Below the pieces are notes generated by a model. The model was not told the origin of the DNA. It saw only the letters and a list, made by a program, of their open reading frames with translations, and did not search any database. The position numbers were made by a program, and so were the translations under genes. From Macrostomum lignano (Eukaryota), in the NCBI GenBank assembly GCA_002269645.1, contig NIVC01003776.1, positions 13,391 to 77,390 of the forward strand: 64,000 nt of DNA, written 5' to 3'. Each line of letters opens with the position of its first letter. Positions within the stretch are counted from its first letter, which is position 1. Shown here piece after piece: positions 1-64,000 of this stretch.

Positions 1-848
1 CATGATCCAAACTAAATGGCTATGAACCTAAATCAAATAGTTTTGAAAGAATTTAAATTCGAAAAAAGTCAACATATCATGGAGAAAATACAATACAAAA
101 TATACAAACAGTTCTTCCTATTTTCTTTACCTGAAGAAAAGGTGAAAAGGAGGTCAACCAATAGGGTAGTGTAGGCATTCAAAACAAAGAAAAAAACAAA
201 ACAAACAAGTTAAACAAAGACACACAGTCAAAACAAAGAGTTGTCAGTAAGCGTTATAAATAATAATAAAGACAAAAAACAGGAACAGCAGTTACTGCGA
301 GTCGAGCGGTGGCAAAATATTGAATCAAATACTACGAGTACTGTACTGGTTGTGACGAGCAGTGTCTTCAGGACCATCTGCTCATATCTATAAGCAATGC
401 TTCAGGACCTTCTGCTCATAGCTATAAATGACGCTTAGGGATCAAGCAAATGGACACAGAATATGTTATGAAAAACAGGGGTTAGCAGTGTAGTGAATAG
501 TGCAGCTACAAAAATGGTGGGATAAAGAAATAGGGTATTAAATAGAAAAGCATAGCGCATAGTTTCATAAAAACCAATCAATAGAATCACGAAGTTAACA
601 AATTAATTTTTAAAAAGATGTAAGCAAACAGAAGCTAATGGAAAAGATAGTGCAGTTCTAATGAAACCAAACCAATGAAAAAATACAATTAACAAAGATA
701 TTGTCCCGCGACGGTAGCAAAGTACTTTGTGCAAAATTGGCTACTGCAAGTAATACAAAAAAATCTTGTAAATATTTCATTTCATTTCGGTAAAAATTTT
801 AAATAAAAAATAACACTGTACCAGAGCAAAAGAAAGAGAGCAATGAAA

Positions 849-1058
849 CACACATGCGCAACCCCTCTGATTTACACTGGCCGTGAGTCTCACTTATAAA
901 AGAAGCAAACAAAAATTAACGTACTTAATAAAGGTAAACGGCAGGAATAACTACTACTGTAATTTGTAGGCTAAATGCCTCGTCGTCTAATTAGTGGGCA
1001 TTTTTGCGACTTATCTTGGCTGGGCCCTCGCCAGCCGGCCGGGTGTTGCGCATGTATG
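849..1058. mobile_element. hAT-type MITE (210 bp), short member of the CATACATGCGCAAC-TIR family
   Basis: Left end CACACATGCGCAAC (849-862) and right end GTTGCGCATGTATG (1045-1058) are 13/14 inverted repeats. Flanks CAATGAAA / CGATGAAA form a 7/8 8-bp TSD. Internal sequence (ggtaaacggcagga...ggctaaatgcctcg) is shared with the element at 5437. Confidence 0.8.
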
Positions 1059-1139
1059 CGATGAAATGTCAATTGTAGTCCAGAATGTACTTTTCTAACG
1101 ACCTTTAGTTTTATTAATTAATAATTTATTGATTGACAA

Positions 1140-4100
1140 CTAAGTGAGACGCAACTCAAAACAGCCGAGATGCGGCTCTTCAAATTGGATACACTTTTGC
1201 TGGAGAAAATTTCTAACAACAGGCCTCAATACTGGACCGCTATTAGAGTGCTTCCCGTGTCCAGTAATCACTTTAATAGTCTTTAATCCGCTGCTTGAAC
1301 TACTATTCATAGTAGTCTTTAAAGCTTGTATAGCTTCGCTAGCGTTCATGCCGTGCAAATCCAACTGTTTCTCCCTGGACCCGAACAGTCGGATTCCGAG
1401 GTTATTGCCGCTGCTTCTAGTTGCCATGCCAACCAACTCAGCCCGTTCCTGTCGCTCCTGTTGAGCTAACGAGCCAGCCTGGCGCATATAATGGCCCTGA
1501 GCTCGTGGATCTTTAGCGTAGGCCGCCTTAGTTAAATAATCGCGTCTTTGAGCACGGTAATCAGCGCTAACTAGGTTCAAATGATCGAATAGGCCTCCTA
1601 ATTTAGTAGCTTCATCAGAAGACGTAGATGAGGAGGCTGCGGCTGCAATCGGTGATGGAGACTTCTTGAATACCGCGGAGCTAGCAGCAGCCGCGCCGTC
1701 AGGCTCTGTGGCCGGCTCAAGGCCGCACTCTAACAAAGTGGCAAAGGCGGCTTCATAGCTATTGCCACAGTCAGCTAGTAGAGAAGCGGCCGCGTCCTCA
1801 GATAGGCCTGGAAAAGCTCTAAACAGTCGGTCAAGATTAATCCGACTCGATAATGGATCGCTTGCTCTCCACCGGCTGTCTGATAGGGCTGGCGAAGAGT
1901 AAGACGATACGGGTTGGCGCTGCTGCTGCTGCTGCTGCGCAGACACGCCAATATGGTCAAGAAAGGCCAAATAAATCAGCGACAAAACTTCATCTGGCGG
2001 AGTCCAATCGGCTAAGAAATCTTCGCCAACTTCAGATAATAAATTGCCAACAGTTGCATTGTTTTTGGAGTTCAATTTTTTACCAAATCGTTCATGCAAA
2101 GCCATTAAGTTGGTCTTAGTAATAAATCCTGATAGTGCCTGCAAATGTTTTGTAGCGAAATATCCAGGTTTTTAAGCTGTCTCTAACAGCTGCTATTGAC
2201 TCTCATTAGTGACCTTACCTGATGATAAGGGACAATAGCCACAAGTGAGTCACAGGTGACACAAGACACAACAGGCACAAAGCGCATTCACCAGGTAACA
2301 CCAGACACAACAGTCACAAAGCACATTCATCGGGTGACTCCAGACACAACAGTCACAAAGCACCTTCACCAGGTGTTTCAAGACACAACACGTGACAACA
2401 GTCAAAGCGCATTCACCAGGTGACACCAGAGCTCAGACTAAACAGTCACAAAGCACATTCACAAACTTGGATACTTTTTGTTATTGCCGATCAGGTAGAA
2501 AATTGTTAGAGTTTTAATTAAAGCTTTTACCTGATCATCGCTATACATATCTTTAACCACCTCGGCAGCGACTGGACTTTTAGAAGCCCAATTAGCTACA
2601 TACTTAGGACTTTCTTCGAGTCCTACAGAGAATTCCACACCAGATTGTTGCTGTTCCACAATTTCAGACACCAACAATGACGGAGAGCATTCATTAGAGA
2701 CTAAAAGCGGAGCCATGCCAGCACCATCATCTTCAACTGGTAGCTTAGCATCGCCTTTATAAGCCTCAGATAATTGATTCAACTGTTCGATAGTGGCCGT
2801 CAAATCGTTCTCATTAGCTCGATACATTTCAATCAGCACTTCGGCATCAAAGTCGGGAAATATGCTAGCTAGATAAGCGGAATTGTCGTCCTCTTCTATG
2901 GCTGCGACGCGATCCGCGACTAAACAGACCTGAGCGTCGGCAACGACCTCATTCGAGCACAATGATGAAGCAGCTAGATCAGCATCAACACCAACACTAT
3001 TGCTTGGAGTCTGTTGAGGCCGAGTCTCGAACAGACTGCGCCATTCGTTGACGTGAGCAACGCTTCGAAGGCAATCGTTAAATGATTGAACCATTTCAGG
3101 CTGACGATATTGATCCATTGGCTGGTGTCTTGCCTGCAGTGTTATTTTTTAATAGAAAATATCAGTAAATAACAAGAGCAAACTTTTTTGATCTTCATGT
3201 TCAAATACCATCATTATATGCATGATCATGTCTTTGGTCATATGCATGATCATGTCTTTGATCATATGCATGATCATGTCCTTGATCATATGCATGATCA
3301 TGTCTTTGATCATATGCATGATCATGTCCTTGATCATATGCATGATCATGTCTTTGATCATATGCATGATCATGTCCTTGATCATATGCATGATCATGTC
3401 TTTGATCATATGCATGATCATGTCCTTGATCATATGCATGATCATGTCCTTGATCATATGCATGATCATGTCTTTGATCATATGCATGATCATGTCCTTG
3501 ATCATATGCATGATCATGTCTTTGATCATATGCATGATCATGTCCTTGATCATATGCATGATCATGTCTTTGATCATATGCATGATCATGTCTTTGATCA
3601 TATGCATGATTATGTCTTTGATCATATGCATGATCATGTCTTTGATCATATGCATGATTATGTCTTTGATCGTATGCATGATCATGTCTTTGATCATATG
3701 CATGATCATGTCTTTGATCATATGCATGATTATGTCTTTGATCATATGCATGATCATGTCTTTGATCATATGCATGATCATGTCCTTGATCATATGCGTG
3801 CAATTAATATTCCTCTCCAACAAGGGGGAACCCCAACTTTCTTATTTGCTAAAATTTGCCCGAATCATTAACATTGCCAAACGTATTAACTTTCTGATAA
3901 ACAGGGCTAATAAAACTAATAGATATAAATAGCATAGCTTGAAATAAACCCTCTACCACACACAAACACATGGTGACCCACCTGAGATCTAGTATGAACG
4001 CTGTTAACCTTTGGCAATTGTAAAACTTTCAGGCAATACACCGTATTACCATGGCGCGAATCGTTAACCAGCGCGTTGGCCAATTTAGCTCCGACATTGC

Positions 4101-5253
4101 AGACTTCGTTGGGCAGCTGCTCAACGCCATCTTCGTCATCAACTAAACGCAATTGTTCAAAAATTTTGCGCATTTCTTGCAGTTTCTTTTTAGGCACAGA
4201 GTGCACATTGCGTTGGGCTAATTGGACAACATCGAATTTCCAATACGTATTCGGTTCAGTTACTATGCTTAGATAATTATGAGTAGCGGCCAGAGGTAAA
4301 TATGATACAAACTCGCTCGTTTTAACATTTGTATTGTCGATAATGACAATGGGCTTGCGATCCAACATGCAACTGCTTACTAAAATTGGTAGTAGGTGCA
4401 CAATAACTTCATGTAATTGGCTGGCTTTTATAGTAAAAAACAGGTTGAAATACCTCGAAACTACTACTGGTCATCTGATGATTCGGTTAGATACTCATTG
4501 CTCATTGAACTGGATACTACTGCAATACCTTGTACCGAAATGTCACGGTACAAGTCGCTAAAAAGTTGTCAAAGAGTCATCTAAGAGTTCAATTTAAGGT
4601 GTTTTGTTGTCTGCGACTCCACTCTATTTAGTCTACTTAAGTCAGTAGAAAGTTGAGCACTAGCAGAACAATTCTTGGACGACTTTTTGGCGGCCCTAGA
4701 GTCGCTAGAGTCAATGGCGAGTTGTTTGCAATGACTCTTTAGCGATTCTGGTCACGTTAACATTTTGAATGGGATGCTTATTGAACTGGATACTACTTAT
4801 TGCTTAATACAAGTGAGCATATGCTCACATCAATCTATACTTAAAAATAGATAAATTAGAAACTTTTGAAAAATAAGTTGCTTACCTTTATTTCTACATT
4901 GAACATGAGCATTTGAGATTAATGTTGGTTTGTAGTCATACTCTCCTGTTGGACTATAGAAATAATCATCTGCACTACATATGCAACATGCATTGTTGCC
5001 AAATTCAGCCAAAATAGATCTAAAATTAAATTATTATACAATTATATTAATCAAATAGAAATCAATGTCAGTGTGTTAACTAATGCAAAAAAATATAAAT
5101 CTATTTTAAACTTTCTTACTTTGCAAGTGTTGATTTTCCACTACCAGGCAAGCCTCTCAAGATAATAAGTAGGTTGTAATTCTGTCCAAGATACAATTCA
5201 ATGATAGGTAATATTGGATGTCTGAATTTTTCTTGCTGCCCTTTTGATTCCAT
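1140..5253 (-). CDS. N4BP2: NEDD4-binding protein 2 / NONU-1-like Smr endonuclease (P-loop kinase, 2 CUE, DUF1771, Smr), ~755 aa
   Basis: Phase-consistent GT-AG exons 5253-5120, 5019-4886, 4379-3982, 3133-2531, 2138-1140 (2268 nt). Motifs: Walker A LIILRGLPGSGKSTLA; SADDYF; IIDNTN...EPNTYWKFDVVQLAQRNVHSVP; CUE-like LASIFPDFDAEVL and LFRAFPGLSED; Smr LDLHGMNASEA...VITGHGKHS. Additional 5' exons cannot be excluded. Confidence 0.88.
2240..2460. repeat. Degenerate ~38-bp intronic tandem repeat (caccaggtgacaccagacacaacagtcacaaagcacatt)
   Basis: About 5 imperfect copies in intron 4 of the N4BP2-like gene. Confidence 0.7.
3215..3797. repeat. 24-bp palindrome-rich minisatellite (gatcatatgcatgatcatgtcttt), ~24 copies
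   Basis: Direct reading; lies in intron 3 of the N4BP2-like gene and explains the HMHDHVFD/MIKDMIMH repeat ORFs. Confidence 0.95.
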
Positions 5254-5436
5254 TGTGGCTATAGCTAGACAGGAAAGGGTTTGATATTATGATTGTCTTG
5301 TCAATAGTTTAAAAAGTTATAAACTTTACTCATCTGGAATTAAATGGCAAGTATATTGTATAAAAAGCCAAAAATTCATGTTAAAGTATAAACAAGAAAT
5401 GTATAAAAGAATAATTTCACTTCTAAACATGTATAA

Positions 5437-7509
5437 CATACATGCGCAACTTCTGAAATTACGCTGGCCTTGCGACTTAGTTTTCGATCAAAAATGCGAC
5501 TTACCTATGTAAAAAAGCTAAACAAAGAATTGTGGGTAAACGGCAGGAGTAACTATGACCATATTTTAAAGGCTAAATGCCTCGCCAGCTAATTAGTGCA
5601 GATTTCGTGGTTCTTACTACAGCTAATCAGTATATCATAGTGGCGGCCTGAGGCAATTAGTAATGATGACAATGAGTAAAGACATGTAATGACAAAAGTC
5701 ATGATTCATGAATGTCTAGAAGTAAGTGAATTGAATACAGTGTGGCCTATAGCTCAAGAATAATTTCACTTGCTAGACGATTTGGCATGGAAGATGAGAG
5801 CCCTGATTCAGATGGCTCATCAGATGCAGAATACAAATCCAGTAGAGATACAAGCTGTGAAAACCCACAGATTTTGAAACCACTGAATTCCAATTTCCGG
5901 AACTATTTTGCATAGATTCTTAAATTTGAAGTCATGCTCAAACAAAAACTAGTTAACAGTTAGGAAAAAGGCAAACAAGGATGGGAGTAAATGCATGTTA
6001 AATTAAGATTTGAGGCCTTTGCAAATTCTCTCCTTTCCTCAATCTTCTCATCCTCTTTTTCTTTTCTCTCTCATCCCTCATCCCTTCTCTCTTTCCTCTC
6101 CTCTCTCCTCTCTTTCCTCCTCTCTTATCTCTTCTGTCTCCTGTCTACATTCTTATCTCTCCTCTCGTCTCTCTCCACTTCACTCTACTCTCTCATCTTA
6201 TCTCTCCTCTCGTCTCTCTCCACTCAACTCTCTCATCTCATCTCTCCTCTCTTCTCTACTCTCTTATCTCTCCTCTCTTCACTCTCCTCTTATCTCCTCC
6301 TTATCCTCTCTTCTCTCGTCTACTCTCTTATCTCCTTTCTTCTCTCCTCTTTCCTCTTTCCTCTCTTTTCTGATCTCATCCATCATCATATCTTTCCTCT
6401 TTCCTCTCATCTCTCTCATCTCTCTCCTCCCTCAGCTTTTCTCTCATCTTCTATCTTTTCTCCCATTGCATCGCTCGCCTCTCCTCTGTTTGCTTATCTC
6501 CAATCTTCTATTCCCTCTACTTTGAAGTAAGAAAATATGCACACATTTTTGCTGAAGATAAGAGGAGAGAAGAGGGCATTGAGGAGAAAGGGTAGAGAGA
6601 AAAGGGGAGAAAGGAGAGGGGAGAAGAGAGGAGAGTAAAAATGAAAGGAGAGAGAAGAGGGAAAAGGGGGAGAGAGAGAAGAGGGGAGGCAAGGTAGAGA
6701 AGAAGAGAGAGATGAGAGTTGAAGAGACACCAACCTTGTTAGTTAGAAAGTTTCAAAGAACCCGAGGGGCGAGGGCCAGATAGAGGGGCTTCGCGAGCTG
6801 GACTTTGCCGACCCCTGCTCCGGAGTTAAAGAAATCAATGGGAAACTGTTACATAGGCTGCTGATTTCAAAGATCTTGTCTGTGGTTGAAGGCTTCTATT
6901 CTGTTTTTTTGCTCTCCTGCCACACTTGCACCTACTACCCCTTGATCGCCTCTGATTGCGACTTACTTCCCTCTTATTGCGACTTAGTTGCTCCTTTTGC
7001 GACTTACCTAATCCTTTTTGCAACTTAGTTGCTCCTTTTGCGACTTACCTAATCCTTTTGCGACTTACCTAATCCTTTTGCGACTTGACCTAATCCTTTT
7101 TGCGACTTAGTTGCTCCTTTTGCGACTTACCTAATCCTTTTGCGACTTGACCTAATCCTTTTTGCGACTTAGTTGCTCCTTTTGCGACTTACCTAATCCT
7201 TTTGCGACTTACCTAATCCTTTTTGCGACTTACCTAATCCTTTTTGCGACTTACCTAATCCTTTTGCGACTTGACCGAATCCTTTTTGCAACTTAGTTGC
7301 TCCTTTTGCGACTTACCTAATCATTTGTGCAATTTAATTTGCTTCTGCTGCAACTTGTTTTTCTTTTGCTTCACCATTTTACTTCCCTATATTGCTTTTT
7401 CCTCTTGCATTTTTTCGTTTTTGGTCAACTCGATTTTGCGACTTACCCTGGTCCACCACAATTCACGGTGGCCGGATCGGCCAGCTCGGCCAGCAGTTGC
7501 GCATGTATG
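5437..7509. mobile_element. Non-autonomous hAT-type DNA transposon (~2.07 kb)
   Basis: Perfect 14-bp TIRs CATACATGCGCAAC (5437-5450) / GTTGCGCATGTATG (7496-7509) and perfect 8-bp TSD ATGTATAA (5429-5436, 7510-7517). Subterminal GCGACTTACC motif is amplified at ~6955-7330. No transposase ORF is visible. Confidence 0.9.
6020..6817 (-). mobile_element. Nested fragment of a second hAT-like family (end CAGGGGTCGGCAAA) with CT/GA-rich tracts
   Basis: The reverse complement of 6750-6817 (caggggtcggcaaagtcc...ctctatctggccctcg...gaaacttt) matches 56080-56145, and both ends are followed by a CT-rich tract. The partner TIR was not found. Confidence 0.55.
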
Positions 7510-7807
7510 ATGTATAATATATAAGCTTGAACTATATTGCAAATTTTTATTAAAGAGATACTTAAGATTTAGCTTTATAACTTAACTTTTATATTAAAAT
7601 AATATCTATATAATATTATAATGGCTTTATATGCCAAGTAAATAATTATGTATACTTGCTTCCAAAACTAGATTCTGTTAAACAATTAAGTATACATAGA
7701 GCATATTTTATATACTGCTAATAAATACGATACTAAGAGGAAATCAAAGTGAAATAAAGTAAACCTCATATATAATGATATTAATATTAAAATGCATTAG
7801 ATATTAG

Positions 7808-8203
7808 TAGAGGTCAGACCAGATTAAAATCTTTAGGCGGGATCAGGAAAAATTTTTTCTTAGGATCAGGATCGGGATTCGGGAATTGGGATCAGGTCTT
7901 TTAGTGTATTGTAGCTTGTAGGTCTATATAAAGTTAAACAAAATTGAGCTAAAAATGTCAAGATCAAAAAAGTAGAATACAAAAAAATTGATGCAAAGTT
8001 TTGTAACCAATAAATTAATAATGTAATGAGTACAAGGTAAAACAAAATACATTCAAGTAATCACTAATTCTATAAATTTTAATCAAAAGACCTGTTCCTA
8101 TTTATCATGTTTTTTAGGGTTGGGATTCTAGTCCCGCAGGAATCCAATTTTCTTCAGGATCCCGAGATTTCGGGATCGGGATTGGGATCCCATCTAACCT
8201 CTA
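7808..8203. mobile_element. hAT-type MITE (396 bp), TAGAGGT-ended family
   Basis: Ends TAGAGGTCAGA / TCTAACCTCTA (10/11 inverted), perfect 8-bp TSD GATATTAG (7800-7807, 8204-8211), and GGGATC/GATCCC subterminal repeats at both ends. Confidence 0.85.
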
Positions 8204-10559
8204 GATATTAGACAATATATAATGTAATAGAAAGGCTATGACCTTTTAATTGCAATAATACAATATACCAGTATAACAATATATTTGCAAAATCATTATA
8301 ATTTTAGCAATTTTATCATTATAATTTTAGGTAGCAAAATATGTAAGTGCTTATACACACATACAAATGGAGGTCCAAAGTTGAATGTTAAAAAAGCATT
8401 CTATTAACACTCATATCAACTATTAGCATGCTACATTCAATTTGTTTTGTATGTATATGTGTATATATGTGAATGCTTGCATGCAAAAAAATTTGTAAAT
8501 ATAATGCTATACTTATGGCAACATTGTGTTAAAGTTTTGTCAACATTGGTTTCAAATGACAAAAGTAAATCAGGCGCATTACGTGGGCCACCCTAGATTA
8601 TAGTGTAGTAATAGTGTTATAGGGAGAAGGAGTAAGGATGATATATACCTAGCATAGTTAGTAACATATTAAAGTTCATATCCCAAAACCAGTGGTCAAC
8701 TTTCCTCAGATCTCAGCTCTAAGTGACATAATTCACAATCACACCATGTTTACAGGAAGCAGGCTTATATAGGCTGATTTCACAATCAAGCTAATATGAA
8801 AAAATAAACTAATATTAATGTATTGTCAATGATAATATTAAGAATTAATTATTTCATTCATTCATTATTCAACTAATAAATAATTAATCATTTGACTAAT
8901 AGCTTTGGGATGGAAACATTAACATGTTGCTGAGTATAGTATTTATATATATCATTATAATATATAGCCATAGCCTAGACCCTACTATAGCCAATGCTAG
9001 AATGCTAGAAAATTAGAATTATAGACACATTTATAGGCCTACACATTTTCTTATGTTTAAATAAAGAGTGCCTTGACATTAAACACTTGGCTTGATTGCT
9101 TGTCTTATTTTCTAGATTTTATTTAAAAGCAGTGCAAATAAAGAAAATGAGATTAAAATGAAAATAGGTAATAAGACTATAGTATAGCTATAGGCCTATC
9201 TAAACCACACTTCCATATCCACTTTTTAAATTTCAATCAGGTGCAAATTTAAATTTTAGAATGTATAGGACCCCTATGCCATGGCAATGCTGAGTAAGTG
9301 AGTGCTGATGATGTGATACACATTGCACAAAAAACAGGTGGTGGCTGGAGGGGAATGATGGGATAGGCCTAGCCTAGGCTAGGGATAGCAGATGCAAATG
9401 GGGTGATATTCTAATGATAAAATACCTAGACAACAAATTTGGTGACAACAAAATGACAGAACCACTAATGGCGACTGAATTTTGCCTTTGAGACTGATGT
9501 CGATGTGATCCTGATGATGAGCTAGAGCTAGGCCTTGGCTAACTTGGCAGGTGGATTTCTAGCAAAAAAGATTAAAAACCATATTAATGAGTGAAATAAA
9601 TATGTTGCATGTTGGTCTGTACCACTCTGCCTTTTACTCTTTTAATTAGCATTAAGTATCCTTGGTGTAGACTATAGTTGAAGTTAGTAAGCTGTAAATA
9701 ATACAAAATAGTACTGTACGCAGTGTACTCAGTGTACTTGGCGTGTCGCGGAATAGATGACGGCGCGAATCCATGATGTTGAACCCACTACCCACCCACG
9801 CGCTGATAAAACTCCGATACTTTCACAAAATAACAAAGCAGAACTTTTTTTTCAACGAGAAGGTATTACATTTTTTTATAGTATTTAGGGTTTTTACCTT
9901 TATATTGATTTCTGTTTTGGTGCTTTAGCATAGGCTAAATATACGTGTCTTGAAAAAGTTTAACTTCATGATTTTCGTAGAATCAAAGATTTAGCTATTA
10001 TTTTTTTCATGGGTGATTATTCATTTAACTAGTATTTAAAAGTTAAGTAAACGAACAATTTCATTTTTTATAAATTTAAAATTTATGTTTTAAAATCAAA
10101 ATTTTCTTTTTGTTAATTTCTAAGTATATAGGCCATAGACCTACCGAAGTTTATGCCATTATTATTGAAAATTATTATTGTTTTCGTGAGCTAAAGCGAT
10201 CAGCATAAAGCATGAAACTTCTGACTGGGTGGCTAAAATTAGAAATTAAAAAAATAAATTTAAAATTTTAACTGTAATATCAAATATAAAAAATATTGTG
10301 ACTGAAAGTACTGCAATTATGTACATTGTAGTAATTTATACTCATGAAGTATACATGTAATTAGCTACAATATATTTACTATGCCATTACACTTTTACTT
10401 ACCATAATTTTAGTAAGTTTTTGACATATTGAGCTATTAATAACATCTACTAAACATAAAAATTAAATTTAAGTTGGCAATTTTAAGATAGTATTGAAAT
10501 CTATACTTTGATATCTGAATTTTGATTTCCGCTTTATAATTGACTCATCACTTACCAGA

Positions 10560-13500
10560 ATGTGCTCCATAGAACCATGCTCCTTATTGCAACAGTCAAA
10601 TTATGATTGCATCATAATAGTTGGCGACAATCCATTGCATCTTGGCCAGAATTTGTCAGCATTTTCCAAAACAATTCAACAATATTGCGCTGTAAGTAGA
10701 ACCAGTTACATTACTCTTTTCATTACTAAAAATCGTGTTATATATGAAACACCCTGTTGTAGAAAAATTGTTCAATTATGTCGCCAAAATCGACAACCTT
10801 TGTGCCCTGCAGCGAGTCGGTCGCTCCAGCAGGCCGGCTGGTGTTCGCCCACACTGGGCCTTTGAATCGAGACTTTGATGACAGTCGCAGTCTCTATGAT
10901 GCAGCCCAGCGCGGCATTGAACTGGCCATATCGGCTGGGTCGCGCTCACCCCTCCTGTGCCGAGCTTGGCTTGGCAGCCTGCCTAGCGATCAATGGTCGA
11001 TGGATTTAAATAACTTGGATCGCTGCATTGCACTTGGCGCTTTGCAGGCTGTATATTGCCCGTTGGAGGTGCGGGAAGCTACATGTAAGCTTTGAGTTAA
11101 CGGTTGGAATTTTCTACATGTATTTCCAGGTAAATTACAACAGAACTACATTAAGTCGCGACTTTCTTGGTTCTTGGTTCATCTGCACCTGTTTCTGTCT
11201 ATTCTGTTGTCTTGTTATTTTATCTCTCTTCCTGGCCGCCTTCTTGAAATATTTGATTAGTGTTGAGGTGTCCTTGTCTTCTGGACTCTCATCTCACTGT
11301 CACTACTGTAAGGCGGTATAATAACTTCGATTATCAGTGTGAGAGCCAAATAACTGAGACGGCGGATTCGACAAACTTGTACTTATTTTTTACTATATTG
11401 TTAGTATATAGGATTGTCGGGCGAACTGATAGGTTCGATCTCTGTTGTAAGGAGGGGATCGGTTGTCCCTAAAGATACATTACTATTTCTCATTGGCTGA
11501 GGTTGGCGTCGTGTCCTCTGCTTTTGCTTGAATTGGAACGCATTGATTGGCTGGAAATGCATTCAAACTGTATGGGAACTTTCTGGGCCAAAATGTATTG
11601 CTTCATGTCGATAGGCTCTTCAATAATGGCGCCTCTTTACTAAGACGCGCATTCCAAATTTCCAACCCCTCTTTTACACTTGCACTCAATCCCCTTCCGT
11701 TAGTTAACATCTTATAAATATATCCATTTAGGCTCTGCGCCCTACTTACTGTTTGTTTTTGTTTTCCAACAATGATTAAATTGTTTACTTGCTTCTCTAC
11801 ATCATATTCTACGATTCGTGGCTTTCATAATTATTAAAAGGCTAATAAATATTCCATGAGCTCACAGTTGCATATGGCTTGCTTGTTAATGTTAACTTGT
11901 TACAGTGTTCTGTCTATCTCATTTTCAATCAGTGCCTTGGTGATTGGGTGTGAACCGCACACTCTGTGACTTGATAGTTGGGTGTGAACCGCACACTGTG
12001 TCTTGGTGGTTGGGTGTGAACCGCACACTCTGTGCCTTGGTGATTGGGTGTGAACCGCACACTGTGTCTTGGTGGTTGGGTGTGAACCGCACACTCTGTG
12101 CCTTGGTGATTGGGTGTGAACCGCACACTCACTGCATTGGTGATTGGGTGTGAACCGCACACTCAGTGTCTTGGTGATTGTGAACCGCACACTCAGTGAC
12201 TCAGTGCCTTGGTGATTGTGAACCGCACACTCTGTGCCTTGGTGATTGGGTATGAACCGCACACTCAGATCATTGGTGATTGGGTGTGAACCGCACACTC
12301 TGTGCCTTGTTGGTTGGGTGTGAACCGCACACTCAGAGCATTGGTGATTGGGTGTGAACCGCACACTCACTGCATTGGTGATTGGGTGTGAACCGCACAC
12401 TCAGTGCATTGGTGATTGGGTGTGAACCGCACACTCTGTGCCTTGTTGGTTGGGTGTGAACCGCACACTCAGTGCCTTGTTGGTTGGGTGTGAACCGCAC
12501 ACTTACTGCATTGGTGATTGGGTGTGAACCGCACACTCAGTGCATTGGTGATTGGGTGTGAACCGCACACTCACTGCATTGGTGATTGGGTGTGAACCGC
12601 ACACTCACTGCATTGGTGATTGGGTGTGAACCGCACACTCACTGCATTGGTGATTGGGTATGAACCGCACACTCAGTGCCTTAGTGATTGGGTATGAACC
12701 GCACACTCTGTGCCTTGTTGGTTGGGTGTGAACCGCACACTCAGTGCCTTGTTGGTTGGGTGTGAACCGCACACTCAGTGCCTTGTTGGTTGGGTGTGAA
12801 CCGCACACTTACTGCATTGGTGATTGGGTGTGAACCGCACACTCAGTGCATTGGTGATTGGGTGTGAACCGCACACTCACTGCATTGGTGATTGGGTGTG
12901 AACCGCACACTCACTGCATTGGTGATTGGGTGTGAACCGCACACTCACTGCATTGGTGATTGGGTGTGAACCGCACACTCAGTGCCTTGTGATTGGGTAT
13001 GAACCGCACACTCTGTGCCTTGTGGTTGGGTGTGAACCGCACACTCACTGCCTTGTGGTTGGGTGTGAACCGCACACTCAGTGCATTGTTGGTTGGGTGT
13101 GAACCGCACACTACTGCATTGTGATTGGGTGTGAACCGCACACTCAGTGCATTGGTGATTGGGTGTGAACCGCACACTCACTGCATTGGTGATTGGTGTG
13201 AACCGCACACTCAGTGCATTGGTGATTGGGTGTGAACCGCACACTCACTGCATTGGTGATTGGGTGTGAACCGCACACTCTGCATTGGTGATTGGGTGTG
13301 AACCGCACACTCACTGCATTGGTGATTGGGTGTGAACCGCACACTCACTGCATTGGTGATTGGGTGTGAACCGCACACTCTGTGCCTTGGTGGTTGGGTG
13401 TGAACCGCACACTCTGTGCCTTGGTGGTTGGGTGTGAACCGCACACTCACTGCATTGGTGATTGGGTGTGAACCGCACACTCACTGCATTGGTGATTGGG

Positions 13501-16500
13501 TGTGAACCGCACACTAAGTGCATTAGTGATTGGGTATGAACCGCACACTCTGTGCCTTGGTGGTTGGGTGTGAACCGCACACTCAGTGCATTGGTGATTG
13601 GTGTGAACCGCACACTCAGTGCATTGGTGATTGGGTGTGAACTCTTAATGATTTTTAGAAAGAGAAGAATAATTTTTCAACTGGTTTTGCGCTCTTTGAT
13701 TCAATCTTCGTGAGCAAAGCATCATGAAATTAGACGAAACAAATTGTGTAATTATATTTAGAGATTAAAAACACACGTATTTAAACAGGCAACAAAATGC
13801 AGCCCTGGTTAGCAGACTTGGCTACCTGGTTAATCAAGAAGACGATGCCACTGCAGCATTGGTGACTCAGCGATTCAACTTCATCCGAGCTCTGGAGTCC
13901 GGCCGCCAACTTGCCAGAGACATTGGCGGCTCAGATCCGGAACGAATGTCGCCTGGTCGCATTGCGGATCGACTTGCGTCGGAATTTGGCGTCGTTAGCA
14001 ACGGTCCAGTTGTCATGGAGATTGAAGAATCAATTAAGCCGGAGAAATATCCGTTAATGGCGGCTGTAGACAGAGGCAGCGTTGAGAGGCACCGTGGAAA
14101 GGTGGTACACCTCACCTATGAGGGCGAGCTGAATAGTCTGGTAAATTATTAATTACAATACAATCTTTTCATAGCAACAAAAATTTATGCTGTCTTATAA
14201 GTTTGGCTGTTAAATCTGCTTTCATACTTGCGTTGCAGTGGGAGCTGATATGATAAGTCAGCTTCTACCCTCTCTCGGTCAGCTTCTACCCTCTCCCAGT
14301 CAGCTTCTACCCTCTCTCGGTCAGCTTCTACCCTCTCCCAGTCAGCTTCTACCCTCACTCGGTCAGCTTCTACCCTCTCCCAGTCAGCTTCTACCCTCTC
14401 CCAGTCAGCTTCTACCCTCTCCCACTCAGCTTCTACCCTCTCCCAGTCAGCTTCTACCCTCTCCCATTCAGCTTCTACCCTCACTCGGTCAGCTTCTACC
14501 CTCTCCCATTCAGCTTCTACCCTCTCCCACTCAGCTTCTACCCTCTCCCAGTCAGATTCTACCCTCTCCCATTCAGCTTCTACCCTCACTCGGTCAGCTT
14601 CTACCCTCTCCCAGTCAGCTTCTACCCTCTCTCGGTCAGCTTCTACCCTCTCCCAGTCAGCTTCTACCCTCTCTCGGTCAGCTTCTACCCTCTCCCAGTC
14701 AGCTTCTACCCTCACTCGGTCAGCTTCTACCCTCTCCCAGTCAGCTTCTACCCTCTCCCAGTCAGCTTCTACCCTCTCCCACTCAGATTCTACCCTCTCC
14801 CATTCAGCTTCTACCCTCTCCCAGTCAGCTTCTACCCTCTCCCAGTCAGCTTCTACCCTCTCCCAGTCAGCTTCTACCCTCTCCCACTCAGCTTCTACCC
14901 TATCTCTGTCCGTCAGAAATGATTCGAAAGCAGCTCCCTGCTCCTCGCAACCATCCCACAGGCCGATGCCGCTGACTGCTCGCACGTGACACTCCTTCTA
15001 GCTGGCAAAGGCGTCACGTTCGATACTGGTGGACTGAGCCTAAAAACCGGTGGCAGCATGGTCGGCATGCACCGGGACAAGTGTGGTGCAGCAGCGGTTG
15101 CCGGCTTGTTCAGCCTGCTTGCCCAGCTGCGTCCGCCAAATCTGACGGCTCGCTGCAGCCTCGACCTGGTGCGAAACTCCATCGGGTCAGGGAGCTACTC
15201 GCCCGACGAGGTCATCGTCAGCCGGGCCGGTCGTCGAGTTCGCGTGGTGAACACCGACGCCGAAGGCAGAATGATTCTAGCTGATCTGCTGTGTCTGCAG
15301 CGTGAGCGAGCGTTGGAGCTTGCGGAACCGAGCAGAGCCAGGCTGTTTACCGTGGCGACCCTCACTGGCCACGCTGTGCTAGCCTACGGCCAGGGATATT
15401 CCATAGCGATGGACAATGGGCCGGCAAGAAGGCTCGGAGTGGCCGCAAAGTTACAAGCTGCTGGCGATCTAATTGCCGATCCGTTTGAGGTGGAAATGCA
15501 AAGTCAATTTTTTATTCGTTAATTTTTTCTATTAGAGAAACTGCTCGCTGATTTGTTAAGAAGATAACTGATCGCTGATTGGTTAAGAAGAGAACTGATC
15601 GCTGATTGGTTAAGAAGAGAACTGATCGCTGATTGGTTAAGAAGAGAACTGATCGCTGATTGGTTAAGAAGAGAACTGATCGCTGATTGATTGAGAAGAG
15701 AACTGATCGCTGATTGGTTGAGAAGAGAACTGATCGCTGATTGGTTGAGAGGAAAAATGATCGCTAATTGGCTGACAACAGAGCTATATTCGACTACTTT
15801 ATGAACCCTCGCTATTTAGATTTCCACTGTCAGACGCGAAGACTGGGACTTTGTTCGGTCATCAGGTCCATACGAGGAGCTACTGCAGTGCAATCCGCAA
15901 CCCAGTGCAGCCACCCGCGTGGCCATCAATTTCCGGCCGCATTCTTTGCCGCAGCTTCCGGTTTAGATAAGGTACAGATATTGATTAGCGTAATAACTGA
16001 ATTGCTTCGACAGTATTGTAGTTATATAGTTGCAAAATCTTGAATTATAATTTGAATGTATATATGAAGCTACGGTCGGAATTCCAGTACTTCGTGTACT
16101 CGCTTGACCGTACGCTTAAGCGAGACGTTTTTAAATTGGGTAATTGACGTAAGTGGGCGTATATCAGATGTGTTTATTGTTAAACTTAGAAATTGGTAAT
16201 AAATACCTCGTGTACTTTGGTTGCAAGTGTGGCAAATATTAATATATATTATATTACGTGCAGTCGTGGTCCTGCCGTTCAAGCTATGGTTTTATTATAA
16301 TTATGCCTAGTGGATTTAACTGGTTTGATTTAGATAGTGGCTGCCTCCAGGTCCCTGATTTTCTCTAATTCTAGTACTTAGCGATCAAAGAATAAAAGAA
16401 GGAAACCAAAAATTTATTTACTAAAAGGATATAAAACCGGTAGCAGTCTTACTGTACCTAGTATTCCCCGACTTTATCCCCCGATGTTACCTCTTATTCT

Positions 16501-17219
16501 TTAAGTTCGAAGTTGGTTTCAAGACTAAAATTTGCTTGGAAAGGAACGACGTGTTTTCTCTCCTAACTGTAACTAACTAACTAGGTAAATCTGGCGCCTC
16601 AGCCATTGAGCAGGCTCTTACGCCACTAGAGATAATTTGGGTTCCTCTCTCATGCTTTCTCTCCTGCTTCACTTCACTTCACTTGATAAGTAATTCGGCG
16701 CCTCAGCCAATGATTAGGCTCTTACGCCACTAGATAAATGAGTATTCCAGCTGGGGAGTGTACTTATGTACACTGAGATCCTAATTGGAGCTAAGAGGAC
16801 TGTACAAAGGGCAAATGACAGATCAAAAACCTCCCCGAGGGACAGTGGCACGGGCTTCCTGACTGGTATGTTATAAGGATAGTTATAAGGAAGTCCCAAT
16901 TCGCGATCTAACTCCACCAAAATATTTTCCCTGGCTAGAACTACTGACAGTAGTTTAAAAGCATATCTGTTCTACTACATATGCATTTACCGGTATATAA
17001 AATAGTTTCGCAAATTAAAAAATCTGAGAAATTGTAAGTTTACAATCATTTATACCTTGTAAATTTCAGCACGGCACGGGCTCTAAAATTCCTCTGTCCT
17101 ACACTCACATCGACATTGCTGGCAGCGCCGGTCGAATGAAATCTACGCCGCCAACTGCCTCGCCTTTGCTGGCAGTCGCTATGCGCTACGTACTGCCTCG
17201 GTTGTCGCGCTGTGTTTGA
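10560..17219 (+). CDS. M17 leucyl aminopeptidase (W07G4.4/flatworm LAP-like), ~540 aa; one apparent 1-nt deletion in exon 5
   Basis: Exons 10560-10691, 10763-11084, 13803-14140, 14962-15489, 15820-15971, 17070-17219. Catalytic and metal motifs GKGVTFDTGG, MHRDKCGAA, NTDAEGR are intact. Also GRLVFAHTGPLNRDFDD, RDIGGSDPERM, RGHQFPAAF and YTHIDIAGS. The frame breaks at CCC 15914-15916. Confidence 0.92.
11935..13642. repeat. 34-bp minisatellite (ggtgattgggtgtgaaccgcacactcactgcatt), ~50 copies
   Basis: LAP intron 2; each unit has a GTGTG-aaccg-CACAC mini-hairpin; no unique spacers. Confidence 0.95.
14257..14900. repeat. 21-bp minisatellite (cagcttctaccctctcccagt), ~30 copies
   Basis: LAP intron 3; source of the QLLPSPS and ERVEADW ORFs. 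Confidence 0.95.
15535..15770. repeat. 27-bp minisatellite (aagagaactgatcgctgattggttaag), ~8 copies
   Basis: LAP intron 4; period 27 read directly (15601 vs 15628). Confidence 0.9.
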
Positions 17220-17661
17220 TTGATCGTGTCAATACAGTATATACAGTATATATAGGATTTCAACTGGACCTATGTAGTTCCGTTCGTTTTAAAGTTAAAT
17301 TTAATTCGAATCCCCGCTAATAAGGAAATTGGTATAGTAAATCAGTATTTAAAACACTATTATAACTAAATTTAAATATCCGGAAGTGCATTCCATTAGC
17401 TATATGGTAAAGTCTTTCTTGAAATTCCAACGCCATTATTATAGACGAACTACATTCCTAATTGCAAAATGATTATTAGGAGCCAAAGTGATTTGCCATT
17501 TTAATTTACAAGTTAATTGGTTAATAACTATTTGTGCTTTGTTCAAAAATATATTGATTCAGCAAATTTCTGTTACACGACTTAAATTATATCGATTTAT
17601 AATCCAAATTAGAGCCAAAATTTTTCGTTTCATTCGGAGTAATTTTTAGTTTAGTGTCTAT

Positions 17662-18185
17662 TATAGCTTTTTGCGTTCTAGTTTGGACTGCGGGCTTTTA
17701 ATTTGGACACAGAGTTGAGCAAAGCCCAGAGAATGCTGGCTAGTCTATGGCACAAACCAGAAGCAACTGACGGGCTTTTAAATTCGACAGCGGGCACAAA
17801 TTTGGACACAGAAGACAAGAAGATCAAAGTTAAGAACGACAGTAATCAGTTTTTGAGGGTAGGTTATGAATCTGTATATTTGACCCAAACATTGAACTTA
17901 TCCAAACCGTTAGATACAATTTTCTAAAACTTTAAACTTTAAGACTCTTGCATTGTCAGAGCCTGTTTCTTCCTTCTAAAAAACTCGTGTACTTTGTGCT
18001 CTGGCTCAAGAAGAAATATGCAAGAGAAAGGGGAAGGAAAAGACTGTCCAAATTTGTGCCCGCTGTCGAATTTAAAAGCCCGTCAGTTGCTTCTGGCTTG
18101 TGCCATAGACTAGCCAGCATTCTCTGGGCTTTGCTCAACTCTGTCCAAATTAACACCAGTCCAAACTAGAACGCAAAAAGCTATA
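17662..18185. mobile_element. Foldback/MITE with ~150-bp inverted arms, probably TA-flanked (Tc1/mariner-like)
   Basis: 17664-~17810 (tagctttttgcgttctagtttggactg...gggcacaaatttggaca) is the reverse complement of ~18044-18183 with few differences. The spacer is ~235 bp and TA flanks both sides. Confidence 0.8.
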
Positions 18186-18779
18186 TTAATTGTTATTATT
18201 TAATTTCTTTTTTGTTATTATTTTATCTATTGCCGCTAACCATTTTATACTCCACCAAATAATAAATCGTGGGCCCGTTATATAAAGCCTTTGCGTCGCG
18301 GTATCCTTAAGTTAATTTTAACTTACGTTGGCGCCGTGTCGTACCGGTAAATTTGCGTTCGGTGAAACTTTTGTAAGTCAGTTTGGCTTCTTAAGTTCCG
18401 CCGTTAATCTAGTAGGACAGGTCGGTCCTGTCGTAAGTCACTCTTTAGTTGCGAAAATGCACTTGTGCCGACTTCATTGAGTCAAAAACTTCGCATTTTA
18501 CTGTATATTTTGAGTAAATTTAAATATTGAAAAAATTAAACACTAGCGAAAATTGTTACGCTCGTAATTTAAAGTTTGAGTTGCAAGAAAAACCAATTGT
18601 GTTAAAGTCAGGCACGGTGGGAGTAGCTCCATGATACGCTGCCTTTCTGCTCGACCAGCAGCGGTGTCTTCAGCCAGTCAGTGGCTTCATTTTCAGCAGT
18701 CGCTTCCATGGCTAGCGGCTGATGTTCAGGTGGAAGTGGAATGGCTCTGCAGGCTACGGCTAAATTGTGGAGCACGTAG

Positions 18780-19145
18780 CATGCAACAATGATGTTGTAC
18801 ACCTGCAACAATGATGTTGCACACATGCAACAATGATGTTGCACACATGCAACAATGATGTTGCACACATGCAACAATGATGTTAAGTTGTACACCTGCA
18901 ACAATGATGTTGCACACCTGCAATTCAATGATGTTAAGTTGTACACCTGCAACAATGATGTTGCACACCTGCAATTCAATGATGTTAAGTTGTACACCTG
19001 CAACAATGATGTTGCACACCTGCAATTCAATGATGTTAAGTTGTACACCTGAAACAATGATGTTGCACACCTGCAACAATGATGTTGCACACCTGCAACA
19101 ATGATGTTAAGTTGTACACCTGCAACAATGATGTTGCACACATGC
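18780..19145. repeat. Composite minisatellite (gttgcacacctgcaacaatgat core with variants)
   Basis: Direct reading; produces the CNNDVAHL / ATMMLHT ORFs. Confidence 0.9.
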
Positions 19146-21462
19146 AACTGATGTGTTGTGCACTTTCACACAGTATCAGTGCACCTAGCCCTCCCAGCGG
19201 GTTGAGTCATCCCTGTTTGCACCCATGTTGTTTTCGTTTGTTATCACCCCCCTTCGCGTATTCCGCAGCCAGAGGCTTAAGTCGGTTTGTTTTTACTGGT
19301 ATGATTTTTCTCGCCCTGCGCTGCGATTGGTTGCGGCCAGCCCAGTAGTGTAGTGATTGGCTGACTCAAGGGGTTTGGTGCTGCCGGGCCCGCGCGGGGT
19401 GGTTGGCTGGGGGTTGGTGGGGTGGTGGGGTGGAGAGCGTGTACGTGGCCCTCCCCCTTCCACGGGCGTGCGCTATATTTAGCATCGCTCGCGGCGGGTT
19501 GGAGCGGTGTCCACCCTGCTCGGCTATCCCTCTCTCGAATTACTCCAAGTCACTTTAAGTCAATCAGCTCACTAGCTAGTCGGCTCCATATTGCCAAGGC
19601 TACGGCCATACGACTGTTTCAAACAAAATAAACGAAATGGCGTCATTAGAAACGCTCGGATCGTGAGGACCTGAGGCATTCTGACAATTTCAAAAAATGC
19701 ACGTGCTGACGCTGCTGCTGCTTGCTGATTGATTGGAAACGAAATGCAAATGGGTGCCCAATTTCCCGATCACTGCAATCGAGAGAGAGGGTCAAGTCTG
19801 TCTTTAAAAAATTGAAAAAAACAACACCTAGGTTATAAAAAGATAAAAATTAAATTGCCGGTTAAAGAGTTAGCTTTAGCGCAAAGTTTTTGTTGGACTA
19901 TACTAGATCTTATTCGACTATGAAGGCGCGGTCTATGAAGTAATAATATAGATAGTCACTTAAATTAGTATACACATGGAAGCACCAGGAGCAAACTATT
20001 AGGCTTGCCAGGCTTTTAACCTTTTTCTTCGGTTCACTCGAAGTAAAACCATTGGAAATCTCTAGCCTTTTTAGTTATTCGTCTATAGGAGCGAAGCAGT
20101 GCTTGCGAATTGCGAAGTTTCAAAGCAGTGTTTGCCGACAGCAGTAATTACAAAGCAAAACCGTTTTTGGGAAACGAGAAAAACAAGTGCTTACCTGAAA
20201 TAAAACGTGTTGTCGAGTGAGGAAAGGACCAAATTGCCCAGTGCCAGGGGGAGAAGGGGAGGGAGTCACCCAGGGAAATTAAGGCGCGCTGCATAGACAG
20301 ATCAGCGTGATGCATCAGTGAGTTGTGACAGACTGTGACCCCGCTGAAGGAAGCCGGGAAACCTCTCTCGTCATTGGTAGCCCCGTCTTGGAACAGTAGT
20401 CAGCAGTCTCTTGCGGCTGGGTCACTAAATTGCTCAAGGACCACTAGAAGTTACCGTTGTATCAGGACGCAACACTCGCAAATATTGCAGAATTAGTTGA
20501 AGGCAAGCTTGTTTACCTGTATGTAGCGATGCTTGCCTTAAAAAAACCATTCTACTCGACTGTTCTAAAAAAGCCTGCACCACATTTGGGCCTCAGAAGC
20601 TCCAGAATGGGTGTATTTACAATTTAGTAAGGCTTTAATCTGGTAAATCTACATATTTAAAGTATTTATGCCATTATATACAACCTTGCAACTCGTTTAA
20701 AAGTTGCTACGCTTTTATGTAGTCCTACTGCTACTAAATAGTTCAACAACGCATGAAAAATTTTTCAGATGGGCTTCTAATTAATTTACTAACAATGAAA
20801 AGTAGTTTAACCAATAATTCCATAAGCTTCAGCTGTCTTGACAAAGTTATGGGCCTCAACCCTAGTATGAAATACTGCGTACTGCCTTTAATTTACTGTA
20901 CGCCCGCCGCTTCTACATCTACTTCTACAAAAAAACAAAATTTTGAACAACCTGGCCAAAAAATTATCTTTCCAAGTGCATCCAGTCCGGAGTTTTTATG
21001 AGTATTTAAAGTTTAGCTGCAATGCAAACAAGCGGGCCTTCAAATAATTTTGCAATATTTGCCAGTGTTGCATCCTGATACAACGGTAACTTCTAGCGGT
21101 CCTTGGGGTTAAAATGCCGGCAAGGCGGTGCTAAAAGTCCTTTCTCATCAGAATCCTATATAGTCTATGGCCAGTCGGGGTGCCAACAGCCTCATTGAAT
21201 TCCCGCGAATCCAAATCGTCTATGGCCAGAGCCAGCTGACTCAGATGTACAGTTGCGTCTGTGACTGAGCCGAGCAACTCGGTCCCTTTTATACTACTGT
21301 TCCCAAGCCCAAAAATCTCTCAGAATTTCTGATTTCGTTGAGCTGGATTTGCCCTTTTAAAAAAACTTGACCACGCAGCACTAGGAGAAACAAGAAGCAT
21401 TTCTTAACAAGCTTAATAAAAGGTTGCGGGGATCAGCTGACCTTATCTGCCTCGACTTGAGC

Positions 21463-22854
21463 ATGTTACGAACGGTTCTGCTTCTGTTCTGCATGAGCGC
21501 AGCCATCTACGGCGCTCTGAGCTGCTCTTCCTCAAAGAAATGTGAGTAGCTTTTGTTGCTTTTGATTTGCGCTTTAGCTTGTGCGCATGCCCAGCTGCAT
21601 TCAGGATAATCCTGCCACTTTTCAGCTGAGCCTGATGCAGCTCCGGAAACCCAGGAAGACGCGAAAGAGGAGAGCGATTTAGGAAGTCCTGGTGAGATCC
21701 CAGACTAAAAGTTAAATAACAAATTTCTTACTTCAGTAGAGTAAAAAAATATTACTCCATTCCGTGACTGTCTAACAAATGAATTAACTTGCTAATTCCT
21801 GTCTTGACTGCTTCCACTTTACTCAGCATGTCAGAACAGTTCCCTCAGCATGTCAGAACAGTTCCCTCAGCATGTCAGAACAGTTCCCTCAGCATGTCAG
21901 AACAGTTCCCTCAGCATATCATAACAGTTCCCTCAGCATGTCAGCAGCATTCAGGATATACCTGCCACTTTTCAGCTCAGTCGGCTGCAGCTCCGGTAGT
22001 CAAGAAGGATCCACCGAAAGACGAGAGCACTTCCGAAAATCCTGGTAGGACGCCAGATTTAGTGTTCAATTGCAAATTTCTTGCTTCGGTAGAGTCATTA
22101 AGCTGGTATATAAACTGTCTCTATCAAACCATTTCAATTGTCTTCATTTCATTATTTACCCCACTTTGAAACAGATGCATTTTCCTCAGCATGTCAGAAC
22201 AGTTTCCTCAGCATGTCAGAACAGTTCCCTCAGCATGTCAGAACAGTTCCCTCAGCATGTCAGAACAGTTCCCTCAGCATGTCAGAACAGTTCCCTCAGC
22301 ATGTCAGAACAGTTCCCTCAGCATGTCAGAACAGTTCCCTCAGCATGTCAGAACAGTTCCCTCAGCATGTCAGAACAGTTTCCTCAGCATGTCACAACAG
22401 TTCCCTCAGCATGTCAGAACTTGTCATGTCATTTCTTACTTCAGTAGAGTAACTTCACCCTTGTCTGTGATCTGTCAATATCAAATCAATTTATCTCTTT
22501 TTCCTGCCTTACTGATCCCTGCAGTTTTAGCGAGATGCGTATCATCTCCTGCGCAATATCCCACATCTGTGTTCAACAATTCAATTCAAATTTACATACT
22601 GCAGATCACAATAGCAACTCATTTCAAGCACCTTCCGAGGCCAATGCGGCATTGCATATTACGGAAGAAAGGAGCACTCCGAGATCTCAAGGTGAGACAT
22701 CAGCTGCAAAGTTGACTTTTTAGACTAGCAATTATCCCTTACTTCTGTGACCTTCACTTGATAAACATTTAGATCATTGAGCTGGTTATCTGTCTGTTCA
22801 GTATGAGAAAGTTTCAGTTCCATTGTAGCCCTTTGTACTTTTACTTTCGCGATT

Positions 22855-22937
<83 letters not shown>

Positions 22938-25900
22938 TAGAGCTAATGTAATTCCCCAGCCGTCTACAGTTCCCCAGCTGTCTTCAATTCCCCAGCTGTC
23001 TACAATTCCCCAGCTGTCTACAATTCCCCAGCTGTCTACAATTCCCCAGCTGTCTACAATTCCCCAGCTGTCTACAATTCCCCAGCCGTCTACAGTTCCC
23101 CAGCTGTCTTCAATTCCCCAGCTGTCTACAATTCCCCAGCTGTCTACAATTCCCCAGCTGTCTACAATTCCCCAGCTGTCTACAATTCCCCAGCTGTCTA
23201 CAATTCCCCAGCTTTCTACAATTCCCTAGCTGTCTATAATTCCCTCAGCATGTCAGAACAGTTCCCTCAGCATGTCAGAACAGTTCCCTCAGCATGTCAG
23301 AAGAGTTCCCTCTGCATGTCAGAACAGTTCCCTCAGCATGTCAGAACAGTTCCCTCTGCATGTCAGAACAGTTCCCTCAGCATGTCAGAACAGTTCCCTC
23401 AGCATGTCAGAAAAGTTCCCTCAGCATGTCAGAAAAGTTCCCTCTGCATGTCAGAACAGTTCCCTCAGCATGTCAGAACAGTTCCCTCAGCATGTCAGAA
23501 AAGTTCCCTCTGCATGTCAGAACAGTTCCCTCAGCATGTCAGAACAATTCCCTCAGCATGTCAGAACAGTTTCCTCAGCATGTCAGAACAGTTCCCTCAG
23601 CATGTCAGAACAGTTCCCTCAGTATGTCAGAACAATTCCCTCAGCATGTCAGAACAGTTCCCTCAGCATGTCAGAACAGTTCCCTCTGCATGTCAGAACA
23701 GTTTCCTCTGCATGTCAGAACGGCTCCCTCAGCATGTCAGAACGGCTCCCTCAGCATGTCAGAACGGCTCCCTTAACATGTCTGCTGCCTTCAGGAAAAT
23801 CTTTCCACTTTTCAGCTGAGCCTGATGAAGCGCTGTCAGCCAAGGAAAATCCTCTGAAAGACAAAGACGTTTCGAAAAAGCCCGGTAAGACGCCAGATTT
23901 AAAGACTCCCTGTGCATGTCAGAACAGTTCAATTCAGCATGTCAGAGCAGTTCCCTCTGCATGTCAGAACAGTTCAATTCAGCATGTCAGAACAATTCCC
24001 TCTGCATGTCAGAACAGTTCAATTCAGCATGTCAGAACAGTTCCCTCTGCATGTCAGAACAGTTCAATTCAGCATGTCAGAACAGCTCCCTCTGCATGTC
24101 AGCTGCATTCAGGATATACCTGCCACTTTTCAGCTAAGTCGGCTGCAGCTCCGGTTATTAAGAAGGATCCACCGAAAGACGAGAGCACTTCCAAAAATCC
24201 CGGTAGGACGCCAGATTTAGTGTTCAATTGCAAATTTCTTGCTTCGGTAGAGTCATTAAGCTGGTATATAAACTGTCTCTATTAAATCATTTCAATTGTC
24301 TTCATGTCATAAATTATCCCACTTTGAAACAGATGCATTTTCCTTAGCATGTCAAGACATTTCCTTGTCCATGTCATGACAGTTTTGCATTAGCAGATCT
24401 TAGAATTAATTGTTCGCATGCACCCTGTAACTGATGCAAATCGCTATCATCAAACTCTGCTCAGTTTTGGTTTAATTGTCCCCAACTATTTCAGTCCAAT
24501 CTTTCAATGGTATTGGCTGCTACCTCACAACGAATAAAGTGAATAATGAAGTGAAACTGGAACTAAAGCAAAATATTAAAATGTCGCACCGCGTTTGCGC
24601 TCTTGAGTGTGCCAGGAAAAGTCCCTTAAAGAGATACAAATACTTCGGCCTCGCCAATGGAGAAAACTGCCTGTGTGCATCGGAACTGCCTAGGAACGCA
24701 ATCAAAGTCGATAACCCTGAAGTACATTGTTCGTATCGCTGCCCAGGAAATCACCTGCAATCGTGCGGTGGCGAGAATGCAGCAGCGTATTTCAGCGTCA
24801 GCACAACACTGTCTTCTATGAGAAAAGGTAATTAGATTGATTGACACAGAGCTAAGGCTGCTTATATTAGTGATGTTCTCAAGTAAAGTCCAATCACAAC
24901 TTTACCATTCCAGATAAATTCGAGCAGGGAGCGAAGGTCTATCCGGTTATTCCAGGTGAATTAAACTTGAAGCTTGTCAGTCGCATAATCTGTCTCATTA
25001 CAATTAACTATTATAATCTTATGCGGATCTCATCCGCATGCACTTGTGCTCACTTGTTATTCATTTTCATTTTTAGCTTCAGATTCTCTGAAATGCTACG
25101 AAAATCGTCGTAAATTGACAAAGGTGTTGCAAAGCGATGATGAGATGTCGCACCTTGTTTGCGCCTCCGAGTGTGTTAGGCGTGATCTCTACGGGAAAAA
25201 ATTCAAATATTTCGCCATCACCGATTCCGACACTTGCTTCTGTGCATCGACATTACCCACTTCAACGGAGAAAACAAAAAATACCTATTGTTCGTATCGG
25301 TGCCCAGGAAATCACAATCAGTCATGCGGGGCAGACCACAAGATAGCGTATTTCAACCTGAGCTCAACAACTGTTCCTCCAGAAAAAGGCAAGATTTTTG
25401 TCATATTACTGCCTGTGCATGAGCTGCTTCTGTTTCGAATGGAAACTGCTTTTCACAAACTACCAAAAGTTCCAAAGACGCTCTTCATATCCAGCTGTCT
25501 ACAATTCCCCAGCTGTCTACAGTTCCCCAGCTGTCTACAGTTCCCCAACTGTCTCGATTCCCCAGCTGTCTACCATTCCCTTGCTGTCTACAATTCCCCA
25601 GCTGTCTACAATTCCCCAGCTGTCTCGATTCCCCAGCTGTCTACAATTCCCCTGCTGTCTACAGTTCCCCAGCTGTCTACAGTTCCCCAACTGTCTACAA
25701 TTCCCCAGCTGTCTACAGTTCCCCAGCTGTCTACCATTCCCCAACTGTCTACCATTCCCCAACTGTCTACCATTCCCCAGCTGTCTACAATTCCCCAACT
25801 GTCTACCATTCCCCAGCTGTCTACAATTCCCCAGCTGTCTACAATTCCCCAGCTGTCTACAATTCCCCAGCTGTCTACAATTCCCCAGCTGTCTACAATT

Positions 25901-28900
25901 CCCCAGCTGTCTACCATTCCCCTGCTGTCTACAATTCCCCAGCTGTCTACAATTCCCCAGCTGTCTACCATTCACCAGCCGAACTTTCCATCTATCTTCC
26001 CAGCTGCAGCCGAGTTGCATTTTAAATCCTATCCGTCTATCAGTTTTCTCTCACTGATCTCTATCTGTAATTTTTTGCCCGCTTTGCCGTCTCTTGTCTT
26101 CTCTGTGGTGCATATCTCATTGCTTTTATTTGCTCCAGGATTAATTTGCCTGCTCTAATTTTCTATTATTCAGATAAATACGAGCAGGGAATGATGATAC
26201 TTCCTGCGTTCACACTGGGTAAGTTACGATCTGAGTTACGTATTTCGGCGGTTTGAGCTGCTCTTACTTAAATTAATTTGTTTTAACCATTTCAGGTAAC
26301 TTCCCTTTAGCCGGGTGCCTTTCTTTGCATCCTGGTTATATGATAAAAACTGTGCTGAACAAAAAAGTGATGACATATAGAGATTGCGCTCAAGAGTGTG
26401 TCAGAAAGGATTTCTACGAGACTTACAAATACTTTGCCATTCAGAATATTAGGAAATGCTTGTGTGCAAAAAAAAATACCTACGTCTGGGCATGGCGTTT
26501 CTAAAGTAGATGATAAACTGTGTAAAAGTCATTGTCCTATAGGCTCAAACGAGTATTGCGGAAGTCAAGGGCTTACGGCGTTTTTCAAGCTAACCCTACG
26601 AAAGCCAGGCAAGTATTCGGTGGCATCGCCGCCTTTCATGATAATAATTTTGCCCAATCCAACTGCAGCACATTACTTAATTTAATAATTAAGCATTTAC
26701 TTAACTATCTGGTATCCATGCAGTAAATGCACCAGCTAATTCTCCCACGTGTCTACAATTCCCCAGTTGTCTACTCCTCCTCAGCTGAATACGATTCCCC
26801 AACTGTCTACAATTCCCCACTTGAGTACAATTCCCCAGTTAACTACAATTCCCTAGCTGTCTACAATTCCCCAGCTGACTACAATTCCCCAGCTAACTAC
26901 AATTCCCCAGCTAACTACAATTCCCCAGCTGACTACAATTCCCCTGCTAACTACAATTCCCCAGCTGACTACAATGTGGGCCAATTTCAATTACGAATTA
27001 TATACGACTGACTGCACATCAGAATATCAACTCATTTTGCACCCCTGTCCTATCCAGACTTATCCAGATTTGCAACTTCCGATATGGAATCTGCAGGTAA
27101 GACTTCAACTGCAGAGTTGATTTTAGACTTTTAAAACCATCAATTCATCATCTTTTTAATCAGTGTGTTTACTTGTCAGTTCAGCGTTTGACTTCTGCAG
27201 TTCCATTATGGCCCTTATATGTAGTTCTAATTTTAAAAAGTTGTAAGCGCAAGCTCTTAACGAATTTCGCTATTTTCCGCCGAGTACTGATCCACACTGC
27301 ATCGTCATTAGCTCAGAATATCAATTCACTTCAACCCCTCTGCCCCTCCAGGCGAGTCCAAAAGTGGTCTGCAAACTCCAGATCCGAGATCGCACAGCGT
27401 CACAGCAAATCCAAGTGAGCTCAGCTGCAGAGTTGTTTTTAACCTGGCTGCACTTTTCCCTCAGCATGTCAGAACAGTTCCCTCAGCATGTCAGAACAGT
27501 TCCCTCAGCATGTCAGAACAGTTCCCTCAGTAAGTCAGAACAGTTCCCTCAGCATGTCAGAACAGTTTCCTTAGCATATCAGAACAGTTCCCTCAGCATG
27601 CCACAACAATTCCCTCAGCATGTCAGAACAGTTCCCTCAGCATGCCAGAACAGTTCCCTCAGCAAGTCAGAACAGTTCTCTCAGCATGTCAGAACAGTTC
27701 CCTCAGCATGCCAGAACAGTTCCCTCAGCAAGTCAGAACAGTTCTCTCAGCATGTCAGAACAGTTCCCTCAGTATGTCAGAACAATTCCCTCAGCATGTC
27801 AGAAAAACTCCTATATTGATGTAATGCTTTTCATGCAACATTTGACCACTTTTCCCCAACGGTTGCAGGAGATCCCATAGGATGCTATTCAATATACCAA
27901 GGCTATCCGATGGCAAAGCTGGAACTAATCGAAAAAGAAAAAATGTCGCACCGCGTTTGCGCTTTCGAGTGTCGCAAGAAAAATGCCTTGAAGAAATTCA
28001 AATACTTTAGCCTCGCCTTCGGTGACAGCTGCCTGTGTGCATCGGAACTGCCCCACGACTCGTACAGGCTGAGTATCGAGAAAGATTGTTCGATCCGCTG
28101 CCCAGCAAGTCACATGGAGTCGTGCGGTGGAGAAAGTGGAGCGGCGTATTTTAGCCTGAGCACAATAACCAACTCGCCGAACATTGGTAAGCTGTTGGCA
28201 AATTCGATTGGAAACTGAGACTGCTGAAGGTCACTTGCCAATTCTTGATCTTCTTGCAATTTACCTTACGATTTCAGATAAATTCGAGCAGGGAGTGAAG
28301 GTCTATCCGGTTATTCCAGGTGAATTAAACTTGAAGCTTGTCAGTCGCATAATCTGTCTCATTACAATTAACTATTATAATCTTATGCGGATCTCATCCG
28401 CATGCACTTGTGCTCACTTGTTATTCATTTTCATTTTTAGCTTCAGATTCTCTGAAATGCTACGAAAATCGTCGTAAATTGACAAAGGTGTTGCAAAGCG
28501 ATGATGAGATGTCGCACCTTGTTTGCGCCTCCGAGTGTGTTAGGCGTGATCTCTACGGGAAAAAATTCAAATATTTCGCCATCACCGATTCCGACACTTG
28601 CTTCTGTGCATCGACATTACCCACTTCAACGGAGAAAACAAAAAATACCTTTTGTTCGTATCGGTGCCCAGGAAATCACAATCAGTCATGCGGGGCAGAC
28701 CACAAGATAGCGTATTTCAGCCTGAGCTCAACAACTGTTCCTCCAGAAAAAGGCAAGAATTTTGTCATATTACTGCCTGTGCATGAGCTGCTTCTGTTTC
28801 GAATGGAAACTGCTTTTCACAAACTACCAAAAGTTCCAAAGACGCTCTTCATATCCAGCTGTCTACAATTCCCCAGCTGTCTACAGTTCCCCAACTGTCT

Positions 28901-31810
28901 ACAGTTCCCCAGCTGTCTACAATTCCCCAGCTGTCTACAGTTCCCCAGCTGTCTACCATTCCCCAACTGTCTACAGTTCCCCAGCTGTCTGCCATTCCCC
29001 AACTGTCTACAGTTCCCCAGCTGTCTACCATTCCCCAGCTGTCTACAATTCCCCAGCTGTCTACAATTCCCCAGCTGTCTACAGTTCCCCCAGCTGTCTA
29101 CAATTCCCCAACTGTCTACAATTCCCCAGCTGTCTACAATTCCCCAGCTGTCTACAACTCCCCGGCAGTCTACCATTCCCCAACTGTCTACAGTTCCCCC
29201 AGCTGTCTACAATTCCCCAGCTGTCTACAATTCCCCAACTGTCTACAATTCCCCAGCTGTCTACAATTCCCCGGCAGTCTACCATTCCCCAACTGTCTAA
29301 AACTCCCCAGCTGTCTACAATTCCCCAACTGTCTACAATTCCCCAGCTGTCTACAATTCCCCAGCTGTCTACAATTCCCCAGCTGTCTACAGTTCCCCAG
29401 CTGTCTACAATTCCCCAGCTGTCTACAGCTCCCCCAGCTGTCTACAATTCCCCCAGCTGTCTACAATTTCCCTGCTGTCTACAATTCCCCAGCTGTCTAC
29501 AATTCCCCAGCTGTCTACAATTCCCCAGCTTTCTACAATTCCCCAGCTGTCTACAGTTCCCCAGCTGTCTACAACTCCCCAGCTGTCTACCCTTCCCCAA
29601 CTGTCTACAATTCCCCAGCTGTCTACAATTCCCCAGCTGTCTACAATTCCCCAGCTGTCTACCATTCCCCTGCTGTCTACAATTCCCCAGCTGTCTACCA
29701 TTCCCCTGCTGTCTACAATTCCCCAGCTGTCTACCATTCCCCAGCTGTCTACCATTCCCCTGCTGTCTACAATTCCCCGGCAGTCTACAATTCCCCAGCT
29801 GTCTACCATTCCCCTGCTGTCTACAATTCCCCAGCTGTCTACAATTCCCCAGCTGTCTACCATTCCCCTGCTGTCTACAATTCCCCAGCTGTCTACAATT
29901 CCCCAGCTGTCTACAATTCCCCAGCTGTCTACCATTCCCCAGCTGTCTACCATTCCCCTGCTGTCTACAATTCCCCAGCTGTCTACAATTCCCCAGCTGT
30001 CTACCATTCCCTTGCTGTCTACAATTCCCCAGCTGTCTACAATTCCCCAGCTGTCTCGATTCCCCAGCTGTCTACAATTCCCCTGCTGTCTACAGTTCCC
30101 CAGCTGTCTACAGTTCCCCAACTGTCTACAATTCCCCAGCTGTCTACAGTTCCCCAGCTGTCTACCATTCCCCAACTGTCTACCATTCCCCAACTGTCTA
30201 CCATTCCCCAGCTGTCTACAATTCCCCAACTGTCTACCATTCCCCAGCTGTCTACAATTCCCCAGCTGTCTACAATTCCCCAGCTGTCTACAATTCCCCA
30301 GCTGTCTACAATTCCCCAGCTGTCTACAATTCCCCAGCTGTCTACCATTCCCCTGCTGTCTACAATTCCCCAGCTGTCTACAATTCCCCAGCTGTCTACC
30401 ATTCACCAGCCGAACTTTCCATCTATCTTCCCAGCTGCAGCCGAGTTGCATTTTAAATCCTATCCGTCTATCAGTTTTCTCTCACTGATCTCTATCTGTA
30501 ATTTTTTGCCCGCTTTGCCGTCTCTTGTCTTCTCTGTGGTGCATATCTCATTGCTTTTATTTGCTCCAGGATTAATTTGCCTGCTCTAATTTTCTATTAT
30601 TCAGATAAATACGAGCAGGGAATGATGATACTTCCTGCGTTCACACTGGGTAAGTTACGATCTGAGTTACGTATTTCGGCGGTTTGAGCTGCTCTTACTT
30701 AAATTAATTTGTTTTAACCATTTCAGGTAACTTCCCTTTAGCCGGGTGCCTTTCTTTGCATCCTGGTTATATGATAAAAACTGTGCTGAACAAAAAAGTG
30801 ATGACATATAGAGATTGCGCTCAAGAGTGTGTCAGAAAGGATTTCTACGAGACTTACAAATACTTTGCCATTCAGAATATTAGGAAATGCTTGTGTGCAA
30901 AAAAAAATACCTACGTCTGGGCATGGCGTTTCTAAAGTAGATGATAAACTGTGTAAAAGTCATTGTCCTATAGGCTCAAACGAGTATTGCGGAAGTCAAG
31001 GGCTTACGGCGTTTTTCAAGCTAACCCTACGAAAGCCAGGCAAGTATTCGGTGGCATCGCCGCCTTTCATGATAATAATTTTGCCCAATCCAACTGCAGC
31101 ACATTACTTAATTTAATAATTAAGCATTTACTTAACTATCTGGTATCCATGCAGTAAATGCACCAGCTAATTCTCCCACGTGTCTACAATTCCCCAGTTG
31201 TCTACTCCTCCTCAGCTGAATACGATTCCCCAACTGTCTACAATTCCCCACTTGAGTACAATTCCCCAGTTAACTACAATTCCCTAGCTGTCTACAATTC
31301 CCCAGCTGACTACAATTCCCCAGCTGACTACAATTCCCCAGCTGTCTACAATTCCCCAGCTGTCTACAATTCCCTAATTGAGTAGAATTGAGTACAATGT
31401 CTACAATTCCCTAGCTGTCTACAATTCCCCACTTGAGTACAATTCCCAGCTGTCTACAATTCCCCCAGCTAACTACAATTCCCCCAGCTGTCTACAATTC
31501 CCCAGCTAACTACAATTCCCCCAGCTAACTACAATTCGCCCAGCTAACTACAATTCCCCAGTTAACTACAATTCCCCAGCTGACTACAATTCCCCCAGCT
31601 GTGTACAATTCCCTAATTGAGTAGAATTTCCCAGCTGACCACAATTGCCCAGCTGTCTACAGTTCCCCCAGATGTCTACAATTCCCCAGCTATCTACGAT
31701 GTCCCTAACAGTGCGCAAGTATGCACCCCACATTCCCTTGATGTCTACACTCATACTTAAACTGACTGTTAACATCCCATCGCCTTTCGTGACGAATTTC
31801 AGACAACTGA
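21463..31810 (+). CDS. Secreted multi-WSC-domain protein (signal peptide, acidic/Lys/Pro linker micro-exons, 6 WSC domains), ~870 aa if all exons are used
   Basis: Signal exon 21463-21541 (MLRTVLLLFCMSAAIYGALSC). Micro-exons 21626-21691, 21976-22044, 22605-22691, 23816-23884, 24134-24202, 24914-24955, 26174-26218, 27058-27096, 27352-27414, 28278-28319, 30605-30649. WSC exons 24495-24827, 25083-25388, 26296-26608, 27869-28186, 28447-28752, 30727-31039, each with the 8-Cys pattern (G)C..C..EC..YF(G/A/S)..C.C..C..(R/H)CP..CG. The last exon is uncertain (31803, D-N-stop). The A9 runs at 26468 and 30899 break the frame. Confidence 0.8.
21824..24100. repeat. 22-bp minisatellite family (cagttccctcagcatgtcagaa) in several WSC-gene introns
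   Basis: Arrays at ~21824-21945, 22183-22420, 23243-23775, 23910-24100, and again at 27457-27805; source of the MSEQFPQHVRTVPSACQ ORFs. Confidence 0.95.
22856..22931. repeat. (AG)n microsatellite
   Basis: Uninterrupted AG dinucleotide run of ~37 units. Confidence 0.97.
22946..31700. repeat. 18-bp minisatellite family (ttccccagctgtctacaa) in WSC-gene introns
   Basis: Separate arrays at ~22946-23242, 25490-25975, 26750-26975, 28855-30405, 31185-31700; translates as PQLSTI/SPAVYN/FPSCLQ. Confidence 0.95.
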
Positions 31811-32389
31811 CACAGCCGCTCCGAGGTTCAAGGGAACAGTCCGGTGCTGCACAGAATCAGTCGAGTAACCCATAGCGGACTGACAGTGTTTTATTTTGTA
31901 GCCATGCTTTTTAATTAACTACAAGGAGTTCTGTAAGCCAGCTAATATTTCAGTTCCTTATCTGTAGCCAGGGAATCGTTCCCAAACAGTCGCATGATAT
32001 TTATTATTGCTTATCTGAAAATTTCTGTCATTTTTGTTTGCAATCTGTCGTACACTTTACCCATAGCGCCAGTGATTTGACAGCGGAAGTCTGTATGTAC
32101 TTAGGAGCTAAAAGATTTAATTTATGCAGTGCGTTAAAACCCAGCTATTTGGCCTACCAATATTTAGTACTGTAGCTCCAGCCAATGGCCTCTTCAGAAC
32201 TCAAATTTCAAGCAAACAAGTATTTAAAAGCCCTTTTTCTTGCCTAGCTTAGTAGCCCTGTCGCTCTCTATTTTATATTTCATGCGGCATAATTAAAACC
32301 AATAAAATCTGCGAGCTCGTTCAACAGCTTCTCCAAGTAGTCCGTCTTACTGCCATGTCTGTTTAAATGCATTTCAGAAGCAATTGGTA

Positions 32390-32895
32390 GAGAACTGAAG
32401 ATGGAGACGGGAGGGTAGAGAACTGGAGATGGAGACGGGAGGGTAGAGAACTGGAGATGGAGACGGGAGGGTAGAGAACTCGAGATGGAGACGGGAGGGT
32501 AGAGAACTAGAGATGGAGACGGGAGGGTAGAGAACTGGAGATGGAGACGGGAGGGTAGAGAACTGGAGATGGAGACGGGAGGGTAGAGAACTGGAGATGG
32601 AGACGGGAGGGTAGAGAACTCGAGATGGAGACGGGAGGGTAGAGAACTAGAGATGGAGACGGGAGGGTAGAGAACTGGAGATGGAGACGGGAGGGTAGAG
32701 AACTCGAGATGGAGACGGGAGGGTAGAGAACTGGAGATGGAGACGGGAGGGTAGAGAACTGGAGATGGAGACGGGAGGGTAGAGAACTGGAGATGGAGAC
32801 GGGAGGGTAGAGAACTGGAGATGGAGACGGGAGGGTAGAGAACTGGAGATGGAGACGGGAGGGTAGAGAACTAGAGATGGAGACGGGAGGGTAGA
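32390..32895. repeat. 28-bp purine-rich minisatellite (atggagacgggagggtagagaactggag), ~18 copies
   Basis: Period 28 read directly (32401 vs 32429). Confidence 0.95.
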
Positions 32896-33495
32896 GGATG
32901 CTGAGTCGGGTCCGAGAGAAGGGGATTTAGGAAGGGCAATTACATCATCGCTGTCAGAGAAGTCCACCGACAAAAAAGCACCATCCGACATATGCAAGTG
33001 CGAATAGAAAATGGAAAAGCATTCCTGTCCGGGGCACGCTCAATACAATAGCTATAGTCGTATGATGCGAAGGTCAGGCGCGATGTTTGCAGCCGCGGCA
33101 TCCGCTGGACCATGGCGGACATTGCGTGCTCAGTTCAGCTGCATCATAAAGGCTCGACAGCTTACCGACTATGCGACAGATGCCGCTACCATCAAAGTCG
33201 ACAATTTGGCGGCGAATTCGACAGTATTTCGTATTTCCTGGGATTTGCAACTTGACAGCTAGCTACTAGGCCGGGATTAAGGTCGTTGCACTGAGTCAAC
33301 CCAGAGGGCTCATCTTTCCAAACTTTTGACACTGCAAACCCTTTTTTACGTCAACGTGTAACCGTGAGCCAGTCTACGTCGTGGACATCTCACATTGCAT
33401 GAAAAATGCTAGAAACACCCTGATGATTGTTTCATTTATTTTGATTATTTAGAGGTTAGGGGCTGTCAGGGACTACTCAATTGAGTAGTCCCTGA

Positions 33496-33830
33496 GGGCT
33501 GTGTGCACCCTGGCGCACTTTAAGCGACATTGTCACTTAACCGGCGAGAGGCATTACTGCCTATTCTGTCGACTACCCTGAGCAGGCACACAAACACGCG
33601 GATACGTACGCAGTCATACGCACAGGCACACAGTCACACAGGAGTGTACAGCGGCCCTAACTTTATTTATCACTGTGCCTTGGAGCTAGGTGACCCTTAA
33701 GCTGGGCGGTAATTATACGAGCAGAGCCAAGTCGAGATTCCTTGTTAGCCCCAACTCAATGTGACTGCACTTGGAATCGAGCCTGGGCCGCTGGCATATC
33801 AGAGCACTGCGCTAGCCATATGATACATGG
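33496..33830 (-). mobile_element. tRNA-derived SINE, family 1 (most complete copy)
   Basis: On the minus strand there is an A-box-like TGGCTAGCGCAGTG and a B-box GGCTCGATTCC (33783-33773). The body is shared with 40178-40500 and more loosely with 42540-42790 and 59480-59550. Confidence 0.7.
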
Positions 33831-34289
33831 CGTTTGTTTCTTTCTTTAAACTGTTTATTTCTTACAAAACGTGAGTCAAATAAATAGAATGTGTAGAAAT
33901 TAAGTGCAAAACAGCATAAATTCGAAATGAATTGCATTGATAGATACAGTGGAACGATATGTTCTTTTGATGGGTCTCGGGTCTATTTTGCTTGGCATGC
34001 GCTTTCGTTGTGGACACGATGCACTTTTTATTGTTAACGGAGACTCTCAAAAACTTTGTGAGGCATTGTTGCGTTGTCACTCAGGCACCTTGAGCGACAT
34101 TACATGGACTGGTACCCCAGTTTGCAAACAGCTGTACATTGTTTTTGATATTTTAGCTCGTATTATGATATAACAAACATTATAATGAACGCATCTAGTG
34201 AGAAATTGAGGAGTTCAAATATATGAAATCGTGCAGAAAATATTTTAGCTCCTACGAGTACAAAATTTACTCGGTTACTTTACATGGCT

Positions 34290-34595
34290 TACCCAGGTTT
34301 GTAGCCTAGTGGTTAGAGTCACGGACTCTCGACTGGAAGGTCGGGGGTTCGGTTCTGGATTCACCAGGAACAATTTGTGTCCTTGAGCAAGACATTTACT
34401 CTGCATTGCTTCAGTTCACCTAGTTGTAAAATGGGCACCAATATTGCTGGGGCTATTGATGGTGTGTGTGGCGACCCCACCCCCATTCCTTGCACTGAAC
34501 AGCCGTACGCAGCCTTCAGATGCGCCGTGCAATAGCAGCGGCTGAGCTGTCGGTTGCACATCTGCCCATTAGGGCAGGTTTAAGCAATTACTATT
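34290..34595 (+). mobile_element. tRNA-derived SINE with CORE-like central domain, family 2
   Basis: A box TAGCCTAGTGG (34302-34312), B-box-like GGTTCGGTTC (34346-34355), then TGTGTCCTTGAGCAAGACATTTACT...CTTCAGTTCACC...TGTAAAATGGG, resembling the MIR/CORE consensus recalled from memory. Ends in an AT-rich tail; a partial copy lies at ~39175-39225. Confidence 0.7.
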
Positions 34596-34738
34596 AAAAT
34601 TAAAAAAACTCTAGCGTCACACCTGTGACGACGTGATTGAGTACGAACTGTGCGCCGACCTGTCGCAGGTGCAAACGTCTGGTCGACTGCTGCTGGCTCT
34701 CCGGGCTCCGTTAACGTAGCCTCCAACCATGCCGCGAT

Positions 34739-37700
34739 CTAAATATCGATACTTCGCCCCGATCCCGCTGCCCCGTTCCGGTCGAGTGTCATGGAAGCGT
34801 AGGCCCTGACTGAGTTGCCCAGACCGCTATCGAGCGTCGTGTCAGCTGGGGTGGCATTGCCGCATCCGCCAGCGCTGTACAACGGAATCCTGGGCAAGGT
34901 GGTGCAGTGCTGCTGCTGACGATAGCCGCCCGGATGTCCGCAGTGCTGATGATAGCCCGCCTGCTGGTTGCCATGGTGCAGGCAGGTTGGCGGACCCTTG
35001 CCGATAGCATCAATTGGCGTCTGCATCGGCGTGTCCTCGTCGTTGCCAGCGTTGGCGCCAGCCGATCCGCTCATTCGAAGGCGTCGCGCCGCCGACATGA
35101 TGATCCGTCTGCGATATACTACTATGATTAGGCCGCTCAGTAGGGCTAGCAGCACTAGCAGGATTAGAATGATGATGATTACTTGGCTAGTGCTGAGGCA
35201 CATGCTGTATTTGCACACCGCGTCGGCTGAAAGATTATTCACACACTATTGTAATGCTCAACACATGCAGTTCGAAGTTTAACTAACTACGAGCTACGCT
35301 AGGCAGTGTCTATCTAGTACACTCTGCGCCCAGGGGGTTGACCCTCAAAGTCTAAATTCCTGTGGTCTCCTACGGAATGGAAGCCCAGACCCAATCGTCA
35401 ACCAGTTCACGATCTGCAGTAGGCATTCTTACAGATTTCCGACCGCTTCGCTTGATGCTTTGCGATGACTACCAAACGGATTTCTTCGTCAAGTTCTCTG
35501 ACACCAAAGTCGGGACTGCGTTTGGTCATTTTTTCCGGTTTGCAAGCAGTTTTCTGGAATCGGAAGTATGCGTGCATGTACACATGAGTATAGGCTATAG
35601 AGTCACGGATATATATATATATATATATATATGAGTCAGCCGCCATGGATAACCCCAGGACGGAACCAAACCACAGGTAGAACCCACCGGATCGCAGAAA
35701 ATCGACTCCGATTCCTGGCAAATCCGAACAGTGCACGCAAAGTACACGGTCGGCAAAGAGCCGCCCAGACGAAAAGCTGGAAAACTGCCTGTCTGCTGCA
35801 GATGCAAACCTGTGCCCTGGCGGGGACTTTGAAAGCTCGCATTGAAACCGGACTTTGGTACTGCGGATCTGCGATGGATGTTGGTGAGGTAGTGTTTTTA
35901 GGCTTCATCATGATTGGTAGGATACCACACTTAAGGCGCTCCTATGTTGGCTGCATGCTATAAAAAGAAATGACGCAGGCCACCGACTAACCATTTCTAA
36001 ATCTGCTTAACTTGCAGTAAACTTATTTGATATTTAGCACAAGCTCTTTAAAAATATGAATCGATTACATGAGCATCGAGTCTAGAAGTCCAAAAAATGA
36101 AAAAAGTTAATTAGTAGCCCTGGGGCGTCGCCATAGACAAATCCAAGAATTCTGCATTACTAAATTCCTGCATTATTTTTAAAACTGGTGTTGCTAGCAC
36201 TCATTTTAGCGCCGCAGACACTCATTTTGGCGCCACAGGCACTCATTTTAGCGCCACAGGCACCTACTTCTGGCGACGCAGGCACTCATTTTAGCGCCGC
36301 AGACACACTCATTTTGGCGCTGCAGGCACTCATTTTAGCGCCGCAGACAGACATTCATTTTGGCGCTGCAGGCACTCATTTTAGCGCCGCAGGCACACAC
36401 TCATTTTGGCGCCGCAGGCACTCATTTTAGCGCCGCAGACAGACACTCATTTTGGCGACGCAGGCACTCATTTTAGCGCCGCAGACAGACACTCATTTTG
36501 GCGACGCAGGCACTCATTTTAGCGCCGCAGACAGACACTCATTTTAGCGCCGCAGACAGACACTCATTTTAGCGCCGCAGACACTCATTTTGGCGCCACA
36601 GGCACTCATTTTAGCGCCACAGGCACCTACTTCTGGCGACGCAGGCACTCATTTTAGCGCCGCAGACACACTCATTTTGGCGCTGCAGGCACTCATTTTA
36701 GCGCCGCAGACAGACATTCATTTTGGCGCTGCAGGCACTCATTTTAGCGCCGCAGGCACACACTCATTTTGGCGCCGCAGGCACTCATTTTAGCGCCGCA
36801 GACAGACACTCATTTTGGCGACGCAGGCACTCATTTTAGCGCCGCAGACAGACACTCATTTTAGCGTCGCAGACAGACACTCATTTTGGCGCCGCGACAC
36901 ATTTTGGCGCCGCAGGCACTCATTTTAGCTATATTTTGGTGCCCTGAAGTAAAATTATTGATTTTTACAACGGGTCACAAGGTGGGGTAAGGGTGACAAA
37001 GCATTGGCATGTCCCCCCCATAGCTTTTACTGGGGGGGGGGCATGTCCCCCTGTCCCCCCAGGTGGCGAAGCAACTGTTAATAGCTTTTCTGTTCGAATA
37101 TTTCTGTATTTTCAAGTTGATCAAATTAGGGTTTACTGATTTCGAGCTATCTGTTTAACCATTCCCAGAAAATGTTCGACATGAGCTACGGTTTATAACG
37201 GTGGATTTTTGATAAAAAATATAATTGCTACGCTGAACTATAAATTGCAGACAATGGGATTACGAGAGCAAATCTACAGGGAGGAAAATTCTACGACAAA
37301 AGTAAGTATAAATAAATATATACACTGCAGTCCTGTAGGTAGCATTGGGCATTTTTCTGGCAATTTCCGTTGGCAAATAGACCGCGGGGTACTGCCTCAG
37401 CCCGCTCCTGGGGTACCTTCGTATTCTCCCGCTGCCAGAGCCCAGTGCAGCGAGATGCAGGAGCCCTACAGCCCTATGCTCAGCCAGCCGCATATGCTCA
37501 AGTTTCACCAGGCCCGCTTGCATAGGAGCTATAAAAAAACTAGCAAATTTGAACGTATCTAATGTGGTATTTTGCTCCGCAATCGAGCGGAATAGCTCTT
37601 AATGGGGGAATAGAATTTTTTTAGTAAAAAGACTTGACAAAATTGCTACAAAGCAACCATTTGGTTAAGTAGGGATATAATATCATCCAGGAATCTAATT

Positions 37701-40700
37701 TCAATGTCCGCGCGGTCTGCCAGCTAATTTGCTTCTTGTTTCAAAATGATTGCGATTTTGTTCAAAATGACTTTAGTTTTTTAAATTCGCGTGGGCTAAT
37801 TTCAGGTCACGACTGAAAACTAGTCATACGAGGAGGAAAATACTCATGCTCACGCAGATCCCAGATACTGTATGCAGGCACACTCTCGCACAGATCCCGG
37901 ATACTGTATGCAGGCACACTCTCGCACAGATCCCGAATACTATATGCAGGCACACTCTCACACAGATCCCGGATACTGTATGCAGGCATACTCTCACACA
38001 GATCCCGGATACTGTATGCAGGCATACTCTCACACAGATCCCGGATACTGTACGCAGGCACACTCTCACACAGATCCCGGATACTGTATGCAGGCACACT
38101 CTCACACAGATCCCGGATACTGTATGCAGGCACACTCTCACACAGATCCCGGATACTGTATGCAAGCGCACTCTCACACAGATCCCGGATACTGTATGCA
38201 GGCACACTCTCACACAGATCCTGGATACTGTATGCAGGCATACTCTCACATAGATCCCGGATACTGTATGCAGGCACACTCTCGCACAGATCCCGAATAC
38301 TGTATGCAGGCACACTCTCGCACAGATCCCGGATACTATATGCAGGCACACTCTCACACAGATCCCGGATACTGTATGCAGGCACACTCTCACACAGATC
38401 CCGGATACTGTATGCAGGCACACTCTCGCACAGATCCCGATATAGCTCGTACCAACCCCGCTCAAAAATGATAGTTACGCATCTTAAACTCATTTTTATT
38501 GCACGAAGCGGATTTAAATGCAAAGCTCGGTGATTTGCATGAGAATCTACTATAAAAGTTCCAAAGCGAAATCAGCATATTTAGGATCCGATCATTTCAT
38601 GTTGGCACTGAAGCAGACATCAAAGTTAAATAGGACCAAATCTCTTCGTGTTTGTAGCAATTCTGTGATGTGATCCGCATGAACATGACCTAAAATTTGA
38701 TGTTGGCTTCTAGCTCGTATGATGCACTATCACTCTCTCATTTTGTTTTGGTGATAAATTAGCATATGAAAATATCCCGGTATTGAGTCAACTTAGGGGT
38801 ACTCAAATACAATAGTCCTCCTTCAACTTTAACCCTCTGACTCACCCTCCGCAGTCGATCAACTTTGTAGATCCGGTGCTTTTAGTCCTGGGCGCTGCCG
38901 CAACAGTGCATTGTTTCACCAATAGCCTTGTGTAGCCGTCTGAAATTGCCGGATTTTTGTTGTTGCTAAACAATTTAGTATACGTGGACTAGCCATGGCC
39001 CCTTATCAAAATTAGCACTTTCGATGGCCCAGTTATCATGCACTTAATGTTCGATAGCTGATTCTCATATAGTCTACTTCTATCCAGTCTGAGATTTTAT
39101 AGGTAAAGTTCCAGGACACTTTCTAGACAACGTTCCTGGACGTTTTATGGATGCTTAGTTGTAGCCTAGATATTTAAGACATTTAACTCTGCATTGCTTC
39201 AGTTCACCCAGCTGTAAAATGAATGCTTTCAGAGTATATTTTCTGGGGCGTTTAATTTCAGAGTAGATTAACTCGGCGTTTAACTTGACGACATTCATGG
39301 TCTCTGGTTGGTTTCTGTTCGTAGGATAAAATCAGTGGTCGTGAAGTTTTTTTAGATAGATATGGGCAATTTTTGTTTGGCTACAGCAGTCCCTTTTTGA
39401 CTGCAGTTGCAGCTAGGTGTGCTCTGTATATAGTCCCTGCGCCCTTAAATGTACCGTAGATGTTAGTCCTGTTATATGTTTCTTCGTTTTGTTGCGTCTA
39501 AGTATATGATAATCGCACACACGCACTCTGAATAGTTTCTAAATAGCATGCGACGAAACATTGGACCCGGTTGTTATAAATCATGCAGCGTACATGCTCG
39601 TGCACGCATATAAAAGCTTTCCGAGGTCTCCATAAGTAAATTGAAGGCCCAGGTAAATGAATACACGGGAAGGCTGAAACTTCAGCCCAACTACACAGGA
39701 AGTTCTGCCAAATTACTGAGCATGCTAACCAAGCCTATACTTAGATTACGGAACACATAGCTAAGGCCAAATGCATAGCAACGCCGATCTCAAACAGCAT
39801 CCTGTCTGTCTCACGATTGACCCGCCTAATTAAAGGTTCGAAGATCTAAGAATCACATAATAATAATAAAGTTCTCTCACCAGTGGTATCTCGGAGGAGA
39901 ATCTCGAGCTGGATTGGGTCCTCCTCTTCAATTTCGCTAACTGAGAATCCGGACCTGTTTAATACTCGAAGCCAGAGAGCCAGGCCGGATATAACCTTTG
40001 GCGGCAGGTCCCAACCAGACGGATTCTGTTGACCTGTTCTGAAACCGGAATAAACGCGCTTTCAGAGTAGAAATTTGGTGAAAGAAACTTGTTTGAGCCA
40101 CTTTCTTTGTAGGAAAATGGACAGTTTCGGAAAATGCGGAGTGCTAATTTTCAGTATCCCTTCTTTAATTAGAGGCAGGGGTTGTGTGCACCCTGGCGCA
40201 CTTTAAGCGACATTGTCACACAACCGGCGAGGGGCATTGCCGCCCATTCCGCCGCTCCCCTGAGCAGGCACACAAGCGCGCGGATACGTACGCAGTCATA
40301 CGCACAGGCACACACTCACACTCACACAGCGGCCCTAACTTTATTTATCGTCAGGCATGTACACTTCACTGTGCCTTGGGGGTTGGCCCTCAAGCTGGGC
40401 GTTAATTGCACGAGCAGAGCCAAGCCGAGATTCCAATTCAGCCCCAAATTAATGGGACTGCACTTGGAATCGAGCCTGGGCCGCTGGCACATCAGATACA
40501 GTCTTTTCTTTAAGGAAACGGGAGCGCCAGTTAAAAATTCCACGGAACTAGGGGTTTTAATGGTGTTTGGCGGATTAGTCTGGGATAATTTTAAATTAAA
40601 TTTTGGATAAATATGTCTTCAGTGATGTCAGGTGAAGTGGAAACAAAAATTCTCTCGGAGTTTTTAAACTCCCTTACCTCGATTTAATCTTTGAATCCAT

Positions 40701-43700
40701 GGAGTCGTTATAGCCGAGTTGCTGGGCAGTCACTGTGCACATAAGGCCCACAACAATGTCCGGATAGGTGTAGAAGTTCCGGTTCCACAGCACCCGAAGT
40801 GTGGCTTTCAGCACCTTCTGGTTCGCTGTGTGGCTCTGAATGAAGTGACCAGAAAATATAATATTGTGCGCTAGTTAGCTGACTTATTGCGCTGCTGTAA
40901 TTTAAGGCGACGATCGACCCACAGAAAGCAGTTGTACTTTTGTATCCGCTGAGCCTTAAGCACAGAACTCTATTTTACGCTATCGACAATGAAAAGCAAA
41001 TATTTAATCGCTTGATTCTCCCGCTTGCTCCTGAACTCAACCGGCTATACTTCAAATACTCACCTGTCGAGTTACGGTGACAGCTCGACCGCCGCAGGCA
41101 GTGTCTGAGTCTAGTCGCAGTTCAGCTTTGTATTTCCCTCCGCTGGCTTCACGAAGTTGGCATACGGAGGCCTCTGGCCCCTGACGGTAGCCGTCAATGT
41201 AGGCAATGGAGTCGCCACTTCGCAGTCTGCTTAACAACTCGTTGTAGGGCGGCTTCGGGTAGCCAGGATCGAACGTCACCTCCATTAGGCCATTGCCGCA
41301 ACTGACGGTTACTATGGAGACAGTTTATTTTGCGTGGGTGATAAAATTATTTTAACAAGACAGATGCAGAGCTTTGACGAGTGTCTAAAAACACTTTTTT
41401 TGACTGCGCTAAGGTAAAAGTTTGGGGTACATCTCGAGAGTCAGTAGTCATTTATCAAGGAACTCAGGAATTGGACGTCAGGATGGCACCCATTAAAGAC
41501 GGGCGCCAACTAACCCGATACGGAAGTCGGATAAAGAGCGCAACACTCAGGAGCGAGCTAAACTGAGCAAAACTGTCATTTTCTACAGAAAATGAAGCAG
41601 CCAGTCCATCTCAACCAACTCAAACTCCAATTCATAGGCTACAATTTCAAAGGTTTCGTTGCCTTACAAAGCGACTTCTCTGTAGAAGCAGGAGAAAATA
41701 ACCAGGGAGACTTGTGCGACAAAAAGCGAGTATGGAGTCAAACATTTTTTTCGCACTCCTACCCACAGAAGCCGAAAGTCATTAATCAGATTATTGCATC
41801 TCGCGGCCGGCGTTGGACCCGTTGAGAGCTGACGACTCTCTGGTTATTTGATTTCTCTCTCCTTCTCTAGTTCTTCTTCTTTTTTCTCTGACTCCACCCA
41901 GTCTTTTGCGCTAGACAAAATCAGTCAGTCTGGAAATTTACACGCTTGCATAGAGAGAAAATATAGCACCGCACTGGCCGCCGACTTGATTGGATTGCTA
42001 AATAGTGGATGGAGCATAAACCCGTTTGACTTCTCTTCTCGTCTCGACTGGCGTTGTTTTTTCTTCTAATCTAACAGAACGCCTATCGTTCTGCGAGACC
42101 TGGCGTGGGGACCTAGACGCTGGCAGACTCTTAGAAACAGCAAGTTCAAGCGACGTGTTGCGTTTTAGTCGACTCCAGCTGGCAGGCTTTACAACCGCCA
42201 AGTCGTACTGCCTACAGCCGGTGTAAAGGGTGCGCGACCTTGGGTCGGCAGCACGGACTACGCTTACGTTCAGGATCTTAGGCGCACCCTGCGACGCTGG
42301 TGCTTTCTAAGAACTAATTGACAGCATAGTATTGCGTTGTTGTTGTTGTTGTTGTTTTACAGCATACCGAAATACATCAGTAACTTTCTGTCGAAAACCG
42401 CATTTGATTCGAGTACAGGGCACGGGAGCTATAGCCCTTGAAAATAAGCAGAAATTGTTCTAAATGATTTTAAGCGTTGATTTTGTCATAAATACGAGTA
42501 ATATTTATGTAATTTTCTCGAGGCCTTCGACGACATCCTCCCACAACCAGCGCTGAGGCAATTCTGCCCATTTCGCTGACTCCTGAGCACATACAAGCGC
42601 GCCAATACAGTAAGCAGGCATGCAATCATACACACGCTCACACAGGGTGTACACCGGCCCAGACTTTCTAATCGTCAGGTGTGTACACTCTGTAAGCCCC
42701 AAATGAAGGTGGTCGCGCACAGAATCGAACCACCTGGGGTCTCCACGAATTCTCTGCCCTGGTCGATGGCCGGTCGAGTATTCCCTACCCGGTTAGACAG
42801 TGATGAATATCTGTTAACGAGGTGATCCATCATTTTTGCAGCCCTTGCAGGTGACATTACTAATTAGAAATTTTCTATAAATTTCTGGTCTCGTCAACAC
42901 GCAAAGATATGTTTTGTTTCGCAAAAATGTTTATCCATCCCTTTTCTTGCTTCATTCTAAGAATTTGAGAAGAATATAGGAAAAAGACAACTCAGGAAAT
43001 AGCTTTCTTTATTCAGCCAAACAAAGACTAATGAGACTGTTGACTTGAAGAAACACGAACTGGACAAGATTTAAGGCAGCCTGGGGGCAATTTTTGCCAT
43101 TTTTGCTGTCTTCGATTTTTTAATAAGGAGAAAAAGAGGAATCAAAGATCTCTTAATTCATCAGGGAACATGAAAATAAAGTCTCTTTATTTCTCTTACC
43201 GTGGTGCCGGGAGCACCGCTTTGCTCCTTTGCCCGCGGGAGTGGACAGCTGTTTTGGACACAGACATCCTGGCCTGCTGTAGTTGCTAGGGGAATAACAG
43301 GTGCCGTAAGGATCTGAATCTGCGCATTCTTTGCACCGGTCCAACTCTTTTTTGAGCACTTCGACTGAAACAAGATTTTTTGCGGGTAAAGGGTGTTGAA
43401 TTACAAACAGATAATAAAGTCTAATACCGATACGTGGTTTAAATATTTGAATGCATTTCAGATCAACTTTCATGCGCTTTGGGTATAAGGGTTGCGCTTT
43501 AGAGGTGTCAGTGACGCCAACTCTAAGGGTGTCAGTGACGTCACTTTAAGATTCTTAGTGACGTCACTTTAATCGTGTCAGTGACGTCACGTTAAGGGTG
43601 TCAGTTACGTCACGTTAAGGGTGTCAGTAACGTCCCTTTAAGGGTATAAGTGACGTCACTTTAATCGTGTCAGTGACGTCATTTTAAGGATGTCAGTAAC

Positions 43701-46700
43701 GTCACTTTAAGGGTGGCAGTGACGCCAACTTTGTACGGTGAAAGGGACAGTTAAAAAGGTCCTTCGACAAGGTATAAAACGAAATGAAAAAGGCAGAGCT
43801 CATTATCAAGCTGCCTTGTCATTAATTACTCTGTATTGGATAGCTTAGAGTAAACAAACTCTTACAGCACTCGTAGTACTTCAGCCAGGGCTGGTAAACT
43901 GCCACGTGACCTTCGGGCATTGGCATTTTCTGAAATCTGCTTCAGTGTCTCGCAGCTTCTGGCATGCGGCTCGCTTGCTGCGGCAGAATAAGGTTTTGTT
44001 GTCGCATACTCCGTCAATATCGCCTGTGTTTGGGGTGGACATTGGATTGGAGAATAGGGTAGAGAACGAATTGTATAGTACGTTAGAGTAGAGTGGATCA
44101 AACAACTGAGGAACAGGGGAGAATTAATTAGCTGAGTAGATAGGGATTAACTAGAGGAGTAGAGAGTGGATCAGAGCCCCTGCGGCGGTACTTACGCAGC
44201 TTAGTTGAGCACACTGGGCGGCCCCAATGGTCCGAGCCGCCCGAGTGCCGGGGAACTCCGCGATTATCCGGACACGAGCAGCTGAGTCGAAAAGTCGAGC
44301 CGTCTTCTGTCAGCAGCGGGCCGTTGCTCCTGGTTTGAATTGAATGGATTGCTAGTCTAGCCAAACAGCAACTATTAAGATGTGGATTGCTTATCTACCG
44401 TCTAAAACCAACTCAAAATTTATTTAGAACTTAAGGTTTGCTGTGTAGAGCAGCTACCGTCTTCCTCTACGATCGACATCTAGAACTTTCACTCGAGCAA
44501 TCCTCGCGACAAACATTCAATTAAAATTCAGCTCCACCGCTACCGTGGGGCTACTTGAGATGCTGCTCAGCTCGGACAGCCCAGAAGAGGAGAAAAGAAA
44601 AAAGTTTTTTTGTCAAGCAGAAGGCGGCACCAGCAACAGGAGTAATTTTACAGAGAGGAAACAGAATCTCCCCGTGGTAGAAAAGTTTTGAAAATTAAAG
44701 TCGCGAAAGAGGAATCTGCGAAGAAGCGTGAGCTTGGTCAGGCTTGGTTCAGTGTTTGAGCCCCGGGCACAAGTGCTAATTTGAGGTCAGTTTTAGAACT
44801 CCCATACCTACTGGATGCCGAGAACCTGGGTCCACTTCTTTCAAAAACTACTAGAAATTTAATACAGTAGTGTTTAGAACCGGTAAGTTAACAATCAGCT
44901 GGGAAACTTAAAACTTTGACCATAGTATCATGCATCAGACTGCGGCTCTTTTGAACCTTAAGAAAATTTAACTTTCCGTCAATTCTTGAGCTGTAAGTAA
45001 AATATGGGTACTCTTGGTCCTGATAGACAGAGCAAGCAGGGGTCCTATAGAATCTCTTAGATGGACGATTCCATGACTGATTGAGGAAGCTGGGGTCCTA
45101 TAGAATCTCTTAGATGGACGATTCCATGACTGATTGAGGAAGCTGGGGTCCTATAGAATCTCTTAGATGGACGATTCCATGACTGATTGAGGAAGCTGGG
45201 GTCCTATAGACTCTCTTAGATGGACGATTCCATGACTGATTGAGGAAGCTGGGGTCCTATAGACTCTCTTAGATGGACGATTCCATGACTGATTGAGGAA
45301 GCTGGGGTCCTATAGACTCTCTTAGATGGACGATTCCATGACTGATTGAGGAAGCTGGGGTCCTATAGACTCTCTTAGATGGACGATTCCATGACTGATT
45401 GAGGAAGCTGGGGTCCTATAGAATCTCTTAGATGGACGATTCCATGACTGATTGAGGAAGCTGGGGTCCTATAGACTCTCTTAGATGCACGATTCCATGA
45501 CTGATTGAGGAAGCTGGGGTCCTATAGACTCTCTTAGATGGACGATTCCATGACTGATTGAGGAAGCTGGGGTCCTATAGACTCTCTTAGATGCACGATT
45601 CCATGACATGACTGATTGAGGAAGTCCCAGAGGTCCTATAGTCAATCTTAGACGGACGATTCCATGACATGACTGATTGAGGAAGCTGGGGTTCCACGAT
45701 ACGCTCAGAAGCAACAATGCTTCATGTAGGATGTAGTTACAAAAGTTCAAAAAAAGTAAGTTCAACGTTTTTCTTCAAAACAGCGGCGTCATAAAAAGAC
45801 CTAGCGAACTACTTTGCGACCTGAAAATGCACCCAGCTCAGATGAACTCTGTCCAGAAAATCCGAGAAAATAGACTTGTTTTACAAGTTTACAACGCCAT
45901 TAAAGGCTAGGAATGGGCAGCTACTTAAAATGTTTGCATAATAGGATGGAGTTTTATGACCTAAGCGCCGCACTGCCAGTCCATTAATTTTGTCGCAAAA
46001 ATTTTTGGTAATTTTTAAAACGAAACAGAATCTTAGATGATCTCTGTTTAAACAGGTAGGAACTGTCAGTCCTGATTTGAAAAGGACAGGCAATATGGCG
46101 CTGCAACTGCCGGCGTATGTTTGAAGGAAATGATTGAAAAAAAGACTTGAGGAAGAGAGGAGAAGTGAACTTTCAAGATGGAGCTAGGCTTCGCACGGAA
46201 ATCAATGATCCCCAATATTGAAGGACTCTGCTGGGGATAGCGGACTCACTCGGACAGGTCCTCTTCTTTGAAGCAGACGCCGCCTTCCTCTGAGCAGAAC
46301 TTGCAGTATTGATGGTCCCGTCCGCTGTTGTAGATCGGTTCTGCAATGAGCGATTTGGAGACTTGCAGGCAACCGAGTTACTCTGCTGGGCCATATGTAG
46401 GAACTGCCATCTGTCTGCATTAGGCGGAGAGAAATAACAAGTTTACAAGCCCGGGGCCCGCATTGTTGCAGATAATGAAGCCAACGGCTGTGCATAATTC
46501 ATCAATCGATTGTTAGGCGTGTGTTGGATCTAATTTCATTCTGCTCAAAATTTTTTCTTCTTCTAGCTTTGCTTCCGGCAATCTGTGAGAAAGACTGAAA
46601 AATACAGATTTGGAATTAGTATAGATTTCTGTTCAAATCGATGGTGAACAAAGCAGAAAAGTAAGTAGGACAGCGGCTTCCGTTGGTAAATACACAATTG

Positions 46701-49700
46701 CTTTAATTATTGTTGACAAATAATAACATGCAAAAAAACATTCTCAAAAAATTTCTTTGGGTCATAGTAAAATCATGTAGAGATCACACAGAAATCACTC
46801 ACAGAGATCACACACAGAGATCACACAGAGATCACACATAGATATCACACAGAGATCACACAGAGATCACACATAGATATCACACAGAGATCACACAGAG
46901 ATCACACACAGAGATCACACAGAGATCACACAGAGATCAAACAGCGAGATAACACACAGAGATCACACACAGAAATCCCACACAGAGATCACACACAGAT
47001 CACACAGAGATCACACACAGAGATCACACACAGAGATCACACACAAAGACCACACACAGAGATCACACACAGAGATCACAGACAGAGATCACACACAGAG
47101 ATCACACACAGAGATCACACACAGAGATCACACAGAGATCACACACAGAGATCACACACAGAGATCACACAGAGATCACACAGAGATCACACAAAGAGAT
47201 CACGCACAGAGATCACACACAGAGATCACACACAGAGATCACACACAGAGATCACACACAGAGATCACACACAGAGATCACACACAGAGATCACACACAG
47301 AGATCACAGACAGAGATCACACACAGAGATCACACACAGAGATCACACACAGAGATCACACACCGAGATCACACAGAGATCACACAGAGATCACACAGAG
47401 AGATCACGCACAGAGATCACACACAGAGATCACACACAGAGATCACACACAGAGATCACACACAGAGATCACACACAGAGATCACACACAGAGATCACAC
47501 ACAGAGATCACACACCGAGATCACACACAGAGAACACACACAGAGATCACACACAGATATCACACAGAGATCACACAGAGATCACACATAGATATCACAC
47601 AGAGATCACACAGAGATCACACATAGATATCACACAGAGATCACACAGAGATCACACACAGAGATCACACAGAGATCACACAGAGATCAAACAGCGAGAT
47701 AACACACAGAGATCACACACAGAAATCACACAGAGATCACACTCAGATCACACAGAGATCACACACAGAGATCACACACAGAGATCACACACAGAGATCA
47801 CACACAGAGATCACACACAGAGATCACAGACAGAGATCACACACAGAGATCACACACAGAGATCACACAGAGATCACACACAGAGATCACACACAGAGAT
47901 CACACAGAGATCACACAGAGATCACACAGAGATCACACAGAGAGATCACGCACAGAGATCACACACAGAGATCACACACAGAGATCACACACAGAGATCA
48001 CACACAGAGATCACACACAGAGATCACACACAGAGATCACACACAGAGATCACACACAGAGATCACACACAGAGATCACACACAGAGATCACACACAGAG
48101 ATCACACAGAGATCACACAGAGATCACACAGAGATCACACAGAGATCACACAGAGATCACACACAGAGATCACACACAGAGATCACACACAGAGATCACA
48201 CACAGAGATCACACACAGAGATCACACACAGAGATCACACACAGAGATCACACAGAGATCAACACAGAGAACACACACAGAGATCACACACAGATATCAC
48301 ACAGAGATCACACAGAGATCACACATAGATATCACACAGAGATCACACAGAGATCACACATAGATATCACACAGAGATCACACAGAGATCACACACAGAG
48401 ATCACACAGAGATCACACAGAGATCACACACAGAGATCACACACAGAGATCACACACAAAGACCACACACAGAGATCACACTCAGATCACACAGAGATCA
48501 CACACAGAGATCACACACAGAGATCACACACAGACACACACAGAGATCACACACAGAGATCACACACAGAGATCACACACAGAGATCACACACAGAGATC
48601 ACAGACAGAGATCACACACAGAGATCACACACAGAGATCACACACAGAGATCACACACCGAGATCACACACAGAGAACACACACAGAGATCACACACAGA
48701 TATCACACAGAGATCACACAGAGATCACACATAGATATCACACAGAGATCACACAGAGATCACACATAGATATCACACAGAGATCACACAGAGATCACAC
48801 ACAGAGATCACACAGAGATCACACAGAGATCAAACAGCGAGATAACACACAGAGATCACACACAGAGATCACACACAGAGATCACACTCAGATCACACAG
48901 AGATCACACACAGAGATCACACACAGAGATCACACACAAAGACCACACACAGAGATCACACACAGAGATCACACACAGAGATCACACACAGAGATCACAC
49001 ACAGAGATCACACAGAGATCACACACAGAGATCACACACAGAGATCACACAGAGATCACACAGAGATCACACAGAGAGATCACGCACAGAGATCACACAC
49101 AGAGATCACACACAAAGATCACACACAGAGATCACACACAGAGATCACACACAGAGATCACACACAGAGATCACACACAGAGATCACAGACAGAGATCAC
49201 ACACAGAGATCACACACAGAGATCACACACAGAGATCACACACCGAGATCACACAGAGATCACACAGAGATCACACAGAGAGATCACGCACAGAGATCAC
49301 ACACAGAGATCACACACAGAGATCACACACAGAGATCACACACAGAGATCACACACAGAGATCACACACAGAGATCACACACCGAGATCACACACCGAGA
49401 TCACACACAGAGAACACACACAGAGATCACACACAGATATCACACAGAGATCACACAGAGATCACACATAGATATCACACAGAGATCACACAGAGATCAC
49501 ACATAGATATCACACAGAGATCACACAGAGATCACACACAGAGATCACACAGAGATCACACAGAGATCACACACAGAGATCACACACAGAGATCACACAC
49601 AGAAATCACACAGAGATCACACAGAGATCACACACAGATCACACAGAGATCACACAGAGATCACACTCAGATCACACAGAGATCACACACAGAGATCACA

Positions 49701-52700
49701 CACAGAGATCACACACACACAGAGATCACAGAGATCACACACAGAGATCACACACAGAGATCACACACAGAGATCACACACAGAGATCACACAGAGATCA
49801 CACACAGAGATCACACACAGAGATCACACACAGAGATTACACACAGAGATCACACACAGAGATCACACACAGAATCCACACAGAGATCACACACAGAGAT
49901 CACACACAGAGATCACACACAGAGATCACACACAGAGATCACACAGAGATCACACACAGAGATCACACACAGAGATCACACACAGAGATCACACACAGAG
50001 ATCACACACAGAGATCACACACAGAGATCACACAGAGATCACACACAGAGATCACACAGAGATCACACAGAGATCACACAGAGATCACACACAGAGATCC
50101 CACACAGAGATCACACACAGAGATCACACACAGAGATCACACAGAGATCACACAGAGAGATCACGCACAGAGATCACACACAGAGATCACACACAGAGAT
50201 CATACACAGAGATCACACAGAGATCACACACAGAGATCACACACAGAGATCACACAGAGATCACACACAGAGATCACACACAGAGATCACACACAGACAC
50301 ACGAGATCACAGAGATCACACACAGAGATCACACACAGAGATCACACACAGAGATCACACACAGAGATCACAGAGATCACACACAGAGATCACACACAGA
50401 GATCACACACAGAGATCACACACAGAGATCACACACAGAGATCACACACAGAGATCACACACAGAGATCACACACAGAGATCACACACAGAGATCACACA
50501 CAGAGATCACACACAGAGATCACACACAGAGATCACACACAGAGATCACACACAGAGATCACAGAGATCACACACAGAGATCACACACAGAGATCACACA
50601 CAGAGATCACACACAGAGATCACACACAGAGATCACACAGAGATCACACAGAGATCACACAGAGATCACACAGAGATCACACAGAGATCACACAGAGATC
50701 ACACAGAGATCACACAGAGATCACACAGAGATCACACAGAGATCACACAGAGATCACACAGAGATCAGCAGCGAGATCAACACACAGAGATCACGGAGAG
50801 ATTGATGAGATCATCGGAATCGCCGAGATGAGATCAAACTGGATCAAGAACAATCTGGATGATCGACTCACTGCACTGGTGTCTGTGCGGTGCGTACACA
50901 AAATTGGCTTCGCAGACGCAGCGAGCCTCGTACAGAGTGCACACGCTGTTCTTAACCATCTCGCACTCGCGATCCCGACCGCATGGAATGTCCAGCAGCT
51001 CTGAAAGGTTGATAAGAAGGATAGATTAATACATCCTTCCGTACATCTGAATGCTGATCTGTGTTTACCTGATCCCCAGCTTTGGAAAATGCAACTTTAT
51101 GCTCTATATGGTGTTTTTGGTTCATTATAACAAGATCAACGCATCTTAACAAAAATAATCGCAGGATTGGACACCCGGATTGGAGTTTATCGCTGAGCTG
51201 CTGCGGCCCCTCCACGTACTTACTGTCAAACCAATTCAAGCTGCCCACTAGTCAACCCGTTGCAGTTTGATCTCTGTCTTCGTCTATTTCGGGCCCAAAA
51301 CTACGTGTTTTAGACAAATCTATCCAGTGCTTTAGTTTGAATTTGTAGCTAGCAAACTTCCATTAAGCTTTCCACGTTTTTCACTGGCACAAAACTATCG
51401 ATTGCCGACATTGTAGGAGAATGGGTTTGCTTAAAATAGGCTCAATAATGCAACATGTAATAGCTATTAAAATTGAGTTTAGCTATATAGCCCGTCTTAG
51501 CGGCGCCAGTTGAAATCCTTTCGATGATTTAAACTTTTACTGAAGTAGAGAAGTGTTTTGAGCGAATCGTTTCGATAGTAGCAACTAATATCCTATTGTT
51601 TTATTTACCCCAGTAGATGCTTTTTGACATTGCCCCCTTAAAAGAAAAAAAATACTTTATTACGAATTACGAGCGCGTACAAAATTCTTAAACGAATTAA
51701 AAAATATACACGAAATGACCTTTTCTATAACAAATTAACAAGTTCCACAACGAATTAACGAATTCTACAACGAATTACCAAAGTCTACAACGAATTAACA
51801 ATTCCACAACGAATTAACAAATTCCACAACGAATCAACAAATTCTACAACGAATAAACAAATTCTAAAACGAATTAACAAATTCTAGACCGAGTTAACAA
51901 ATTCCAAACCGATACACACTATGTCTACATTGAATTTGCACCATTCTACACCAAAAACATGCAATATCACACGATGCAGCAAATAAATCGATCCTAAAAA
52001 TCACTCACTAGTCTGGCAGACTTTCCCAGAGGCGTGCTGCACAATTGTCTGCGAGGCTGGACAATCGCAGGCTAGCTTGGACTCTTTCGTGGTGCACACT
52101 CCGCCACGCGGCACCGGGCACGGGCTGCCCGGGGTTGTGCAACCGCTGCCGTCCTCTACAAGAAAAAATCGGTGGCCAATTTTTACCAGAGCACCGGGTG
52201 CCTGACCGAATGGTAGCAAACTCTTGTCGATTGGTGAATTTCTGGTTTTAGCTTCTGTCAACTCGAATTTCGAGTCGGCAACAACGCGCGCCAGTTGTAG
52301 AAACAAAACTATGCAAATAACCATTGTTGGAGTGAATATTTCTTGGGATATGCTAGGCCTCGCGCTGCGGTTAAGACAGGATATGAGAAACCAACAGACG
52401 GCCCGGGCGGGGCTCGGTAAGGTTTTTTAAAAACAATTGGCCATTCCTGATGAGGGAATTGAGGTGGTCGGGCGGGATGCCTCGCCTTCCGTATAGTTGA
52501 ATGGCGAAGGAAAGAAGAGAGACGGGGAGCAGATGGGGGGATTTTGCTCTCGTGACTTCACCTTGCGACTGATCCATCCATCCATCTACTTTCTCTCTAC
52601 CTCTCCCCCCAACCCACACATACACAATTCTTACCTGGAAAAGCCCACCCTTAGCAAGCCTAGGGTTTAGGTCTCTTACCAAAAGCCTTTTTTCACCTGA

Positions 52701-55700
52701 ATGGCTCAAGATGAAGGTCTGTCTAAGTCACCTCTTACTGGTTCACCTCCCTTGGGGGTCTCCTTTCCTCTCCTCTGTTCTGTTCTGGTTCTCTCGTCCA
52801 ATTCTAAAATCTGCAACCGTTTCACACCTTCCTCTCCGCTCACTCACACCTTAGCAAACGGTTATGCAATTGTCGCACCTAATTATCATAATAGATATAT
52901 AATAGCCTATATATAGTTAAATGTAATTACGGTGACTGTAAAAGCACAAAACTATAATTAGGCCAATTCACATAGATAAGATAAGATAAATCGTTCCCGT
53001 AAACTGGACATTTATCAATTTATCAATAACCCCTCAGCTCCCCTCAGCTCGCGGACGAATTAGTTGACAAAAAATTGGCCCGAACTAATTTATTTCAATA
53101 TTCTCTGAACCATCTGTCACAATTTATTGGCTGGTAAAGATGCAGAGTTGAGTACAGTGGGTGAGTGAGGATACTTATTATTACAGCAGAGAACTCACTG
53201 ACTATATGCCACACGCACAATTATGCAGCAGCTTCCCAGATGAAGCTTGCTACTTAAGTAGTACCAAATATATAGGTGAAGGTGTAGAGTTGGTTTCGCG
53301 AATTGACAAGATTGGCAGACTACTATATGCGAACTGGCTCACTAGACGGGGCTTCATGGGAGAGCGAGAAGAAAGGCTGCATGACTTGGGAGGCATCTTT
53401 ATGAAGCACAATTTTCATAGTTACTAAGTTATAGAAGAAAATTTGTTAAAAAATAAATGACTTAGCACAAAAAGTCAAATTGAGATCATATTAAGAATTT
53501 GATAATATTTAGCTGGGAAGAGACATAAGAGAGGATAGAAGAGTGAGAAGAGACATGAGAGAGGAAAAAAGAGAGCTGAGAAGAGACAGGAGAGAGGAAA
53601 AAAGAGAGCTGAGAAGAGACAGGAGAGAGGAAAGAAGAGAGCTGAGAAGAGACATGAGAGACAAAAAGTCATAACTTGTTCTCTATTGTTTAGACGTGAT
53701 CCCACACTGTATGCATGCATTTGAATGATCCCACACTGTATGCATGCATTTATATGATCCCACACAGTATGCATGCATTTGAATGATCCCACACTGTATG
53801 CATGCATTTGAATAATCCCACACTGTATGCATGCATTTGAATAATCCCACACTGTATGCATGCATTTGAATGATCCCACACTGTATGCATGCATTTGAAT
53901 GATCCCACACTGTATGCATGCATTTGAATGATCCCACACTGTATGCATGCATTTGAATGATCCCACACTGTATGCATGCATTTGAATGATCCCACACTGT
54001 ATGCATGCATTTGAATGATCCCACACTGTATGCATGCATTTGAATGATCCCACACTGTATGCATGCATTTGAATGATCCCACACTGTATGCATGCATTTG
54101 AATGATCCCAAACTGTATGCATGCATTTGAATGATCCCACACTGTATGCATGCATTTGAATGATCCCACACTGTATCTATGAGAGTGATCCCACACTTTA
54201 TCAATAAGAATGATCCCACATTGTGTCTATAAGACTGATCCCGCACTGTATCGATGAGACTGATCCCACAGTGTATGTATGAGAGTGATCCCACACTTTA
54301 TACATTGTAGATAAGAATGATCCCACACTGTATCTATGAGAGTGATCCAACACTTTATCGATTTTGGGATTAAGCTTTGATCGCATCAGAGCGGCAGGCA
54401 ATCAAAATTCTGAGCGGCAAGAATTTCAACAAGAAATTATTGTAACTGAATGACTCTATTGACATTGGCATTGAATAGAAATTCTTCTTTCGAGAGCATC
54501 TTGAGATTGCGAAATAAGCGGCTTCACAATTCTCAACCTTTCACAATTTGAAAATTTTCAAGCCTACTTAAGTATAGTGTGAAATGATTATCTTTAGAGC
54601 ATAAGGAACTTCTTAGTGTCAACAACTAAAGTGCAAGTTCGTGATAAAAAATTTCTACTGAAAAATATTTTTTTGGACAAAAATTATAGCAAACTATTCT
54701 ACGGGCACAAAGCATGAATATTCCTAAGTTAAATAAATCGAAATCCAAACAAAACTCTATAACTACTCATATTTCACATTTGTAGACAAACCAAAATCTA
54801 AAACTATATAAATAAAAATCCAAATAAGCGCAACTGTCAACACGATTCTCTGTACAATATGACAAAAATTCTGGCTTAGAGATCCAGAGAGGCAATGTTC
54901 AAAACAAATTGGTTGAAGTCTCGCTCACTAATCTTTTTATGCTATTACTTCAGCATGAATACGAACTTTTGAGTATCTGCGTTCTTCACGGGCATAGCCA
55001 GAAGTGGAGGGGGTCCGTGGCCCTTGGTGCTGGCGCCCCTTGGTGCTGATGCCCCTTGGTGCTGGCCTAAACTTCAAAGGACCCTAAATTTCATAGGACC
55101 TAAACTACATAGGACCTAGATTTCATAGGACCTAAACTTGATAGGACCTAAACTTGATAGGACCTAAACTTCATAGGACCTTAACTTGATAGGACCTAAA
55201 CTTCATAGGACCTTACTTCATAGGACCTAAACTTCATAGGACCTAGATTTCATAAGATCTAAACTTGATAGGACTTAAACTTGATAGGACTTAGATTTCA
55301 TAGGACCCAATTTTGATAGGACCTAAACTTGATAAGACCTAAACTTGATAGGACCTAAACTTCATAGGACCTTACTTCATAGGACCTAAACTTCATAGGA
55401 CCTAAACTTCATAGGACCTAAACTTCATAAAGACATAAACTTCATAGGACCCAAACTTCATATAACTTCATCAAAATTGTCCATCGAGTGCCTGTTTCCA
55501 ATCCAAGTTCTCCAGGGGTCCATGCACGGTTCATGAGGGCCGGGATTGGGGATAGCTATAATAGCCGCTGCAAATTCCTCCCTGAAGGCAAGATATTGTT
55601 ATTAGAGAGAGAAGAAGAGCAGAAAATGCAGCATAGGGGTTGGGGGGGGGTAGCCTTAGCAGCGGTGTCATGAGCAAGTCCCTGCAAGCTCTCGGTGCAT

Positions 55701-56701
55701 AAACATACAGTTGAGAGAGAAGAAGTTGGTGTAAGATATTCTCTTATATAAGCATGGCGCACCCCTCGCTGCCTTATAATAATAGCTTCCGCCAAGACGC
55801 ATTCATCTGGTGCTTGGAGCTGCTGCAAGTATAGGATAAGAACAATTTTCCAGTTAACGAAGTTCTCGATAATTATTGTACTAACAAGACCATGGCGTAC
55901 AAATCATTCAATCTGGAGAGGAAATTACGTCAAAAAATCATTTTCGGTCAAGGATAAAAGCGATAATGGATTTTTTTAAAATTGTTTTAATTATTGATTT
56001 CATATGCTAATAAACTACTTAATTGAAGCAGTAGAAGTTAAGCGAATTTAAAAATAGCTTTAAATAGCTACGTATCGACCAGGGGTCGGCAAACTCCGGC
56101 CCACCAAGGCTCTCTATCAGGCCCTCGGGTCCTTGGAAACTTTACAATAGCAATCCGCCATGCTCATTGTTTGATATCCCTTCTCTCCTCTCTCCTGTCT
56201 CTTCTCAGCTCTCTTCTATCCTCTCTCATGTCCCTCTTCACAGGGCCTTCTTTCCTCTCTCATGTCTCTTCACAGCTCTCTTCTTTCCTCTCTCATGTTT
56301 CTTCTCAACTCTCTTCTCTCCTCTCTCATGTCCCTCTTCTCAGCTCTCTTATCTCCTCTCTCCTGTCTCTTCTCAGCTCTCTTCTCTCCTCTCTCCTGTC
56401 TCTTCTCAGCTCTCTTCTCTCCTCTCTCCTGTCTCTTCTCAGCTCTCTTATCTCCTCTCTCATGTTTCTTCTCAACTCTCTTCTCTCCTCTCTCATGTCT
56501 GTTCTCAGCTCTCTTCTCTCCTCTCTCATGTATGTTCTCAGCTCTCTTGTCTTCTCCCACATGTCTCTTCTCAGCTAAATATTCTCAACTTCTCAACTAA
56601 ATATTTGAAAAAAATTCCAACAACTCACCAATGGCCAGTGCAACTGAGACAGTTGAGACAAACAGAAACTTGCAGATCCAACTAGCAGACAAGTGCATCA
56701 T
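34739..56701 (-). CDS. Type I membrane protein: signal peptide, ~5 EGF/EB-like Cys modules, ZP domain, furin-type site, TM helix, cytoplasmic tail (~830 aa); one apparent 1-nt deletion in exon 6
   Basis: Phase-consistent exons 56701-56629, 52308-52009, 51000-50872, 46340-46250, 44329-44196, 44023-43866, 43364-43200, 41311-41064, 40835-40678, 40038-39881, 38939-38846, 35868-35688, 35553-35433, 35226-34739. ZP-N: VTVSCGNGLMEVTF...C...LRLDSDTACG...MCTV. ZP-C: LLVKQCTV...FPAFRLGGSLPTVYFACTVRIC...CDP..C. Then KMTKRS, hydrophobic patch EEIRLVVI and TM VIIIILILLVLLALLSGLIIVVY-RRR. The acceptors of exons 4 and 12 are least certain. Confidence 0.82.
36119..37077. mobile_element. Degenerate hAT-like element carrying an internal cactcatttt(a/g)gcgccgcag minisatellite
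   Basis: Ends CCTGGGGCGTCGCC / GGCGAAGCAACTG are loosely inverted; flanks TTAGTAGC / TTAATAGC (7/8). The internal array 36190-36930 contains a ~402-bp higher-order duplication (36188 vs 36590). Confidence 0.45.
37850..38445. repeat. 36-bp minisatellite (gcaggcacactctcacacagatcccggatactgtat), ~16 copies
   Basis: ZP-gene intron; source of the QAHSHTDPGYCM and RDLCESVPAYSI ORFs. Confidence 0.95.
40178..40500 (-). mobile_element. tRNA-derived SINE family 1, 5'-truncated copy
   Basis: Clearly alignable to 33496-33805 (gtgtgcaccctggcgcactttaagcgacattgtcac...ttggaatcgagcctgggccgctggca). Confidence 0.7.
42540..42790 (-). mobile_element. Diverged SINE family 1 relative
   Basis: Shares cctgagca...caagcgcg...acacag...cggccc..acttt..atcgtcagg with 40260-40355 and has B-box GGTTCGATTC on the minus strand at ~42722-42731. 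Confidence 0.5.
43500..43730. repeat. ~23-bp tandem repeat built on the palindrome AGTGACGTCACT (CRE core TGACGTCA)
   Basis: About 10 units; perfect TGACGTCA at ~43536, 43559, 43582, 43651, 43674. Confidence 0.85.
45040..45690. repeat. 53-bp minisatellite (ggggtcctatagactctcttagatggacgattccatgactgattgaggaagct), ~12 copies
   Basis: Period 53 read directly (45061 vs 45114). Confidence 0.95.
46785..50770. repeat. ~4-kb GAGATCACAC(AC)A 11/13-bp satellite with higher-order blocks
   Basis: Fills most of ZP-gene intron 3; the plus strand has almost no T outside GATC. Confidence 0.97.
51755..51900. repeat. ~20-bp degenerate repeat (ccacaacgaattaacaaatt)
   Basis: About 7 imperfect copies. Confidence 0.75.
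53695..54350. repeat. 29-bp minisatellite (gatcccacactgtatgcatgcatttgaat) decaying into variants
   Basis: The 29-aa cycling ORFs confirm a 29-nt period; contains the ATGCATGCAT palindrome. Confidence 0.95.
55085..55455. repeat. 16-bp minisatellite (ataggacctaaacttc)
   Basis: Period 16 (55141 vs 55157); preceded by GC-rich ccccttggtgctg repeats suggestive of a transposon end. Confidence 0.9.
56080..56590 (+). mobile_element. hAT-like end (CAGGGGTCGGCAAA) followed by CT-rich ~35-bp repeats
   Basis: Homologous to the reverse complement of 6750-6817; the CT tract has an inverted copy at ~53490-53665. Confidence 0.55.
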
Positions 56702-58794
56702 TAAAAGCAAAAACAAGTTACAAGGGCTCTTTCTGCACCTAATTAAGAGAATCTTCAGCGAGCAGGTATTCTTTAGGTAGAGTTATCGAAGTTTACAACC
56801 GTCTCTCTAGATCGTTAGCCATTCGGTTCGGGCTTCTTGTTAACTAAGGGCTTTATCTACAAGAAAGAGGGAGTGACGGAAAGGCGCCGCGATGAATGAT
56901 TATTATGTCCAGTCCCCGTGTCAACGGATCTCGATAGACTGATAGACAGAAATAGACAGGACTCAGATGGATAGAAGCTCAGGGGAGGTTGGTGATGGGG
57001 GCTGGCTTGGTCCAGCTCAGCTCCTCTTCTGTTGAAGTTTTTTTGGAGTCTTCCCCTCTCTTCCAATGCTACACCGCTGTGCCTGTCTGTGTGAGTGTGT
57101 GAGTGACTGACTGAGTGAGCGAGCGCGAGCGTATTTGGGTGAGCGCATTTTGGGGTCTCTGTGAGTTGCGCCACAGCTATCTTATTGGATTCCCTTTCTC
57201 GTTGCCAATGCCCAGGGGGTGGGAAGGAGTGGAGGGAGAGAGAGACGGAGAGACGGAGAAAAAACGCCGAGGGTCCAGCGGCAGACGCAAAGCAGCAAGT
57301 GCGGAGCAGAAACAGAAGCAGGAAGCGGGAAACAAACCCTCACTTCACCTCAGCCGGAGAACCCCAGAAACCCCCCCCCCAAGGTTTTTTCAAACAGCCT
57401 TTCTCATGCCGACATTCCACCGACAAACAACAGGTTTTGGGAGGGGGGTGGGGCAGCGTAATGGGGAGAGGCTCTGACTAATTTTCATATTGGATGTTTT
57501 GGCCAGTTGTTATTTGGTAATAAAATCAATCTATCAATTTGAGTTTAACCGCACCTGTATGGTATTAATAGCAATACTTTTGGCTTCTTCTTCTTCTCAG
57601 TGCAATCTCGCATCTAGCAAAACTGCAGATTCTGCTAGGTGACACATCTAGAGACACTTTGTGGTGTCTAGGGACTCATGTAGGCATACATCTAGGGACT
57701 TTTCTAGGAATTCTTCTAGGGACTCTTCTATAGGGACACATCTAAGGACACTTCGAGGAAAACATCTAAGGACACATCTAGGGACACATCTAGAGACTTT
57801 TTTAGGAAACCTTCTAAGGACTCTTTGGAGTCTCCTCTAAGGACTGTTCCAGGGACACATCGAGGGACTCTTTTAGAGACTTTTCCAAGTACATTTCTAT
57901 CGACTCATCCAAGAAATTCTTCCAAGCTAGCTATAAGTTTTCGCTCGCTAATTTTTATAACTGCTGGCCGAAATTGGCAAAGTTACACGATGTTTCAAGA
58001 TCACTGAGCCTTGCTCATGTACATGTACTTTACTAGAATGGACCCAACTGCAGACAGACAACTCAGCTCTAAATACTGATCACGGATGCGGCATTATATA
58101 AGACTGTAGAAGCTGATTCCAATGAGTTAATAGACAATATATATGATGGGAAGAACTTTACCTTCAATTGGATAAAATCGTAGGAATACGAAAATACGTA
58201 CCGGCGCAGTGACCAGCTATTTATGGTATCAGGCAGCCCAGTCCTGCATCGCCACAGCCATGCATGCAATTGCCACTGCTTTATGGTTAATTAATTATTT
58301 ATTAGGGCCAGGCTTCCTCTCTGTCCATCCTCCCTCTCTCTCCCTCTCTCCCATTCATCCTCTATTCCTCTCTCTCCCTCTCCTCCCTGTCAAAGCGAAG
58401 CGTCAGTCGGCCAATCCAGATCCCGGATCTAAAAGTATTCCACGACGACGACTGCTGAGATCTGCTGAGCATAGTTACTGAATAGTTGTAGTCTATATAG
58501 CATGGTAGTTAGTTGACTAAAAACTACGACCTAAAATAGTGGAAACAATGAACTGAGAAACAATGACAAGCTTCAGCCAGGAAAGTAGCAGCACAAAAAT
58601 TGAGCAATAAACAGCTCAAAGACAGATAAGAATGAGGAACTGAATGAAGAGAGACTCTGAGTGAGACGTAGGGATCAATAGACTCAGACGTAGCGCAAGT
58701 TTGCGTAGCGCAAAAAGCATAAATTTTAATTAATTTCTTTTTTTTCATACTCCATAGGCTATGATCCCATTCATGGGATGATTTCAGATGGTAC

Positions 58795-58975
58795 ATTCCG
58801 GATGTGGTATTCCGGATGGGGTATTCTGGATGAGGTATTTCGGGTGATCGGATAGTCTGATGGGATATTCCGGATGGGATATTCAGGATGGAGTATTCCG
58901 GATGGGATATTCAGGATAGAGTATTCCGGATGGGATATTTCAGGTGGGATATTCCGGATGGGGTATTCCGGATCA
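58795..58975. repeat. 14-bp repeat (gggatattccggat)
   Basis: About 12 imperfect copies. Confidence 0.85.
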
Positions 58976-59564
58976 TGGGATGCACAAACTAAAAATAAAT
59001 AACCACAACTAAATCAATTACTCATAACTCGTACTATTTTTTTAAATTATGGAAATTCACAATTTAAAGTTTTCCCAATTCCAAACAGTTCAATTTCTTT
59101 CCCAAATGCAATTTTTTAACGACTCTGGATTGGTTATTAAGTGGTCGCAGCTGCGATCGCAGCGGTCACGGTTTTCAATAGTTTTAAAATCTAGCAGTCA
59201 GTGTTTAAGGTCTGACTCGATCTGAATATGGCAGAACTATAGCCATAAAAAAAGTTAGCCGTTTAACCACTCCTAATCTGTGAGCTGAAGTTAACTAACA
59301 CTTGGCAATAGTTTGAATAACCCATATATAAAATCTATATTATGGCTAAAACATAAATTTTGACCCAACCAATATCGCAACTCTATAAGGGGTATGCAAC
59401 AGAATTTTTCAATTCTTTTTTACGTTGGGTCCTTGCAGAATTGATTGCAGTACGACAGATTGCCCTGTATTACACACACACACACACACTCATGCACACA
59501 CACACACACACACACTCATGCACACGCTCACACAGGGTGTACACCGGTATTCTTAAACTACACC

Positions 59565-60400
59565 GATATTCTCATACTTGACAGATATTTTCATACTTGA
59601 CGGATATTCTCATACTTGTCGGATATTCTCATACTTGACGGATATTCTCATACTTAACAGATATTCTCATACTTGACGGATATTCTCATACTTGACGGAT
59701 ATTCTCATACCTGACAGATATTTTCATACTTGACGGATATTCTCATACTTGAGGGATATTCTCATACTTGACGGATATTCTCATACTTAACGTATATTCT
59801 CATACTTAACGGATATTCTCATACTTGACGGATATTCTCATACTTGACGGATATTCTCATACTTGACGGATATTCTCATACTTGACGGATACTTTCATAC
59901 TTGACGGATATTCTCATACTTGACGGATATTCTCATACTTGACGGATATTCTCATACTTGACGGATATTCTCATACTTGACGGATATTCTCATACTTGAC
60001 GGATATTCTCATACTTGACGGATATTCTCATACTTGACGGATATTCTCATACTTAACGGATATTCTCATACTTAACGGATATTCTCATACTCAACGGATA
60101 TTCTCATACTTGAGGGATATTCTCATACTTGACGGACATTCTCATACTTGACGGATATTCTCATACTTGACGGATATTCTCATACTTGACGGATATTCTC
60201 ATACTTGACGGATATTCTCATACTTGACGGATATTCTCATACTTGAGGGATATTCTCATACTTGACGGATATTCTCATACTTGAGGGATATTCTCATACT
60301 TGACGGATATTCTCATACTTTATTGATCTTCTCATATTTGACGGATATTCTCATACTTGACGGATATTCTCATACTTAACGGATATTCTCATACTTTATC
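59565..60400. repeat. 19-bp minisatellite (ttgacggatattctcatac), ~43 copies
   Basis: Period 19 read directly (59821 vs 59840). Confidence 0.95.
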
Positions 60401-60882
60401 AATATGCTCATACGAGCTACTTCGCAGATACTCTCATGTCTCACCGATATTCTCATTTCATGAAAAAAATAAAAAAACGGGCAAATCTCAGCAAGAAGTC
60501 GTGTTACGCGCAGTTCCAATTGCTACAAGCAGGCAATATATTTTGATATATAACATAGCAAGGTAGGTTCGCTTTCAATAAAATCAGACGGAGAAAAATG
60601 AAGAGTCATCCAGAGTATATGGTTTAGTGTAAAGGAACGTACTCGTAATAAAAAACTCTTTCATAGTCGCAAATATACGAGCGTAGGTTAACTACTAAGA
60701 GTAGCTAGTAAAGCATGTTAACAGGCATAAAGTGGGTTTGATTGATTGATTGAACGCAGCATATTATTATATCTGTGAAAATACAACATATTTAAGAGAT
60801 GGACTTTCTCTACCTGTGCCATCCATAGCGTTGTGTCATCCATAGCGTTCACGTCACGAGGGGCCAACCCCGCCCCCAAGGC

Positions 60883-60915
<33 letters not shown>

Positions 60916-61426
60916 CGATTAGAAAGTCGGGGGCCACAGATACTAAAATAACTAGATGGGTCCCTCATGTATCCGATCGTATACTTACCAAAACAGCTTT
61001 CTACTTTCAGTTCAGTAGCAAAGAAGAATACATAAGCTATTTTATAAGAATAAAGGCAGCCGAAACGACTACTATAAGTTTAGGAAGCCCAAGCTTGCAG
61101 GCGTAAACAACTTGCTAATTGGTTCAGCCATGTACATTAGCCAGTCCACTGAAATGTACATGGCAGCTTTAGACTGGAATTCCGAGAAAGGCAATAAAAA
61201 TTGGGGTGGGCGGGGGGTAGTGTGGAAAGGCGCGGTTGGAGAGTTTAAGCGGGGGGGGGAGGGTAAGAGCCAATAAATGAACCTCGGCTTTAAAATACAT
61301 TAAAATGCTTCCGTTTAACTTGCTACTGAACTGAAAGTAGTCTACACGCAAATGTGCTAAGAGGCACATATAATTATTCTAAGTATCTGTGGTTGGGGCC
61401 GATGTCGGGACACTCTCATGACGTCT

Positions 61427-62728
61427 TCAGTCCGTCAGCCGATTTTCGTAGACGGTGCTGGTGTGAGACGCTGGCAGCACGTGCAGCACAATCACTATGC
61501 TGAGCACTGTGCAGGTTAAATAGAATTCAAACAAAAATTTGTCAATCACCTCGGCTATGTACAGCCACTTGGCCCGCTCCATTCTGTTCATGTCGACCTC
61601 GTCGTCGCTGGTGACCGCCGCGTTGGCGTCTCGGCCAGCAATTCTGTCGAAGCCCTCGGCAAAGGCTGCCTCCTGCCAGCGCAGCTGGGTGAAGGTGACG
61701 GGCCCAAGGAAGCGTCGACTGATTCGCCACAGCCACAGCGGCACGGTCGGACAGGGGTCGGTGTCGCCTCTGCTCTGCACGTGCATCACTATCGTGGCCA
61801 TAATTAGCGACAGCGAGTTCAGAGTCATCACCGTGGTGAGGAATATCCCAATGATTGGAGTGGAATTCGACTCGGGAGTGTTCTCCGCGATGAGCAGCTC
61901 GAGGAAGTAGAGAAATAGGAACACGGTTAGACCGATTTCGATCTTCTCGGCAATATGACAGGGCAGCCAGAAGCTGAACAGCGTCAGGATGCACAGCATG
62001 ATGCTTGGAGCAATGACAGTGTAGGAATAGTACAGAGCTTTCCTCTCGATGTGAATTCTCAGCCGGAGCATCGGGAATGTCAGGTTGTTCAAGGTCGTTT
62101 GCACCGACCGCTGCATCTGCAGACCGGAGACTTGCAGTTCGGAGTGCTGCTCAAGGATGGACTTGTCAACCGCGCCGCCACGGCCTGGTGGCATCTGCAG
62201 GTCAACCTGTCTGGCATCGTAGGTCCACGAAGCGAACACGATATCGCAAAACTGATGATCGAATGGAAAATAGAGTACGTCAACGCTGCAGGAGCTCTTG
62301 ATCGTCGACGGAATGTTCCAAACTACGTGGCCAGAGTGGCTCACAGTCACTCGGCTGCTGTTGTCGAAGATGAACCCATCGTTGCCATCAGCCGCGTTGT
62401 TGTAGACGTAGATGTCTGGCACCCAGACTTCCCCAGCCGGCAGTACGAACTCTTCTATGCCAGAATAATTTTCCGGACTCCAAGTGAGTCGTTCGTCGCG
62501 CCACGACTCCATGACAACAACGTTCATGTGTAATATTTGATTCTTCTCGTCCAGATCCATTAAGCGATTGAGCTTGACACTGAATGTAACGTTTAGCACG
62601 GTGTTAGCCAGGTAAACAGGTCGCGAGCTCTTCTCGTATCTTCTAGTAAGTACCTGGTAGAGATCCTCGTGGCTACCGGACTCAGCTACGGTTGCTACTA
62701 GAAGCAAAAGAGACCAAGACTTCAGCAT
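61427..62728 (-). CDS. Intronless nicotinic acetylcholine receptor-like Cys-loop ligand-gated ion channel subunit, non-alpha type (433 aa)
   Basis: Single ORF with signal peptide, WVPDIYVYNNAD, Cys-loop CSVDVLYFPFDHQFC (13-residue spacing), FASWTYD and four TM segments (YYSYTVIAPS.., AEKIEIGLTV.., PIIGIF.., KWLYIAEVIDKFL..). No vicinal CC in loop C. Confidence 0.93.
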   Translation of the reverse strand: MLKSWSLLLLVATVAESGSHEDLYQVLTRRYEKSSRPVYLANTVLNVTFSVKLNRLMDLDEKNQILHMNVVVMESWRDERLTWSPENYSGIEEFVLPAGEVWVPDIYVYNNAADGNDGFIFDNSSRVTVSHSGHVVWNIPSTIKSSCSVDVLYFPFDHQFCDIVFASWTYDARQVDLQMPPGRGGAVDKSILEQHSELQVSGLQMQRSVQTTLNNLTFPMLRLRIHIERKALYYSYTVIAPSIMLCILTLFSFWLPCHIAEKIEIGLTVFLFLYFLELLIAENTPESNSTPIIGIFLTTVMTLNSLSLIMATIVMHVQSRGDTDPCPTVPLWLWRISRRFLGPVTFTQLRWQEAAFAEGFDRIAGRDANAAVTSDDEVDMNRMERAKWLYIAEVIDKFLFEFYLTCTVLSIVIVLHVLPASHTSTVYENRLTD

Positions 62729-63469
62729 TGTTAGCTAAGCTTACGGTCCTCTGATTGCCAAAGGCTTGAAGCAAAGGCCTGATTAACTGGCGCATCAATA
62801 TATAGGCAGCCTATAGCTCTGGAAGCTAATAGAATTTCTACCAAAAGTAGAGAAGACAGGGTTTTCATAGATAGCTAGAGAGCTCCTCATTTGTAGCCGA
62901 GAGGGGAGGGGCTGAACTTTTTCTTTCCCTATACTATGTCCATTCCCTTCTCTCTTCCGGGACCGCGACCGAGCTCCGAGAGAGCTGGAACGTGGGAAGA
63001 AACTGATTTTGGAAGAGAGAGGGGGGAATATAGCCGCGTACGCTTGGTAAGCGAGTGCAACAGCTACATGCAAACTATCGAGAGTAGCTAGCCTCGGGGA
63101 TATGGATCCACTCCCGTTCCCGCAGAGGAGACACGAATCCGGTGCGTATTATCGAGTGTTCCCCTTCCAACCTGAGAGATTCAAACCCATCTGTGTACTG
63201 ACTACAGCATGGCCTACAGCTCCTCTGCAGAAAATAGCATTTGGTTTAATAAGTAGAGTCTGCGAGGATTTCACTGACCTGCAAGATGCACCTGCAAAGC
63301 CCCAGGCTTAGCGTAGCGTAAACTGACATTTTGAACCACTTTTTTGCGCTGGAAAATTCATTTTATTCGCTAACCACACTGTAAGCACTTGGATAGTCAT
63401 ATGCAGAGTTTTCTTTTCAAATGAACATACGGCATGTAGTGAAGATAGGGGACTGCAACCCAGGAATAC

Positions 63470-63630
63470 GAATTCTGACACTATTAGATACCACTAATGA
63501 TATTAAGCGTCACTAGCACTAATAAAGATCACTGACACTATTAGGCGTTCACTGACACTATTAGGCATTCACTGACATATTAAGCACTCGGTGACACTTG
63601 TAAGCCTTCACTGACACTATTTAGGCATCA
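63470..63630. repeat. ~20-bp degenerate repeat (actgacactattaggcattc)
   Basis: About 7 imperfect copies. Confidence 0.75.
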
Positions 63631-64000
63631 CTGATACGTACTATATTACGAGCGTAGGTCTTCATGACATCCACCTTAATGTTTGATAATGACGCACAAG
63701 TCGGTACTTTTGAAAAAGAAATGTTGGATCAAAAATTCTGTGTAGTTAACTGCAGCTCATTTTGAAGTTTTCTCTAATATCACTTGACATGAAAGTAGTA
63801 TGTGGAGAAAATTGTACACATACTACCTTGTATTTTTCAGAAATAAAAAGTAAGTTTGTAAGGAATTTAATTTATTCAGGTATCATTTTCAAATTATATG
63901 CAAGTCTGAAAATAAATGCAGAAAAATTATAATCGTTCAAATCTACACCAAAAAACTCTTTGAAAACTGACAATTCAAAATTATCTCGCTTCCCTGACTC

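Follow-up and report, generated by a model that had tools for sequence, protein, structure and literature searches.

Phase-1 exon cassettes of a multi-WSC protein gene in Macrostomum lignano were probably multiplied in the DNA rather than combinatorially spliced

INTRODUCTION

Patthy's rule describes the phase 1-1 "exon-shuffling" module genes found among animal extracellular proteins. In tropoelastin the internal exons all split codons alike, so that cassettes can be dropped in frame, and they include short exons of two alternating types; for elastin, such cassette splicing is documented. The spacers (SIDs) of DMBT1 lie on separate phase-1 exons.

Human DMBT1 (salivary agglutinin, gp340) is a secreted multivalent binder in which single-exon 8-Cys SRCR domains alternate with SIDs of 20 to 24 aa, and its germline polymorphism comprises 8 to 13 domain units (PMC3100851). 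In schistosome micro-exon genes (MEGs), the coding sequence lies mostly in very small symmetric exons of 6 to 81 bp, mostly about 15 bp (PMC4350168; bioRxiv 10.1101/2023.06.21.545858), and VAL-6 is a domain gene carrying a MEG-like stretch (PMC4350168). In the flatworm Macrostomum lignano, Mlig-pro46 and Mlig-pro5 (RNA815_80.4) are prostate or seminal-fluid candidates with WSC domains (PMC4490696; PMC6953679; PMC5977470 Table S1). Here we describe the M. lignano gene Mlig000913 and compare it with these systems.

RESULTS

We analyzed a stretch of 64,000 nucleotides of M. lignano DNA (the window, to which all positions refer); its positions 11463-36504 are identical to a region of contig NIVC01003776.1 (GCA_002269645.1). 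The gene studied is already present in GenBank as BOX15_Mlig000913g3 (PAA49845.1), annotated from RNA-seq. Our script-built model is a 19-exon gene at 21463-31810 on the + strand, with 17 internal exons flanked by a signal-peptide exon and a last exon of 8 coding nt:

21463..21541, +, exon 1, 79 nt, start codon and signal peptide MLRTVLLLFCMSAAIYGALSCSSSKK, ends in phase 1
21626..21691, +, exon 2, 66 nt, phase 1-1, acidic spacer rich in Pro EPDAAPETQEDAKEESDLGSP; shares its intron flanks with the other members of its family (exons 2, 3, 5, and 6)
21976..22044, +, exon 3, 69 nt, phase 1-1, spacer of Lys/Pro/Asp type that matches exon 6 at 91% nt identity
22605..22691, +, exon 4, 87 nt, phase 1-1, polar spacer rich in Ser/Thr/Asn
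23816..23884, +, exon 5, 69 nt, phase 1-1, diverged copy of exon 2; missing from the sister-copy DNA
24134..24202, +, exon 6, 69 nt, phase 1-1, copy of exon 3 (91% nt); missing from the sister-copy DNA
24495..24827, +, exon 7, 333 nt, WSC domain 1, 8 Cys (PF01822 E = 8.5e-15 alone)
24914..24955, +, exon 8, 42 nt, conserved linker (D)KFEQGAKVYPVIP, motif kept in three paralogous proteins
25077..25388, +, exon 9, 312 nt, WSC domain 2 (E = 3.8e-13), followed by GC donor AAG|GCAAGA
26174..26218, +, exon 10, 45 nt, linker (D)KYEQGMMILPAFTL
26296..26608, +, exon 11, 313 nt, WSC domain 3, A9 at 26468-26476, followed by GC donor CAG|GCAAGT
27058..27096, +, exon 12, 39 nt, spacer, phase 1-1 after A-run correction; junctions used in PAA50747.1
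27352..27414, +, exon 13, 63 nt, spacer; upstream intron sequence similar to that of exon 12
27869..28186, +, exon 14, 318 nt, WSC domain 4 (E = 5.8e-11)
28278..28319, +, exon 15, 42 nt, linker, duplicate of exon 8 (97.6% nt)
28441..28752, +, exon 16, 312 nt, WSC domain 5, copy of exon 9 (99.4% nt), GC donor
30605..30649, +, exon 17, 45 nt, linker, same sequence as exon 10
30727..31039, +, exon 18, 313 nt, WSC domain 6, same sequence as exon 11 with its A9 run (here at 30899-30907), GC donor
31803..31810, +, last exon, coding part, D-N-stop; C terminus LRKPDN as in PAA50747.1

All 17 internal exons are in phase 1 at both ends; 11 are short (39 to 87 nt) and 6 are long, each of the latter carrying one WSC domain. 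The lengths of 15 are divisible by 3 as assembled (66, 69, 87, 69, 69, 333, 42, 312, 45, 39, 63, 318, 42, 312, and 45 nt), and all 17 are symmetric when the A9 runs in the two 313-nt exons are read as A8. Removal of one A from each run yields an open frame of 873 aa, and the first AATAAA past the stop codon lies at 32301. Every acceptor has a pyrimidine tract and (c/t)ag. The donors comprise 14 of the GT type and 4 of the GC type, the latter following exons 9, 11, 16, and 18 in a good AG|GCAAG context. These splice junctions are more than a prediction, because the RNA-guided proteins PAA49845.1 (window copy) and PAA50747.1 (sister copy) share exactly the modeled ones, including those of exons 2, 3, and 4 and the GC-donor junction of exon 9. 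PAA49845.1 is 100% identical to the gene model up to an A9-induced stop, and the product of exon 1 is the identical N terminus of both proteins. By inspection, this N terminus has the typical n-, h-, and c-region layout of a signal peptide, and no transmembrane segment or GPI-like tail is visible in the encoded protein, which is presumably secreted.

The model thus reproduced exactly the 17 symmetric phase-1 exons behind a signal-peptide exon that a first-pass annotation of this DNA had described, and it confirmed that any subset of them could drop out in frame and that two WSC exons need an A9 correction. The same annotation had counted 11 micro-exons encoding charged Pro/Lys/Asp/Glu linkers. 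The range of 39 to 87 nt holds, but the term micro-exon is generous, with no exon of ≤36 nt and only five of ≤51 nt; charged spacers are found in exons 2, 3, 5, and 6 only, while other short exons, such as 8, 10, 15, and 17, code for the conserved motif DK[FY][EK]QG..(Y)P..P. The internal exons group into about five duplication families (exons 2/3/5/6; exon 4; exons 12/13; exons 8/10/15/17; and the six WSC exons) and therefore do not represent 17 independent events. Their phase 1-1 symmetry is explained by duplication of about five ancestral cassettes.

As in other phase 1-1 shuffled module genes, each Cys-rich domain occupies one exon with introns of phase 1 on either side, the exon for the signal peptide has the same phase at its end, and the tandem modules keep the frame. 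The gene departs from them in that WSC is less familiar as a shuffled module and in that all but two domain exons are paired with a conserved linker exon of 42 to 45 nt. With tropoelastin it shares the uniform codon splitting, the droppable in-frame cassettes, and short exons of alternating types; however, the proteins are unrelated, and cassette splicing is undocumented for Mlig000913.

A Pfam search, also suggested in the first-pass annotation, confirmed its assignment of one 8-Cys WSC domain to each of six exons: PF01822 matched the gene product six times above the gathering score, once per long exon (E = 5.6e-63; 209.6 bits; cutoff, 27.8), and nothing but WSC scored above the cutoff in the Pfam scan of the product. 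Scored singly, the four distinct WSC exons reached 40.7 to 55.2 bits, each above the gathering score. All six WSC exons encode 8 Cys, the domain boundaries coincide with phase-1 introns on both sides in all six, and eight Cys columns are invariant across 10 units from three genes. An AlphaFold2 model of one linker-plus-WSC unit had a pLDDT of 69.7, which is only moderate; its best Foldseek matches were Kremen-1 (5fws; E = 3.3e-5; TM, 0.58) and yeast Wsc1 (7pz2), and Kremen-1 was also matched by sequence profile (E = 1.9e-6). The product would bind carbohydrates (glycans) with multivalent avidity, judging from its domain content. Four of the six WSC domains are preceded by the linker of 14 to 15 aa on its own short exon. 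Because the linker motif is kept across paralogues with only 35 to 41% overall identity, the short linker exons appear to be constitutive parts of the units; the motif is more conserved than the WSC domains themselves. The only sequences that a linker-plus-WSC profile matches from its first positions belong to a small subfamily of M. lignano.

The A9 run in exon 11 shifts the frame and leads to a stop codon starting at 26502, where PAA49845.1 ends. The sister genome copy, Mlig000913 g1 (PAA50747.1), is 99% identical, with flanks 98.7 to 99.9% identical to the window; it has A8 and is read through all six WSC domains. The truncated window product has 459 aa and the intact sister product 826 aa. 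Either one WSC exon carries a real frameshift in each of its two copies or the runs are homopolymer-length assembly errors. We give a real frameshift, by which the window copy would be a decaying or neo-truncated duplicate with intact function residing in the sister copies, slightly less than an even chance. A one-base homopolymer difference is a typical residual error of long-read-based assemblies, which counts against it; moreover, mis-polishing of two identical repeats would likewise put one and the same "mutation" at positions separated by 4.4 kb, and past the frameshift the frame is still fully open and identical to the intact copy. On the other hand, the window contig has A9 at both sites and the sister copy A8 at both, the 100% identity of the A9-bearing repeats fits gene conversion spreading one change, the 459-aa product is what GenBank annotates, and UniRef100 has three entries for the intact 826-aa sequence and one for the truncated form. 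The DV1-line assembly is redundant with duplicated chromosomes, so that a spare copy can decay (PMC5730564). If the A9 runs are real, the 459-aa product consists of the signal peptide, the spacers, two WSC domains, and part of a third.

Much of the gene consists of repeats, as listed here:

24899..26943, +, internal tandem duplication, copy 1, exons 8-11 with introns
28263..31374, +, internal tandem duplication, copy 2, exons 15-18, about 1.07 kb longer through an expanded 18-nt array
23240..23782, +, largest 22-nt intronic minisatellite, unit CTCAGCATGTCAGAACAGTTCC
21822-21944, 22184-22420, 23907-24102 (45-nt variant), and 27456-27804, other arrays of the 22-nt type
28855..30410, +, largest 18-nt intronic minisatellite, unit CCAGCTGTCTACAATTCC, 86 copies
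22950-23254, 25491-25979, 26753-26975, and 31169-31691, other 18-nt arrays

The two copies of the duplication are 99.2% identical over 1454 nt (blastn), and the 18-nt unit has 156 matches in the window, all of them on the + strand and within Mlig000913. An apparent skip of exons 5-6 in PAA50747.1 was rejected as a splicing event, as it reflects a difference in the DNA: both exons are missing from the sister copy, where the 22-nt array runs uninterrupted, and the indel falls inside the 22-nt repeat. The number of units also varies among paralogues. In Mlig000975, the DNA and the 773-aa protein each contain 5 linker-plus-WSC units; in Mlig013029g1, a near-identical copy of it, the DNA and the 1029-aa protein each contain 7. 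The period of both arrays is 716 nt. In the paralogue, linker exons (42 nt) and WSC exons occupy the same positions, and the WSC exons are again followed by a conserved GC donor (CAG|GCGAGT). As in DMBT1, unit number in the Mlig000913 family thus differs between near-identical gene copies. DMBT1 differs in having SRCR instead of WSC domains, in its CUB and ZP tail, which is absent here, and in serving mucosal defense, whereas Mlig000913 is classed as testis/germline.

The first-pass annotation proposed a combinatorial isoform generator analogous to the schistosome MEGs, in which the skipping of symmetric cassettes in RNA would let one gene yield many secreted WSC isoforms. Regulated splicing is elsewhere associated with short exons and with GC donors, and this gene has both. 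The phase of all 17 internal exons would keep any combination in frame, eleven of them are short, the weaker GC type occurs at four donors and is kept in the paralogue, and the host is a flatworm, a phylum with micro-exon genes (PMC4350168). Like the MEGs, Mlig000913 is a flatworm gene with symmetric short exons, and by inspection it encodes a putative signal peptide; the exons are such that can be skipped in frame. The defining MEG feature is absent, however, as the short exons account for only 24% of the coding sequence (636 of 2624 nt) and all of them exceed 36 nt, and splice variants are documented for MEGs but none is on record for Mlig000913. The GenBank annotation is RNA-seq guided and dropped alternative transcripts only if they did not differ in coding sequence (PMC5730564). 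Four family loci were examined, namely, the window copy (to its stop), the sister copy, the 5-unit Mlig000975, and the 7-unit Mlig013029g1, and each has one deposited protein that contains every cassette in its DNA. No skipped-exon variant or near-identical shorter isoform is deposited, and the 90% identity clusters of both Mlig000913 proteins have one member each. Together with the genomic nature of the lone apparent skip, the conservation of the linker motif, and the origin of the phase symmetry by cassette duplication, these findings make combinatorial skipping quite improbable. Because the annotation is short-read based, with StringTie/TACO models that favor the dominant isoform and would miss minor skipped forms, the splicing idea is unsupported rather than refuted.

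That the repeat blocks and cassette differences are assembly artifacts and the true gene is simpler would fit a genome that is more than half repetitive, with 15% simple/tandem repeats and 180 to 312 Mb of duplicated sequence (PMC5730564), and a 99%-identical block with minisatellites at its bounds, but it is very hard to credit since the same six-WSC layout occurs on two separately assembled contigs, the block copies differ in coding (exon 9 versus 16, two substitutions in the window; substitutions and an indel of 3 nt in the sister copy), and an RNA-guided coding sequence of 826 aa continues across all six domains.

Two Maclig_37v3 genes correspond to the GenBank copies g3 and g1 by exact CDS-length matches, not by sequence: Mlig000913.g10 (1380 nt = 459 aa plus stop) and Mlig000913.g8 (2481 nt = 826 aa plus stop). 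Their cumulative counts for head/testis/ovary/whole worm are 12/673/412/401 and 36/830/522/421, respectively; reads multi-map between the 99%-identical copies, and the counts are therefore not specific to the window copy. Both genes are classed "Testes," a class based on body-region RNA-seq and not on in situ hybridization (ISH), and "germline_FACS" (PMC7336406 supplements). The paralogue Mlig000975.g4 (2322 nt = 773 aa plus stop) is also "Testes" (PMC7336406 supplements). No ISH annotation exists for Mlig000913. The expression classes suggest a role in male reproduction, in sperm or testis secretion; the role in immunity, mucus, or adhesion envisaged in the first-pass annotation does not fit them (PMC7336406). 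With Mlig-pro46 and Mlig-pro5 the gene shares the species, a presumably secreted WSC-domain protein, and expression linked to male reproduction. It was not found among the 18 mapped prostate/seminal-fluid candidates, from which it differs by its "Testis" rather than "Tail" or prostate class.

DISCUSSION

Our preferred reading, to which we assign a probability of roughly 65%, is that Mlig000913 is a lineage-specific gene for a secreted multi-WSC protein whose phase-1 cassettes were multiplied in the DNA and are not combinatorially spliced. The protein would consist of a signal peptide, charged N-terminal spacers, and then six WSC domains of the 8-Cys Kremen/Wsc1 type. The uniform phase-1 structure would record the history of the gene's assembly, with remodeling still ongoing: cassettes bounded by phase-1 introns, i.e., spacer exons and units of linker plus WSC exon, would be duplicated or deleted in the DNA, and the symmetry of each cassette keeps the products in frame. 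Unequal recombination between near-identical intron sequences and intronic minisatellites is the likely mechanism, as suggested by the position of one indel and by the repeat structure. If cassettes are gained and lost in DNA, differences among gene copies, alleles, and paralogues, rather than combinatorial splicing, are expected to supply most of the variation. The first-pass interpretation as a whole is thus partly supported.

A further-reaching proposal, which we regard as rather unlikely, is that Mlig000913 and its paralogues form a testis-expressed lectin family specific to Macrostomum, in which minisatellite-rich introns serve as recombination substrates and cassette number changes fast, with perhaps some skipping at the conserved weak GC donors, giving individual- or lineage-specific glycan binders of sperm or testis under sexual selection. 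If true, such a family would be the DNA-level counterpart, in a free-living flatworm, of the RNA-level role of schistosome micro-exon genes.

DNA-level multiplication would add no new class of mechanism. It would provide a clean case of uniform intron phase permitting the gain or loss of whole domains without breaking the frame, with intermediate states still visible between 99%-identical genome copies, and it cautions that exon-phase symmetry is not evidence for combinatorial splicing. For Macrostomum, a testis-region subfamily would be added to the WSC proteins already prominent among the prostate and seminal-fluid candidates, and Mlig000913 offers a defined target for RNAi and ISH in a species used for studies of sexual selection.

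Exon structure and annotation of Mlig000913

A splice model built by script from a read of window 21000-32400 gave 19 exons on the + strand. All 17 internal exons start and end in phase 1; 11 are short (66, 69, 87, 69, 69, 42, 45, 39, 63, 42, and 45 nt) and six are long (312 to 333 nt), with one Pfam WSC match in each of the latter. The exon structure and phases described in the first-pass annotation were reproduced to the base. The whole protein matched Pfam WSC in six stretches (E = 5.6e-63), confirming the assignment of one WSC domain to each long exon, and every domain contains eight Cys residues. Exons 7, 9, 11, and 14, representing four distinct domain types, reached 40.7 to 55.2 bits when scored singly (cut-off, 27.8); exons 16 and 18 were left out of this set as near-identical copies of exons 9 and 11.

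Positions of Mlig000913 features in the window
21463-21541, +, exon 1, coding for MLRTVLLLFCMSAAIYGALSCSSSKK, its final base being the first of a codon
25389, 26609, 28753, and 31040, +, GC donors (splice model)
26468-26476, +, A9 run in exon 11 (sequence)
30899-30907, +, A9 run in exon 18 (sequence)
31810, +, stop in the last exon, which adds ..D-N-stop

The matches of a protein search were Macrostomum lignano proteins. BOX15_Mlig000913g3 (PAA49845.1, 459 aa) is 100% identical to the splice model up to the A9-induced stop, and its fetched locus L002 (NIVC01003776.1, GCA_002269645.1) is identical to window 11463-36504. BOX15_Mlig000913g1 (PAA50747.1, 826 aa), encoded on a different contig, is a complete six-WSC protein. 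Mlig000913 is already annotated, as a "WSC domain-containing" hypothetical protein, and its name gave no full-text match in the literature searched. The GenBank annotation of the assembly is based on a genome-guided transcriptome that combines StringTie, TACO, and de novo transcripts; alternative transcripts were dropped from it only where their coding sequence was identical (PMC5730564). The junctions, including those of four GC-AG introns, are therefore backed by RNA-guided models.

Phase symmetry and linker exons

Exon shuffling is classically recognized by phase-1 introns that follow the signal peptide and flank extracellular Cys-rich modules. The symmetry of Mlig000913 is beyond chance, yet should not be counted as 17 separate events; judged by sequence similarity, the pattern is accounted for by about five putative ancestral cassettes, all of phase 1-1. 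Exons 2, 3, 5, and 6 show 65 to 91% nucleotide identity and have nearly identical intron flanks, and exons 12 and 13 have upstream intron sequence in common. Exons 8 and 15 are 97.6% identical, exons 10 and 17 100%, and the WSC exon pairs 9/16 and 11/18 99.4% and 100%, respectively.

Charged Pro/Lys/Asp/Glu linkers, previously ascribed to the short exons in general, were found in exons 2, 3, 5, and 6 but not in exons 4, 12, and 13, which code for polar spacers, or in exons 8, 10, 15, and 17, which code for the motif DK[FY][EK]QG..(Y)P..P. Among paralogues with an overall identity of only 35 to 41%, this linker motif is no less conserved than the WSC core. An AlphaFold2 model of linker plus WSC domain (pLDDT 69.7, only ~60 over the linker) shows a short strand in part of the linker, but with too little confidence for further interpretation; the WSC portion of the model matches the structures of Kremen-1 and yeast Wsc1. 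An exhaustive profile search yielded 2580 proteins at E ≤ 0.001, and matches from the first profile positions, linker included, came from M. lignano proteins only. Multi-WSC proteins in general were widespread in this search, e.g., in oysters, fungi, and Diplonema; a word-indexed protein search gave six matches only.

Cassette number differs in DNA

The variation in cassettes arises in DNA. The sister locus L001 (NIVC01003572.1), which codes for the 826-aa protein, has flanks 98.7 to 99.9% identical to the window, but its DNA lacks exons 5 and 6, and a 22-nt minisatellite instead continues unbroken into unique sequence upstream of exon 7. As both exons are absent from the DNA, their skipping in the transcript of the sister copy is ruled out, and the 46 residues missing from the 826-aa protein reflect a genomic indel with breakpoints inside the minisatellite. 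In the window copy, the block 24899-26943 (exons 8 to 11) is repeated at 28263-31374 (exons 15 to 18) with ~99% identity, the second copy being ~1.07 kb longer due to expansion of an 18-nt array.

The paralogue Mlig000975, 35% identical to Mlig000913, has a matching layout, in which a 42-nt linker exon (DKFKQGAKVYPVLP) and a WSC exon form a unit with a 716-nt period. Five units are present in its DNA and five in its 773-aa protein; the near-identical copy Mlig013029g1 has seven both in its DNA and in its 1029-aa protein. At four of four loci (for the window copy, up to its A9-induced stop), all DNA cassettes are present in the deposited coding sequence. No shorter isoform has been deposited, and the 90% identity clusters of the two Mlig000913 proteins consist of one sequence each. 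These results provide no evidence for the combinatorial splicing generator proposed in the first-pass annotation.

In the five-unit paralogue locus L003, the intron that separates the first linker and WSC exons consists of ~30 kb of minisatellites with 23-nt and 18-nt units (7633-37733), whereas the same intron measures ~120 nt in the near-identical seven-unit locus L004 (4633-4757). Either the size of this intron is polymorphic to a very large extent, or the difference comes from the assembly.

A9 runs in exons 11 and 18

Owing to the A9 run, exons 11 and 18 have 313 nt each, and the frame as assembled meets a stop at 26502. With A8 instead of A9, an 873-aa frame stays open throughout, in line with the earlier claim that two WSC exons need correction. 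Both exon copies of the window contig have A9, whereas both copies of L001 have A8. The odds are roughly even between a homopolymer error made at two identical repeats and a real A9; in the latter case, gene conversion would have carried a new frameshift from one of the identical repeats to the other, and the window copy would be truncated or decaying. The DV1 assembly is highly redundant (PMC5730564), which leaves room for the decay of a spare copy.

GC donors and intronic minisatellites

GC-AG borders occur in 4 of the 18 introns, each directly after a WSC exon (AAG/GCAAGA, CAG/GCAAGT). In the 35%-identical paralogue, CAG/GCGAGT occupies this phase-1 position behind four WSC exons (L003 38072, 38788, 39504, and 40220, approximate), so the GC donor, a rare type, is conserved within the family.

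With up to 3 mismatches allowed, the 22-nt and 18-nt minisatellites gave 63 and 156 matches in the 64-kb window, all within Mlig000913 introns and on the + strand only (arrays in 21822-31691); outside the gene, no match was found in the window at this threshold. An acceptor-like TTCCC(T)CAG is present in the units of both families, and CAGCTG in that of the 18-nt family. The arrays are open in all three + frames. A coding function is ruled out by their absence from the RNA-guided coding sequences, and, by simple arithmetic, chance alone would leave an 18-nt unit free of stops in ~40% of cases. Intron 4 contains a (GA)42 tract (22856-22942). The first AATAAA 3′ of the Mlig000913 stop codon, at 32301, is followed shortly by 18 copies of a 28-nt minisatellite (32386-32896).

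Other features of the window

Neighbouring genes and repeats
1140-4401, -, ORF pieces suggesting an N4BP2-like gene: AAA_33 (weak), CUE (weak), Smr (E = 3.3e-13)
14986-15522, +, exon-sized ORF, M17 leucyl aminopeptidase catalytic domain (E = 3.9e-43)
34739-36504+, -, downstream neighbour with zona pellucida domain (PF00100), 557 aa, from annotation; extends beyond the L002 end
45030-45692, 53-nt repeat
46785-50794, 4-kb array, ~324 copies of a 13-nt unit (CACACAGAGATCA)
61427-62728, -, uninterrupted 433-aa ORF with signal-like N-terminus, Cys-loop receptor ligand-binding and membrane domains (E = 1.4e-53 and 2.5e-13)

The 433-aa ORF appears to be a ligand-gated ion channel gene without introns, and the last ORF of the zona pellucida neighbour contains a transmembrane-like stretch. 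The 13-nt array accounts for the extreme AT skew, which reaches 0.68. A coding-looking minisatellite (3149-3932) lies between the ORF pieces of the N4BP2-like gene, a GC-rich one (14185-14985) adjoins the aminopeptidase ORF, and further open-frame minisatellites are found at 5991-6530, 11900-12400, 18608-19147, 37807-38523, 53475-54294, and 56167-56685.

Related architectures, expression, and likely role

Schistosome micro-exon genes are defined by a coding region mostly in very small symmetric exons (6 to 81 bp, most ~15 bp), and splice variants of them are documented (PMC4350168; bioRxiv 10.1101/2023.06.21.545858). In contrast, Mlig000913 has 24% of its coding sequence in exons of 39 to 87 nt and none of ≤36 nt; exon size and coding fraction rule out its membership in this group. 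A closer architectural analogue is human DMBT1, in which single-exon 8-Cys SRCR domains alternate with short SID spacers in an allele-dependent number of 8 to 13 units (PMC3100851). Of the original proposal, the secreted multi-WSC gene with symmetric cassettes is supported, whereas no evidence was found for the splicing generator serving immunity, mucus, or adhesion. Mlig000913 is a new, tidy example of a known gene architecture, within an already annotated gene.

In the re-annotation tables published by Brand et al. 2020 (PMC7336406), Maclig_37v3 Mlig000913.g10 appears with 1380 nt and.g8 with 2481 nt. As these lengths equal (459+1)×3 and (826+1)×3, they were equated, by length and not by sequence, with the 459-aa and 826-aa GenBank proteins. 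Reads in the cumulative body fragments A-D were 12/673/412/401 for.g10 and 36/830/522/421 for.g8; both fall into class "+,0,0", i.e., Testes, and the neoblast/germline data set labels both "germline_FACS", while no in situ hybridization (ISH) pattern for Mlig000913 is recorded in these tables (PMC7336406). The paralogue Mlig000975.g4 (2322 nt, 773 aa plus stop) is likewise classed as "Testes". We found no evidence for a role in immunity, mucus, or adhesion, and the expression class points elsewhere. WSC-domain proteins are common among prostate-limited M. lignano seminal-fluid candidates (PMC6953679, PMC4490696, PMC5977470); Mlig000913 is not among the 18 candidates with Mlig ids. We infer a male reproductive role for Mlig000913, whose product is probably a multivalent protein of the testis region, predicted to be secreted and glycan binding.
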